Source of the DNA: Lepidodermella squamata
Lineage: Eukaryota; Animalia; Gastrotricha
DNA length: 64,000 nucleotides
Direction of reading: 5' to 3'
NCBI GenBank assembly: GCA_047495785.1
Contig: JBLDXI010000009.1
Location: 1,178,001 to 1,242,000 of the forward strand
Within the stretch, counting starts at the first letter, position 1, and each line of letters begins with the position of its first letter. This document shows positions 1 to 64,000 of the stretch, in pieces. A model generated the notes under the pieces. It was not told where the DNA came from and made no database searches. It was given only the letters and a program-made list of their open reading frames with translations. A program made the translations under genes and the position numbers.

Positions 1-1354
1 CGGCTCGCCGTCTTGTCCCAAACAAAATCTCGTGCCTTTTATGACGACCATGTGAGCGGGAAGGTTAACACCCTGAGCCAAAGTGGTAGTAGAAACTGAA
101 GGCAAATACTTGGGTCAAAATTCAAGTGATTACAAAGCGAACTTACAAAGTGCTTTTATTTTCATGCCTCTAAAAAGCTCCTCGATAGTATTCCTTTCCT
201 TCTGGTTCAGTCCGGCATGGTGGAATGCTACGCCTCGCTCGACAACGCTTGCCAAAGTCGGATTTTCGGTCAGGGAATCGGAGGCTTCCTTCAAGTCTCT
301 TCTATCGGACTCGGAAATCGCGTACGGCTGATGGTCGGCAAAATACTTGGCAGTTTCTTCGGTCGACTTTCGGGACATGCAAAAGACCAATCCTGGCTTA
401 CCAGCGGAATATTGCTGCAAAACGCAGTTTGGTATCAAGAGACTTTTAGTTCGTGTTACCTTGTCTTACCTTGAAAATATCGGGCAGTCTACAGGTCAGA
501 ACTCTGTCGAAGTCACGGTCACTGTTAGAGATCGAAAAACCAATCACGTGTTTTTCAAGTTTCACCGGTCGAAAGGAATCATCGAAAAAGTATGACAGGC
601 TGTTTGGACCCAGCCATTCGTTGATATCAGTGACATTCTTGATCGTCGCCGATACGGCAACGATTCTCATGGGGAATTTTGAAGTATTTTGGAAGCTGAA
701 ATTATAGAAATTCAAACATAGAATAGTCATTTCGATTGAATGACTAACAATTTGATACGCGTTAGCAGCGCCTCCAGAGTCGCACCTCGAGATGAATCGC
801 CGATATTGTGGGCTTCGTCCACGAGGAACAACGTCGTTCATCAAAGAGCGATAGTTGCGGAAAATGGAATCAAGTTTTTCCGTGGTGCAGCAGATTACGT
901 CGTTTTTCTTTAGGTCAGCATATACTTTGCCCTTGTGGTCACCGGTGATCAGTTCCACCTTAAAGCCGCACAGCTGGCCTTTTCGCTGCCAATCGATAAA
1001 TTTCTCCGACGATAGAGTTTTAAGAGGAGCCACTGAAATGAAGAGTAGGTAACATTTGCTTATTACAAGCGAAGAGCTTACTGTAAAAAACGGACGGCTT
1101 GGGGCGATGGGGGTTCATGAGTGCTCGGATCATCGCTATCTCGAGCAGCGTGGTTTTACCGCACGATGTTGGTGCGCTGATCACGATATTTTTGTTCGAA
1201 CCGATCAGCTGACAATTTGTGTTGCAGTATATGATGATAAAATAGACCGGGTTCAACTCACGTCTTTCAGCACGATTTTTTGGAGCTGATGGAAATTCTT
1301 AAACTCAAACATCCGCGCGAATTCTGGCGGTATTTCGGTGCTGGATGAAGCCAT
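1..1354 (-). CDS. HFM1: HFM1/Mer3-like Ski2-family meiotic DNA helicase, copy A (5' part, continues beyond window; apparent frameshift at ~832)
   Basis: Inferred exons 1354-1262, 1208-1082, 1032-749, 695-470, 414-147, 95-<1 with GT-AG introns. Motifs: Walker A SAPTSCGKT, MAPLKTL, TTEKLDS, LFLVDEAH (831-808, in a shifted frame), AVSAT, FRPVKL, LVFCMSRK, GVAFHHAGL, STTTLAQGVNLPAHMVVIKGT. It could be a pseudogene, a null allele or an assembly error. Confidence 0.85.
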
Positions 1355-1652
1355 CAGGTACTGAATGTGTAAAAACGCCCTATTGCCAAGTTCTGATTAT
1401 CGTCAAAAATGGTAAAAATGTTATAGTTCTCTAAATTGAAGGAAAATGTTAAAAAAAGCAATTAGCATCTCGATGCCAAAGTGGCTATAGCAAGGAAAAT
1501 TAACGCAAGCATAACAATAAAATATTAACGAAATCGAGAGATATTACATCGTGGATTATCTAGATTATAGCCAAACTGTGAGAGATTTTGTCAACAGTTT
1601 CGCGGGGTCATATGGAGGTTACCAAGGAGGCATCAAGCAAAATCTACCACAG

Positions 1653-4053
1653 TTATAAAAAACCCTCAGGTAATTTAGATAGCAAAGATTCGTCGTCTTC
1701 GGAATCCTCGAAGGTTTCAGTACTTCCGACTTCTTTTGTGACCGTGAAAACGATGTCGTCGAGGCATGGTATTCGAGCCAATTTAGCGACAAACGACTCC
1801 TCATCTTCCGATTCGAAATCAAAATTGCGCTTGGCGGCTGCGTTCTTCATCGGAGTGGAGGTCTGAATAATCACATTTACCGAGTAATTCGGGCTAATAG
1901 TAGCTTCAACATCAACTCCAATTATTTCCAAGCTGATTAGTTGAGCTTTTATCGTCTCCGATCTTCCTAGACATTTTTCTTGGAAAGTCCACGAACCATT
2001 CCAGCTATTCAACATTTTTTCATCTCCGAACTCGAGAAATCTCAGGGCTGTCGAACTTTCAGATCCGCCTTAGAAAAAATGTAAAATAATGAAGAAAAAA
2101 TTGCCAACGACTTACTTAACACGAGAATCAGCTGGTGATTATCAGGCAACATCGAGCCATTTCGAACTTGCTGGGCATTGCGGATGCGGACGCAAACCTT
2201 TATCAAGGCGAAATCCGCTGCATAAGGAGGTAGCTGTTCAAGCTTTAGTTCGTACTCGGGCACACAGCGAGCCTTGCTAATTAAATTGAAAGCGAAGGTC
2301 CCCTTGCGGTTGCAAGCGATCTGTATGTCCATTGGCCTCGCTGAAGCCAGTAGCCTCCAGGATACGAAACCTGCGTTAGCTAAGCGTCGAGAGTAGTGGA
2401 CCCCGATTCCTTCAAGCTGTCGAGAATAGTAAGGGCTGTCGTGCCACAAGTGCTTGTGCATGATCTTGAAGAAAATGCAAACGGCGCATATTACATTGGT
2501 CTGTTTTTCCGAAAGAAGCTGCACAATTTCAAGCAGGCACCTGGCTATCCTTGCCCCGATTACTAACATTTTCTTTATTTCAGCGGCCAGCGACTTGTCG
2601 AGCTCTTCGCCAGATAGCACAGCTTGGAGTCCAATAAAAACCGTTGTCTCTAAAAGGTTCAATGTGACTGGTAGTTCGAACCGATTGAAATGCTCGAAAT
2701 TTCTCAGGTATTCAGGATCAATTTCCGCCACGGCCAATAAGGACAGCTCAGCGCTATCAGCCAGGAGCTGAAAGAGATCGCGAAGTTCAAGTTTGGGATT
2801 AGCCGATGCTTCCATGACACTTTTCATTGTCTTGTAGGAAATGGGGAGCGTAGCCATGACGTGACCAATCGGGGTTGATGAAACGAAATCGTCCCCATCT
2901 GGGCTGAATTTGATGAAATCAGCCGATGCCAAATTTTCCAAAGATCTATCGACTTGGTTGCAGGCAAATCGATCTGCGACTTCGGACAATGACTCGCCAT
3001 GCGACGCGAAGGCGAATTCGCTACTTGATGACGATTCAGATGACTCGGTTTGGTCGATATAATGATTGGTATTTTTGAACAGCCGCGTATAAAGAAACGA
3101 ACTTCTCACAAAGTTATAGCCTTCCTTGATAGATTTGATGTTTCCAAGGTCTATCTCTGCCATCAAAACATCTGCGCAAAAATATGAATTCGAAACAGTT
3201 CTATGATACGATAAACGAACCATTCATAAAGCGAAAAAGGCATGATTCAACCGGTTGTAACAAATCGGAACGATGAAGATCATCGATCGAGTAAGATCGG
3301 CAGTCTGGGCCAAGCCACTGGCTGAAATCAGATACGTTTGCGATAGCAGCCGAAGAACCGGCGACTATGCGAATTCGAGGCCCCGAAGATTTTCCCGACC
3401 TTAGAGGAATATTTAAAATTTCAACTGCAAAGGGTAAAATCAGTCACTCACAAATTTATTCGAGTTAGCATAGCTTCCAAGGTTGGTCCCGTTAAGGGCT
3501 CTGCGACCGCCTCAAGCCCATCAACCACAACAAGCGATATTTTCTGCATCAGGGATCGTCGATCTCGAAGAAGCGTGTCTGCTGTTTCGATGGTGCAGCA
3601 GACGATATCGCTTCTCTTCAATTCACCATATGGAGGAACCATGTAATCCGTTGTGACTTTCGTCACAGTAAAATCGCATCTCTTGCCCTTCTCAGCCAAA
3701 TCAAGATATTTATCGGATGATTCTGCTTGCCAGGAGGAAACTGAGAAAAATGATTACTCAAATGTTCGTAAAATAAAAAATCAGAGCTTTACTATAGATA
3801 ACTGAAGGCTTGGGCCGCTGCTGTCTTGATAAAGCTCGAACTAAAGCTAGGTCAAATAGCGTATGTATGCAAGATGCTGATGCGCTAATAACGATGTTTT
3901 GATCCGATTCAATCAACTGCAGGTAAAATATCAAGTATGAATTATCAACTATCAATTTTTGGAACCCACTTCTTTGGATACGATCTTCTGAAATTCGGAA
4001 AACTTTGTATTAGAGAACATCGGTGCGAAATTTCGGGGGATATCTGGCTGCAT
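1653..4053 (-). CDS. HFM1/Mer3-like paralog, copy B: inactive helicase (degenerate RecA1 + winged helix + Sec63/Ig-like + acidic tail; RecA2 absent)
   Basis: Inferred exons 4053-3970, 3916-3793, 3740-3452, 3399-3221, 3171-2116, 2068-1653 join into one open frame. The first three intron positions match copy A. WH/Sec63 motifs: PVESCL..DVLMAEI, FVRSSFLYTRLFKNTNHY, TPIGHVMA, LWHDSPYYSRQLEGIG, LISLEIIGVDV. Walker A reads SASASCIHT and Walker B reads VVVDGLE. Confidence 0.85.
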
Positions 4054-4370
4054 CTCCGCTAGTCAGCTTTCAGCTTCTCTTTGTCAATCAAATGTTAAAC
4101 TGGACTACGCGAAAAAGAAGCAAGGGAGTTACGGGTAAACAACAGTTTATTACACGATTCCTTCCGTCGCATTTATCAAACCGGAACCATTAGCATGCCA
4201 TCAATACCATCATCATTATGTTAGCGCACCATTACAAACCACTGCAGAGTTTATGACATGGATCATCACTGAACAAGGAAAGAAAATTTTACGAGCATCA
4301 GACCTCACAAGGGTTTATTTTAACATGATTATCATGAATCAAATTCAGTTCGCTTCGAAAGCTGCTTTCA

Positions 4371-7300
4371 TCATCCGTCCAAGTGGTTGTGTTTCTCGCC
4401 GTGAACTTGATACATGTGCTCCAAGTATCTGAAAATTTTGAATTATTTTTCATCATTTCACTGTAGGTTTCAAATAATCAAATACCGCTGCTGGCACTCG
4501 GACATGATTTGGCGTCTCGATTCAGAGTCGTGACCCATTTTGTAAATGCACTAAATAACGCAACGCATTTAATTTCAGTCAACACGAACTGCACACAGGT
4601 ATTAATTACCATAAATATCAGCAGGTGCAGGGCCAGCGCGTAGAAGAAAGCGATTGTACGCGCGACGGCATTTCGCAGCACCAATCGGCTCTAAGAATCA
4701 AAATGTTATCATTGTATATGCAAATAAATCGCCATGGCTATTATTAAAACAATTGAACTAACAAATCCAAGCGTTATCTTTTCATGCGGCCGCAATTGTT
4801 GATAGCTATTTGCTCGCTCTGCTTGCCGGAACCGGTTGAAAGGGTCAATACGCTCTTCGTAAGCCGACGAATAACGCGATTCAACATCGCCACGCTGCAA
4901 CAAATTTTATAATTAGCCGAAAACAAACATATATAAACCGCACTCAATTGTCGCCGCGCGCGCGGCATTTTGTTGTGTTTACCTGATGTGATGTCGCCGC
5001 GGCGGAACGAGATTGAAGAAATTTGACTTTCTCATACATGGCCACGTTGTCTTGGCGCGACTGATTCAGCTCTGCTTCCAAATGCTGTATGGCCTGCTGC
5101 TTTGAAACAAGTTGCTACGGTGGTGATACAGCGTATAGACCACATAGAAAAACACGAGATATTAAACTCACGGATTCAAGCTCCTGAGCGTGCATTCGAA
5201 AGCGTTCTCGCTGCTTCTGAACAATAGGAAGCAAATTGGCAGCCGCCTGTGGATCTTATTACATAAATGCGATAGAAATTTCTCATGTATCAAATAAAAG
5301 TATAATAGTATACCGAGCGAACTTTTCGCGGACGCATCTTCGCCTCTGCCGGCAAATTGCTATAGAAACAAAACACCTTAAAAGATGCACTTGAACACGA
5401 AGCGTCACGAACCTCGCTAATCGGTATGGTTTGCTCGGGCGTCTGCTGCTTCAGCGTGGTGGTATTCACCTGACGTAAATCTTCTTCAAGGTGCGCGATA
5501 ATCTTGTTTTTCTCCGCCAAAGTGGCACTCAGCTGCGAGCACAGCGATTCAGCTTGCGAGAAAGAAGCTGCCAAAAACAGGAACAAACAGGAGCATAATT
5601 ATCATTTCATCAATTATTTTATAATTGAATTGATTTTGGTTGTAAATCATCACATCGTCGAGTGCCCCCGAGTTAATAACAATCCTACTTCACCCAACAC
5701 CAGTTTTCCAGAGTTAAACACCCTATATGATTGAACAAGCGGAAAAATCACACGAATGTAATTAATATCATCATCTTGCATTATTTATTAATTTCTCAGC
5801 AGCATAAAAAACAAGAAACAAGCGCCGTAGAGTCTCGATTATCGTCAATCTTTGTCTTTCCTATAACCAACAACCACAACTGAAATTGGTTTGCATACAC
5901 GAGCCAAGAAAGATATACATATACTATAGATATATATGCTTGCCGCGGTGATGGTCGTCATCGGGCAACGCATTTAAAGATTTACACGATTCGTGTTTGC
6001 GGTTTCCGTGCGAGCAGCCAATCAAAAAATGATCAATTACCGTTCAGGTCGATACTTGATTAGCCAGTAATAATCATAAATAATATACTTTGCAATAATA
6101 ATATTATCGTAATAATATTTTTCAGCGCACAATTTTAATCACCATATCATGCTGCGTCGGCATGCAAGATAAAAACGAAGCAGAAAAAATCCGTCAATTA
6201 CACATGGTTACCGTGTAGCCTTTCGTTAAAACGATTCTCAAATTGTATGATTGAGGAATAACGATATAATAATTATATTAGCGTGGAAGATGAGGAATGA
6301 TTCCGTAACAATACCTGCGGGCGCACAAAACACGCGCGTCCCGCTCGCGATAAACATAAAAATTTTAGGCTACGATGATAGAATAATTGATATTATTATT
6401 TAGAGATATTCGAAGCAGCGTGCATACGTGAAGTTGTTATTTTAAAACCAATTGAAAGTTAAATAATCATCTTTTCATCAATAAAAGTACATATAGCCGT
6501 GATTTGCAATCATCAATATCATTTAGTCGTTTCGAAATAGCGTAAGTATACATATTGATTTCTCGAAAAATAGGCAAATCGTCAAATCAATAATAATATT
6601 ATCATTTTGCCACACTTTATGCTTCATAAAATTTGGTGCGCTCACAACACCCTGAATCTTTCAATATTTTAAAATCATTCTTCAATATATAATATAATAT
6701 AATTTTGAATATATCGGAAATCTTTCAAAAAACGAGATAAGATGGGTACTTAGTGTACGAGGAATGCTTGAAAAATTGTGTGTTCAAGTGGTGCGCTGCT
6801 ACAGGTAGGTAGCATTAATACGATCTTCCATCATTCGAATGTTGTATGATGCTATTTACAATGTACACAACGATGTGGTGACGCAGGTAATTTTAAAAAG
6901 CACTAGTCATGCTGCGGTAGCAGTACTGCGCAAGTGTTTGTATAATATATATGAATTCTGTTCGAAAAAGTTTACTGCCCGTTTAACGTACAGATTGTTT
7001 TGCAACGCCGGCATGTCACCGCCTTGAAGCGTTGCTGACTGAGAACATGTTGTTTGACGCGATAAAAGAACGAAAAAAATTGTATAAAATCGGTTAAATA
7101 CGGGTACGCTGAGTTGAAGAAGAAGAAGATGAAGAAGACATAGTTAAATCAGGCGAGTGAAAATTGTTCGCTCCACGTATTGCCACTAAATGAAATCGAA
7201 TCGGAGCGAGAATAATCACAAACCAGAGCAACTGTTTAAAAGCAATGTGAAGGTGATTTGTTTAAAATAGCTGTGCGATGAGATAATAAGTCGCAGCGTC

Positions 7301-10300
7301 TAATGCCTAGAGGAACTAAACTATCATCATTGGTCTGTGTGTTGATTAAACTGGCGGGCGGTTTTCTGTTTTCTTTTCACTGGTCCCCGCCGCCGCAAAC
7401 GCCAACGGGTTCGCAAGGACGGTCTAGGTGGTTGATCAGAGCAGCGGCACCGCCGTCTTCTTCTTCGGCATCCCACGCCATTGCTTCGTCCGAAACCCGA
7501 TTTTCAGCTGGGTCTACCCTCGCTTCAGATGAGGTAGAAGGCGAGCGGCTGAAAAAAATGAAAAATTTAATGAAAAAATAGTTCGGTGAAATTCCAAATC
7601 AAACAAACCATAGGTCCGGAAACTTTTCACCCGGAGCGTCATCCTCCATAGCAGTGGCCAAATTCCAAGCACCTCCATTCGGCGCTTCATCGTTAACGAA
7701 GGCTGGCGTGGGTGAGCTGGGATTCGCAACTCGTTTCGACGGATTGGCACTTTTCCGTTTCGATGAGCGGAAGACTGGGGCTTGATGCACCGGTTCCTCC
7801 TCGGTAATGGGAGGCGAGGGTTGCGACAAGTCGGTGGCAAAGTTCGGCGGTAGATCTGACAAGTCAACTGGTTCGTTTTTCGCCGATGGAACACGCGAGC
7901 CGCCGTTAGCGGACAAGTTGGTCCCGCTGGTTGACAGCGACGAGCTACGGTTCAGTCCCAAGTAGTGAGCAGGAGGTGGGGTCGACCCGTTATCGAACGA
8001 AGATGATGAAGACAAACTGGCACTTGGGATCGTAAAATCTATCGAGGAATAACTTTTATAAAGCCGAGACAACATATTCCAGATAAAATTACTTTGAATG
8101 ACAGTTGAGACCTGTCCCATATTTTGCTGCACGATTTGCTGTTCTTGAAGCCAAGAGAAGAAAGCGGCCATTTGTTCGTGACCCGACAGGGGCGGCCGGC
8201 CGTCACCGGTCTCTTTCGGCGAAACGAGCGCTGTCAATACGATTGCCTGCGAAGTCTCATTGCCGAGGCCAGGCAATGTGAACGGCTGCAGGGGCAAATT
8301 CGACCCGCTGCTGGCAGCCGCATCCAGCAACCGTTTCGGCGGCGGTAGAAGTTGGAATGCGAGTTCAGGATCATACAACCACAAAAACATTCGAATGTAG
8401 GGCTCACGACCTTTCAGCGTCAACTGCGCCCACGGTTTGGGCCTGTTTAACAAATCACTAACCGATCCCTAGGAAAAAATGGAAATTGAAAAAACTGCAA
8501 GTGACAAACACCTTAAAATTACCTGAGACATGCCTAAAACTTGTTCGGCAAAAACTTTCTGACCAACGCCAAACTGTGACAAAACGTCTTTAATTTGCTG
8601 AGCCACCGCTTCGGTTTTCAATTCGAAGGCAGCGCGGAGATCAAACCCAGCCGGGCCGATTGGGCCGTTGCCGGGCGACAAGTTGTTCGATTTGCTCGGG
8701 CCTAGCGACTGACGTTTCGGTGCACTGTGCGCCACGATAGGCGAAGACGGCCGCTTCATTCCGCTATTTGTGCTGAACGCCATTGAAATCGGCTCTTCAC
8801 TCATCGCATCAACTGGCGACTGCGCGGCGGGGGAAGATGCTCCAGATGGCTCGAAAGGATTACCTCCGACATTTCCGCTGCTTGGCAATAACGGCTGGAA
8901 AGATGACAAGTGACACTCGGAACATTCTTTCCGCGCAAGCCTATGGTGAAAAAATAATTAAAAATCCACCTTAATATTAGTTGAAAACACGAACTTGTGA
9001 ATCGCATGAGGGTCGTCCAAAAATATCGCCATTCTGATAAAAGGTTCGCGACCCTTGTTAGTTAACTGGCCCCACGGTTTCGGGCGGGATAGCTATAATA
9101 AAGAAATTATAATAACAAAATAAACGGGTAGTTATTTAATTTACCATATCAGATACTGAGCCTTGACTTAGTCCGAGTGTTTGTTCGCCAAACAGCCGTT
9201 GCGAGATGCCATATTGAGCCAGCAGATTTTTGATGCGCCGAACAAGCAGTTCAGTGTTAAGTTCCGCGTAACGGTCGAAGTCCTCTTGACTAACTGGAGG
9301 CAGCGATGGTTTTTGGAAGGTGGACGACGCCGACGCCATCGACTGGGCGGCCGATGACATGGCGGTGAGCGGCAGCGGTTTGGCGCCGAACCCGCCCGAG
9401 GACTGATGGGCAGGCAGCGGCGTGTTGGTCGCTGACGATGAAAGCGAGTCTTGGTACGACGAATCATTGTAACTAAATAGTGGAAGCGCGTTATTCGACG
9501 CCATGTTCGACGACGATACTGAAAGATCAAACGGCTTTGTGGCAGGAGAAGCCATTTTGTTGACCATGGGAGGCTTAATTCTACAGAAAAAAATGAATTA
9601 AAAACTAGAAAAAATCGACTGAAATCGCATGCATACTTGTTCGCTGAAGACGATAACGCAGCTGATTTACCACCGAATAGCGGGGTTCCTCGAGCCGGCT
9701 GATTAGGAGTGAAAGGCGAAGGTGTAAGACGCGGCGCCGCCTGGTTCTGAGAACTGCTGTTCGATGCCGGTGTCTGCAGGCCAAAAGTCGACAAAATGTC
9801 AGACGGCATCGTGTCGATCATTCGAATGCGCTCGTCCAACTTGGCCACCTCTTCGTTGTAGACCGCCTGTTGCTCGGTGTTGCCGTTCTTCTCCGCCGCC
9901 TGCATCAACTTGACCAGTTCCTGGCGCTGGACACTCGCGACGTAGCGCGCGATGTCCCGCAAGGACTTGTGCTGATCGGACAACGATTCGGACTGGCCCG
10001 ATGACTGGAGGTTGTTCGCGGGGGTTGTCAAACCAAGAGGTTTCGTCGAGTAATTTGCACCATTTTGACCGTCATAATCCGAAAAATCTTGCTCCTTCTA
10101 GCAAAAATATTCAAATCAAGAAATTGGAATGGGTTTGGTAACTAACCATCATTTCTTCGCGAGCATCTTCGAGAATTTTCGAAATTTTCTGTTCAGTTTC
10201 AACGTCTTCAACCGCTTTAGCAGTCAGGTTAGCACCAGGTGGACCCTTGCTGCGGGGTGCGAGGTCCTTGAGCTCTTGCAGGCAGTTCGGATTCGAAATC

Positions 10301-12573
10301 CAGACCGCCATTCGCCGGTACGACTCTTTGCCTTTTTCAGTTAACTTGCGCCACGGCTTCGGCTTGCTCAACAACTCGGAAACAGTGCCCTGGGACAAAT
10401 TCAGGACGTATTTCGCGAACAAACGCTGACCAATACTGTTGGCAAGGAGCATTTCACGAACTTGCTGTGCAAGTGTGCAAGTGTCGATTTCCTGTAATAA
10501 CAAAAACACACGTAATCAATAATTCAACACGTAATCACTCGAAAAATTACATCGCCGGGCGCTGGGCTGAAATTCTGCCATTGCATCGCAAAAATCGGGG
10601 TTGTTGCATTGCTTGACAAGTTGATGGCGTTAGTTGTCGCGGGCGACTGAGGCGACGAAACTGCAGCCATTTCGTCGGAGTAAGCCGGGCGTTTCATGCT
10701 CAGGTTCGTCGCGACATTGACGGCCGGCGAGCGGGAGGTTAGCGACGGAGGGTAGGCATTCGAGTTGTTAGCACCAGCCACACTACCAGTCGATGGGGAA
10801 GACGATTCATGAGCCGCCGACATGGGCGACGAGATACCGGACCACGACCCGGTTGCACCCGGTAGCTTCTTGGTGCCCAGGTTCGCAACGGCGCCCAGGC
10901 CGTTGGAGCTGTTCAGCTTCGCCCGCGCAGCAGCCGCCGCGGCAACAGCGGCCGACGCCGGCGTGACTTTGGACTGCGGTTGTAGCTGTTGTTGCTGTTG
11001 TTGGCGCTTGACGGCGGTTAGTTGTCCTTCAAACAAATTCAGCAGCATTATACAGCAGCTTGTGGCACGCCATCATCACAGCGCATTCTTTTCATCACCA
11101 CCAGACAACACCACAGCTAGCAGCTGAAACCAGAAAGCTGCCTAGCCTAACAATTAACAACTACCCCCGCTCTATGCATACTACCCAACTCGAAGGCACA
11201 GACGATGTCATTGATGGTCAAATTTTGGGGCAAAAAAAGGTTGAAAAAAATCAACGTACTTTGTAGTTGTTCATTAGCAGCACGAAGTTGAACAACGGTC
11301 GACTGTAAATTCTTGTTTTTCTCCGCGAAAAGTAACTCAACGGGTTGGTTAAGCGAAGAACCAGCAGTATCGTCCAAGCCGGGGGTTTGAGACTGAGATA
11401 GACCGCCAAACTCGATCGACTTCAACATTCTAAATACCGAAAATTTGATTAAAATAAACGAAAGATTTCTTTTTCTAGGGACTTACTCTAATTCGCGCTT
11501 GACATCCTCGTAGTCGCTCTGTTCCTTGAGGCGCTGTTCAGCACTGCTAAGCTGCGCTGTCTTGTTCGACAACTCGCGCTCGTGGTTGCGCACCTGCTCA
11601 GAGGTGGTCACTCGCAGCGCGTTGAGACTCGACTGCAGGCGGTGGACGTCTTCAAGGAGGCGCGAAATCTCCTTCTCGCGCGATCCAAGCTCGTTCTGCA
11701 GGCGCTCGGTCTCACTGAGACCTTCTACACCGGTTTGATCTTCACCCGCAGTTCGAGACATTTGAGACGTGCGAAGCTGTTCTCGCAGCCGCACAACCTC
11801 CATCTCAGCAGCAGCGGCGCGCTCGTTCGTTTTGTCGAGTTCGCCGAGCAGCATGTCCATCTCGGAACTTTGAGCCGCGCTCCGCTCGTCCAGCTTATTC
11901 TTCGCCTCCAACAACTCGGCCTGAGCGGCGGAGAGGCTGCTTTGTAATGTGGACGCGCGGTGTTCGACTTCAAGTTGCCGCCGGACCGCCTCCTGAACAG
12001 CCTCGTCGGCCTCGCGCTCCTTCTCGGCGAACTTGCGCACCAAGTCGGTTTCGCGGTCCCGCAGCGCCGCCTGCACCTTCGCCTCCATGGTCTCCTCGAG
12101 CTGTTTCAGCTTCTCCTTCAAGCTGCGAATCGTGTACTCCTGGTTCCGCACCTCGCCAAGTTCACTGTTGTACTGATCCAGGGTTTCGCGTAGTTGCTTG
12201 TTTTCGATTTCTAAATCGGTGGAGCGCGTGTTGCGCTTGTTCAGGCTCTGCACGTGCTCGTACAACGGGTACAAGTCTGGAATGCCGATGACGCGCTTGT
12301 ACACCGCTAAGAAGGCAGCTTCGGCCAGACGGCTGCGCCGCGATAGATTATCGACTTCGGTCTGAAAACTTTTGAATAACGGAGCAGCGGCCTTGCGAAC
12401 GTCCTACAACACAACAACCGGTAATGATGGGCAAGTGTTACGCAACGGGTAAACAAACGCACCTCGGACGCTACTTGTCGAAATTCTTTGCTTTGCTCGA
12501 CAAGAGCACGTCGACCAGCGTCGCTCTCTTCCTGACGAGCAGCCAATTCAGTGGCGGTTGCATCGAGTTCACG
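4371..12573 (-). CDS. CUX1: CASP golgin isoform of the cut/CUX1 locus (first coding exon not identified)
   Basis: Shared coiled-coil exons run from 12573 ([31 protein letters not shown]) to 11260 (phase 1 donor), then splice to CASP-specific exons 5567-4371. These include [39 protein letters not shown] and the C-terminal [19 protein letters not shown] with the conserved Tyr and His. Ends ...[24 protein letters not shown] on - at 4152-4147. Confidence 0.9.
5784..5789 (-). terminator. Candidate poly(A) signal of the Cux isoform (ends a ~1.6 kb 3' UTR, lies inside a CASP intron)
   Basis: AATAAA on the - strand about 215 nt before the first CASP-specific acceptor (5568). The AT-rich sequence 5790-7376 has no credible ORF. 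Confidence 0.5.
7377..12573 (-). CDS. CUX1: Cut/CUX transcription factor isoform: coiled coil + three CUT repeats, no recognisable homeodomain
   Basis: Same 5' exons as CASP, then acceptor at 11027 (phase 1). CUT1 ~10490-10290 ([39 protein letters not shown]). CUT2 ~9270-9010 ([42 protein letters not shown]). CUT3 ~8625-8370 ([42 protein letters not shown]). Last exon 7548-7377. Confidence 0.9.
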
Positions 12574-12660
12574 CTATAAAAGAGTAAGAAAAAACGATGA
12601 TGATGATGACGATGAGTGATTCGCTCTAAAATCAGGAAGAAGATTTGATAAAAACTCGTG

Positions 12661-13768
12661 ATCGATTAATTTGACAAGTTGCGCGCGCGCACGGCGAAAA
12701 ACACAGGCGGGGCTAAATCAATCAATCACGGCTCAATTTTCGCGTGTTAAGACGTGCCCAATTAGTACAATAACAATGCTGCAAAGTTTGCAGCAGCAGC
12801 GACTGCATTCATCCCCGCCCTAGGCGTCGCCGTCGCCGTCGAGCAAAAATCACGGATCAATACTCGATTAAAAGCTAGCGAAATGCACGCGCGCGAGATA
12901 ATGTTTCAAATATAATGGATTTTCTTTCAACTGCTCGATCCATCGAAAAACTTTTATTCGCGTCACGTTCGGCTGCTAAACGAACGAGCGATAGGAACGC
13001 GCACGGGTCCAAAGTTGTTGCTAATTTCTCGCAAACATATACACACATTATCGCATCGCTGCATATGAGGGGTGAAATGTAGAACACAACATCGCATAAA
13101 CGATCGAAATCGAAGCGAGGCGATGATGTGATGTGAAGCTCGTCGATCGCAGTACAAACAAGGCGCAGGCAAACACAGGCGAGTTGCAAAGCCAACACAA
13201 AATCGATTACCAATACATGGGCTCAGAGCGACGCGCGAATGTCGTAAAATTTCGTGGGCATCAATACACGAACGATATAGCCGAGAGCGAAATGAATTTC
13301 GAAGTAGCGATGTCGATAATAAAAATCAATGCCGAATCTTTGTCGCCGCGCGCTCGCTTTCTTCATCGCCTATAAACCAATACGGCTAATAGATGCGTGC
13401 GCGCGCGAGAGTTCGGCCATATGTCAAAGTAATATGCGGTGACGGGTTATCGATTTTATAGCACATCGATGTTCGACAAATAATATCAGCCCGCGCCACG
13501 TGCCTCTCTCTTTGCGTGCACACCGGCGGGCGGCGGGCAGGCGATAGGCGGCATTCCGCAGCTATCCGCCGATCAATTCAGTATCACAGACAACGCAACG
13601 AGCGCGCGCGCAAACAAAATCGATAATGGCAGACCGAAAAATATGGCATGAAATCAATCAATCACTCCGCCCTTAATTTGCAATACACATCGATTTTTAT
13701 CGCAATCGCAATAATGTGTGGTGACGAACCTGCCAGTCTGAAATATTGGAAGTCTTGACGAAATCGAT
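12661..13768. promoter_or_regulatory. Cluster of ATCGAT/ATCAAT (Cut-family consensus) sites in the cut upstream intron
   Basis: ATCGAT at 12661, 13202, 13449, 13465, 13619, 13689, 13763. ATCAAT at 12717, 12721, 12856, 13260, 13325, 13572, 13653, 13657. Confidence 0.4.
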
Positions 13769-15192
13769 CAGCGACTGCAGGCCCGCAATTTGTTGCTGCT
13801 GCTGCTGCTGTGACGAGCTGCTAGTCGGCGATACGGCAGAACTAGACGACGATAACGACATTTACCCGCCGCTTGTGCCTCGCGTTTAGTTGGGTGCACA
13901 CAAACTAAAATCTACTCGACATTAAAACGAGACAAAATCCTAGAAAAACAAAAAACGGAATAAGGTTGATTTTTTGGTGGTGAAAATCAGTGATGCGTGA
14001 AGAAAGGCATAAGTCGGGTCAAGATACATAAAAATGCATGTGCGGGTGGATAGGTAGGCCATGATAGGATGATGATGATGGCTGACGTTTAGGAAAGCAG
14101 TTAGTGCGATGAGAGTTGACGAATGAAAATAATTTCTATCACGGCGGTGGTGGTGATGATAATACGAATAATAATAAACGCATCGCATAAACATTCGAGC
14201 AAGAAATGAATGCTCGCGTTTATTCTTTTTATTATCCCGCACGCCAACGGTATATGGCGACGAAGTTATTGTATGTGATTATAAGTGATGTGTACAATAC
14301 CTATATTAGTAATACTAAATAAAGCTATACGTGAGAGCACGCATCGAGCAACAACAATTTATTGTATAAGTGAGCGAATGAAATAAATGAAGCCAAAGCA
14401 TCAAATGGGGCGACCGACGGCGAATAAACGAACGACGAACGCAAGCGAACGAGCGAGCGAGTGAACGAATGATGGTGACGACACATATAAAACACATCAG
14501 TGAAATAAACCAGCGGAGAGAATGCGACAAAGTGCGACAAAGAGAGCTGATGCCGCAGCTGTACAAGTCGGCACACGCAGGTATTATAGGCTATAGGTAG
14601 TAGATGGTAGGTTTACGAAGCGAAATCTTTGTTGGCATGGCGATGGATGGATAGAATAATATTAATAGGCATGCCGGGTAATATTATTAATATGTACAAC
14701 TTTGTTATGGGTTTTCGTGCAGCAATTACCTACAGCAAAAGCGCGAATATATAATGGTTATACACGAACGACCACGGCGACTGGAATTATGGCACATATC
14801 GCCCGCTGTCATATAGGCCCGCGCGTGGTAAACTCGAAGGGTATAAAGAAACGGCAATACTACCTCAAACCAAATTGCCCGCCGACTTCCATATATTAAA
14901 CAGTACACGCGGCGACGGCGGCGGCGGTGGCGATGGAGGGGACCCGCAGGCGCTTCGGTGGTCGCGCTTTCTTCACGCGCACAGCCTTCACAACCGCGCA
15001 TTTTCTTGGCCGCACTCAACACAATTCGCGTTCGTTTTCGTTCGTTTTATTCTCGCGCAAAGCAGTAGCAATAATAATAATAATAATAACCAACGACGAC
15101 CCGCCGCCATAATCATCATCGCCATAGTAATAAATAAAAGTAAAGGTATTACTCGGCTGAATATTGTCGCGCGACAACAAAAATACACCAAA

Positions 15193-15195
<3 letters not shown>

Positions 15196-15224
<29 letters not shown>

Positions 15225-15228
15225 TCAT
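15196..15228. repeat. Imperfect (CAT)n microsatellite
   Basis: catcatcatcatcgtcatcatcatcatcatcat. Similar tracts lie near 20462-20492, 27936-27977, 37500-37528 and 42952-43003. Confidence 0.8.
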
Positions 15229-17652
15229 TGCCATCGCTATCATACCTTCGCCGTGGTCGTCGTCGTAGAACGCACAGCAATATAAATATAGACGTTGTTG
15301 TTGTTCTAGTTGTCTCAACATGACGTTACCTACAATTGTGTGTATCTATCATTGCAGCAGGCAAAACCTGGAGGAGCGAACAACAAGCAACGCAGAAATG
15401 AAGCGCGTCGTCCTCCTTAATAACAATAATAGCCGCAATATAACCAATAGTATAACCAACCCGGGCTTGTATTGTTTCTATTTCTTGAGTTCTAACTACA
15501 AATAACGCAACACGCGATAAATTTGGGTATACACATACAAAAGGTACGGTGACGATGAACATTATTTGGACACTGAGTTGTTACCTTTTATTATTAGTAG
15601 CAGTGCCGAGCGCGAATAAAAGTTTTCGACAAGTGAACGAAAATAAACGCTACCTTGGCGAGCGCTGTTCAATACCTACTTAGTTCGAAACACAACAAAT
15701 ATTAATAATACCGAGTTGTCGTGACAGCGTCAGGCGAACGTCGCTGATATGTGCGATACCGTAAACGGCAAAATAGCCTATAGAATGCCTAGCCATGCGC
15801 GCAGCAGAATACCCACACACGAAAATAATAATAGCGAAACGGCAAAATGGGTAAATTTCCTCGCTATATCTCTGCCGCTCGCAAACACCATCGTCACACA
15901 ACGCAAAATGGCGACTTTGGTGAGGTAACGTTATAGCCGAATGGCGTCTGCGACAAGCGATGGCCCGAATCGCCGCCGCCAGGTCGGTGCCGCCAGGACA
16001 CCTGACTGACTGACTGGCCATTGACTGACGCGTGACTTTGCACCGATTTCAACGCACGCGTGCTTTCGTCACAAAATTGCCACACGCGTACAAAGCCATT
16101 GCCGCCATACAACAACAAAAAATCGATAAATCAATCACGATAAGAATCAAATAAACAAGGCTAGGCACGATCGAATTGAAAGCACGGCGAACATACAAGA
16201 AATTGAAAAAATCCCCAAAAAATGAAGTGATTTCCATATTGGTGAATTGCCAATAAAATTGTTGAAAAATCATGTTTTTTAATGATAGTTCGATTTGAGG
16301 AAGCCTTAATCAATCAATCAATCAAAATCGATATCGAAATTCGATTTGGCGAAATTTTTCGATTTTTTTGCTTGATTGTTCAATGAGATGTCAAAATTAA
16401 AGCGAAAAAATTGTACCTCTTTAGTTTGTACCTCTTGATTTACTAGTTGTACCTCTTCACTGTGTGATCAAGTGCGAGAAATCAAATAGGTAGAATATTT
16501 TCCCATTAAGGTGTGTCGATAATTCTAAATAGGGAATGGTAGATTTCTAAGTAAGATCACGATGAGATTTTGCCCGATTAATAATAGGCTACAGTTGTCA
16601 TTATCGGTTTGACAAGACGGAAAGTGGTGGTGCTGCTGCTGTTGCCGAGGAGGAGGAGAGGCGATAAACGAATAATTGCCGTTCTGTGTACACAAAAGGC
16701 TTTATAGATTAGGAGGGCTAAAACTAATGTGACCGGCAACAAAGTGAAGTGTAATAAGTATCAAGTGTGTTGTTATTGCGATTATTTATATTGTGTACGG
16801 ATGGTTGGGTTGGATGGAGTACAACAAGACCTTCCCGGTCCCTATCAGCTGCGCGAAAACGAACGAACGAGCGAATGAACAAGCCATAGCTAACTAATGT
16901 TGTAATGAAAATAATATCAACCGAATATTACATGCTATAAGTGAGCAATATTATAATCAACTGGTGGAGCTGTAAAATAAGCGCCAAAACGCGGAAACTA
17001 GACGGGGCGACGAACGATATGTTGCCGTAGTAATTGTATTATTTATTTCGGTGTTCGCGCATAATCCATATTATTAGCAATACACGATAAATTATAGGCG
17101 AGTGAAAACGACGCCGGTGTATATTGCAAATCGGTTGGTGTTGAGGGCGTTGGTGGATAGGGTGGTACAAAAGTACACCATCACGACTCGATGAAACTCT
17201 CGCTCGACAAGTGCTGATATGCTACTGCTGCTGCTGCTAATGCTGCTCGCTACCTCCAATCGTAATAATATAATATACTAATAATCATCGGTGGTAATCG
17301 CACAGCCGGCGCACAAGTGAATAAAATTCGACGACTATTAGAGCCAACTTTATGGCCGGCTGCATTATTTTAACGAACGAACGAGCGAGCGAGCGAACGG
17401 AATTACGAGTGATGGTGATGAAAGCGAGTGAGGTGAAATAGATTCCGGAGGGGTTAATTCGTGTAATAGGACAAAGTGAACGGAGCACGTACGAATTCAT
17501 AAAGAGTTCGTAACTCGGGATGATTTCAGCCAGCCAGTCATTCAGTCACTTGTTCGTGCTGATGAATTTTCACTGACTGCGGCAATATATGCAAACACCG
17601 ACCCGACCGAAGTTCAGCCAGTGGTGTGTATTAAGTAGGCAAGCAGGCGTAA

Positions 17653-17690
17653 TGTGTGTGTGTGTGTGTGTTTGCATGTGTGTGTATGTG
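17653..17690. repeat. (TG)n microsatellite
   Basis: tgtgtgtgtgtgtgtgtgtttgcatgtgtgtgtatgtg. Confidence 0.85.
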
Positions 17691-20600
17691 TTCTATTGAT
17701 AAGTATTCGAAATGCATTCGACGACGAATAGATCATCTATACCTACGCCGCCGGTCAGAGCACAAAATATCGACCGACGGCAGGGTAGACGCGATCGGTG
17801 CGCAAGCGCGCTCGCCTCACACACCGTGCGCGTGAATAGCATTTGGGTTTTCTATACTACCTAAATTCTACCAACACACGATTCTATAACATGTTCTCAT
17901 TCAGCCGCGATTATTCACTCGTCATCATTCAGCTGAATTCGCTTGTCAGGCTAATAATCGATAAATTGTATACCTCTATTGAAAGACGCGAAAATAGCGA
18001 ATGGCTATACAATCCATATTTTATAGAGCTCGCCGTGTATGCCCGTCGCCTATCGCGCGAGCGCGCAAAATGGTCAAAGCCAAGCCAACAACGCTTGCTG
18101 CTTACCCAATTGCCCACGAACGAAGCGATAGAGGCGATACCTATATCTATAAGTATAATAATAATATAATACGCAAACACATAAATACAAATATTGCCGC
18201 CGTGGTGGTGGTGGTGGTGCAGGGAGACACAGAGAGAGATAAATATTATTATGCCTCGGCGTATAGGTGACATGTACATGCAAATTCTTGTCGTCGATGT
18301 CGAAAGCAAATATTACACGCGCGAAATCGCTGAAATCGATGGGCAAACCTATAAGCTATATTCCGAACGTGAGCAAATCACGCCAAGCCAAAAGCCAACC
18401 AACAAACGTGACAAAAATAACACACTCCGCTGCTAACTAACTGACTGACTGACTGACTATCACAACAAGGCAAGCCATTAGCACCACACAGCGAGTAGGC
18501 CAGGTGAGAGCAGAAGTGTCTAGTCGAAAATATTGCCGAAGGTATAGCGAAAGAAAAAAGACGACCTACTTGCAATTCGCGCATCGAGTCATGTTCGTTA
18601 TTTGCTCGGCTGGCTCTGCTCGCGTATTTTATAGGTAATATATTATTGAGATATTATATAGAGAGACACAAGCGCCGTCACAGGTCGAGTGAGATCAGGA
18701 TGATAAACGAAGTGAACGAAGATCGGCGATGGAACGAATGGCGTGTATAAGCAGCTGGTACCTAATCAAGCTCAAATACACGTGTGTATTCCAATACTTT
18801 ACATATACACATACAGAGCTGGTTGTAAGCCATGTGTGATAGAGACCGACCGAATGCGTAAAAAGAAGTACAAAGAGCATGACGGGGATATTTATTGTAG
18901 AGTATACCTATACTCGCTCACTCGCTCGATCCGAATGTAAAAAGCCGCCGATTAATGTCAACGATAAAGTACACAAACACACTTAGCATGCACACATAAT
19001 ATTTTATAGCCCCGTCTTACAACTGACCGACCGAATATGGCTGACTGATGACGATGCAATACACGGCGACCAGGCGACCGACCGACTGCCGACTGGAATC
19101 ACTCTCTCATATCATCATCAGCATCATAATACGTGGGCATTACAGGCTGAGTAACGAACAACCGAACAGCCGAGTGAACGAAAGAACGAACGAACGGCGA
19201 TAGATAGATAGTGTATGCTTGTATGCTTGCGACGATGGCTTTTCAATAATACGACGCGGCGCCAAGAGATAGATAAAGTGTCGCGCTCACACTTTGTCGT
19301 AATGCGGCCCGCTCTATCGTTATAACCAAATATGAAAGATATCGGTGCCTTTCATATTACGCACACGTTGGGTGAATATTGAGAGCTAGCTATAAGCCTG
19401 CATTCAATAAAACTTTTCTCCACCTGTTTAAATACAAGTGAGAAAATTTAGCTAAGAGCCGATAGAACGCGCTGTGTACCTGCGAAATCTATCTATATAT
19501 TAGATCGAGTGAGTCGCATCGCTGATGTAGCCGCTAGGGTCGAATGAAAAGATGACACCGCAAGCTCATTGACTGGTACTATGACTGGCAAAACATCATC
19601 GGATCTTTCTTCTACGGGGCTGCTGGACCCAGCCGCCGCCGCCGCGCCACCGCCATTGCCGAAAACGAACACAAGTTGATGATGGGGATATAAACATAAA
19701 AGCACGCATCAGTCAAAAAGGCACGCAGAATATTACCGCGACCACTTTAATGGCAACGATAATAAATATCTATAGGTCGTCGGCCCGTTTACTATACGCT
19801 ACCTATCACACAAGGCGCATTATTATGACCGCTGAATGATAATATAATAAGAGGAAATGGTAGCAGCGCCGAGTTCTTCACCCGCGCGGGTATGGGAACG
19901 AAAAGGTATAACCAACCATAAAGCGGCTTGGCGTCACTCGGCGTCCCCGTTCCGTGTCCAATATATAGATATGTAGTTATAGAAGAGTTATCATCTTATT
20001 TTTCAGCTCACTCTTGCTTTCTATAATACTTGTGGAGGTGGTTGGTTCCATTTATTATCAGCTCGACCTTCTACCACCGGACAGACATTTTCGCATTACC
20101 GAAGAACGAACGTGAACGCGAGCAAACACATTTATTATATTGCAGCAGAGGCCGATGCGATATTCGGCGTTCACCTCAATACTCGCGTGCGCTTGCTCCC
20201 GCTTCTTCTTCTTCTCTCAATATATGTTTACCATGGCCGAGCAAGTGCTGAAGCAGCAGCAGCAGCAGCAATCGTCATCAAACACAACCCACAAATAGCC
20301 GCGCGACCAAACACGGCGATCTATCGCACGCGAAGGAATGTCGTGGCTCTGGCGTTATCAACGATAAAAGATGGCGATAATGAACAAGAGATGATGACGA
20401 GCACACAAATACCGCCAAAAGATACACGTCGCACGTGATCGCCAAACAGGTTGTTAGTTCGCCATCATCATCATCATCATCGTCGTCGTCATCAGTAGCC
20501 GCAGCACCGGCGACCCAGCGTAAAAAGCGCGTCTTCAGCTTCGTTTTATTTATCCACATTGCAGTGATCGGTCGGTCGCCACTAAGCGCCGCGCCGCAAT

Positions 20601-21000
20601 CTCAACTCCTCCTCCGGCCCATCACCGGCCCGATGAAAGCCACCGCAGCAAATTTTTGTTGACATTCCACAGACAACGCTCACGTCTATTGAACACCACT
20701 TCAATGATTTCATTATAAAACCGGCTAAACATGGAAAATAACAAGCAACGTATTTGATAAAACGCGCAATCGCATTGAAATTCGAAGTTCGTTATGTATC
20801 ATCCTTTACTTTTCACAGGACACATAATTTCATTCATTGCAGTGGCTGATCACATCAGGTGAATCGGCGAGACACAAAGAAGGTTAAATATTACGAAGCA
20901 CAGGTATTTTCGTTACGGTTTTCACATATTGATGGCTAATATGAGATATACAAACAAATCATAAGCAGGTAAAACATTGAAAGTTCGGCGAAGGCCAGAT

Positions 21001-24000
21001 TCAACTCGGCAGAATTGATGAAAAAGTAACAGCGTAAGGATTAAAAACCACCTGAAAAAAAGAAATCGACTATTAAGTATCGAGTTTTTTTTGGCAAGCA
21101 AACCTTGTTCAGTAGATCAGCGATTTTCGAAGCGGTGTGATCGGGCTGAATTCCGATAACGCTCCAGCAAAGCACGTCGGTAACTTTGACGACTCCCTGG
21201 CGGCACTTGCACATGTAGACTTCGTAAGTAATCATGTCATCAGGATCGAAAGCTGCATTCAACAAAACAGCTCCTGAAAAATCGCATGCTATAAACAATA
21301 ACAAATTCTCATTCACCTTCAGTCACGAACTAAAATAAATCTATAAATCATAACGCGGGATGATTGCGGCAATGGTAACTTTGGACACTTTTTTCTCGGA
21401 CTTGAATAGCTTTGCAACGACGTGGGATAAAATTACGGGCTTTAGTGCATAACGTCCCCGTCTTCCGAGCTTTCGATAGCTGTAAGGTCGGTCATTGGGT
21501 TAATAATCTTTTTGGAGAAATGTTATAGCAGTGCGATTTCGGATGGCGTATCTAGTATCTCTGCCGTATCTCCCTATAAAGGAAGATCCGCTCAGGACAG
21601 CATTTGGCATGTGAATTCCCATACCGTTAATCTCACATAATTCGCAAAGAAAATGCAAAAACCGGACGATTGCTTTTTCCAGCGCGTTCAGATGACCAAT
21701 CGGGTAATTTTGTACTGTATAAAAATGCGGCGGTGCAAAACGTATGGAAAACAGATGGTGCGCAAACTGTTCACATTTTTTCCAATTCGGACCGAAAAGT
21801 CAACAAAAATGTAAAAACACACAACGCTATTGCATTAGCAAATGATCGTCCGAAATTACCCTCTAATTGTCCCCAGTTAGCTATACATTTTTGAACCCAG
21901 GTAAAAATACAAAAATTTCAAAATTTGCAGTAAATTCAAGAATCACTATGTTCCCATTTGGTGAAAATCAGAATTCAGAAATTTAGAAGCAAGGGAAGTC
22001 CGAAAAGCATGTTTTGTCCATGACACCCCTCTGCACCGTTTCTTTTTGAAAAAATTAAAGAATGAACCTGTGTCGTTCGAAACTCGGTTAAGGCCAGCAC
22101 TCATAGTTTCATTGCCACGAACGCCAAATTTGTTGAGATCGGAGATTGTCAGAACGGTGGGAATCGGCTTCGACAGCTTCTGGTAGAATTTCTCGATGAA
22201 AGATGGCGTAGATTCGGCATTTGTGGTCGATTGCGAATAACATTCGCCGAAGAAAATTTCATCCGTGCAATGGACGCAACGGCCAGACATCGCTTTAACA
22301 GGCGGTTTAGGGAAAACGACTTTAACAGTCGGAATGCGATCAACAGGTTTCACTGGAACAGGCGAGGTGCCGTTCAAAGTCGAAGCAGATTCGGACCGAT
22401 CGCAGCAAGCACTGTCGAATAAATCCGGAGAAGTCGAGCTGAGACGAGTTTGAGGTGATGTCCGAGTTGAAGCTGGTGAAATCGTGCCACGCTCATATAG
22501 AGGTTCGACCTTTGCCGATACCGGAGACATGATCGAGGCAACTTTGTTGGCAACGGCAGCGACTGGTCTTGCCATTTGAGCGCCAAAAACCTTGGAAATA
22601 TTTGTTGGCGTGAAGGTAAATTTTGAAGCTGGCGGGGCTGGCAGGGGCGGTTGCATTGCCGCCTGCTTAGGTCCAGGTTGAGCAGCTGGTTTCGAAGCTA
22701 CCGGTGTGAGACTTCTCGCTTGGCTAGCCTCAGCCTCGAACTTCTCGCTCTGCATGAAGTTGATAAGGTTCGTGCGAAAATGGGGGAAATTAGTAAAAGC
22801 AGCACGTCTCTCGCGAACCCATTTACTGACTTTATCATTGCCCCGATAGTTTGGTTGGCAAAATCGCTCATCGCATAGAATTATGGCGCCCCAGTCTTTA
22901 CGATGACGTATGCAACGGCCTAGCGCCTGATTCAAAGCTCGAAAAGCTTGGCACTCATACCATTCACCGCCAGGCAGGATGTTTTTGTTCCGACAATGCC
23001 TAAAAATTGAAATCAAATCACGTGACAATGGTAGTATAAAATATTGTACATTTCATTGTACTGCCGTTTTTCTTTGACTTGGGGGTCCATCAAGGCTGGA
23101 TAGGGTATGCCAACAGCAATCACCGCTCTAGCGTAGTCATCCGCGAAATTCAAACCTTCGGAAACTTTTCCGCGGTAAACAGCGAGAAATAAAGCTCCAT
23201 TTGTGTTGCCTTCAACATTTCTGGCATTAGATGGCCCTTTACCGCGCTGAGACATAGGCGTAACGCCTTTGCGACGCGGCAAGCCCGGGTCGTCGAGTTT
23301 CCTCTTCTTATTCGGCTGCGTTAGCTTATTCCCGAAGAAGACCGGTTTTCGCTCACATTTGTAGTCATCTTCATCATCCATAGCATCAGCGTCGTCACTC
23401 AACACATCGTCATGATGGCCGGAATTCGGTTTCCCACAACTGGCGTAAAAATCTGCCAAGGTTTCTTCAAAGTGAGCTCCGCCACCGCTGGTTTCAATAA
23501 AAATATTTTTCGTACTAGCTATACGATCGTACATCCCGGTCGAACGCCAGCGTTCAACCATTTTTTCAATCAATCGATAACTGGTGAAAAATATGAGAAC
23601 ACCACCAGGGGTGACTGAACAGATCTCTTCCGTCAACTCGCCAATTCCATCTTGGAAATCAAAAGTTTCCGTGTTCTTGTAAACAGCTTGAAGAGGTTTG
23701 TTCCGCGGTGAAACCCCGATACAGGCAGCAAAAACCTGGCTTTTCCCAATAACATGTCCAGCTTCGAATTGAATGGGGAAATTAGTGCCAAGTTCCGATT
23801 GAAAAGTGGTCATCGGACTCAATGTCCCTGAAGCTAGAACAATCGTTCGAGCTTGTTCGACGATTTGTTGGAAAATAACAGCCGGGTTGAGACACCAAAA
23901 GTGTAAGGCGTAATTAATCTCGTGGCGGAAATTACCACCACCCCGGCGGCCGCGTCCGACGAATTCTCCGGGCCGCGATTGTGGTTGGTCTTCAACAGTA

Positions 24001-26290
24001 ACCTGCTGTTTAGTTACCAGCATTCTAAAATCCTCAGCGTGTTTATTCCCGTCTTTTTGAATCATTTGGCAAACGCCAATTAGGTGCTCCAAAATAACTT
24101 CAACTTTCACGGAGATTGCTGGTTCAGAGTTTGTCGACGTCGTTTTACCGCCGCGTTGCGTTTTTTCGATGACCTCCTCGGATTGCCGAGCGGCTCGCAA
24201 GTTGTCTAAATCTTGCGACAACTGAGTGCATGTTTCGTGATCGAGGCCGAGCCGAGTCTCAAGGTGGGCAACCAGATTCGCCCCACCCAGAATAACACTA
24301 GTCAGGACGTGACCTCCAACCTCGGTATCTAAATGCAGATGTTATGATAAACTAAATAGTTTGAAGCACAGAAATTTTACCGATAATTTTATTTCCCTCA
24401 TCTCGAATGTAGTTTTTCAGGCGTTCAAGCGTAGCCAACATCAGTGGGGTTTCCCAACCCTTATTCAAATCTTTCTCAGCTTCTTCCATTTCTCGAGAGG
24501 TAATTTGAATCGAAGCTGCTTCCCGGCACGCATCTTCGATGTTATGCGCTTCATCGAAAATCACGATATCCTTTTCGAGTTTGACGTTCATCTAAAAAAT
24601 ATCCATACAATTCGAGTCATTTCCAAAAATAAGCCGGTAGACCGTTATCACCTCACTTTCACGATTTTTATAAATTCTGCAACCTTCCTCAAATCTTGCA
24701 AAGAGAAATTTGGTAGATTTAAAATCAGCTAAGATTTTAGTTCTTATTTATTCAATACAGTGACAAGGGATGGTTTCGAAAAAAATCCGAAAAATCCATT
24801 GATATTACGCGGAATACCGCACGACGGGTTTTTCGGGCTTCCTTGGGTGAAGACTGGATAAAGAACGGCTTTTAGAGTGTTCAATTGTGTAAAAATGCCA
24901 AAATTCTCAGCATATAATTAAAAACTCAGCAAATTTTAAGACACCTATTAACCCTATATTTCACCTCTAATCTTGCGAAAAATCTTGAAAATTGAAGTAA
25001 CTAAATAATTACCGTTTTCCGAATAAAAGGGTCGATGAGGTAGCTATAAGGGCAGAATACTATGTCAGCCTTATTCGCCAGTTCTCGAGCAGCGTAGTAT
25101 GGGCAAGCGCCTTTCATGCGGGAAGCATCAACAAACTGCTCGAGGTCCCAAGCCTGGGTCAGTCCAGCTGAGTAAATCTTCTCAGAACCGTCCATGGAGG
25201 GGACCTTGTGTTTAAAAGAGCAGGCACCTCCGCCAGGCTGCAAATTGAACCCCAATTATAAACAAGACACAAAAATTCTGGACGGAAGATAACCTGCTGA
25301 AGTAGTTTTCTGCACTCATCGTTCTTGTTTCCACTTCTAACGACAACTTCATTGATGCACGTGTGTTCACGGCTCGCGAGGATGGACATGCTATTGCGAT
25401 GCCGAATGAGTATAGGTTCAAATTACGAACCAAAACTTACTTGGCATGCCGATATGCAGTTTTCGCAAGTTCGGAAGTCAACTGAGCTATCTGCTTGTGA
25501 GTTCTGGTACCGTAATAAATCTTCGGAACGCTGTAAATCAATCAATAATCAACATCAGCTACCCACTGTCGAGTTATAAATTACTAATATTTTTGGGAAT
25601 CGTTAACCATCTTCGGAACAGCAAGGTGGCAACCGCACTCGCACGCAAACATTTCTTCGTCAATGATTGTTTTGTTTTCCAAATCCTTTTTCTTCGGTTT
25701 CATCATAATCGAAAAATTAAATTTCAACGCCTTAGTTAATATTAACCTGGGATAGCGGCCTTACTGGTTTCTTGGCAATAGGCTTGAAATCTTCGTCGTC
25801 ATCATCGCCCCCAATAACCATTACGTCATCATCTTCACTCAAAACTTCTTCTTTCGTCAGATTTTTCACCGCGCAATTGCACGAATCGCAATCTTTTGAA
25901 CCATCATTTACCGACTCCAGCATTTTCTGCATATTTTCCGTGTCATGTTTCCGCTTTTTCACTGTTTGAATACACTGATTTTAAAGATTTTTCACAAGCA
26001 AATTTCACACCATGTTCTTCTTGTTGCCAGGCCAAGGCGGCGCATAGTAACGCCAGGGTTTTACCGCTTCCAGTCGGCGACTCCAGCAAGCAATTCTGTG
26101 AGCTTCTTATACCTTGGATTATCTACAGCAACCATTAATACATGAGCGCAACATCAGTACACATGTAACCAACTTTTGACATTAACACAGTTTGAGCCGG
26201 ATAGGGCTTATAAGGAAACCGTACTTTCACACCACCGATAACCATATCGTGCGAAACTGTGTATTTATCTTGTTCTTCATCGTTATTCAT
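21001..26290 (-). CDS. BRIP1: FANCJ/BRIP1 (dog-1) Fe-S DEAH DNA helicase
   Basis: Multi-exon gene starting MNNDEEQ...[15 protein letters not shown]. Motifs: [22 protein letters not shown]; FANCJ-type [14 protein letters not shown]; four Fe-S cysteines (REHTC, DEC, ACSF, ACPYY); [10 protein letters not shown]; [10 protein letters not shown]; LASGTLSP; [13 protein letters not shown]; [22 protein letters not shown]. Two last exons ~21272-21104 and ~21051-21001. Confidence 0.93.
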
Positions 26291-29200
26291 TTCCTTCTTT
26301 ATATCAACACCGGGATGAATAAAACTCTAAAACAAACAAAACAAGGCAATATTAGCTTCTGTTCGGATACGTTCAATCGAAATTTTATTGACCACTCGGT
26401 GACCTCTCGGTGTACATCGAAATGAATCACAGCGTTATGTCAACGAATAGTTTTGATGAGCCGCCCGCAATCAAGTGGCGCGCTTTGTGTGATTGATGGA
26501 TTAATCCGTCTCAAGGTGAGAACACGTCGTTCGCCCAACCGCTCGAGACGTGTCAAGAGCAGAGCGCGCACAGCGGTTGCGCAACTCTCAAAGGCGGCGC
26601 GCCAGATTTTCGACGGCTATAGAGTCGAGTGCACGCAAATATTTGAGGGATCAATTGGCCGTTACGGTGCGCTGACCCTTGTTTAAACAGCCGATTGATG
26701 CTGTCTACCGATTGATCGGCGAGAAATAATGACCTACAGTACCTACCTGAAAAACTGAGGAGATTCGGAAAAAACAATGATGAAAATACAATATATTGCA
26801 AACAGTGTCAGTGTCGATGAGTGGTAATCTAGTCATGCGAGTACCGTTTGTGAACGAAGCACGATTAGAAAGCCACCCACGAACACTGCGACACCGGCGT
26901 TTGATGACGACCAAAAGCTGGAAAGTAGAGCTGGATGAAAGAATGAATGAAGAAAAACGCGATACGCATGTTTGCCTGGTGTTGGTGTCATTATGGCTGT
27001 TTCCGCGGCCTACACTACTCCCTAAAATGCTATCGTGGATTAATGCAAAATGCTCGAGAGGAAATGACGCGGTCACGCGAAAGCTACAAATAGCTAAGCA
27101 CTACTACTACCACCACCTACATACCTACCTACCAATCGTTTTGAATTAATATGGCTAGCCACTGAGACCAAATTACTGGGCACTAAAAGGGTATAGCCAA
27201 GTGAACATCTTTTGGTAGTAAGCAAGTAAGCAGGCTACTATGGGACACTAACTAAGTTGGCTAATGTTAAACGCGAAAATTAACTGCAAACGAAACGACT
27301 AAAATGCGAAATGAACGTGGAAGGAAACTGCTGCTACTGTTGCTCAAAGTTAAAATTTGAAATTCTCGAGTGGTTGAAATTGTAACTGACTGGTAAAGTT
27401 GCAACTGTGGCTGAATTTAAGTAGCAGCTCTGGCGTGTAATGGTTATATATAGTTGCGGCGGCGGTGAGATGGAATGACAAGACAGGTGAGAGATCCAGA
27501 GGAGAACCTTGCCGTGCAGCGAAAATAGAAAAGAAAAGACGACGCAACAACAACGACCGTTTGGTCAACTATTGCGTCGGCCGGCCACCATCGCCACAAC
27601 AATAACACAATGCAGCATTATTTCGGTTTGCGTTATTGTTGTGATAGCGACGGTATTGGCTATTGTGCAGGGGCCCGTTGCTGCTGACTAAGCCGACATA
27701 CTTTGCAATAATACGGCGATGCCGTGATGTATAACAGAGACATAACACTAGATCGCGAGCGAGCGACAGGCAAGCACGGCAAGCTTCCCGTCCCGCCGCG
27801 TCGCTTTTGTTATGTTACGTGTTTACCAATACGCTTGCAAGTTTGCGTGGTTGCGATGGTGGTGGTAAGGTAAAGTGGAGTGAAGAAGAGCAAGCGCAGG
27901 CAAGCGATGCGGCCAAGCAGGCGATACTGACTACGCGACGACGACGATGATGATGATGACGACGGCGGCGACGACGAGGGAATGCACATACATGCAACAC
28001 GAAAACACACGTAGAAAAGAAACCCTACCTATTCACGCTGTCTGCCGCGGCATAATAGGCTTCGTTCAGACTGAGCGCGCGCGTTGGAATGGCGTATATA
28101 CGTGGCGACCAACCGAATAGAAGAGTTAAGCAAAATAAAAGAGCGAGCGCGAGTCGGTGAAGAGAACATGTTTAAATAGGGGACAACCGTCATTCTTCAA
28201 CACACACGACGGCCAGGTGCAGGCAAGCAGCAATCTATATTATCATTACATTCACCTGAACGCCAGCCAAAAGCCCGAGTTCAATTGAGAAGTACTCCTA
28301 CGCGCTTGTTTACAATGCGCCAAGTGAAAATGTGTATATCTAAATTTACAATAGCTCACTGCACCGTCTATACAGTTAAATTAGTTTTGTTGGTGAAATA
28401 CCATAATTACTATGAAACTTGAATTGCAGTTTTGAATGCGTTGTTGCTCGAAAGTGTTAGGCTACACGTAAACATTGTCCACGTCTTCACGGGTTGTTGA
28501 CAGTATTCAGCCAACAGTTGACAAGAGCTTGTTGTAACTACGATTATTGATGACACAACGATAATGGTGTACCAAGCTAAGTAGACAATCAACAGCGTGA
28601 TTGAAATTGCTAGACCACAGCGAGGTCAGCGTTCAGCAGCGAGCTACCGACTGCGAAAGAAGCAACATTACTGCCCGCAAACCGTCAGAATAGACTGATG
28701 AGCCCAAAAATCACCCATCGCAATTGATCGAAATACGAAGTTCGGTATCGCATAATTTGGTACTGAAATTACTGGTTGAGGCAATTAAGTCTTTTCCGAG
28801 ACACACAGATGCTTACTTCACATTCTATGCGAGAATAGGCTTACTCCGAATTTTGTGTCACAACAAGGACCAAGGACGGAATAAATGAATGAGCACTATA
28901 GCCATATTCGAGACCAGCAACCAAACAGCGGTAATAAATGGGAAGGAGCCCAAATACGCATGATGTTAGTTTCCCAGGTCTAAGGACGAGAGCCAAAAGG
29001 CAAACTCAAAAGCTCCAAGCCCCAAGCGAAGTATCAGCTTTGAAAATGTGCTATTCATCTCACTCGAATTGTTTGCCTCTGAATTGCAGATCGGATTTTG
29101 CTGACATAGATGTCAGTTATCTGCCATTGGTTAAGCTAACGAAGAAAGGAGAAGAATTCGACCTGCAATTGTGCATAGCTTTTTTTTCTTGATCACAACT

Positions 29201-29736
29201 TTTCCAACAATCTCGCGTGATAATGATAGAATTACAGCTTTTAGAAACGCTACCAACGTGAAAGTCATGAATCATCCACTATGGCGATGATTCAAAAAGG
29301 GTAAACCCCACAAGTGTTACAAGGAGTAAAGGTATAACAATCTCAAAATCAAATTCATTAAAAAACTATCAGTATATCTAACATAAAGATTCAAAGACAT
29401 TGACGAGAAGTTCTGCCAAAAAAATTCAGATACTATAGTATATCGAATGCCGACCAAAGAATTATTCAATGCAGGTTTTTCTATAAGTGTGGTTATTTGA
29501 AACTCGTGTAACAGTGAAGAACATGGAACATGCTAGCCCTTGGCTAAAACGCCAGGTTTTCATTTTCACATGGGAGTGATCGGAGACGAAATGGGAGCGG
29601 CTTGCTGATTATGTCGGCGCCAAAAATTTGAATATTCGAGCGCAGCATTTTTATGACACATAAAACGTATAAACATATAGTCACTGATAAAAATGTATTT
29701 TATTGCGAAAATTTTGAACGCAATAGGTTATTTATT

Positions 29737-29756
29737 TTTCCCGCGCGGGCAAAAAA
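29737..29756. promoter_or_regulatory. E2F-like near-palindromic site upstream of the PITP gene
   Basis: TTTCCCGCGCGGGCAAAA. Related GCGCGGGCAAAA at ~45787 (between the Ly6/NLK genes and Ran) and AAAGCGCGCGCAAA at ~56462 (between DNAJA3 and coronin). Confidence 0.35.
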
Positions 29757-30052
29757 GTCCCCGGTCGAAGTTTTGGTAGCGACCTGTCAGCTGTCAGCTG
29801 TCATCGTTTTTCGCTTCCTCCGTCTTGGGTTAAAGTCATCGTGCGTTCAGTGTTTGTACTCGCCAAATTTCTACTTACTTGCTAGGACAACGATTTGTAC
29901 TGGTGTTATCGCAAAAAGCAGATCCTATTTTCAAAATTAATTTCCTGAATGAAAATTGGAACTGGGAACATGAGGAATATCGATGTAAGGTGGTCGGTTT
30001 CTAACTCTGTCATTTTTCTGTGTAGGTGTTAATCTGGAAATTATTGTACGAG

Positions 30053-31123
30053 ATGCTGATCAAAGAATTGTATGCCTTTTAACTGTAAATGTGATATTTT
30101 GTAATTCAATTTTTATCGCAGTCGTGTAACGCTTCCAATCACTGTCGAAGAGGTTTGAGCCATCTAAATCTAAAGTTCTTACAGTGCTAATTTTCTTTAT
30201 TACAGTACCAAGTTGGACAGCTATGGTCTGTTGCGGAGACTAGCAAGCAAAATACTGGCGGTGGCGAAGGCATCGAAGTTCAGAAAAATGAGCCGTTTGC
30301 AAACAAGAAAATTTTCGGAGACTACGATAGCGGTCAATACACCTATAAAATTTACCATTTGCAAAGCCGTATTCCTGCAATCGTGAGATTTTTCATGCCC
30401 AAGGGATCTATGGAAATTCACGAAGAAGCGTGGAATGCTTTCCCATACTGCCGTACCATCATCACTGTTCGTTGAAGATTCATTGCATATATTTTGTTAC
30501 AACGTTGCTTTCTTCTATCAGAATCCTGGTTACATGAAAGATAACTTTATTATCAAAGTTGAATCGCTTCATTTACCTGATCGAGGAACAACTGAAAATG
30601 TAAGCCCCCCTTTGAATGTGTTCAACTGCTATAAAGTTTTCCGCCTTAGGCTCATAACTTGCCTGCCGATTTGCTTTCAAAACGTGAAGTTGTGCACATT
30701 GATATCGCTAACGATCCGATACAGCCGAAGGATTACAAAGAGGACCAAGATCCTCAAAAGGTTGCATCAAAGAAAACAGGTCGTGGACCTTTGAATGGAA
30801 ACTGGATTGCTACCACAAATCCTGTGATGACATGCTACAAGTTGGTTACTTGCGAGTTTAAATGGTTTGGCATGCAAGGTCGCGTCGAAAAGTTCATCCA
30901 AGACGTAAAATGATTTCAAGCTAATAAATTATCCCATATCTCTAATTCTTTTCAGGCTGAGCGAAGAATTTTCTTCCTCTTCCACCGTCAAGTTTATTCT
31001 TGGCTGGATCACTGGCATGGTCTCACTATGGCGGATATTCGTCGCATCGAGGATGAAACTAAAGTTGCTCTTGATGAGAAGCGACAGAAAGCGGAAAAGC
31101 ACAGCGGGTTTGATGCTGAATGA
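30053..31123 (+). CDS. PITPNA: Class I phosphatidylinositol transfer protein (PITP alpha/beta type)
   Basis: Six exons: [41 protein letters not shown]...[12 protein letters not shown]...[22 protein letters not shown]/...KTGRGPL...[17 protein letters not shown]/...[24 protein letters not shown]...DAE*. The vertebrate alpha and beta paralogs cannot be distinguished here. Confidence 0.95.
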
Positions 31124-33757
31124 TTTCAATTATTAACTGTCTCGTACCACCGAAAAAGATTTTTCACCACCGCTGTATTTTAATGTCGTGAGTGATTAAT
31201 TTGATCGTAAAAATATCGGCGAACTTCTGTCAGAAATAGCTTGAAAATATTAGTAATTTTATGAATATTGATGTCGATTCCATCTGCGCAGCATGATATT
31301 TTACGTAATGAAATTTTGTCATGCTATGCGATTCTCAATTTGGTGTGATACTACGATATCACCATTACTTCGTTATCGGAAGATATACTTTGTTTACGAA
31401 TTTTTCTAATTAGTTATCAGATTGCTATTCTTTCGGAAGTGGATCATTCTTGCTAGGATTTTACTCCCGGTTCTTCTAGACATGACCATGAGTAAGCTTT
31501 CGTACTTCTATTTTTCCGCAGGTGTTTTTGCAACATTGACTTAACAATCAGCTTGATATGAGACAGCCTTGCGTTCGGATCAGTTTAGTCGTCATATAAA
31601 GTAATGAAATCGCTTTGTGCGTGGCTTGCAATATTTTTTGCCGATACGCTTGTGGCAATGTCTTTACTCGCTTTTTGTCTCGATATCCCTGTCTGTAGTT
31701 ATATCTAATAATAGCGGTATTACTACAAAAACTGCAGCAATCTGAAGGGCACATGTCTTTAGTACTAATGGTGGTACATCTTTGAATGCTGGAATATATG
31801 TGATTTTTTTAATTTGGATTATCACCATAGCTGTTATGAACCCCTGTGTCTAAAAACTCCTGATTTGGTTAATCTTGAATTCATGTTCCTCCAATGTTTT
31901 AAGCTTTGTCATCTGATACCGAATGATGAGGAAATCTTCCGCAAAGATGTTTCCGGCGAAATTAGATTTGTTAGATCATAATTTGTTCCACGCATTCCTA
32001 TTCGCAACCTTCTAACTATACAATTGTGCCGTCTTATGGTAAGAATATTCGTCTGTGTTCTTCGATACTGTTTGGGAAATTGAAACTGGTCATATTGATT
32101 ATTACATCAACATTATTTTTCTTGGAATTTCGCTTGGTGATTAGGTTTTGAAAGTGAATAATGAAATATTATAATGCGAGCGTGTTAACGTTCGATGTGG
32201 ATCGCCTTTCTCGTGTCGAATTCATTGTGTTTCTTGAAATGTTTATTAAAAAGATAAATTTAAATAGAAATATATTCATATATATCGCTCCGTCAGGAAC
32301 TGTTAGCGGCAATTTAATGAATGAAAATAAAGGCAGTTTGCTGTATCTCCTTTTTGTAACATGTCGAAGTAATCAAGCTAATTCGATACATACATTTATC
32401 GACGACACTAGCCCATCGCTGTGTCCTAAGAAGCAATTATATGCATTTCCCGTTTTGAACTGCTTTTGGCGATGCAGCTGAACTGTTGAATTCCGTCGTC
32501 GTAAGCAAAGCATTATTCCACGTGCGCAATTTATATAGGAAATTCAGTAGCTATAAAAATGCAGAATATAATAAATCGAATACTGATATCGATATTTTAG
32601 TGGTGGTTTGCAGCTTGAATGAATGAATTATCGCACCCTACTACGAACACACCCATCGCCGCGAGGAAGGTATGAACAGCTGCTTCCGTAGGTTTGAAAC
32701 CCCATAGTTGACGTGATATAAATGACGTTTATACAAAATGTCAACAACAATGAGTAAGTCGGCGTTGGAGGCAATTTGATCCTGAGTAAACAACGAATCA
32801 ATTGATGAAGTCGCCGGCGACGATTACATAATATGGTCAAAAGAATAAAAATATTCGATTTTATTTGACAATAATTTGACCTGAATATTGGTTCCAGCGA
32901 GAATGCGATCGAATACTGCGTCGTGCATAATAAATCGCCGGAAACATTTGACGGATGCATGGAGTGCGAAATCACCTATCACCTTGATCGAACATTTTCC
33001 GATGAGATTTTTTTTATGGTGCCTATATTATACTTGAAAGTTACCAAGTTGTTCTACAGTCATTCAAGGTATCCCAATATCTAACTCGTCGAAAAATACC
33101 AAGAATACTGACCTTGACTTATGGCTGACAGGCTGAAGTGCGAGTAAAAATTATTATTCAGTCGGCAGTTGTAGATCTTTACCTAAAACTTAATTTAAGG
33201 TCAATATGCGATGTTTGTGTGAATTCCTTACAAGGTGTGAAAGCACGAGCCTCGGCGCAATTGCTACGCGCCAAGGGATTTACCGCGACGCAGTTTGGAA
33301 ATTAGTCGCTCTGCTGTTCGCATAACTCTAGGTGTTTCCGATTGATTGCTTTCATTACGAAGCTTGAACGAGAGTAATCAAGCCAATTCGGTTCGGCAAT
33401 TCGAACGTACGCTATGGATACTTTCCTTTTGCTCAATGGATGCGCGGAAACAACCGTTTTCGGGGCCGGCAAGGCTCAAGTACAATTTACTTCATTTACT
33501 ATTATCGGAATGAATTGAATGAATTCATTAACAACTTGACCGGAAATAAGTGACAAGTGGGACTTGGCGTATTTTCTGTATTTTCCAGCAAATGAACGTG
33601 TGTTGACTTGAAGAGGGAAAGATTCTTGGATTCCCAGATGTCTTATAGACCATAAAGAAAAAACTTTACCATAACATTTCAGAATCTTCATTTTTATTCA
33701 AAGTTGAATTTCTCAAAGCGGATCTCCGTTGTTCACCGTTGTTCACCAAATTTTGCA

Positions 33758-33944
33758 TGCATATAGAACGCGAGCTCCTCTATCGCGTGGTATAAGATTT
33801 GAGGTGGGCAACCCAACCGTTGATACGACACAAAAACCTCTTTTTCACTATGGTTTCACTTATTTTGATGAGATCAAGACTGAGCAGAAATTGCCCACCT
33901 CAAATCGTATACCACGTTAAAGAGCAGCTCGTGTTCTATATGCA
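33758..33944. repeat. 54-bp inverted repeat (core of a palindromic MITE-like element)
   Basis: 33758-33811 and 33891-33944 are reverse complements with 6 mismatches and a 79-nt spacer. Confidence 0.85.
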
Positions 33945-33946
33945 GG

Positions 33947-35297
33947 AAGGCTTTCAAACATGTTTGTCCGTCTAAATACTCGTGTTTGAAAGAAAATGTT
34001 TGTCAGGCGTGTTGAAAATGCCTTCAAACAATGTTAACATTTGAAAAACATTCAAACATTTGCTGCTGCAGCCGCAGCGGAGGTGCCAGCCGGAACGATA
34101 TATCATCGGCAGCATTGCGAGCGCTTCGTTGAATAATTGAGTGGAATGGTTTACGCTGATTCATAAATTTCTCAGGACGCGTGCCTCGCGAAAAAATCGT
34201 ATCGGCAGTTGAAGATCAGTTTTTTACGCTTTCGAAAGATTCGATTTTCTCTACTTGATCTATAGGTAGTGAGAAGTTGGAAAATTTTCTGCCGCGGCCA
34301 TTGATTCAATGGGACGACGATAAAATTGAAGCTAATAACATTCCACGTGACATACTGAAGTCCATATTTTTTCATATTTTGCATAAATTATGCTATTTTC
34401 TTTACAAACATTGTTTGCAGGTGTAAATAATTCTTTTGCAAACAAATGTTTGAAGGGTTCAAAAGTGACCTTTCACCTTTTCCAATGTTTGGCAAAGAAG
34501 TTTGATCGTGTAAATGCATTTATACGCAACCTCCTGTGCATCGCCCATTGTGAAGCACCTACACTGTATCTGACGATATTCCGCAAGCTCGATTATGTGA
34601 TTTTTCACAAATCGCAAATGCTTGTGCGAGCAGTGAGGGTTGAACCAGCGACCTTTCGATCAGCATTGGCGAAGCGTAACTAATAAGCTAAGCCGCCGCT
34701 CACTATTTATGCTCATAAAACGTTGTTTTTATGTGTGATTTTTTCAAAAAGCAAAAACTCCCATTAAATTGGTAGTAGCATATGCTAACGAGTCGATAGG
34801 ATGAAAAGCCCGTGATAAATGAAAGTAGGCAATTTTTTCGCCAATAAAATTTTACCCCATCGAAAGAGGCTATAGTTATGGTTGTAACGAACGACACACT
34901 ATAGCCTACCTGGTCTACCTTAAGACGTAATTATGCCCAATTTTCGCAAAATTCCACGTTCAGGTTACAGAATATAGAAAATTATTCGTACCCTACGAAT
35001 ATAGTCGACCATTTTTTGCCTGATGAACAAGGCGATGCACATGCGGTCGCGTAAAAATTCGTTATTAGTAGGCTCAGTGTGAATACGGCTTCGATATTGA
35101 TGCGAGTGATTTTTTTGCGACCTAAAATCACACGACACGCGTGTTTTAGTTCGTAAGAAAAAACCATCACTTGCATCAATATCTAGCCATATTCACTTTG
35201 AGCCTATACCAATAACCAACATTCAAACATTTTCATCAAATATTCCTGTTTGAAGTCAATGTTTGACAAAATGTTTGCCCGTTTATACGAGCCTTAA
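33947..35297. mobile_element. Degenerate non-autonomous DNA transposon(s), possibly PIF/Harbinger-like
   Basis: Many TCAAACA/TGTTTG subterminal motifs at both ends and near 34445-34520. The right end reads TGTTTGCCCGTTTATACGAGCC followed by TTAA. Related motifs at 33960-33980 and 34498-34518. No intact left TIR or transposase. Confidence 0.45.
34625..34699 (-). mobile_element. tRNA-derived degenerate sequence (SINE head or tRNA pseudogene)
   Basis: The - strand reads GCGGCGGCTTAGCTTATTAGTTACGC...AAGGTCGCTGGTTCAACCCTCACTGCTCGCA. This gives A-box-like and B-box-like (GGTTCAACCC) motifs at tRNA spacing over 75 nt. The acceptor, anticodon and T stems are broken. Confidence 0.6.
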
Positions 35298-35549
35298 TAC
35301 TTGGCAAACACTTGACATGTGAAACGTAGAACTGATTAGTTTTATTTAGTTCTGTTCCTTATCCAGCGTTTTCAGCGTCTGACTCGATTCCTAATTCATG
35401 TTGTTTAATACCTTTCATGGTATTGCTAAACTCTATTGCTGTAGAGCATTGCTAAATCTATATTATTTGGACAACAATTATTAGTGCTACATAATTATGT
35501 TATTCATCTTTGTAATTTGTTAGTTGTCATCTAAATTAATCATCTGTGA

Positions 35550-35837
35550 ATGGCTCACATGGGAGCGTTTAACGAGGTCAAGTACAACGACGATGGGACG
35601 TTTTTGTTGGTGGAATCTGGACTGTATCAGTTCCTAGCTGGCATGACCTTTGATCCTAAGAAAGGTGCATATGCAATGGTGCGCCCTGGAGATAAGGAAC
35701 CAATGCGCTATTCAAATAGTCGATCTGAGCTGTCGAGAGAGCTATGGGATGCGTTTGAGCGCGGAGACGAGCAGTTTGATAATGATACTGTCGTTGCTTT
35801 GGATGATCTTCAAAAGAGTACTCCAATCAAGATTTAA
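35550..35837 (+). CDS. Hypothetical 95-aa protein (orphan; weak TNF/C1q-like motif)
   Basis: Intronless ORF with protein-like composition in AT-rich flanks. AG acceptor at ~35523, AATAAA at ~35982. Confidence 0.5.
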   Translation: MAHMGAFNEVKYNDDGTFLLVESGLYQFLAGMTFDPKKGAYAMVRPGDKEPMRYSNSRSELSRELWDAFERGDEQFDNDTVVALDDLQKSTPIKI

Positions 35838-38800
35838 TCGATATTACGGATGATATAAGTTTTTGTGGAAGTTGTTTCACAAGGAATTATATCAGGATTC
35901 TAATCCATAACATTTGCTAATTTTCGATCTAACTGCTCAGCAAATACCAGGGAAAACAATAAAACAGCTGGTTATCAATGCAATAAAATTCTTACGTTCT
36001 ATTTGGCGGAAAAATGGTAGAAAATTGAGTTATGCTTGAGCCACCTTGTCTTTTTTGGGCATTCAGCTGAGGAAAAAGATGCGAAATCCATCACTTACAA
36101 ATCGCTTTCACCACGGTAAGGCAACCCTTTTTGTAAACTTGGGCAACCTGAGCATTTTTCTTCGTAGTATATTTGGTGCTTTTTGTTCTTAATTTGTGCT
36201 AAGTTTTTCGTTTCGAATATCTCGCTAGCTATTATGAAAAACGCCGGTCCGGAAATCGAACATAAATCATATATCTATGTCAGCGACGCCGCTTCCTGAT
36301 TCTTCTACCTGACTCCATTGTCCTGAATTTTACCCAATCAATGAAAAAACAAAATGACGACGCAGTAAAATTTATTTATTAGTAGAAAAAGATAACGTGC
36401 ATAACACAACGACGGTAATTTTTAGTTGACGACCCCAACGATACCATACATACATAAGAGCGCATCAGACGCGGATACAAACCTCAAAGAGAGAAAGAGA
36501 GGAGAGATAGAGAAAAAGGTTTTTCATCATCGTCATCATCATCATTCGAAAGTTGAAACATGACACTTTCTATAATATGTAGCGGCATGATCGGTTATGA
36601 TAATAATGAAGATATAGAATGCAGAATTAATGGATCGGGTACAATATGCAAATCATCATTTTATCAATGTAATGGTTTGATAGCAATGGCAGATAGTGCT
36701 GCTTCTGATACACACGCTTAATTCGAAATATAGCTTCTAATAATCTGGCTTCAATTTATGTATTAGTAATATCCTTGCTGTTGGAGGCGCTAAAATGACG
36801 AGTACTAATGAAGGATAACGAGAACGAGAACACAGAACACAAAACGGAGTGAACACTTGTTGTTTTGCTTGTTTGTCACCAGAACCTTGTTGAATTGATA
36901 AATGATTTTAACAGAAGTAAATCTACAACAGACCACCACACCACACGCGAAGAGAAACCGTCGAGAGAAAAGCTGAAATTGCATTCCAAAAACAGAGATT
37001 TTGAGACTTGCTTCATCATCATCATCATCATTTGAAGTAAAAATCATGTTCAGCATGGAGGCAAGGCTTTGAGCGTGTTGACTAAATATTGTCATTTTCG
37101 TAAAACTACTAGAATAATAATTGGCTACTTGTTGAAGAAGGCGAACGAGGCGGAAGAGCGGAATGAGCCCGCGCTTGCTGATGCTTTCATTCGAACTGAA
37201 AACATGAGGAACGGAATCAACGGACGAATGGAGAGAGAGAGGCAGTCTCTAACAGACAACAATCGTGATGAGGCCTATACACGTCAGATACAAATCAGAA
37301 TCTGTGAAATCATTAATGTCAATGTCCATCGTTATTATTAAAAATTAATGCTAGTCAGCAGCAACTATAAACGAGGCGCATGTCACAAAAAACTGCTCGC
37401 AGTTATTTTGCCTGTTATAACCATCAACACAAAGGAATATCGAATACACATGCACGTTCTCAACTAAGTAAAAAAATCATTCGCTTCTTACTAAGATTTA
37501 TCATCATCATCCTCATCATCATCATCATTACCTCGATAGAAGACAGAATCTTTAGAAAATCGTTGCACACAATTGAAGGAGTGAGAAAATTGAGAATCTG
37601 AATATTTCCAGTTTTTGCAGGTTAGAATTATTTTCCCCAGGATAAAGATTTCTTAAATTTTGTGATGAGTAATTAAATCAAATAGAAAATCAATAATTCA
37701 TTTGAAACGCGACTGTCTCGCCGATTTCCAGGGAAGATAAACATTATTTTTTATAATTATATCCAATGAATCGAGTTTCCGAGAACATTCAGAGAAAAGA
37801 CAAAACAAGAGAGAAAAAGAATAAACAATGCAACCATCAACATGATAGAATAGTGATGCTGTTAATAATGAATAAATTGTTGTAAATAACGGATTTTTTT
37901 AGTGTAGTAATCGATAAATAAAGGTTGATTAATATATATTTTAACTGGTATGTAGGATAGATGAATTCAAGGCGAATTTTCCATCATCAAACAAAACAAT
38001 AATTTTCTGAACCAGAGCGCGTGTTCTATGCCCACTCATTTTCATTTGGTGTGCTTCCGATTTGCACAAAACAACAGCCAAAACAAAAACAGGTGCACGC
38101 AAAGCTCGTTTTAGCATAGCTCTACTTTGTTGCGATCGATTGTAAATACATAAAGTGGAATAATGCGAGAGGGAAGCGGCGCGGAATTCGATCTATAGCG
38201 TCTGAGAGCAATGTTTAAATAGCGGCAGATTGTTTTTCTGAAAGAAAGAGTATACGCAGCCGATGTTCAAGTAGAGAAACAAAGACCTATATCGTAGTAT
38301 CGCTCCTCATATACCAGATAATACGGCGCGATTAACACATCAATAACAATAGGATGCGGATCAGGTTGAATAGATCGGTTCATCATCATAAAGCGGTTAC
38401 TCGTGATTGATTAAAATTTCAGGCGAGTCACTACTTCACTAAACCATGGAAAAGCGCGTCAGATGGTAACGAAAAACGATCAATCGATGAAAGAATCAAA
38501 TTGCTATAATTTTAAATGAGGTTCTCAAATCGTATTTGATAATAAAGTTTGATATCATCGTCATTAAATGCCTATAGTATGGAAAGATCGCGCAATAGAA
38601 GAAGTCGGCCTAAAAGCTGTTGGGAAAGCGAACGCTTTGCGTCAATGATAATAACAATAATAATCATAATAATCAGGTAAGGAAGAGGGGCGCCTGTTCA
38701 CAACAAAAGTCACTGATAATTTCGCTATTAAATTGAAGCATCAAAAATTTCGTTTTGCACAACGAGCGCTGACAACGAAGCACGCGGTTGTCAGACGGGC

Positions 38801-39200
38801 TCGGATTGGTCGGCGGTGAAGTAGAGAGAGATGCATTTCACACACTCGCAGAGAAAAATGGCTGGCAGCGTGTAATTATTTTTAATTATTGTTACAAATT
38901 GAGCGGATATCGTTTGATAAGAAAGATAATAATTGCAACGATTAAATACAATGGAAAAAACGGTGAGCGGTGTTGTTGCTGATGTTGTTGAACACTCCTC
39001 TGATATCAATAATGATTTGATATATTACTATATAGCTTTCCTTATTATGCGCCTTCATTCAATCATTCATTCACTCAATACAGTTTTTCGATAGAGAGAG
39101 AAAATTTGCCCGGACTAGGCGTCAAGGGTAGAAGTAAAATTAAAGATTGGTGCACTGAGAGATTTTCAATTATTTTTTCTGCAATGAAATCAGAGCTGAT

Positions 39201-43763
<4,563 letters not shown>

Positions 43764-44693
43764 TTTCTCTATTTTTCACGCTCCGAGCTAAAACGCAGGA
43801 TCTCAGACGGTAACGACACCTGAAACGACTACCAGCAAGAGACCAGGACGACTTTAGATCCGAGAAGCCATTGTACAATAGTATAATAACAAATCCAAGG
43901 TTATTTGAATGTGGATTAAAATATTTTCCTAAAAAGACAAAGCAAGTCAAAATTATGAAAGTGCATTTTTTAACAACGCAACGACGGAGGCAACATATTT
44001 TGACCATGAACCTAAAGAAATAATTACTTTCATCTTTCTTTGTATAGTAGATATGCAAGTATATATAGTAATTTTTAGACAGATATTCATATCGACAGGA
44101 CTCGCGAGAAATAGAATAAGACATTATACATTTTGAACCGTTCACATATTTTGTATTAATGCAGGATGAATTCCGTAATACTGGGCTAAATCGCAAAATT
44201 AAATTCGGGAACGTCAAAACCGAGGCATCTCTCCTTCTCTTTTACTGCCATTTCAACATGACTGAGCTTTTATCGACAGATCTATCATCTTCTTCACCAT
44301 CATCATTATGACTGCTATTTACAAATAAAACTCTCATCAACCAGATTCGGGGGAAAACATGAGTTAAGTAGAAGGTAGAAAATCCAGGCGCAAATGATAT
44401 TTCAACACCGAGATTCTAACAAGTACATCAGGTGGCAATACGCTAAACGGTAACAAAGAAAAGGTTCTCTCTCCTTTTGCGATGAAACAACAGATAAAAA
44501 ATAAAAAACACGCATTGCCTGCAGCTCAAACATTGAAACAAAACCGTTCAGATGTTGCAATCAAATGACGTTCTTAGGCAGATAAAACGTGAGCGATAAT
44601 CTACAAAGCAATGAGGACTCAGAGGATTCGGACAACACAATAATTTCGAGAGCTCTTTCAGTGCTAACAATTTAATGCTAACATTCGCAAAGC

Positions 44694-45248
44694 CTAATGA
44701 TAGAGGTAAGCTAGCACTCCATAAAATGAAGCAATCATTATGGCAGGTGTGTAAGAGAGTCCACTGGCAGCATTGCAGAAGTCACTGCTGCAATAGTAGA
44801 ACCAATTGGCGACCTTGTCGCTGCCAGCTCCAGTACGCTTGAAGCCAGGTTTATCGAGATACTTGCCGATGGTGTCGGCATCGTAAAACGCGCACTGGCG
44901 AGTCGTCCGTGAAACATCCTGTCCTCGATCAGTGACCTTTGACTCGATTTTGGCACAACCCTGAGCGCAGTCTACGACATATTTGCTGTCGGAACCATTC
45001 AGCTTTTTTGCATCGAAGTTGGCACATACATCGCCGAGATAATAATCGGCAATGGTAAATATTTTAGCTTCGCCATTACAATCTGCTGTGCCGTTCTTCT
45101 GGCAGCTACGAACTCTGTAAGCTGGTGTGCTTCTCAACTTATCATCAGCGTTTCGATCGATGGTTTTTGAGGTACAAACAAAGCACTTAACTGCTAACGT
45201 TGAAGCAACCACACAAGAAAAGGCGATGAACAGTAGACAGGACTTCAT
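44694..45248 (-). CDS. Ly6/uPAR three-finger-domain GPI-anchored protein (quiver/sleepless-like superfamily)
   Basis: Single coding exon, 184 aa: signal peptide, VKCFVC start, CSSDFCN end motif, small-residue omega site and hydrophobic C-terminus. Confidence 0.85.
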   Translation of the reverse strand: MKSCLLFIAFSCVVASTLAVKCFVCTSKTIDRNADDKLRSTPAYRVRSCQKNGTADCNGEAKIFTIADYYLGDVCANFDAKKLNGSDSKYVVDCAQGCAKIESKVTDRGQDVSRTTRQCAFYDADTIGKYLDKPGFKRTGAGSDKVANWFYYCSSDFCNAASGLSYTPAIMIASFYGVLAYLYH

Positions 45249-45407
45249 TTCAGGATTGCTGTTTCTTATATTGGATAACAGTAAATTAATGTATCTACTT
45301 CAACATAAGTTAAAAATGTTTAAATATGACCAATTGAATAAAACCATGAGCTAGAAGATATTGAGACTGGAGTGTAGTCAATATCAACCAAATCGGTTAA
45401 ATTTAGG

Positions 45408-45415
45408 CTTATATA
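45408..45415 (-). promoter_or_regulatory. Candidate TATA box of the Ly6-like gene
   Basis: TATATAAG on the - strand about 160 nt upstream of the ATG. A splice acceptor lies 10 nt before the ATG. Confidence 0.35.
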
Positions 45416-46331
45416 GGCTCGCAACCAGGGTGAAGTAAAAATACTTTACAAGCGACGTCATCAGTCCCTTGCTTGCGTCAAACAATTACAAAGAGTTGGC
45501 ATCTGGCATTGGTAGCCCAATTCTAATTTTTTGCACGATGTAGTAGAAAGCACATTCAACTCAACACCAGGCTGCATACACACATACATACACACAAAAG
45601 CCGTTGAACTTCTCACCGGCGTTCGTTGCCGCCCAAGCACAGAAAAAGCGAAACAGGGGACTTTTGTCTTGATTTCCATTTCTCAAAATTTCATTTTGTT
45701 ATTTTTAGTTATTTAAAAACATTTTTGTTTATCTTATTATAAATTAATGTGAACGTTGGACATACCCACGTTGTTAAACAGAAAAAGCGCGGGCAAAATT
45801 GTCAGCGCGATTGAAAAGTGTTTGAAAAGTTTACGAATCACGGGGTCTCTCTCTATAGCAAATTTATGAATCACCAGTCGCGATCAGCATGGAGCGATAA
45901 ACTTCAGGTTGCTTGCTATTACCTGGAACAGTGGTTATTTTTGAGTGTGCTCTCGTTCATTCTTGATTCACCGTTGACCAGGTTTTCCAGGCCAGGTTTC
46001 GTAGAATTTGAAGTCTAAAGGAGATATGAAAAGGCTGCAACTCATCCATTCTCCATTGCCCTTCTTTTAAACCCAGAAGTCACAAGGGTTAACCAAGATA
46101 CCGAAAGAAGTAGGCATTGATAGTTCAAAGATTTGCGGTGATCTAGCCAGCTTATTTTGAAATTAGAATGGGTTTGGATTGGCAGAGTTGAAAATGCGCC
46201 ATGCAGCTAAAAATGCACATATGCAATATATGGGTATCACTTAAATGTCGATTGATCGCTGTAACATTGTTGGATGGCTTAATTTTGCATCATTCATGCG
46301 TTCTAGGTTTAGTTAGAAGCGAAACCTTTTG

Positions 46332-47259
46332 ATGGCTCAGGCGACCGGTGATGCTATGCCCACATTCAAGGTAAATTGTTTGCAAATTGGTGTTTGATGG
46401 TCTCAAATTTTATTTTCAGCTCGTCCTTGTTGGCGACGGTGGTGTTGGCAAGACAACTTTTGTAAAGCGTCATCTTACTGGCGAATTCGAAAAGAAATAC
46501 ATCGGTACGTTGAATGCTCTCTTTCTCATCTGTCTTCCTAAACGACTTGATTTTAGCCACACTTGGTGTCGAAGTTCATCCGCTCAAATTCATGACGAAT
46601 CGCGGTCCCATTTGTTTCAACGTATGGGATACCGCTGGCCAGGAAAAATTCGGTGGCCTTCGCGATGGTTACTACATTCAGGGCCAGTGCGCTATCGTTA
46701 TGTTCGATGTTACCAGCCGTGTCACGTACAAGAACGTCCCCAATTGGTATCGTGATCTTATTCGTGTGTGCGATAACATCCCGATCGTCCTCGTCGGCAA
46801 TAAGGTTGATGTGAAGGATCGAAAAGTCAAAGCCAAAGTCATCACCTTCCACCGGAAAAAGAATATCCAAGTAAGTTTCACTGACGAGCTTATTAGCATC
46901 CCATTGAATGATGAGAATTTCGCAAAATGCTGGTATGATGATAATGATTCCAAAATTGTCCCTCTAATCTGATAATGGGTTATCCCATTTTAATAAGGAT
47001 GAAAACAATATCGGCCTTCCTTGAAACTATTGATTTTATCTAGTACTACGATATTTCTGCCAAGTCAAATTACAACTTCGAAAAGCCTTTCCTTTACTTG
47101 GCGCGAAAGCTCACTGGTGATCCCAACCTTGAGTTTGCTGAAGCTCCTGCCATCGCCCCACCTGAAGTCACAATCGACGCAGAAGTTATCAAGGATTACG
47201 AGCAACAACTTGCTGCCGCCGAGGCTGCTCAACTACCTGATGACGACGAGGATCTCTGA
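46332..47259 (+). CDS. RAN: Ran GTPase
   Basis: Exons 46332-46370, 46420-46504, 46557-46870, 47044-47259. Motifs: [66 protein letters not shown], acidic tail LPDDDEDL*. Confidence 0.98.
46900..46979 (+). ncRNA. Intronic box C/D snoRNA targeting 18S rRNA (SNORD127-like guide)
   Basis: Lies in Ran intron 3 (173 nt, versus ~50 nt for the other two). Terminal stem CCCATT/AATGGG, C box ATGATGA 46908-46914, D box CTGA 46969-46972. Guide TTGTCCCTCTAA (46956-46967) is complementary to the conserved 18S segment UUAGAGGGACAA. Confidence 0.85.
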
Positions 47260-47701
47260 ACCAAGCCGTCAACCTCAGCGTATGACTGGATCCAAATACC
47301 CGGTTTCGGTTTTCTGGCCTGTCCTATGTTACCGCTGTACTTCTTCACACGTTCTTATTTGGCTGTTTACGCCCAGATTTAATGAATTTTCACGCGCCCA
47401 AAATTAAACGGCGTTATCCGGTTTTCAATTCTCGTCTGTTTTGAGTTAGGCATTATGTGTGATGGCTGATTATTTCTACGTGATACGATTATTCACTTGT
47501 TATTATGCTAGCCGGAAAACGTATCCTACTTTCAAGAATAAAATAAACGTGACTGTACGAAATATACGACTTCTCCATGACTGCAACAAGTTTATTGATC
47601 TTCATGGCATATGAAAGCAAAATTTCGTCAATACAAAGGTAACCGGATAAATACGACGAGTAAAACGAGGAACGTTGGTAAATATGTAAAAGAGACATGC
47701 G

Positions 47702-49029
47702 CTAACTATTCATCGATGAAGTTGATGAAGAGGACGATGAGCTCGAATCTCCAACAAAAACTTGCAGAGAATTGAAAGTAGTTTCTTCCACTCGACTGAC
47801 TTCAATAGAGCTAGACGGGCTCGGCGAGGAATAGGAAGAAGATCCGTTTTGATACTGGTGGATTATCGCCAGCACTTCCGCCTCTTCCTCAGACTTGAAA
47901 TGCCGATCAAGCTGTTCCAAAGTAACGCGCACGCGCTTTTCAGCTATGTCCAATCTCTTCTTACTAGCAGGTCGATAACCAGCATCTTGAGCTTTCTTCT
48001 TGATTTCTTTCTGCCGCTTCAGTGGCACTTCTTGCCACCAAATCTCGGGAGGATTGACCTCGAGATGGGGTATCAATCTCCAAGGCTGCAATAAAATCGA
48101 AATGATTAGCATTGAATGACATATCTTGGGGTAAATTACCTTGAAATCTTTTTTCTTTGAAGCCCCCCGCGGTCTTTTGGACTTGACGGGGCTAACATCG
48201 ACATCCTCGACATACTCAGCCGTTTCCTCTATTGTTTCCAAACCGGTTTTCTCTAGAAAATGATATTTGGTTCTTGCAACGTTAATACAAAAATAATGAG
48301 AAATATACCAGGCTTGACAAAATTTTTGTTGCAGTAGAGAGCGACCAATTCAGAATCCGCATCAGTTTGATGGTCCTGTACATCCATTGCCGACTCTCGG
48401 GACGAACTTGCATTAGCCGATAAAGATCTTTCGGAGCCTGACGACTCAGCAAACGTTGCATCCATTGATTCATGGGTACTACTACCTGATTCACTTTTGG
48501 ATTGTTCGGAACGGTTTTTCCGACGTGCTGTACGGCGTGGTCTTGCCCTGATCTGAAGCGACTCCATTTCAACATTTAGCGCAATCGTTTCACCCAAAAT
48601 TTCGCTCGGCGAAGAAGTTTGAAGCATCGAACTCTCACAATTATTGCTATTCTCTTCAAACACAGCGACGGTTTGAATGGATTTCTAATAAATATGTTGA
48701 GTTTTTCAAGTTAGGCTTAGAAATACTCAATGAAACATACAATCAAAGAAACAGGTGCAGCCATTGGTTTACACTGCGTCAAACGCCGTCGACTTCTTCT
48801 TAGCCCGTCAGTTTGCTGACCGTCGCTATTATCGCTGTGGTTAGACACCGTTTCATCAGCCGTTGCCTGAGATGCCTTGGTGAATTCCGCCGCCTCCCGA
48901 AGAAGTGAGCTCATCACGTTCGAACGCCGCGGTCTGTTACTTTGTATCGGGCCTAAACGACCACTGTATTCAAACAATTTAAAAATTCAGAAGAAAATAG
49001 AACAAACCATTGCTTTCAGCAACATGCAT
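47702..49029 (-). CDS. Tantalus/PRR14-like protein
   Basis: Five inferred exons (start MHVAESN/GPIQSNRPRR). Ser-rich and probably disordered. The spliced motif LVALYCNKNFVKP/EKTGLETIEE resembles the Tantalus-domain core as I recall it (IYTNKNY..P....LETIFEE). It is followed by a basic patch and a helix ending TLEQLDRHF. Confidence 0.7.
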
Positions 49030-49159
49030 CGGCTTGGTAATGCGATGAAACAAAACAAATAAATTCTAAAACATCAAGGATGGACAAATATTGAAAACGA
49101 TTCATGGAGAAACTGCGCGAAAATTTGATAAAGAGGTAATTTCGAAAGTTCTATCTCAA

Positions 49160-52100
49160 TCAACCGGAGAGAATTTGCTCATAAACATTAGTCAGAGCAT
49201 GAAAGTCCTCAGCATCCGACACCGGCAAGACCGTAGGTGGTACTGTTGTGACGAACCGACGGAACCGGGTAATGCAAGATCCTAGTTCTGGTTTGAGCTG
49301 GTCATTGAAAGCTACAGTTTGAGCAGCAATATTATTCGCCTGTTGCGCGAACGGGATATTCGCCCCGGTTGCACCAGATCGAATAAGTTGCAGATGAATA
49401 ACGGCTTGGGAAACGATCAGCTGAAGCAGCGAATGAAGTAGTGCAGCAATAATTCCATGATTAATTGCCTTGAACGCGACAAAAATTAATTAAATTGAAT
49501 ATTATAGCAGAAAATAAGTATACCCCATGCTTTGAGGAGGATTCGTGACCGCCGTCACTTGGTCTCCGCATTCGGCGAACCGTGGCGTGAAAACACGCAA
49601 ACAAAAAGCCGAAAGTGAGGCTATTAGGAATCCGCGACCTCGACCCAGCGCCGCCTATCTTAGGGCTAGAAGTACCGAGAGATACCAAGGAGAAATCTGC
49701 TTCAACCAAAGGGATGACCTGGCGCCCTCCTTGGAACTGTAATGTCGTAAGATCAACAATTTTATCGAATTATTTACATCTCAACTTACAATATCGCCAT
49801 GAACAATGTGAGTCAGAGTTGGGGAGACTCGAAGCAAGGCATTTGCAGCACATGAACACAGTTGAATGACATTGTCCTCAGTGGTTTTGCAATCAGCCGC
49901 AGTTGAAAGCGTCGAATGCGAATAGTTGTTCAGCAGAACGAAAGCGCTCATGAACATGACGCAGATTATCTCTGTCAAACTGAGATCCGAAGAAGTTTGA
50001 TACGCGGCTTGGTCTTGCACCGATAAGCGAGACGCGATTCGTTCGATCAATCGCGTCCAGGCCGAGCAGATCGCGAAGTGAAGGGCGTCAGATGACGGCG
50101 TCAAATGGAAAGCCAGCTTAGCAAAACGAGCCTTGTAAACCGCCAGAAATGTGCAAGTCGTCTCGGTGTTGACGAAATAATTTCGATCTCCATCGCTATG
50201 CATCAGCAAAGCAGTGATTATATCGATTACGATAACTGTGGCTTTTCTCAGAATCGCATCCGCGGTTGGCTGGGAACCGGTTAACGCCACCTCAAGGAAC
50301 GCGTGGTTGTAAAATGCGTTTGACAGGGACGACAAAACCCGTTTCACAGCAAAAATCTGCGATCTGTTTTCGCTGAACTCTGACGAGGCGTTAAGAGTAT
50401 GGACTACATTGAGCAAAAACGTCAACGCGTCAATATTCACTTCGCCAATATTGTTGTCTTGAATAGTCTTTGCAGTACATTCGACTAGTTTGCAGATGAA
50501 AATTTCGTTCCGAAGGATAACCGATGTCATGCCAACGCTATTGCTTAGCAACAACGCGTTTATCACAGATAGAGCAGCGGAGAAAAATTCCGAGGCAATG
50601 CGACTGTCCGATTCAGTAGCCATAATTTGGGTGATGACGTCAGCCGCTAGCGTTGGAAAACTTTCCTGGCAGCTAAATGCGATTGTTTGGTCATTAATGG
50701 CGTGTTTCAGCAGCTCGGCTAGTAAGGTCAGGGACAAAATGCCAGGTTCGTCAAACCTGATAGGTATTTCGTCACCAAATGCGTGTACTGACATCACCAT
50801 TCGACTTATCTCGGTACATTTGGCGAAAACCGACGGAGGGGTTGCGTTCAGTAAGGCGGCTGTTGACTTCATTGGCACGTTACGCATTCGAGAATTCGTT
50901 GAAAAGGCAGATTTCGCCCAGTTGCGAACCATAAGGACAATCGCTCGCAGAAACGAAGGTAGCAAAACGCGACTCAGTGCGACAGTCCTCTTCAGAGCAA
51001 TTGAATCTTGAAGCGATTGCAGATCTGTCAAGATATCAATACAGACCGAAGCACAGCTATCGATAATTTCCAACTGCTGGCGAGGTTTGACAAGCTGATT
51101 CGGTAAATTCGAAATAGATAGTGTATCTAAGAATGTTTGAATCGTCGCAGCTGCCGTTGAACAAGTTTGAGATAGCGGGAAGAATTCGCCTTCATCATCG
51201 TTCAACAATAGGAAGTCAAAAACCGATTCGAGTTTAGACGTTACCAGCCCATTTTCGAACATTGGCGTCAATTTTTGCACCAACGTAGCGTTCAAACCTA
51301 CAGAGCTACCAGGTCGGCAAAAATTGAACATTTCCAATGACAGAATATCCATCACTGTCAGGAGACAAGCGATTTGAGATTTCCTGTATGTTCCTTCCTT
51401 AGCAACATCTGCTTCCAGTGGGTAGACGATGGAAGCCCAGAAATTTTGCTGGCCACTTTCTTCAACCAACTGCTTCGCAAAATTCTGGTGTCGACCGAAT
51501 CGCCAAGCTGCTGCAATAATTTTCAAGGAGGCCAGGTATAGCGAAGGCAAGGATTGATACAACTCGAATCGAGCAATTATCGACATCACCAGGGGTCGAA
51601 TTTTAGGTGCTAAATCGCCGAAGAAGGCGGGTTGGTATTGCATAGTTGCCTCGACAAGACCCATTGTCGATTGGATGAGCATGAGACGAAAGTTCGCACT
51701 AGTTTCACTTGTCACGTACTTCTCCTCCTCAGAAATCGTTTCGACGATTACAGATTGAAACTGTTTTCGTTCATTCAACGACAAAAGACCGTTCAGGGAA
51801 AGACTATGGCCTAAAACTGTGACGACGAGAGCTACCAAATCGAAACAAAGCCGGCGGTTGTTTTCATTCAAACTCAACAGCCGATTTGGCGGAAACGAAG
51901 AATTTGTCAGATAGACAACAGCTCGAGCTAAATCAGCCGATCCTACGGCAATTGTTGATCCAACATCCCAATTATCAGATCTTACGCTGATGAATCGATA
52001 GAGACGAAGCATACACGAGAGGAATGCTGAAATCAGCGATTGTAGCGACGGTTGGACCAAATTTTGCTGATGCGTGTAAGCATTGGGTGGTTGACTGTTG

Positions 52101-54009
52101 CTATCGGCAATCGATAAAATGAAATCCACGACTTTGGAAGGCAGCGAATTAGACACGTGATTTAAAAGCGGGTCAATAATGAATAAATTGTTGAAAGCCT
52201 GTAAATTACTAAGCTTATTCGAGGCGAAATTATGCACGTCAAAAATTAAGGCGGATAAAGCGTAGATATTCCGCAAATGATCGACTCGCTTCTTCAAATA
52301 CGTGAATCGCCAAGTCGCTACATTCGCTAACGAAGTATGAAGGAACGAATCGAGAAAGGCGAGCAGGTTTTTGCGAATCGAATCGCCGTACATCCACTCG
52401 AAATATTTCGTCTCGAGAAACGCGGACATCAGAGTGCATATTGCGGCTGTGATCTGAAAATCAGCGTACCGGCATTCGTAGGTTGAAAGCAGTTCGCCAT
52501 ATAGACCGCCTAACAAAACAGGCGCCCAATAGTCGTCCATTATTACGGCAACTTCTTCCGGGCAACGGATAGCGAGAGCGCCGAAGAAATTCATTACACC
52601 CGAGATTACGGAGACAACTTGGCGGACAAGTTGGGGAGACTCGCGAACAGCATTCAAACATGGAGCTAATCGAGAAAAAGGTCCCAAAATCGAAAACGTG
52701 GTCTCGAACCATGCGGAAGATTCCAAATTTTTAGCAAGCCCATAAAACAATCGGGCTATTTCAGCTAAAAGATCCAACACCGTCCCATCATCTAGCTGAA
52801 CTGCGTCGCTGGCTACTGACGAGGTAACGGCGGCAAACCAGTCGAAGGCGTTATAGTTGTGCTAAAAATCGCAATGAGAGATGAATTAATAGTAAAAATT
52901 ATTGAACTAACTGTAAATAGAACTCGCTGAATAGCTCCATTTTCGGGCCAATTTGAAAGCACTAAACCTTTGGTGCCTTGGGGTAGGACCAAATGAACCC
53001 CACCTGGAGGTTTCCACGGCTGCAACAAAGTCACTGTAGCGCAGTCATTAGGATGGCTAAGTTGCATAACGCTTGTGACAGGAAAGTTCGAAGCTAATAT
53101 AATATAGCAAAAATTAGGAAAATAACCGTCAAATAATGAAACGTACGTAGCTGAACGGTAAAAACCGCCATGTTCGAAAACGCATTTCGAATGACTGTGG
53201 CGCATTCTTTAGACACCGAAGCACAAGCCGAGAATAGTTTCGTGATCGGCAGTGGGTACAGAGGGAAAAGCTGATAGGCTGAAGTAAAAATGAACTCCAA
53301 TCCGCCTACACTTTCCAAGTTATCGTGTATTTCCTCAATATCAGCCAGTTGTGTTGATTTCAGGAAGTATTCTGAACTTTTCGGATACCGCACAACTTCG
53401 GCAGTCAATGTAGTTAGTTGAGCGATAGTTTCTTCCGACATGTAATCTTCCGGAACTTTTGAAAGCCATAAATCGATTGCGTGCAATAATTCACATGAAA
53501 TCGCATCGAGGCACGGGATATCAAAACCGGCCTCTCGAAATAGCAACATGTGAGTGGCCATGTTTCCGGGGCAACCACTGTTGAGGAATTTCAGGAAACC
53601 ATCCGCCCAAATCGCGTTATCATTGACTGGTAAAAGTTGGTGATAGGTTTCACACATGTTCAAAACCGCCAGGTCGCTTTGGTCGACAACGTTACGCCAG
53701 TTGTGGCGCTGGGAAGGAGCGCGGCTTCGAGTACTCAGCCATTCAAGGCGATGATACCGAAAATTAACTGCAGTTGACAAATAAATCACCCAACGCTGCA
53801 GCAACGGGTCATTTACGGTGAATGCCGATCGACCAAGGCCCTCCCCTGAACAACAAATATGATTCACTAGAAAAATTTGATCGAAAATGCAAACCAAGAA
53901 CGTCCTCGACAGTTTTCGCACCTCCGACCAAATCTATGCTGGATGAAAATAGAAACTTCCGCAATTTAGCGGCCAGCTCAGCCAACTCAGAGCCAGCAGG
54001 AGTTGCCAT
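49160..54009 (-). CDS. NUP188: Nucleoporin Nup188-like
   Basis: About 1500-aa helical solenoid over several exons, including ORFs 53094-53921 and 49781-52780. Motifs: SH3-like insertion LVLPQGTKGLV...YNAFDWF, QLFPLYPLPITKLFSA, YECRYADFQIT, QQNFWASIVYPL, C-terminal LLQLIVSQA...LKPELGS. ATG 54009, stop 49160. Confidence 0.8.
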
Positions 54010-54166
54010 CAATTATTTAATAATAAACCCTAGAAAATATTATAAGTTTTACTTTCCTCGCACTTTGCTAATAGCGCACTTTTTACGGGGTATTAATAAA
54101 GAAACTATTTCCGCAATCAAGCTTGGATTGATCAATCACAACAAGCATCGAATGCTCATTCAAATT

Positions 54167-56068
54167 TCACGATTTCACCTCTTGTTTTTTATCCTCGTCC
54201 GTAGTTTTGATATCACCTTTGAGCGCTTTATAATCTTTATCTCGCAAAATTTGACGAATACGTTCGACGAGGCCGCTTGAGTCGTTCAGAACCGTTTTGC
54301 CTCCTAGAAAAAAAATTCAATGTTAGGAGTAGAGTAACATTATCGTATGTAACGGACAATCAACGGCGCAGTCTCCGATAAATTTGATAAATAAATCGCA
54401 GAACTTCAACAATTCGGTTCAACGTCCTGCGAATGATCGCAATTCGGTTCAAAATATTTGCGATGACAGGCGAGGATAGCAATGCCATTATTTTGCCTTC
54501 CAGGCCGCCATCATTAGATTGCTGAGTTTGTTCGGATTGTTCGGTTTGCTGAGCAGTTGATCCGCCTCTCTCTTCACGTCGCGAGTTGGAACCTACACAC
54601 GCAAAGAGAGGTGCTTTACAACGCTCTTTTCAAATAGGTGTTTTAGCTAGGCTATGCGTAAATTTCCTAATTCTAACTATCAATTTTAATGAAAAATATC
54701 CAAACCTGTTGTGTTGTTAGTCATGCCATTTATACTTTCGCTGGCATCGTAGTTCTAAATCAAATAAAAGAAAGTAATATCTGATTATTTTTTCACCATA
54801 TATCTTACATCGAGCTCGGCAAAAGCAGAAAGCAGTGCTTTTTGTTGCTCAGTCATTTTGGAAGGAACTCTGATCTTAAGATGAACATAGTGATCGCCAT
54901 GCCCAAAGCTGTGCAGCCGGGGAAGACCTTTATTTGGAAGACGAATTTTGGCATGAGATGACGTCCCGGGTGCAATATTAATGGTAACGTCGCCGTGGAC
55001 ACCTTGAATGCGCTTCGTTCCGCCTAAAACGGCTTGAGCAATAGAAATCGATGCATCCGTGTGTACATCTGCACCGTCGCGTCTGAAATAATCCGACTTT
55101 GCCACCCGAAATGTAACAAATACTTCCTGTTTTCCAACTGTTAGGCGCATACTCTGACCGTCTTCAACACCGGGCGGGACATTGACAGCGACATTGCGCC
55201 TTTGAACGGTCTGGCCTTTCCCATCACACTCTCTACAAGGGTTTCGCACGATTGTTTTACGACCTCTACATTGCCTACACATTGTACGCATAAAAAACGC
55301 TCCGCTAGCAACTGTTTCCATCCCAGTGCCATTACACGAAGGACATTTTATAGGCTTTGATCCGGGCTCAGCCCGTGAACCACCGCACTTTTGACAGTTG
55401 TCGATCAAATTCATTGATAATTGCTTAGTGCATCCTCTTGCTGACTCTTCAAACGTCAGTGTGACGCTCATTTCAGAAGAGGGTCCATGACCAAATAATG
55501 ATTCAGCAAAGCCAGATTGCTGTCCGCCGAAACCTCCGCCGCCACGAAACACGCCCTCGAATTCACCGAATATCTTGCGGAATAACTCCTCGGGATCAAT
55601 ATTTGTATGATATTGCTCGAAACCACTAAAACCACCGGCACCTCCAGGCCCGCGTCCTCCGGCACCAGGGGGAGGAGGCATGTTTGCACCGGCCATACCG
55701 AACTGATCGTACTGGCGCTTTTTGCCTTCATCGGAAAGAACGTCATACGCCTCAGCGAGCTCTTGAAATTTCTTTACAGAATCTGGAGCCTTGTTCGTGT
55801 CAGGGTGATATTGTTTCGCTTTTTGAAAGTAGGCCTGCTTTATTTCCTTCTGAGAAGCAGTCTTGCTAACGCCAAGAACGTCGTAGTAATCTCTTTTCGT
55901 TCCGTATTTATCGCTTGTGTGAATAGACCTAACATGACCAGAAGTTACCGGTTGAAAAGACAGCAAAGCGCATTTGTGAGCAACATGCGATAAATCCCGG
56001 GAAAAGCACTCCACAGCGACGATTCGAGTCAATCTCAACGCAGCTGGCTGCAAACACCGAGTTAACAT
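54167..56068 (-). CDS. DNAJA3: Mitochondrial DnaJ co-chaperone DNAJA3/Tid1, two alternative last exons
   Basis: Exon 56068-54809 holds a presequence, the J domain (DYYDVLGV...YHPD), a G/F region, four CxxCxG repeats and the C-terminal domain. Exon 54754-54706 is followed by either 54592-54360 or 54303-54167 (both phase 1). Confidence 0.93.
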
Positions 56069-58574
56069 GATTCTGGAAAGAATATTGAAAAAGAAGCCAT
56101 TAGCCATTAGCAAATATTATTTGAATGTTTCGGCTTCTGAGACACAGTTGAAGTATTTATGGCGGGTCCTTGACATTATTTGATGCAACCAAGGAGCAAG
56201 GAGTTACAACCAAGTATTGAAATTAGGATGCTTATCTTTACTTAATTTTAAAAGATCTCAGTAAGAAGTAAGAGGTAAGAGAGACGTAGAGAAGGAGAGC
56301 CAAACTGGCGATCGAGTTTTAATTCCACGGAGAGATTGCGGTTTAGATATCTATCTCCGGCAATTTAGATCAAGCTAGATTGCTAACTTTTTAACGATGG
56401 CTTTGCCAGAGGCTCCCAGACAGCCTTGCCCTGCCGGTTTTTCGTGCGAAGAATGTTGCAGAAAGCGCGCGCAAATTTTAGATGAATGTTTTTCAAATTA
56501 TAATTTGTTAGAACAATCAGTGTTTGCTTAAAATTAGAAAATTAAAAAAATTTGAAATTACTGATTAAGTTTTAAAATTATTTCAACTGCAAGCAAGGGT
56601 AGCAATCTGTAGAGCGAATTATTCAAAGTGCCGACTTTTTTCTTGTTACTTTATGCTGCTGGTTAATGGTTAATGCGCAGCCACGAAGAGCAAGAGAGCT
56701 GAAAAAATGCCGATTTTTTGCTGTAGCTGGTACCTTTCTACCTTGTTTGCCACCAATTGTTTAATATTATTCATCGTTCTATATATTCTATATATTTTAC
56801 ATTCCTTGACTGATTCATTACTATGTTATTCACTTGCGTCTTCGTAAAGTTCGCATAGGAATTGATTTTCGTTTTAGCCGCTCTTGATATTCAAGTTTTC
56901 TCATAATTTCTTCATAATTTTACTCGTTGAGAGATATTATGATCATCATCAAATGTGAGGAATGTACACCGTACACCGTTTCTTGTGAGGTGCTGGTAAT
57001 GAATTCTGCGTATCGATTTTCAAGCCGATTTTAATTTCGTTGGTAAAACCGTGCTCTGAGAGAGGTAGATTCAGGTTCGAGGAGCATGGTTCTACGAATG
57101 GAACTGGATGAGAATTTTCGAATTCTGAGGTTTTCATTTATCATAGCAGATTTGAAGCATATAATATGTATAACATTGTTGAGTTTTTAAGTTCATGGAA
57201 TTTCTGCTCAGATGAATTGTAAATTGTAGGCTTTTGCATTATGCTGAACTGATCATTAGAATGATCACGAATATTTTGTCGATGATATTCAGACTTTGGA
57301 ATATTTGAATGTTTGAAGATAAGAATATTTGCGAAGTGCTGATTAACATTCAGGTGTATCTTGGACGAACAACTATTTAAAGAAAACATTCTGAAAGAAA
57401 TGCTTTTCATTCATCTTTACGTGGTGCATGCTGCTCATTTTTCTCTGATTTTTGCCCTAGTTTCATGAATATTCATATTCCTCGAACCTGCTATCATATA
57501 TCATCCGAGCTATCTTAAGCCCTTTAAATTACATCATTCAAGACTGTTTTCGAATACAGTGTCATCTCATAAGAGCGCTTAAATGCAACAAACAATTTCA
57601 CCGTGCGTTGTCCTGGAATGACCAGCATGCGACTGTCGTGCTTGGTTGCTTGGCTCCCCATTTTATAATAGATATTTTCTCGTAATTGTTTGAATCGCGA
57701 TTTATCATTGCCCAAAAATATACCATGAGTTGCCACCGCTCCTTGGAGGAGTAGAATTACCTCAATTATTACAATTCTTCAACGTAACGCTAAATTTGAA
57801 TGTTAAATTTTTTCAGATACTTGATCTAGGGGCTTCGGTTGACAATCACTGTCGTCCCGGATGCATTTTTTAATTTATAAACTTGGTTTGCTGTTTTGAC
57901 ATAATACCCAGCAAGCGGTTACCCATTGTTTACTTAATCATCAGCAGGATCGGCTTTTTAATGCTTTAGTCGATCCCGGTGATTCATGATCTCTTTGATC
58001 GCTGTTCTTGTTGATGGCTCCTCTATTCCGCTGGCAACCTGCCCAAATTTATTTGTTCCCCTGTCTGATGTGAAGGTCGTTGAGCGCGAATCGTGTTTTG
58101 TAATGCTTCGATTCTGCGAACGTAATGAGCGGAGTGTCTGGTTCGGAAAAAAAATAAACTGTTATCGTGAATAGATATTACGTTGAGGCATTCAAGTTAT
58201 TTTATATATATCTCTATTTATGTACTGCGTATTATATTAAGCATTGCGGTATATAGTTATTAATGCCCGCAGCTCTTTGGATCGCATTTCCATATACGGC
58301 AAAGCGCTTGTTGCGTGCATGCAGATAATCAGTGCGTGAATAAGGCCTCGGAGGACTTTAGAACCACATAAATACTTGGTAGGTGTTTCTAATGGCTGTT
58401 CTTGTTTCAATGTTAGCAATTCACCGTCTTTCGCGTTACGTATCGCGTTTATTCATACTAAAAATTGGCCTTACCGCTAACACTTCTCATGTTTTATGGT
58501 TGCATAAATTATTATGACCATTCTTCCTCAATAGGAAATTTATTATTGTCGTCAGCTTATCGTCTTCATTTATC

Positions 58575-61500
58575 ATGGCTCAGTTTGTTCGCCAGTCAAA
58601 ATTTCGACATGTCTTCGGGCAGGCTTTCAAAAAAGAGCAGTGTTTCGATAACGTCCGCATTACTAAGAGTGCTTGGGATGGCCCATTTTGCGCGGCTAAT
58701 CCTAAGTGGCTTGCTTGTCTAAGTGACGCTAATGGATCGTCAGCGTTTTACGTGATTGATTTGAGCAAAACTGGGCGCCTTGACGTCGAAACGCCCATGG
58801 TCAGTGGGCACAAGGGACCAGTTTTGGAGTTGCAATGGTTTGTTGTTTTCATCCTGACGAAATTTCGACGGTTTAATTGCACATTTCCGCTCATTGTTTT
58901 CTAGGTGCCCTCACGATGATGACGTGATAGCGTCGGCCGGCGAGGACTGCGTCGTTAAAGTTTGGCGTATTCCTAGCGAGGGTCTCACTAAGAACCTCAT
59001 CGACCCTGTCGTGAGTTTGTCAGGTCACCAGCGCCGCGTTGGCTCGCTGTGTTGGCATCCTACCGCTGCGAACGTGCTCGTTTCGGCGGGACAAGAAGGC
59101 AGGCTCATTGTGTGGGATGTTTCTAAAGCGCAAGCCACCATTGTGTTTGATCTTCCGGCCTTCGCGCTCAGCATGTCCTTCAATTGCATCGGCTCAAAGT
59201 TGGCCGTTACGTGCAAGGACAAGTTTTTACGCGTTATTGATATCCGCAACAAGAAGATCATTCAGGTCTGCTTTTATTCGGCTGAAGTGACGCATAAAAT
59301 TGAAACAATTAATTTATGAATTAAGGAGGGTCAAGCACATGAGGGCTCGAAGCCGTCTCTTTGCACTTTCATTCGCGACGATCGCATTTTTACAACCGGT
59401 TTCAGTAAAATGAGCAAACGCTGTTTCTCCCTGTGGAATGACGTACGAAATATCAAATGAAAAAAACCTGAAATTTTGCTAACAATGATTTGATTACAGA
59501 AAGACTTGTCGAAGCCGATTATTTCCGATGAAATCGACTCTTCAAACGGAACCTTGTTCCCTTATTACGACTACGATCTTAGCTTGCTGTTTTTGATTGG
59601 CAAGGTTGCTATTGTGGTGCCTACTCAAGACCATCGTAATTTTATTCCAATTTCAGGGCGACTCGCAGATTCGCTATTTCGAAATTACTAACGAGGCTCC
59701 GTTCGTTCACTATTTGAGCTCGTTTTCGTCGAATGAGCCGCAACGAGGCTTCGGTTACATGCCGAAACGAGGCGTCAATGTGACTGTCAATGAAGTTGTC
59801 CGCATCTTTAAAATGCACGCAAAGAACTGGGTCGAAGTGATCCAGTTTATGGTCCCGCGTAAATCGGAAATGTTTCAGGACGATCTGTTCCCTGACACAG
59901 TTTCAGACGAGCCAGCTCTGACTGCTGACCAATGGTTCGCTGGCCAGGACGCAGAGCCGTGTTTGGTATCTATGCGCGAAGTCGGTCAACGTTACGGACC
60001 TGGCAAGCCGTTGCAAAACAGAATTTTATCTTCGGGTTGCGTTCAAGCATCGACCCCGGTTTCACTGCCGCCACTGCCTACCCCGGTCGCTGAACCGAAC
60101 AATCGGTGGTCGACGTTCAGCAACTCGAACAGCGGTTCGACGAACAATTTACAGACGACTGTTAGCGGCGATTCGGCCCACGCCTCTCGCAATCACTCGA
60201 AAGAGCCATCGCCGGCTGCCCAGCTGCCGGTCGCGCCGTCACCGAAGCCGGTCGCTACGCCTCGAATCGCCGAGGTTCCGCATTCGAACGGAAATCACAC
60301 AAACGGATCGTCTTACACCGCGCCTCAGCCAGTTCAATCTAATAACTTGCAAGTTTCTAGCCATACGGACGAAACTGACTCGAGGACATCCCCTGCCATC
60401 CCACCGGTTAGTTTTCAAAATTAGTGCCTGGCGAAACATTGCTAGAAAATCGAAGGAAAATTTCTTTTCATGATTTCTAAATGGCGCTTTTAGAGTTAGC
60501 CATAGCGCGCTTCTGGGCAATGAATTTTAACAAGTCTCATTATATTGTTTCGCTCGTTGATATGTGCTTTGTCTTCTTCTCTCCGCTTCCCTGTTATAAA
60601 GGACTTTGATTTCCATGCCGTTCAAAACGACATAAAAAAACTGAAAATCATCGCAAAAGGGCAAGAGTCGCGTATTAAGTCTGTAGAAGACCGGTGCAGC
60701 CACACGGGTGGCACCACGGCCGACGACTCGTCGCCATCGTCGCTGAACGAACGGCTCGTGTCGGCACTCGCCGAACTCGAGCACCGCATCCACGACCGGT
60801 ACGCGCAGATCATGACGGAGCAAGAGCGGCGCATCAAGATGCTGGAAGAGCGCGTCGCCCGCCTGTCACTCGCCGCCTCGCGCGACGCCGCCGCCTACTA
60901 CGACGGCAATGAGGTTGCTGACGACGATGATGTTCACGTCTGAAACTACCAATACTAAAGTCGTGAAACTCAAGCCCACTCATCAATTTTGTTCCTAAAC
61001 TACTACTAAATATAGCCCAGGCTAGTTGGTTGCGGTGTCAACCGAAATTATTTTTGCTCAAGTTATTTTCTGCCCTGTGTTTTTCGCTCGCTTTTTTCAA
61101 TCAAAACGCACTTTTCCGAATGCACTGCTGCTGGTTTGATACCTTGAACGCATGTTTGCCTCGTGCTGCTTCATTAAGCCGGGCTAAATAACAGCTAGAC
61201 AGTACAATGTAAGACGGTTCTGGTTGGGCGCATAGATGTAGTAGGCTCACTACGGAAAAACAAACACTGCCGTCTGCCAACCAGGCTGCTGCTTCTTCAC
61301 TGCTTTTGTCTGCTTATACGCACATTTCCGCTATATATGTATGTGATGTTGCACCTTTCTATCACGTTTCCATTCAACCGACCCACGCACTGTTTCTCGG
61401 GCCAGGGTTCTGTTTTAGAAACATATGGTGGTTGGGCTTTTGTACACTATCAATAGTATGTTGTATACCTGTATATTTGCTTAATCGGGGCAAAAAATAA

Positions 61501-62072
61501 CAGTAATAAATCTGCCGGCTTGAAGTGTTTAGGTAATAGATGGAAATAGGCAATTTGCTGTGGTCTTTTGCGTTGCTCTCTATCCTCCAACCTCCCATTA
61601 CCATAACAAAAATCTTGACGTGAATAAATAACACTACTCAAGTATTTATGTTGTAATCTCGCGTGAATTAATTTGTGTTTTCTTTTCTGTGTGATTTTGA
61701 TAAATGCAGGTTCAAGCTAGTCCACGCACCCCACACCAACAACAACAACAGCAGCAGCCTTCGCCACAACTGCAACAGCAGCTCATCGATACGATTGCCG
61801 GCCTCACCGCCCAACTGACTCAGCTCACGTCGCGCTTCGCCTCGCTCGAGTCGCGCCTCGAAAATGTCGAGAAGCTACTCGTGGCGCAGTCAGCTAGTAG
61901 GAACGACGGCGGAAAAGTCGCTGCCGCCGCCCTGGACAACGCCACACAGGCCGTTTCTTCGCCACCGACCAGCCCCGAGTCAACCAACGAAATTCACCCG
62001 CAGCCTGATAACGAGGTCGAAACTGCTAGCCCTGAAAAAGCCGAACCCGTTAAATCTACGGCTGAATTTTAA
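58575..62072 (+). CDS. coro: Coronin (short, type I-like) with alternative terminal exons 60602-60943 or 61710-62072
   Basis: Motifs: [17 protein letters not shown]40 repeats ([38 protein letters not shown]), [59 protein letters not shown] Pro/Ser linker leads to the donor at 60406. Confidence 0.95.
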
Positions 62073-63707
62073 GAGATGATTAGAAAAATCGTAAAAAATG
62101 AGTCGATTTTCAAAATTGCCGCTTCGTCGATGATCGTACGCGTGGTGCTTGCTCTGTAAACTACTCTCGTGGCTATTTTATGTTAAATCTAGCGGAATAT
62201 TTTCGGCGCTTTACCTTTCCCGAATTCGAATGCCAAATCGCTGCGGTAAATAAAATCAGCATAGACACACGCGTATTGTTATTTTCTTGTGATACAGAGG
62301 CTTGCTACGTATTATCACCATGAATATATTCGAGAAAAAATCGCACCAGTAGAGAAACGCATGACACAAATTGCGAGGCAAATTTTTCACTATATTCGCT
62401 ATCTATACATTACGTTTGTTCATCGGTGGTTGTGCGCTGTTGCCCCTCATCAGTTATTACTGTTATTATTTATTTTAGCACTGTCTTATCAGATTCGACC
62501 ACTACCATCATGTTATTGGCTTGCTTCTGATTTCTCCACGTTTTATTTTGAAGCTCTATAATCGCCGTTGCTATTGTAGTTTAATCTATACACGTAATGA
62601 TTTTTTCGATCTTTCTCTTGGGCGCGAGCTTGCTTCAATTCGTTTCTTGAATTTATTTGCGATTGTCGAGCATCACCTTTTCTTCTGTTGTCTTCCGAGC
62701 CTTCTTTTCTACTCAGTTATTACCACTGATTATATTACGCTATTCTACAATTCTACATCGATTCTTACAATAATAACCTTCGCAATTCTCGGTTATTTTC
62801 GTTTTATTCATCATCGATCAGTTGCACAAATTATTCATTCTATAAATTATATGTTTTGCCGCTCCCAAGTCATCGTTTCTAGCTCTTTTTGATTTCGAAG
62901 CCGGAACTTCGGAGTTGAAAGAAACGCGCCGCATGTGTAAATAAAAATCAAGTCGTTCCTGTTTCTTCCTTCTTCTTCAGTTTATCTAAACACGGTGAAG
63001 ACAAGTATATAATATCGATTATTGTAATTATTATTGTAACGATAAAATAACAAAGCGTCGTAGCCAGACTGTTAGCTGTTTTTTTTATCAAGTCTAATAG
63101 CTGATTGTTGTGCAATCATGTTGTGTGTCGGTGTTCAAAAAAGAGTAATAACTACTATCTGTGCTTCCTACCTTTTCGACCGGCTAATTGACAGTAATAA
63201 TTATAATTTGATTTCGCAAAGCATCGAACAGTAATTAACCGTACACCTCATGCCTGGAAAAAATGTTGGCTGTAAAACATACTATTGTGCGCGTGTCATC
63301 GCCACGCTTAACAGCTGAAAAAAAATTACTCAATATAATCCGAATTATTACTTATTTGTTGCTGATGCGTCTATCAAAACCAGTCAACTTTCTTTTCTTT
63401 AATTATTTCTGCTCTGCGTTGTTCTATCATTCGGCTTTGTTACAAACAAGTCCGTGGTCTTTGTCTTAAAACTGCTTGACCGATTATTATTATTATTATT
63501 ATAGAAAGAGAAGCCCGAGTTTTTGAGAATTGACAAGAGAAATCGCACGCCCGCAAAAAAAAACTGCGGAAGGTGAAACTTGATAATAATTTAGTAATTA
63601 TTCATTTAAATTGTAGACGGAAACAATAAAATTGCTAAACGATCAAAAACTGGGTGTTTTTTTGGTTGCGTAACTTTGAAAAAGGCGCGTGTTCCGAAGA
63701 TCGCGTG

Positions 63708-64000
63708 TCACGTTTGAGGCACGCGAATCTCGCAGTGCAAACGATACGAAGGAAAATGTGGCTGCTGAAACATGTTCGCGCGCTCTAAATACAGTGTGTT
63801 TCTTTCGTTTAAGATGATGGTCAACAAAAGCGCGTCAGCTACGTAAAAGGTTGTGTTGTGTCTGGGCCACAATGCTAATTCTGCTGAGGTGAATGAGCGA
63901 CGAACGAGCGCAGAAACTGTTGGCATGTACTCCACTATGTTTTTGCCTTGTCTATAGAAATTTAGCAGCGGCCCAGCTTTGCCTCTAAACTTCAGCTTCT
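63708..64000 (-). CDS. 3' end of an unidentified ORF entering from the right edge
   Basis: The frame is open from the window edge (KLKFRGKAGPLLNFYRQGKNIVEYMPTV...EIRVPQT*), about 96 codons, convergent with the coronin 3' UTR. Confidence 0.45.
   Translation of the reverse strand, partial: KLKFRGKAGPLLNFYRQGKNIVEYMPTVSALVRRSFTSAELALWPRHNTTFYVADALLLTIILNERNTLYLERANMFQQPHFPSYRLHCEIRVPQT

Follow-up and report, generated by a model that had tools for sequence, protein, structure and literature searches.

Mer3/HFM1 is a Ski2-like SF2 DNA helicase that serves the ZMM crossover pathway; it is required for most crossovers, and its loss leads to infertility in humans. How the job of this protein is divided between unwinding and binding is still being settled in vitro; on the binding side, the patch of the Mer3 Ig-like domain that contacts Mlh2/PMS1 is marked in yeast by R893. 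Binding of Mlh2/PMS1 by the Ig-like domain has been described (PMC5215242), and the cross-links of yeast Mer3 to its partners MutLbeta and Top3-Rmi1 cluster on RecA1, the helix-loop-helix and the Ig-like domain (PMC10201424). The laboratory allele Mer3 K167A, in which a single residue is changed and both RecA domains remain, does not hydrolyse ATP but still binds partners, and in vitro it protects D-loops from Sgs1-Top3-Rmi1 equally to the wild type (PMC10201424).

Three further systems provide a frame for comparison. The C-terminal cassette of Brr2 and the inactive cassette of ASCC3 are Ski2-like, carry a Sec63 module, have lost unwinding and act through contacts; both RecA domains are kept in them, and each shares its polypeptide with an active cassette. 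The Sec63 protein, a J-domain membrane protein and subunit of the ER translocon, possesses a Sec63/Brl unit without a helicase motor. Utp25, a DEAD-box relative active in ribosome assembly with both RecA-like domains kept, has the helicase fold but no catalytic motifs and has been retained for a structural role (PMC9539457).

Here we analyze two neighbouring HFM1-type genes, copy A and copy B, in a window of 64,000 nucleotides from the gastrotrich Lepidodermella squamata (contig JBLDXI010000009.1, positions 1,178,001 to 1,242,000). An earlier note on this DNA had read copy B as an intact but catalytically dead paralogue lying in tandem with its parent, copy A.

Results

Copy B occupies positions 1653-4053 of the minus strand and is predicted to consist of six exons (4053-3970, 3916-3793, 3740-3452, 3399-3221, 3171-2116 and 2068-1653) with 715 codons and a stop codon, the spliced translation being free of internal stops. 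All five introns are of the GT..AG type and measure 47-53 nt; two of the five acceptors read TAAG, and intron 5 offers another in-frame CAG acceptor at +21 nt. The earlier reading of an intact frame of about 710 codons with intact splice sites thus holds, and the gene shows none of the stops, frameshifts or broken splice sites by which a pseudogene is recognized. Contigs assembled from short reads cross the region without joints or loose ends; among sequencing runs, a search yielded two sets of DNA contigs, one of them containing this stretch, and no RNA.

Alignment with copy A identifies residues 1-211 of B (3264-4053, minus strand) as a RecA1 remnant in which motifs Q, I, Ia, Ib, II and III are degenerate. 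The altered stretches read SASASCIHT (3886-3860), ISSWQAES (3793-3718), TIETADT (3594-3574), DGLE (3522-3511) and GSSAA (3359-3345), so that the required intact motifs Q, I (GxGKT), II (DExH) and III (SAT) are not found in this domain; the destruction of the ATPase motifs, claimed earlier for SASASCIHT, DGLE and the motif III position, is evident. From the end of the remnant the reading frame passes directly into the winged helix at 3284-3237 of the minus strand, where DDLHRSD (3284-3264) is followed within exon 4 by LLQPVESCL (3263-3237), and RecA2 with motifs IV-VI is absent. The in-frame jump seen in the earlier note is reproduced in the alignments of full-length HFM1 proteins, which match B in two blocks (residues 4-216 and 214-640) and skip about 190 subject residues corresponding to RecA2. 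Among 88 database proteins having both RecA1 and a winged helix, B alone lacks RecA2. Because the residues of motifs I, II and III are lost and RecA2 is missing, the prediction that B can be neither an ATPase nor a translocase, being unable to hydrolyse ATP or to move on DNA, is supported.

Residues 212-639 (1884-3263, minus strand) comprise a winged helix, the Sec63 helical bundle and a helix-loop-helix, and by homology a putative Ig-like domain; the winged helix followed by the Sec63 unit of helical bundle and helix-loop-helix is the accessory-domain feature of HFM1/Mer3. Pfam searches, for which separate exons served as queries and which therefore cover only part of Sec63, returned Sec63 (E 7.9e-15), a weak DEAD match (E 4e-4) and SNRNP200_wHTH (E 0.0018), the latter two under the cut-off, and no match to Helicase_C in the B exons, the pattern that had been expected of Sec63 with a weak DEAD match and no Helicase_C. 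AlphaFold, likewise queried by exon, models exon 5 alone as winged helix plus Sec63 with a pLDDT of 85.5 and a pTM of 0.81, values obtained with an alignment of homologues that biases the model toward the family fold. The top Foldseek match of this model is Brr2 (E 4e-10, TM 0.68). Homology extends to about residue 650 and includes the conserved LIS..VG.D strand, the Ig-like domain being split by intron 5. Two features are private to B: a Ser/Glu-rich loop within this region (3046-3017) and a C-terminal tail (1656-1883, minus strand) with the acidic clusters FDFESEDEESF (1823-1791) and FEDSEDDES (1712-1686), for which Pfam gave no family match.

Copy A (1-1354, minus strand; exons 1354-1262, 1208-1082, 1032-749, 695-470, 414-147 and 95-1) was identified by its motifs and HFM1 similarity as an HFM1-type RecA1 with the start of RecA2. 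The motifs APTSCGKT, DEAH, SAT, HHAGL and TLAQGVNLPAH are present, and identity to named HFM1 proteins is 35-41% (E as low as 5e-78). The gene leaves the window at the window's start, within RecA2, so the full RecA2 ascribed to it earlier is seen only in part, and its Sec63 portion lies outside. Nor can A stand as the intact parent gene: three-frame translation and bookkeeping of the frame place a frameshift in exon 3 at 829-838 (minus strand), where a leftover base, G832, falls between ..RSLMND and LFLVDEAH. The frame changes between GAC (835-833) and TTG (831-829), directly ahead of LFLVDEAH, and the upstream frame runs into a stop in exon 4. Copy A thereby carries the disabling lesion of a pseudogene. 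A 1055-nt contig from the short-read DNA run X1, with a depth of about 50, is identical to positions 158-1212 of the window without differences or gaps, so that the short-read assembly supports the window at the frameshift, although X1 may share its sample with the genome assembly and would then not be independent. Depth in this run, whose contig set excludes conserved-gene contigs that resemble human ones, is about 50 across A and, for each of two versions, 38-52 across B; it reaches 76 in places where these merge into one. The values are ambiguous as to the zygosity of the frameshift.

The two genes are read from the same strand and separated by a spacer of 298 nt from the stop codon of B to the start codon of A (1355-1652). 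Each has its own ATG, that of A aligning with the start of B, and an acceptor-like CAG lies 6 nt upstream of the ATG of A. A third HFM1 copy was not found in the window.

The RecA1 domains of A and B share 45% of 207 aligned residues (E 4e-52), while B is 26-30% identical to other HFM1 proteins and scores about half the normal bits per residue against them in both halves, pointing to weak conservation throughout. Introns 1-3 lie at the same positions and in the same phase in both copies, as had been claimed, and introns 1 and 3 are missing from the HFM1 gene of the nearest relative. In an exhaustive search with exon 5 of B, the best 150 of 482 matches were all single-cassette proteins of HFM1 type, those with names being HFM1, and no two-cassette protein was among them; Brr2 and ASCC3 chains reached only E 1e-5. 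A maximum likelihood tree joined A and B to the exclusion of the relative's HFM1 (supports 100/99 and 99/93) with branch lengths of 0.39 for A, 2.32 for B, six times as long, and 1.25 for the A+B stem. An AU test did not quite reject the tree in which A joins the relative's gene and B stands outside (p 0.056). These results support B as an HFM1-lineage paralogue with A, rather than any cassette of Brr2 or ASCC3, as its sister, a grouping anticipated in the earlier note; as Brr2 and ASCC3 are absent from the tree, the call of lineage rests on the ranking of matches together with the sister relation of A and B. Judged from the sequences, the A/B split is an old tandem duplication within the lineage, old since synonymous sites between the two copies are saturated.

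No B-like protein was found among 1.84 billion representative proteins in the exhaustive search, the top match to the Sec63 part being only 30% identical. On the contigs of the nearest relative there is a single, ordinary HFM1, and no B adjoins it. This gene lies on a different scaffold from the syntenic one, along which 30 kb were walked and on which collinearity with the window ends at about 30 kb, short of the B/A locus.

Substitution patterns support, at the level of the gene sequence, that B evolved under purifying selection. Identity between A and B is 0.605, 0.729 and 0.357 at the three codon positions, dN is 0.41-0.44, and dS is saturated (NG86 and YN00 undefined). The coding sequence of B has no stop in its real frame and 21-46 in the other five. 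The two versions of B in run X1, of which the second may represent an allele or come from a different strain or gene copy, were compared in 40 of 109 rows of differences; among those listed, 17 synonymous stand against 12 non-synonymous coding differences (pN/pS 0.21-0.28, binomial p 3e-5 to 7e-4 for the 29 coding differences listed), and all indels fall in introns or outside genes. The ratio is not near 1, in keeping with the selection proposed earlier. Of the columns conserved in the family, B keeps 25/38 in the Sec63 helical part, 3/4 in the Ig-like domain and 31/67 in RecA1; for the highly conserved RecA1 columns the count is 46/67 in A and 57/67 in the nearest relative.

Discussion

We consider copy B, with a probability of roughly 55%, to be a retained protein-coding, non-catalytic HFM1/Mer3 paralogue, a pseudo-helicase, which descends from an old tandem duplication and works by binding. 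B has lost the residues that bind and hydrolyse ATP in motifs I, II and III as well as the whole of RecA2; what it retains is a remnant shaped like RecA1, together with the winged helix, the Sec63 bundle with the helix-loop-helix, the Ig-like domain and the acidic tail. We infer that such a protein acts by binding and not by unwinding, possibly as a scaffold or competitor at recombination intermediates. The scaffold idea is plausible by analogy with yeast Mer3, since the RecA1, helix-loop-helix and Ig-like parts that B retains make up the partner-binding face there. Because A is frameshifted in the assembly, B may work independently of a functional A, at least in this haplotype, and the proposed partnership of the two copies is weakened. 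Of the earlier picture of a selected pseudo-helicase acting beside A, the purifying selection and the dead motor thus stand, and the partnership has lost ground.

Among described proteins, HFM1/Mer3 is closest to B: it provides the top matches of both halves, and its order of RecA1, winged helix, helical bundle, helix-loop-helix and Ig-like domain recurs in B, which differs in lacking RecA2 and in its degenerate motifs I, Ia, Ib, II and III. The fold of B matches Brr2 and its proposed mode of action would resemble that of the inactive Brr2 and ASCC3 cassettes, but B is a separate gene, has no RecA2 and derives from HFM1. The Sec63 protein shares the motorless Sec63/Brl unit but has neither a RecA1 remnant nor such a winged helix, and the sequence relatives of B are HFM1 and not the Sec63 protein. 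B would parallel K167A in failing to hydrolyse ATP; in contrast to that point mutant it is a natural gene minus a whole domain, its inactivity being read from sequence. With Utp25 it would share retention without catalysis. A literature search found no dead HFM1/Mer3 paralogue, which agrees with the view in the earlier note that no example had been described.

The most credible alternative, although an unlikely one, keeps B functional and selected but places its role apart from meiotic crossovers, for instance that of an adaptor for somatic DNA repair or for RNA binding with the Sec63 unit as its basis. Selection on B is compatible with such a role, ancestry being the sole tie of B to meiosis, and the long branch of B as well as the novelty of its loop and acidic tail would suit a changed function; set against this, B retains the domains with which Mer3 contacts its partners and sits 298 nt upstream of an HFM1 copy on the same strand. 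Distinctly unlikely, in our judgement, is that B is a relic whose function was recently lost or is going, in a strain where the whole HFM1 locus decays and ZMM-type crossovers are unneeded (e.g. under parthenogenesis). The frameshift of A and its reduced count of conserved RecA1 columns, the long A+B stem and two weak acceptors in B all fit such decay. The clear synonymous excess in B and the lack of coding indels among the differences listed do not, nor do its intact frame and all ten intact splice sites; given the numbers of stops in the other frames, a dead gene of this age, with dS saturated, would teem with stops.

Two further readings concern the locus as a whole. Joint expression of B and A, through a trans-spliced operon or a read-through fusion that yields a two-cassette protein like Brr2/ASCC3 with its first unit dead, would draw on the shared strand, the short spacer and the acceptor-like CAG ahead of A, but B has a stop codon, A has an ATG of its own that matches the start of B, and A is frameshifted; we regard this as highly improbable. 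That the absence of RecA2 in B or the frameshift of A is an artefact of assembly is barely credible, for the short-read k-mer contigs span the whole stretch without joints or loose ends and are exact over 158-1212, and the junction in B is in frame and inside an exon, even if the DNA run possibly came from the assembly's own sample and so is not independent.

As a retained pseudo-helicase, B would be a selected natural version of HFM1 with the binding parts only (RecA1 remnant, winged helix, Sec63 and Ig-like domain), and as such an evolutionary experiment on the question of unwinding versus binding, extending the short list of pseudo-helicases. A bolder form, which we hold to be doubtful, is that B represents a natural separation of function, having taken over the helicase-independent job of HFM1, be it the protection or marking of recombination intermediates or the recruitment of partners of the MutL or TOP3-RMI1 type, and left the motor copy A so dispensable that this lineage could lose it; if true, this would be the first case in which a motorless paralogue replaces or regulates the ZMM helicase from which it derives. 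The frameshift of A also raises a simple question, namely whether the ZMM pathway is still in use in this strain. Elsewhere in the window, a candidate frameshift in an RTEL1/FANCJ-like gene at 22-24 kb was rejected, as the gap of 53 nt between the matched parts fits an ordinary intron.

Gene structure and domain organization of copy B

The first 4.1 kb of the window carry, on the minus strand, two co-oriented HFM1/Mer3-type genes, the RecA2-less copy B and the motor-bearing, partial copy A, and tblastn found no third HFM1-type copy within the window. This genome is compact, its introns being about 50 nt long. Copy B reads from an ATG at 4053 to a stop at 1655-1653 as 715 stop-free codons over six exons predicted by spliced translation (4053-3970, 3916-3793, 3740-3452, 3399-3221, 3171-2116 and 2068-1653, minus strand). 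All five predicted introns, 47-53 nt long, are GT..AG, in agreement with the intact frame and splice sites described in the earlier note. Introns 3 and 5 have TAAG acceptors; a better-looking acceptor upstream in intron 3 was rejected as too close to the donor (27 nt), and intron 5 has an alternative in-frame CAG acceptor 21 nt further on.

Residues 1-211 of copy B match copy A with 45% identity across 207 residues (E 4e-52). As proposed from the sequence alone, the ATPase motifs are destroyed: relative to copy A, APTSCGKT has become A-SASCIHT (motif I), DEAH has become DGLE (motif II) and SAT has become SSA (motif III), and motifs Ia (MAPLKTLS to ISSWQAES) and Ib (TTEKLDS to TIETADT) are likewise changed. 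The proposed in-frame jump from RecA1 to the winged helix was found inside exon 4 (3284-3237), where DDLHRSD is joined directly to LLQPVESCL, the start of the winged helix. All full-length HFM1 proteins compared align with copy B in two segments (residues 4-216 and 214-640), between which about 190 HFM1 residues, RecA2, are skipped; among 88 fetched proteins with RecA1 and winged helix, RecA2 is absent only from copy B. Contigs of run X1, a public short-read DNA run, cover the stretch with no joints and no loose ends, so the gap is not an assembly join.

With the exons run separately, Pfam returned Sec63 (E 7.9e-15), SNRNP200-type winged helix and DEAD matches that were both sub-threshold, and no Helicase_C match in any exon; Sec63, a weak DEAD match and the lack of Helicase_C had been expected. 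The AlphaFold model of exon 5 (351 residues; pLDDT 85.5, pTM 0.81) has Brr2 WH-Sec63 units as its best solved matches (E 4e-10, TM 0.68); built on 23 homologues, with an alignment that favours the family fold, it indicates compatibility with the WH-Sec63 fold rather than proof of it.

Origin of copy B

An exhaustive HMMER search with copy B exon 5 against 1.84 billion representative proteins gave 482 hits, the best with only 30% identity (E 1.4e-28). Neither a self-match nor an orthologue of copy B was present among these proteins, and the missing self-match indicates that the proteins of this genome are absent from the collection. The named top matches were HFM1 of fish, octopus, mites, oyster and Capsaspora; the best 150 of the 482 matches included no two-cassette proteins, and Brr2 and ASCC3 chains reached only about E 1e-5 against copy B.

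The closest relative of the window genome that was found, R, comes from ENA metagenome ERZ23486787; the DnaJ sequences of R and the window share 79% identity, the next best matches lying below 60%. R encodes one ordinary HFM1, which has every motif as well as an N-terminal exon of its own, on a scaffold separate from those collinear with the window, and no B-like gene was found beside it on that scaffold. A maximum-likelihood tree of RecA1 only (67 rows) gave (R,(A,B)), with support of 100/99 for A+B and 99/93 for the trio, and branch lengths of 0.39 for A, 2.32 for B and 1.25 for the A+B stem. Constraining A to group with R, with B outside, cost 24.5 log-likelihood units, with a borderline AU p of 0.056. 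Introns 1, 2 and 3 are common to A and B in position, as had been noted, and also in phase; of these three the R gene has only intron 2. The tree, the shared introns and the search matches together indicate that copy B is a tandem duplicate that arose within this lineage. Search ranking and the sister relation of A and B place it apart from the inactive Brr2/ASCC3 cassettes, the grouping with copy A being the one expected in the earlier note.

The R HFM1 (scaffold L001, 8609-12553) begins with a 160-residue N-terminal exon that is absent in A and B, both of which start only a few residues ahead of the Q motif.

Selection on copy B

Over 210 aligned codons, dN between A and B is 0.41-0.44 and synonymous sites are saturated (dS of 2.1 by LWL85 and 7 by ML, undefined by NG86), which marks the duplication as old. 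Identity is 0.605, 0.729 and 0.357 at first, second and third codon positions, a pattern that would not be seen had copy B been defunct through most of the interval. The coding sequence contains 21-46 stops per 715 codons in the five other frames and none in the real one.

Run X1 contains two sequence versions across the copy B region, the second possibly an allele, strain or copy. Over window 1585-4300 the versions diverge by a few percent, locally by 13 differences in 46 nt (2552-2597), and one piece of 249 nt shows 18 differing positions against the window; over copy A the contigs show a single version. Among the differences listed (40 of 109 rows), 17 in copy B exons are synonymous and 12 non-synonymous, giving a pN/pS of 0.21-0.28 (binomial p 3e-5 to 7e-4 against neutrality); the ratio near 1 that the earlier note named as refuting was not seen between these versions. 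None of the listed indels is in an exon, their sites being intron 4 of B, intron 1 of A and upstream DNA; among the listed differences, intron 1 of copy B has 8 in 53 nt and exon 2 has 7 in 124 nt.

Of the columns shared by at least 80% of 35 HFM1 proteins, copy B keeps 25/38 in the Sec63 helical part, 3/4 in the Ig-like domain, 31/67 in RecA1 and 14/26 in the winged helix, compared with 31/38, 4/4, 57/67 and 23/26 in the R HFM1. In bits per residue against other HFM1, both halves of copy B show about half the normal conservation. To the question of whether copy B is selected, five lines of evidence from these comparisons answer yes.

Frameshift in copy A

Copy A, which starts at 1354 and leaves the window start inside RecA2, is broken in this assembly by a frameshift that the earlier note had not noticed. 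In exon 3, just before the DEAH box (829-838, minus strand), the frame reading ...EKLDSIFRNYRSLMND ends at 833 and that reading LFLVDEAHNIGDSSRGATLEALLTRIK begins at 831, so that a single base belongs to neither. Immediately upstream, TGATGA shuts the DEAH frame, no intron that would explain the frame change can be placed at the site, and translation read straight through stops in exon 4. A run X1 contig of 1055 nt (depth about 50) equals window 158-1212 with no differences and no gaps across the site, so that a separate short-read assembly agrees with the window, the run possibly being the assembly's own sample and hence no independent biological support. The frameshift aside, the visible exons have no other lesion and all motifs are present. 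Of the full RecA2 that the earlier note gave for copy A, only the start lies in the window.

The spacer from the B stop to the A start (1355-1652) measures 298 nt on the same strand, with an acceptor-like TTCAG 6 nt before the A ATG and no AATAAA; these features could fit operon-like co-transcription with trans-splicing.

Possible function of copy B

By descent copy B belongs to the HFM1/Mer3 family, but it fails two defining features of these helicases, the catalytic motifs and RecA2. It is incapable of normal ATP binding and hydrolysis and, without a second motor domain, is not a helicase; its predicted action is binding, not unwinding. It can be likened to a pseudo-helicase, a term applied to Utp25 (PMC9539457), and its likeness to the inactive Brr2 cassette goes no further than being a Sec63-bearing unit without activity. 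No paralogue of HFM1/Mer3 described as dead or motorless turned up in full-text literature searches.

Yeast Mer3 binds Mlh2 through its Ig-like domain, as mouse HFM1 does PMS1 (PMC5215242). Mlh1-Mlh2 and Top3-Rmi1 cross-link to one Mer3 face formed by RecA1, HLH and Ig-like parts, and ATPase-dead Mer3 K167A equals the wild type in protecting Dmc1 D-loops from Sgs1-Top3-Rmi1 (PMC10201424). Copy B retains the RecA1, HLH and Ig-like parts of this face and has lost RecA2; a retained partner face would explain why what is left of RecA1, though useless for catalysis, is still constrained. Both anatomy and selection signal are solid, the link to helicase-independent Mer3 functions is an attractive one, and a role as scaffold or competitor at recombination intermediates appears the best reading. 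The whole A/B locus may, alternatively, be under relaxed constraint, since copy A keeps only 46 of the 67 highly conserved RecA1 columns and the A+B stem branch is long. Within the scaffold or competitor reading, the proposed role as a partner of Mer3 is less secure because copy A is frameshifted on this haplotype, and copy B might act alone.

Other features of the window

Window 30000-62000 is collinear with R scaffolds L004, L005, L007 and L009 (ENA ERZ23486787 / ERZ23486764), collinearity ending near 30 kb. The shared genes are the DnaJA3/Tid1-like gene, a coronin-like WD40 gene, two kinase genes and an IP_trans gene, together with a 900-1000-residue ORF without family match. An XPD/RTEL1/FANCJ-type helicase gene (Pfam Helicase_C_2; 21946-24221, minus strand) appears as two overlapping ORFs; a frameshift was rejected there, as the matched parts lie 53 nt apart, which fits an ordinary intron. 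At 49781-52780 (minus strand), a 999-residue ORF with no Pfam match is conserved in R at 40-65% in tblastx segments.

What the first reader, a model, noticed from the sequence alone, without database searches (positions are those of the whole stretch)
7377..8400. Cut/CUX protein that appears to have lost its homeodomain
Known: CUX-class proteins have three CUT repeats followed by a homeodomain (helix 3 like STVINWFHNYRSR). Seen: after CUT3 the frame runs ~300 codons to the stop with only two tiny introns (8092-8039, 7608-7549). There is no WFxN motif there, nor in the downstream 5570-7376 interval. Distal landmarks seem kept (SSKRKSANP basic motif, acidic W-containing end SDEAMAWD), so the gene is not simply truncated. 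A possible eroded relic sits at ~8200-8060 ([13 protein letters not shown]...QVSTVIQ). Inference: a CUT-only Cux would bind DNA transiently through its CUT repeats and could not make the stable p110-type CR2-CR3-HD form.
Basis: partly seen in the sequence, partly recalled or inferred. Interest (0 to 1): 0.8.

Follow-up and report, generated by a model that had tools for sequence, protein, structure and literature searches.

The report
CUX gene without its homeodomain
This small-genome animal's single CUX/CASP gene still makes a spliced, conserved protein with three CUT DNA-binding repeats, but the homeodomain that names the family is gone. The same loss appears in tardigrades, a thorny-headed worm and a tapeworm.

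Summary
On the minus strand lies a canonical CUX/CASP locus: a shared CUX1_N/coiled-coil N-terminus, three CUT domains, a roughly 290-codon tail, and CASP_C exons downstream.

No homeodomain is detectable. Pfam finds none on the gene's strand across 4219-12717. A CUX-specific homeodomain HMM finds none in six frames of the whole window, yet scores 94-101 bits on control loci. The window has no N.

The tail keeps CUX landmarks that normally follow the homeodomain (the NKRKxxNPxR-type motif and the C-terminal I..L[ED]R/W-acidic motif). The domain was therefore lost internally, not by truncation. A deeply diverged relative (dS saturated) has the same architecture, so the loss is old and the gene is under selection.

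The proposed "relic" cannot be told from chance (HMM E 0.08, hhalign 0.2%, shuffle p 0.076).

Homeodomain-less CUX proteins also occur in three eutardigrades, an acanthocephalan and a cestode. I found no paper describing this. The functional reading (CUT-only, fast on/off DNA binding, possibly a DNA-repair accessory role) is inference. The species was not identified, and a second CUX gene elsewhere in the genome is not excluded.

The parts
11260..12594 (-). Shared N-terminal exons (CUX1_N arm and coiled coil) used by both the CUX and CASP isoforms. The last common exon ends at 11260.
   Evidence: Pfam CUX1_N in 2 pieces, best E 2.1e-12. tblastn with Saccoglossus and bat CUX/CASP proteins covers 12594-12463 and 12403-11258. 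The loose end of the CASP RNA contig maps to 11260-11289, followed by a GT donor.
10527..11072 (-). CUX-specific Gln/Ser/Ala-rich exon region upstream of CUT1. Boundaries are approximate.
   Evidence: Open frame 10524-11048. It lies between the common exon and CUT1. Splice sites were not confirmed by reads.
10285..10494 (-). CUT domain 1, in a single exon.
   Evidence: Pfam CUT E 6.7e-27, 93.8 bits. The downstream intron 10098-10146 is seen in an RNA contig.
8985..9270 (-). CUT domain 2, split by a small intron (halves about 9142-9270 and 8985-9092).
   Evidence: Pfam CUT E 1.6e-10 for the N-half. tblastn finds the C-half '[21 protein letters not shown]' at 9092-8985.
8364..8624 (-). CUT domain 3, split by the 54-nt intron 8469-8522.
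   Evidence: Pfam CUT on both halves (E 1.3e-06 and 6.1e-08). The intron is confirmed by an RNA contig. The C-half is 94% identical to the relative.
8093..8363 (-). Conserved post-CUT3 linker. It includes the helix-1-like stretch [27 protein letters not shown] (about 8127-8207), which sits where the homeodomain should be.
   Evidence: 73% (linker) and 67% (helix-1-like) amino-acid identity to the relative although dS is saturated. No significant homeodomain similarity. AlphaFold2 predicts helices only at low confidence, mean pLDDT 47.
8039..8092 (-). 54-nt phase-1 intron, in frame and free of stops. Its read-through translation, [14 protein letters not shown], superficially resembles homeodomain helix 3.
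   Evidence: Spliced out in the RNA contig. BLASTP aligned its translation to TNWFYNHRSRLRR of P0063. The resemblance ranks only in the top 0.44% of six-frame windows. The relative's intron has the same position and phase but is 55 nt, unrelated in sequence and contains stops. Saccoglossus and Dimorphilus have no intron in the homeodomain.
7609..8038 (-). Ser-rich tail exon carrying the conserved basic motif [13 protein letters not shown] (7728-7766), a likely nuclear localisation signal.
   Evidence: The motif [KR][KR]K..[AN]P..[KR] lies about 80-240 residues after helix 3 in arthropod-type and other CUX proteins, and is present in the relative's P0059. It is also seen in Dimorphilus P0030. 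The exon is 48% identical to the relative, with conserved islands.
7549..7608 (-). 60-nt phase-2 intron.
   Evidence: RNA contig joint. An intron of the same position and phase is present in the relative.
7377..7548 (-). Last coding exon with the C-terminal CUX motif (...[10 protein letters not shown]...[10 protein letters not shown]...GGGDQ) and the TGA stop at 7377-7379.
   Evidence: Sequence. It matches the widespread C-terminal pattern W[DE]..[DE]...I..LE...[DE]W[DE]F of CUX proteins. The relative has SWEGDEESDRCGLINRLERNC...GGGDWDK (read).
6142..7376 (-). 3'UTR of the CUX isoform, at least 1.2 kb.
   Evidence: The same 2298-nt RNA contig continues unspliced from the stop to 6142. A further contig lies at 5781-6075.
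4480..5567 (-). CASP-specific exons (5413-5567, 5314-5359, 5172-5254, 4983-5114, 4763-4894, 4610-4690, up to 4550) encoding CASP_C and the transmembrane tail. They are reached by the splice 11260->5567, which skips all CUT exons.
   Evidence: Pfam CASP_C on 5 pieces, best E 6.6e-11. A 954-nt spliced RNA contig shows six GT..AG joints, and its loose end maps to 11260-11289.

Best explanation
This is the animal's orthologue of the CUX/CASP locus. In it the homeodomain of the CUX isoform has been lost by old, in-place erosion of the segment between CUT3 and the conserved post-homeodomain motifs.

The locus still produces two products by alternative splicing and alternative 3' ends:
- a CASP golgin, by the splice 11260->5567;
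- a CUT-only nuclear protein with an N-terminal coiled coil, three intact CUT domains, a conserved linker, a basic KRK motif (a likely nuclear localisation signal) and the C-terminal CUX motif.

The architecture, the splicing, the absence of any detectable homeodomain, and conservation with a deeply diverged relative are all shown here.

The mechanism is inferred. The protein would contact DNA only through pairs of CUT domains. That predicts fast on/off binding of the CCAAT-displacement type rather than the stable CUT-plus-homeodomain mode. It could also keep the homeodomain-independent CUT-domain role as an accessory factor of base-excision repair.
For: Locus identity:
- CUX1_N, three CUT domains and CASP_C lie on one strand.
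- Both isoforms are seen as spliced RNA contigs.

Absence of the homeodomain:
- Motif scan and no N.
- Pfam on all minus-strand pieces.
- CUX-homeodomain HMM in six frames of the whole window, with positive controls at 94-101 bits.

Not a truncation:
- The post-homeodomain KRK motif and the C-terminal motif are retained.

Old and under selection:
- The relative's loci L001-L004 have the same exon/intron positions and no homeodomain.
- dS is saturated, yet amino-acid identity is 94% in the CUT3 C-half, 73% in the linker and 48% in the tail.

Precedent:
- Hypsibius, Ramazzottius and Paramacrobiotus CUX have CUX1_N (not detected in the Paramacrobiotus models, where BLASTP finds only a weak N-terminal match) and three CUT domains but no homeodomain. 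The Paramacrobiotus locus has none within 10 kb either side.
- The Neoechinorhynchus locus likewise has none. Schistocephalus transcripts lack it too.

Mechanism, from the literature:
- C1C2 binds DNA with very fast on/off rates, whereas any CUT-plus-homeodomain protein binds more stably.
- C1C2 fused to a nuclear localisation signal is enough to speed oxidative-damage repair and has no transcription-activation potential (PMC8231510).
Against: - Only this 64-kb window could be searched. A second CUX-type gene with a homeodomain elsewhere in the genome is not excluded.
- RNA evidence comes from assembled contigs, which drop rare isoforms. A minor isoform that retains the in-frame 54-nt intron, or uses other 3' exons, cannot be excluded.
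- DNA-binding kinetics, nuclear localisation and a repair role are all extrapolated from mammalian CUX1.
- The species and phylum were not identified, so the loss cannot be dated on a tree.
Confidence: 0.85

Rival explanations
1. A cryptic, highly diverged homeodomain survives. The conserved stretch [24 protein letters not shown] would be the N-terminal arm plus helix 1. What follows, possibly with retention of the in-frame intron 8039-8092 ([14 protein letters not shown] as helix 3), would still form a DNA-binding or protein-binding three-helix module.
For: - BLASTP extensions from CUT3 align this region with the homeodomains of P0006 and P0063, including the intron-coded stretch against helix 3.
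- The best helix-1-like and helix-3-like windows of the ORF are colinear, 34 residues apart against 40 expected.
- The intron is a multiple of three and free of stops.
- The helix-1-like stretch is 67% conserved in the relative.
- AlphaFold2 predicts a helix at residues 96-114.
Against: - HMM score -0.9 bits, E 0.08 even with a search space of one sequence.
- hhalign probability 0.2%. Shuffle p=0.076.
- W48, F49 and R53 are absent.
- STVI is not conserved in the relative.
- The relative's intron is 55 nt, has stops and is unrelated in sequence.
- The RNA contig shows the intron removed.
- AlphaFold2 confidence is low, mean pLDDT 47.
Confidence: 0.07
2. The homeodomain function is not lost from the organism. 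A paralogous CUX gene, or a distant alternative 3' exon outside the window, supplies a CUT-plus-homeodomain protein, and this locus is a subfunctionalised CUT-only copy.
For: - Only 64 kb of the genome could be examined.
- Vertebrates carry two CUX genes.
- Contig-based RNA evidence can miss rare isoforms.
Against: - This copy is the one coupled to the CASP exons, which marks the ancestral CUX locus (PMC10515288; PMC11789633).
- The CUT3 exon is joined in one RNA contig to the tail, the stop and a long 3'UTR.
- No homeodomain is found anywhere in the window or in the relative's 15-kb loci.
- The exhaustive protein search found no closer CUX with a homeodomain.
Confidence: 0.06
3. The CUX-specific part is a decaying pseudo-isoform. 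Only the CASP product matters, and the CUT exons are drifting.
For: The tail is Ser-rich and low in complexity, and only 48% identical to the relative.
Against: - All exons are open with canonical splice sites and are transcribed.
- The CUT domains score well (93.8 bits for CUT1).
- The CUT3 C-half is 94% identical to the relative while synonymous sites are saturated.
- The conserved motifs persist in both species.
Confidence: 0.02

Closest known systems
CUX/CASP complex locus (human CUX1/CASP; C. elegans ceh-44/cone-1; amphioxus CUX/CASP)
   Same: - A shared N-terminal coiled coil, and three CUT domains in CUX-specific exons.
- CASP_C and transmembrane exons downstream of the CUX exons, as in nematodes and amphioxus (PMC10515288).
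- Alternative splicing that yields a golgin or a nuclear CUT protein.
- Conserved post-homeodomain KRK and C-terminal motifs.
   Different: No homeodomain after CUT3. A lineage-specific intron lies where helix 3 would be. Saccoglossus and Dimorphilus encode CUT3, the homeodomain and the C-terminus in one exon.
Eutardigrade CUX proteins (Hypsibius exemplaris P0317, Ramazzottius varieornatus P0318, Paramacrobiotus metropolitanus P0098/P0291), annotated 'homeobox protein cut-like 1'
   Same: CUX1_N (in Hypsibius and Ramazzottius) plus three CUT domains, no homeodomain, and a C-terminus ending in an acidic ...DKDW motif. The Paramacrobiotus locus has no homeodomain within 10 kb either side.
   Different: - Tail sequences are unrelated to this one, and N-terminal identity is only 28%. 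The loss is therefore probably independent.
- The next gene called 3' of the Paramacrobiotus locus is an unrelated one on the opposite strand. CASP exons were not specifically searched for.
Acanthocephalan (Neoechinorhynchus agilis P0043) and cestode (Schistocephalus solidus P0038/P0287) CUX proteins
   Same: Three CUT domains, no homeodomain, and an RRKR..(N/D)P.R motif retained in the tail. CUT1 is 60-62% identical to this gene's CUT1.
   Different: No detectable tail or N-terminal similarity to this gene. The cestode case rests on transcripts only. Whether these losses share an origin with this one is unknown.
Engineered mammalian C1C2-NLS / the CR1CR2 activity of full-length p200 CUX1
   Same: A CUT-only DNA-binding configuration with a separate nuclear localisation signal. 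It shows fast on/off DNA binding and homeodomain-independent stimulation of base-excision repair enzymes (PMC8231510).
   Different: That is a laboratory construct, or one activity of a homeodomain-containing protein. Here the CUT-only state is the natural gene product. Function was not tested.

Membership tests
CUX subclass of CUT-class homeobox genes | Three CUT domains | tested here: met
   Pfam CUT on five pieces forming three domains. tblastn with Saccoglossus CUX places CUT1-3.
CUX subclass of CUT-class homeobox genes | CUT-type homeodomain C-terminal to CUT3 | tested here: not met
   No Pfam Homeodomain at E<=0.1. The CUX-homeodomain HMM finds nothing in six frames of 64 kb. On the expected segment it scores -0.9 bits. 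hhalign probability 0.2%. Controls score 94-101 bits.
CUX subclass of CUT-class homeobox genes | N-terminal coiled coil (CUX1_N) shared with CASP by alternative splicing in one locus | tested here: met
   CUX1_N E 2.1e-12 and CASP_C E 6.6e-11 on the same strand. RNA contigs show both isoforms, with the junction 11260->5567.
CUX subclass of CUT-class homeobox genes | Conserved post-homeodomain motifs (NKRKxxNPxR-type basic motif; C-terminal I..LE...W[DE]F) | tested here: met
   [13 protein letters not shown], and AWDAEEED...LINHLDR. The terminal W is kept in the relative (GGGDWDK) but not here (GGGDQ).
CASP golgin (CASP_C family, PF08172) | CASP_C domain ending in a C-terminal transmembrane segment | tested here: met
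   CASP_C matches profile positions 3-52, 118-152, 174-216 and 219-249 on successive exons. A hydrophobic stretch, [17 protein letters not shown], is in ORF 4478-4684. The CASP transcript is spliced.
Functional homeodomain (PF00046) | Invariant W48, F49, N51 and R53 in helix 3, and the three-helix fold | tested here: not met
   No W[FY]xNx[RK] in the gene. The candidate helix 3 reads F-I-W-N-M-L and lies in a spliced-out intron. The AlphaFold2 model has low confidence.

The most novel reading that the evidence does not exclude
The homeodomain has been eroded independently from the single CUX/CASP locus in at least four protostome lineages: this one, eutardigrades, an acanthocephalan and a cestode. 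In each, the three CUT repeats and the flanking motifs stay under selection. If so, the conserved core function of CUX does not depend on the homeodomain (CUT-repeat DNA scanning or displacement, or support of DNA repair). It would also mean that homeodomain-based surveys scoring 'Cux lost' (for example in flukes and monogeneans, PMC4040987) may be missing surviving CUT-only genes.
Probability: 0.35. Interest if true: 0.65.

Novelty: new variant of a known kind. Interest (0 to 1): 0.45.

Why it matters
CUX proteins are textbook homeodomain transcription factors. They include Drosophila cut, mammalian CUX1/2 and C. elegans ceh-44, the last a regulator of pan-neuronal identity.

A naturally occurring, conserved, expressed CUX that keeps everything except the homeodomain is a natural experiment. 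It separates the CUT-repeat functions (fast DNA binding, CCAAT displacement, base-excision repair accessory activity) from the stable CUT-plus-homeodomain mode.

The same state occurs in tardigrades, an acanthocephalan and a cestode. This suggests the loss is a repeatable outcome in these lineages. It also warns that homeodomain-based gene inventories under-report such genes, and that annotation pipelines name them 'homeobox protein' although they have no homeobox.

Tried and rejected
Searches for a homeodomain, all negative:
- Regex for WFxN-type motifs in all six frames.
- Pfam on 112 minus-strand pieces.
- Custom CUX-homeodomain HMM in six frames of the window and of the relative's loci.

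The relic:
- Tests on the proposed relic were all non-significant: HMM, ungapped PSSM ranks, hhalign and a colinear shuffle.
- I considered 'intronization of helix 3', prompted by the BLASTP alignment. I rejected it as unsupported. The relative has an intron at the same site and phase with unrelated sequence and stops, and synonymous sites are saturated, so a neutral intron could not have kept an ancestral signal.
- AlphaFold2 on the post-CUT3 exon gave mean pLDDT 47. No fold search was run on it.

Other checks:
- Rfam on the window gave no hit.

Identifying the species failed:
- The best named hits of the neighbouring DnaJ/Tid1 gene are 50-58% identical, spread across protostomes.
- An N-terminal tree was uninformative.
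- CUT1 similarity ranking gave no clear affinity.
- The metagenome sample name was not found in any paper.

Literature:
- Searches for homeodomain-less CUX found nothing explicit.
- Burglin and Cassata 2002 is not held in the library.
Full report
**1. What is there**

The minus strand of 4.4-12.7 kb carries one gene with the full signature of the CUX/CASP complex locus.
- Pfam finds CUX1_N and coiled-coil matches at 11.3-12.6 kb, and five CUT matches that form three CUT domains (CUT1 10285-10494, CUT2 about 8985-9270, CUT3 8364-8624).
- Pfam also finds five successive CASP_C matches at 4.5-5.6 kb.
- tblastn with Saccoglossus CUX confirms the order.
- The window has no N.

**2. Transcript evidence**

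One public run (X1) is clearly RNA, because its contigs carry GT..AG joints.
- One 2298-nt contig joins the CUT3 exon to the tail. It removes exactly 8469-8522, 8039-8092 and 7549-7608, then continues unspliced past the stop (TGA 7377-7379) to 6142.
- The CUX isoform therefore ends here, with a 3'UTR of at least 1.2 kb.
- A second, 954-nt contig is the CASP isoform. It has six small introns between 4551 and 5412. Its upstream loose end maps to 11260-11289, so the splice is 11260->5567 and skips every CUT exon.
- This is the nematode/amphioxus arrangement, with the CASP exons downstream of the CUX exons (PMC10515288; PMC11789633).
- DNA contigs of a second run (X2) tile the region with 0.5-1.8% differences, so there is no assembly gap.

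**3. Is a homeodomain anywhere?**

No.
- No W[FY]xNx[RK] motif lies in the gene's frames.
- None of 112 minus-strand stop-to-stop pieces of 4219-12717 matches Pfam Homeodomain at E<=0.1.
- I built a CUX-specific homeodomain HMM from 75 homeodomains of CUX proteins returned by the exhaustive protein search. In six frames of the whole 64-kb window its best score is 5.4 bits, in an unrelated place.
- The same HMM scores 100.7 bits on the Dimorphilus CUX locus and 94.3 bits on the Saccoglossus locus.

**4. Not a truncation**

The tail keeps motifs that lie after the homeodomain in other CUX proteins.
- [13 protein letters not shown] (7728-7766) matches the [KR][KR]K..[AN]P..[KR] motif found about 80-240 residues after helix 3 in many protostome CUX proteins. 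Examples are VNKRKSSNPQRA, SKRRKCAAPQRV and, in Dimorphilus, SNKRKAAKPKRV.
- The C-terminus [10 protein letters not shown]...ALINHLDR...GGGDQ matches the widespread pattern W[DE]E...I..LE...[DE]W[DE]F.
- The homeodomain was therefore lost internally.
- In Saccoglossus and Dimorphilus, CUT3, the homeodomain and the C-terminus lie in one exon. The intron at 8039-8092 is thus absent from both outgroups examined.

**5. A deeply diverged relative shows the same state**

The exhaustive search found two fragments, P0001 and P0059, that match the tail itself. They lie on metagenome contigs (L001-L004) from a related species.
- That locus has CUX1_N, three CUT domains, the tail and CASP_C in the same order.
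- Its introns sit at the same positions and phases.
- It has no homeodomain in six frames.
- Synonymous sites are saturated, with third-position identity 0.29-0.41.
- Amino-acid identity is nevertheless 94% in the CUT3 C-half, 73% in the linker, 67% in the helix-1-like stretch and 48% in the tail, with conserved islands.
- The loss is therefore old and the homeodomain-less gene is under purifying selection. It is not a pseudogene.

**6. The 'relic'**

BLASTP extensions from CUT3 do align [23 protein letters not shown] with the homeodomain arm and helix 1. They also align the read-through of the 54-nt intron ([14 protein letters not shown]) with helix 3, TNWFYNHRSRLRR. I tested this in several ways.
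- The HMM on the 80-residue stretch alone gives -0.9 bits, E 0.08.
- hhalign of the two-species alignment against 28 CUX homeodomains gives probability 0.2%.
- Ungapped PSSM windows rank in the top 0.3-0.4% of six-frame windows. That is what the best window of a 289-residue ORF is expected to reach by chance.
- A shuffle test of the colinear pair gives p=0.076.
- STVI is not conserved in the relative.
- The relative's intron is 55 nt, has stops and is unrelated in sequence.
- AlphaFold2 gives mean pLDDT 47.

The relic is possible but cannot be told from chance. The conserved helix-1-like stretch is best treated as a conserved linker motif of unknown role.

**7. Not unique**

Among hits of the protein search, several long CUX proteins lack a homeodomain.
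- Pfam confirms three CUT domains and no homeodomain in Paramacrobiotus metropolitanus, Neoechinorhynchus agilis and Schistocephalus solidus.
- It confirms the same in Hypsibius exemplaris and Ramazzottius varieornatus.
- The Paramacrobiotus and Neoechinorhynchus genomic loci have no homeodomain within 10 kb either side, and no N.
- Their tails are unrelated to this one, so the losses look independent. This was not tested on a tree.
- Nematode, arthropod, annelid, hemichordate and vertebrate CUX proteins keep the homeodomain.
- I found no paper that describes a homeodomain-less CUX orthologue.
- Homeodomain-based surveys list 'Cux' as lost in flukes and a monogenean (PMC4040987).

**8. Mechanism (inferred)**

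In mammalian CUX1 a single CUT domain does not bind DNA. C1C2 binds with very fast on/off rates, and any CUT-plus-homeodomain combination binds more slowly and more stably. C1C2 fused to a nuclear localisation signal is sufficient to accelerate repair of oxidative damage and has no transcription-activation potential (PMC8231510). By analogy:
- this protein should bind DNA only through CUT pairs, transiently;
- it cannot form a stable p110-like CUT-plus-homeodomain complex;
- it may retain the repair-accessory role;
- the KRK motif may replace the nuclear import function that the review links to the homeodomain.

None of this was tested here.

**9. Limits**

- The species was not identified.
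- Only this window could be searched, so a second CUX gene with a homeodomain elsewhere is not excluded.
- RNA evidence is from contigs, which drop rare isoforms.

**10. Verdict**

The relic is unproven and the function is inferred. This is a new variant of a known gene kind, and one more instance of a recurrent but apparently undescribed loss.

Noticed in passing
window 8039-8092 (-): The 54-nt intron is a multiple of three, has no stop in the reading frame, and its translation ([14 protein letters not shown]) looks like homeodomain helix 3. The orthologous intron in the relative (L001 10353-10407) is 55 nt with stops. The resemblance is probably chance, but retention of the intron was not tested with raw reads.
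   Followed up: partly
window 49781-52780 (-): A 999-codon open frame with no Pfam match at E<=0.001. It is a large orphan ORF in a gene-dense region.
   Followed up: no
window 21946-24221 (-): Two adjoining long ORFs (360 and 402 aa) each carry part of a Helicase_C_2 domain (XPD/RTEL1/FANCJ-type helicase). They overlap by 16 nt in different frames, which suggests a tiny intron or a frameshift.
   Followed up: no
window 54785-56113 (-): A single-exon mitochondrial DnaJA3/Tid1-like gene (DnaJ, CXXCXGXG and DnaJ_C domains). Its best match is a 79%-identical protein from ENA metagenomes. Every named animal hit listed is only 49-58% identical, so no close relative of this genome is annotated in the database.
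   Followed up: partly
window 9093-9796: Low-depth RNA contigs of run X1 show five 'opposite strands' joints in the Ser/Pro-rich region between CUT1 and CUT2. They may be assembly chimeras or antisense transcription.
   Followed up: no
L008 (Paramacrobiotus), P0317 (Hypsibius), P0318 (Ramazzottius), L007 (Neoechinorhynchus): Public annotations name the tardigrade proteins 'homeobox protein cut-like 1', although they have three CUT domains and no homeodomain. The tardigrade proteins end in ...DKDW(S).
   Followed up: partly
window 2042-3223 (-): An ORF with a Sec63 Brl domain and an SNRNP200-type winged helix. This fits the HFM1/Mer3-like paralogue noted by another reader at 1653-4053.
   Followed up: no
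window 59597-60424 (+) and 39201-39941 (-): Exons of a WD40_4 (coronin-type) protein and of a protein kinase. Both look ordinary.
   Followed up: no
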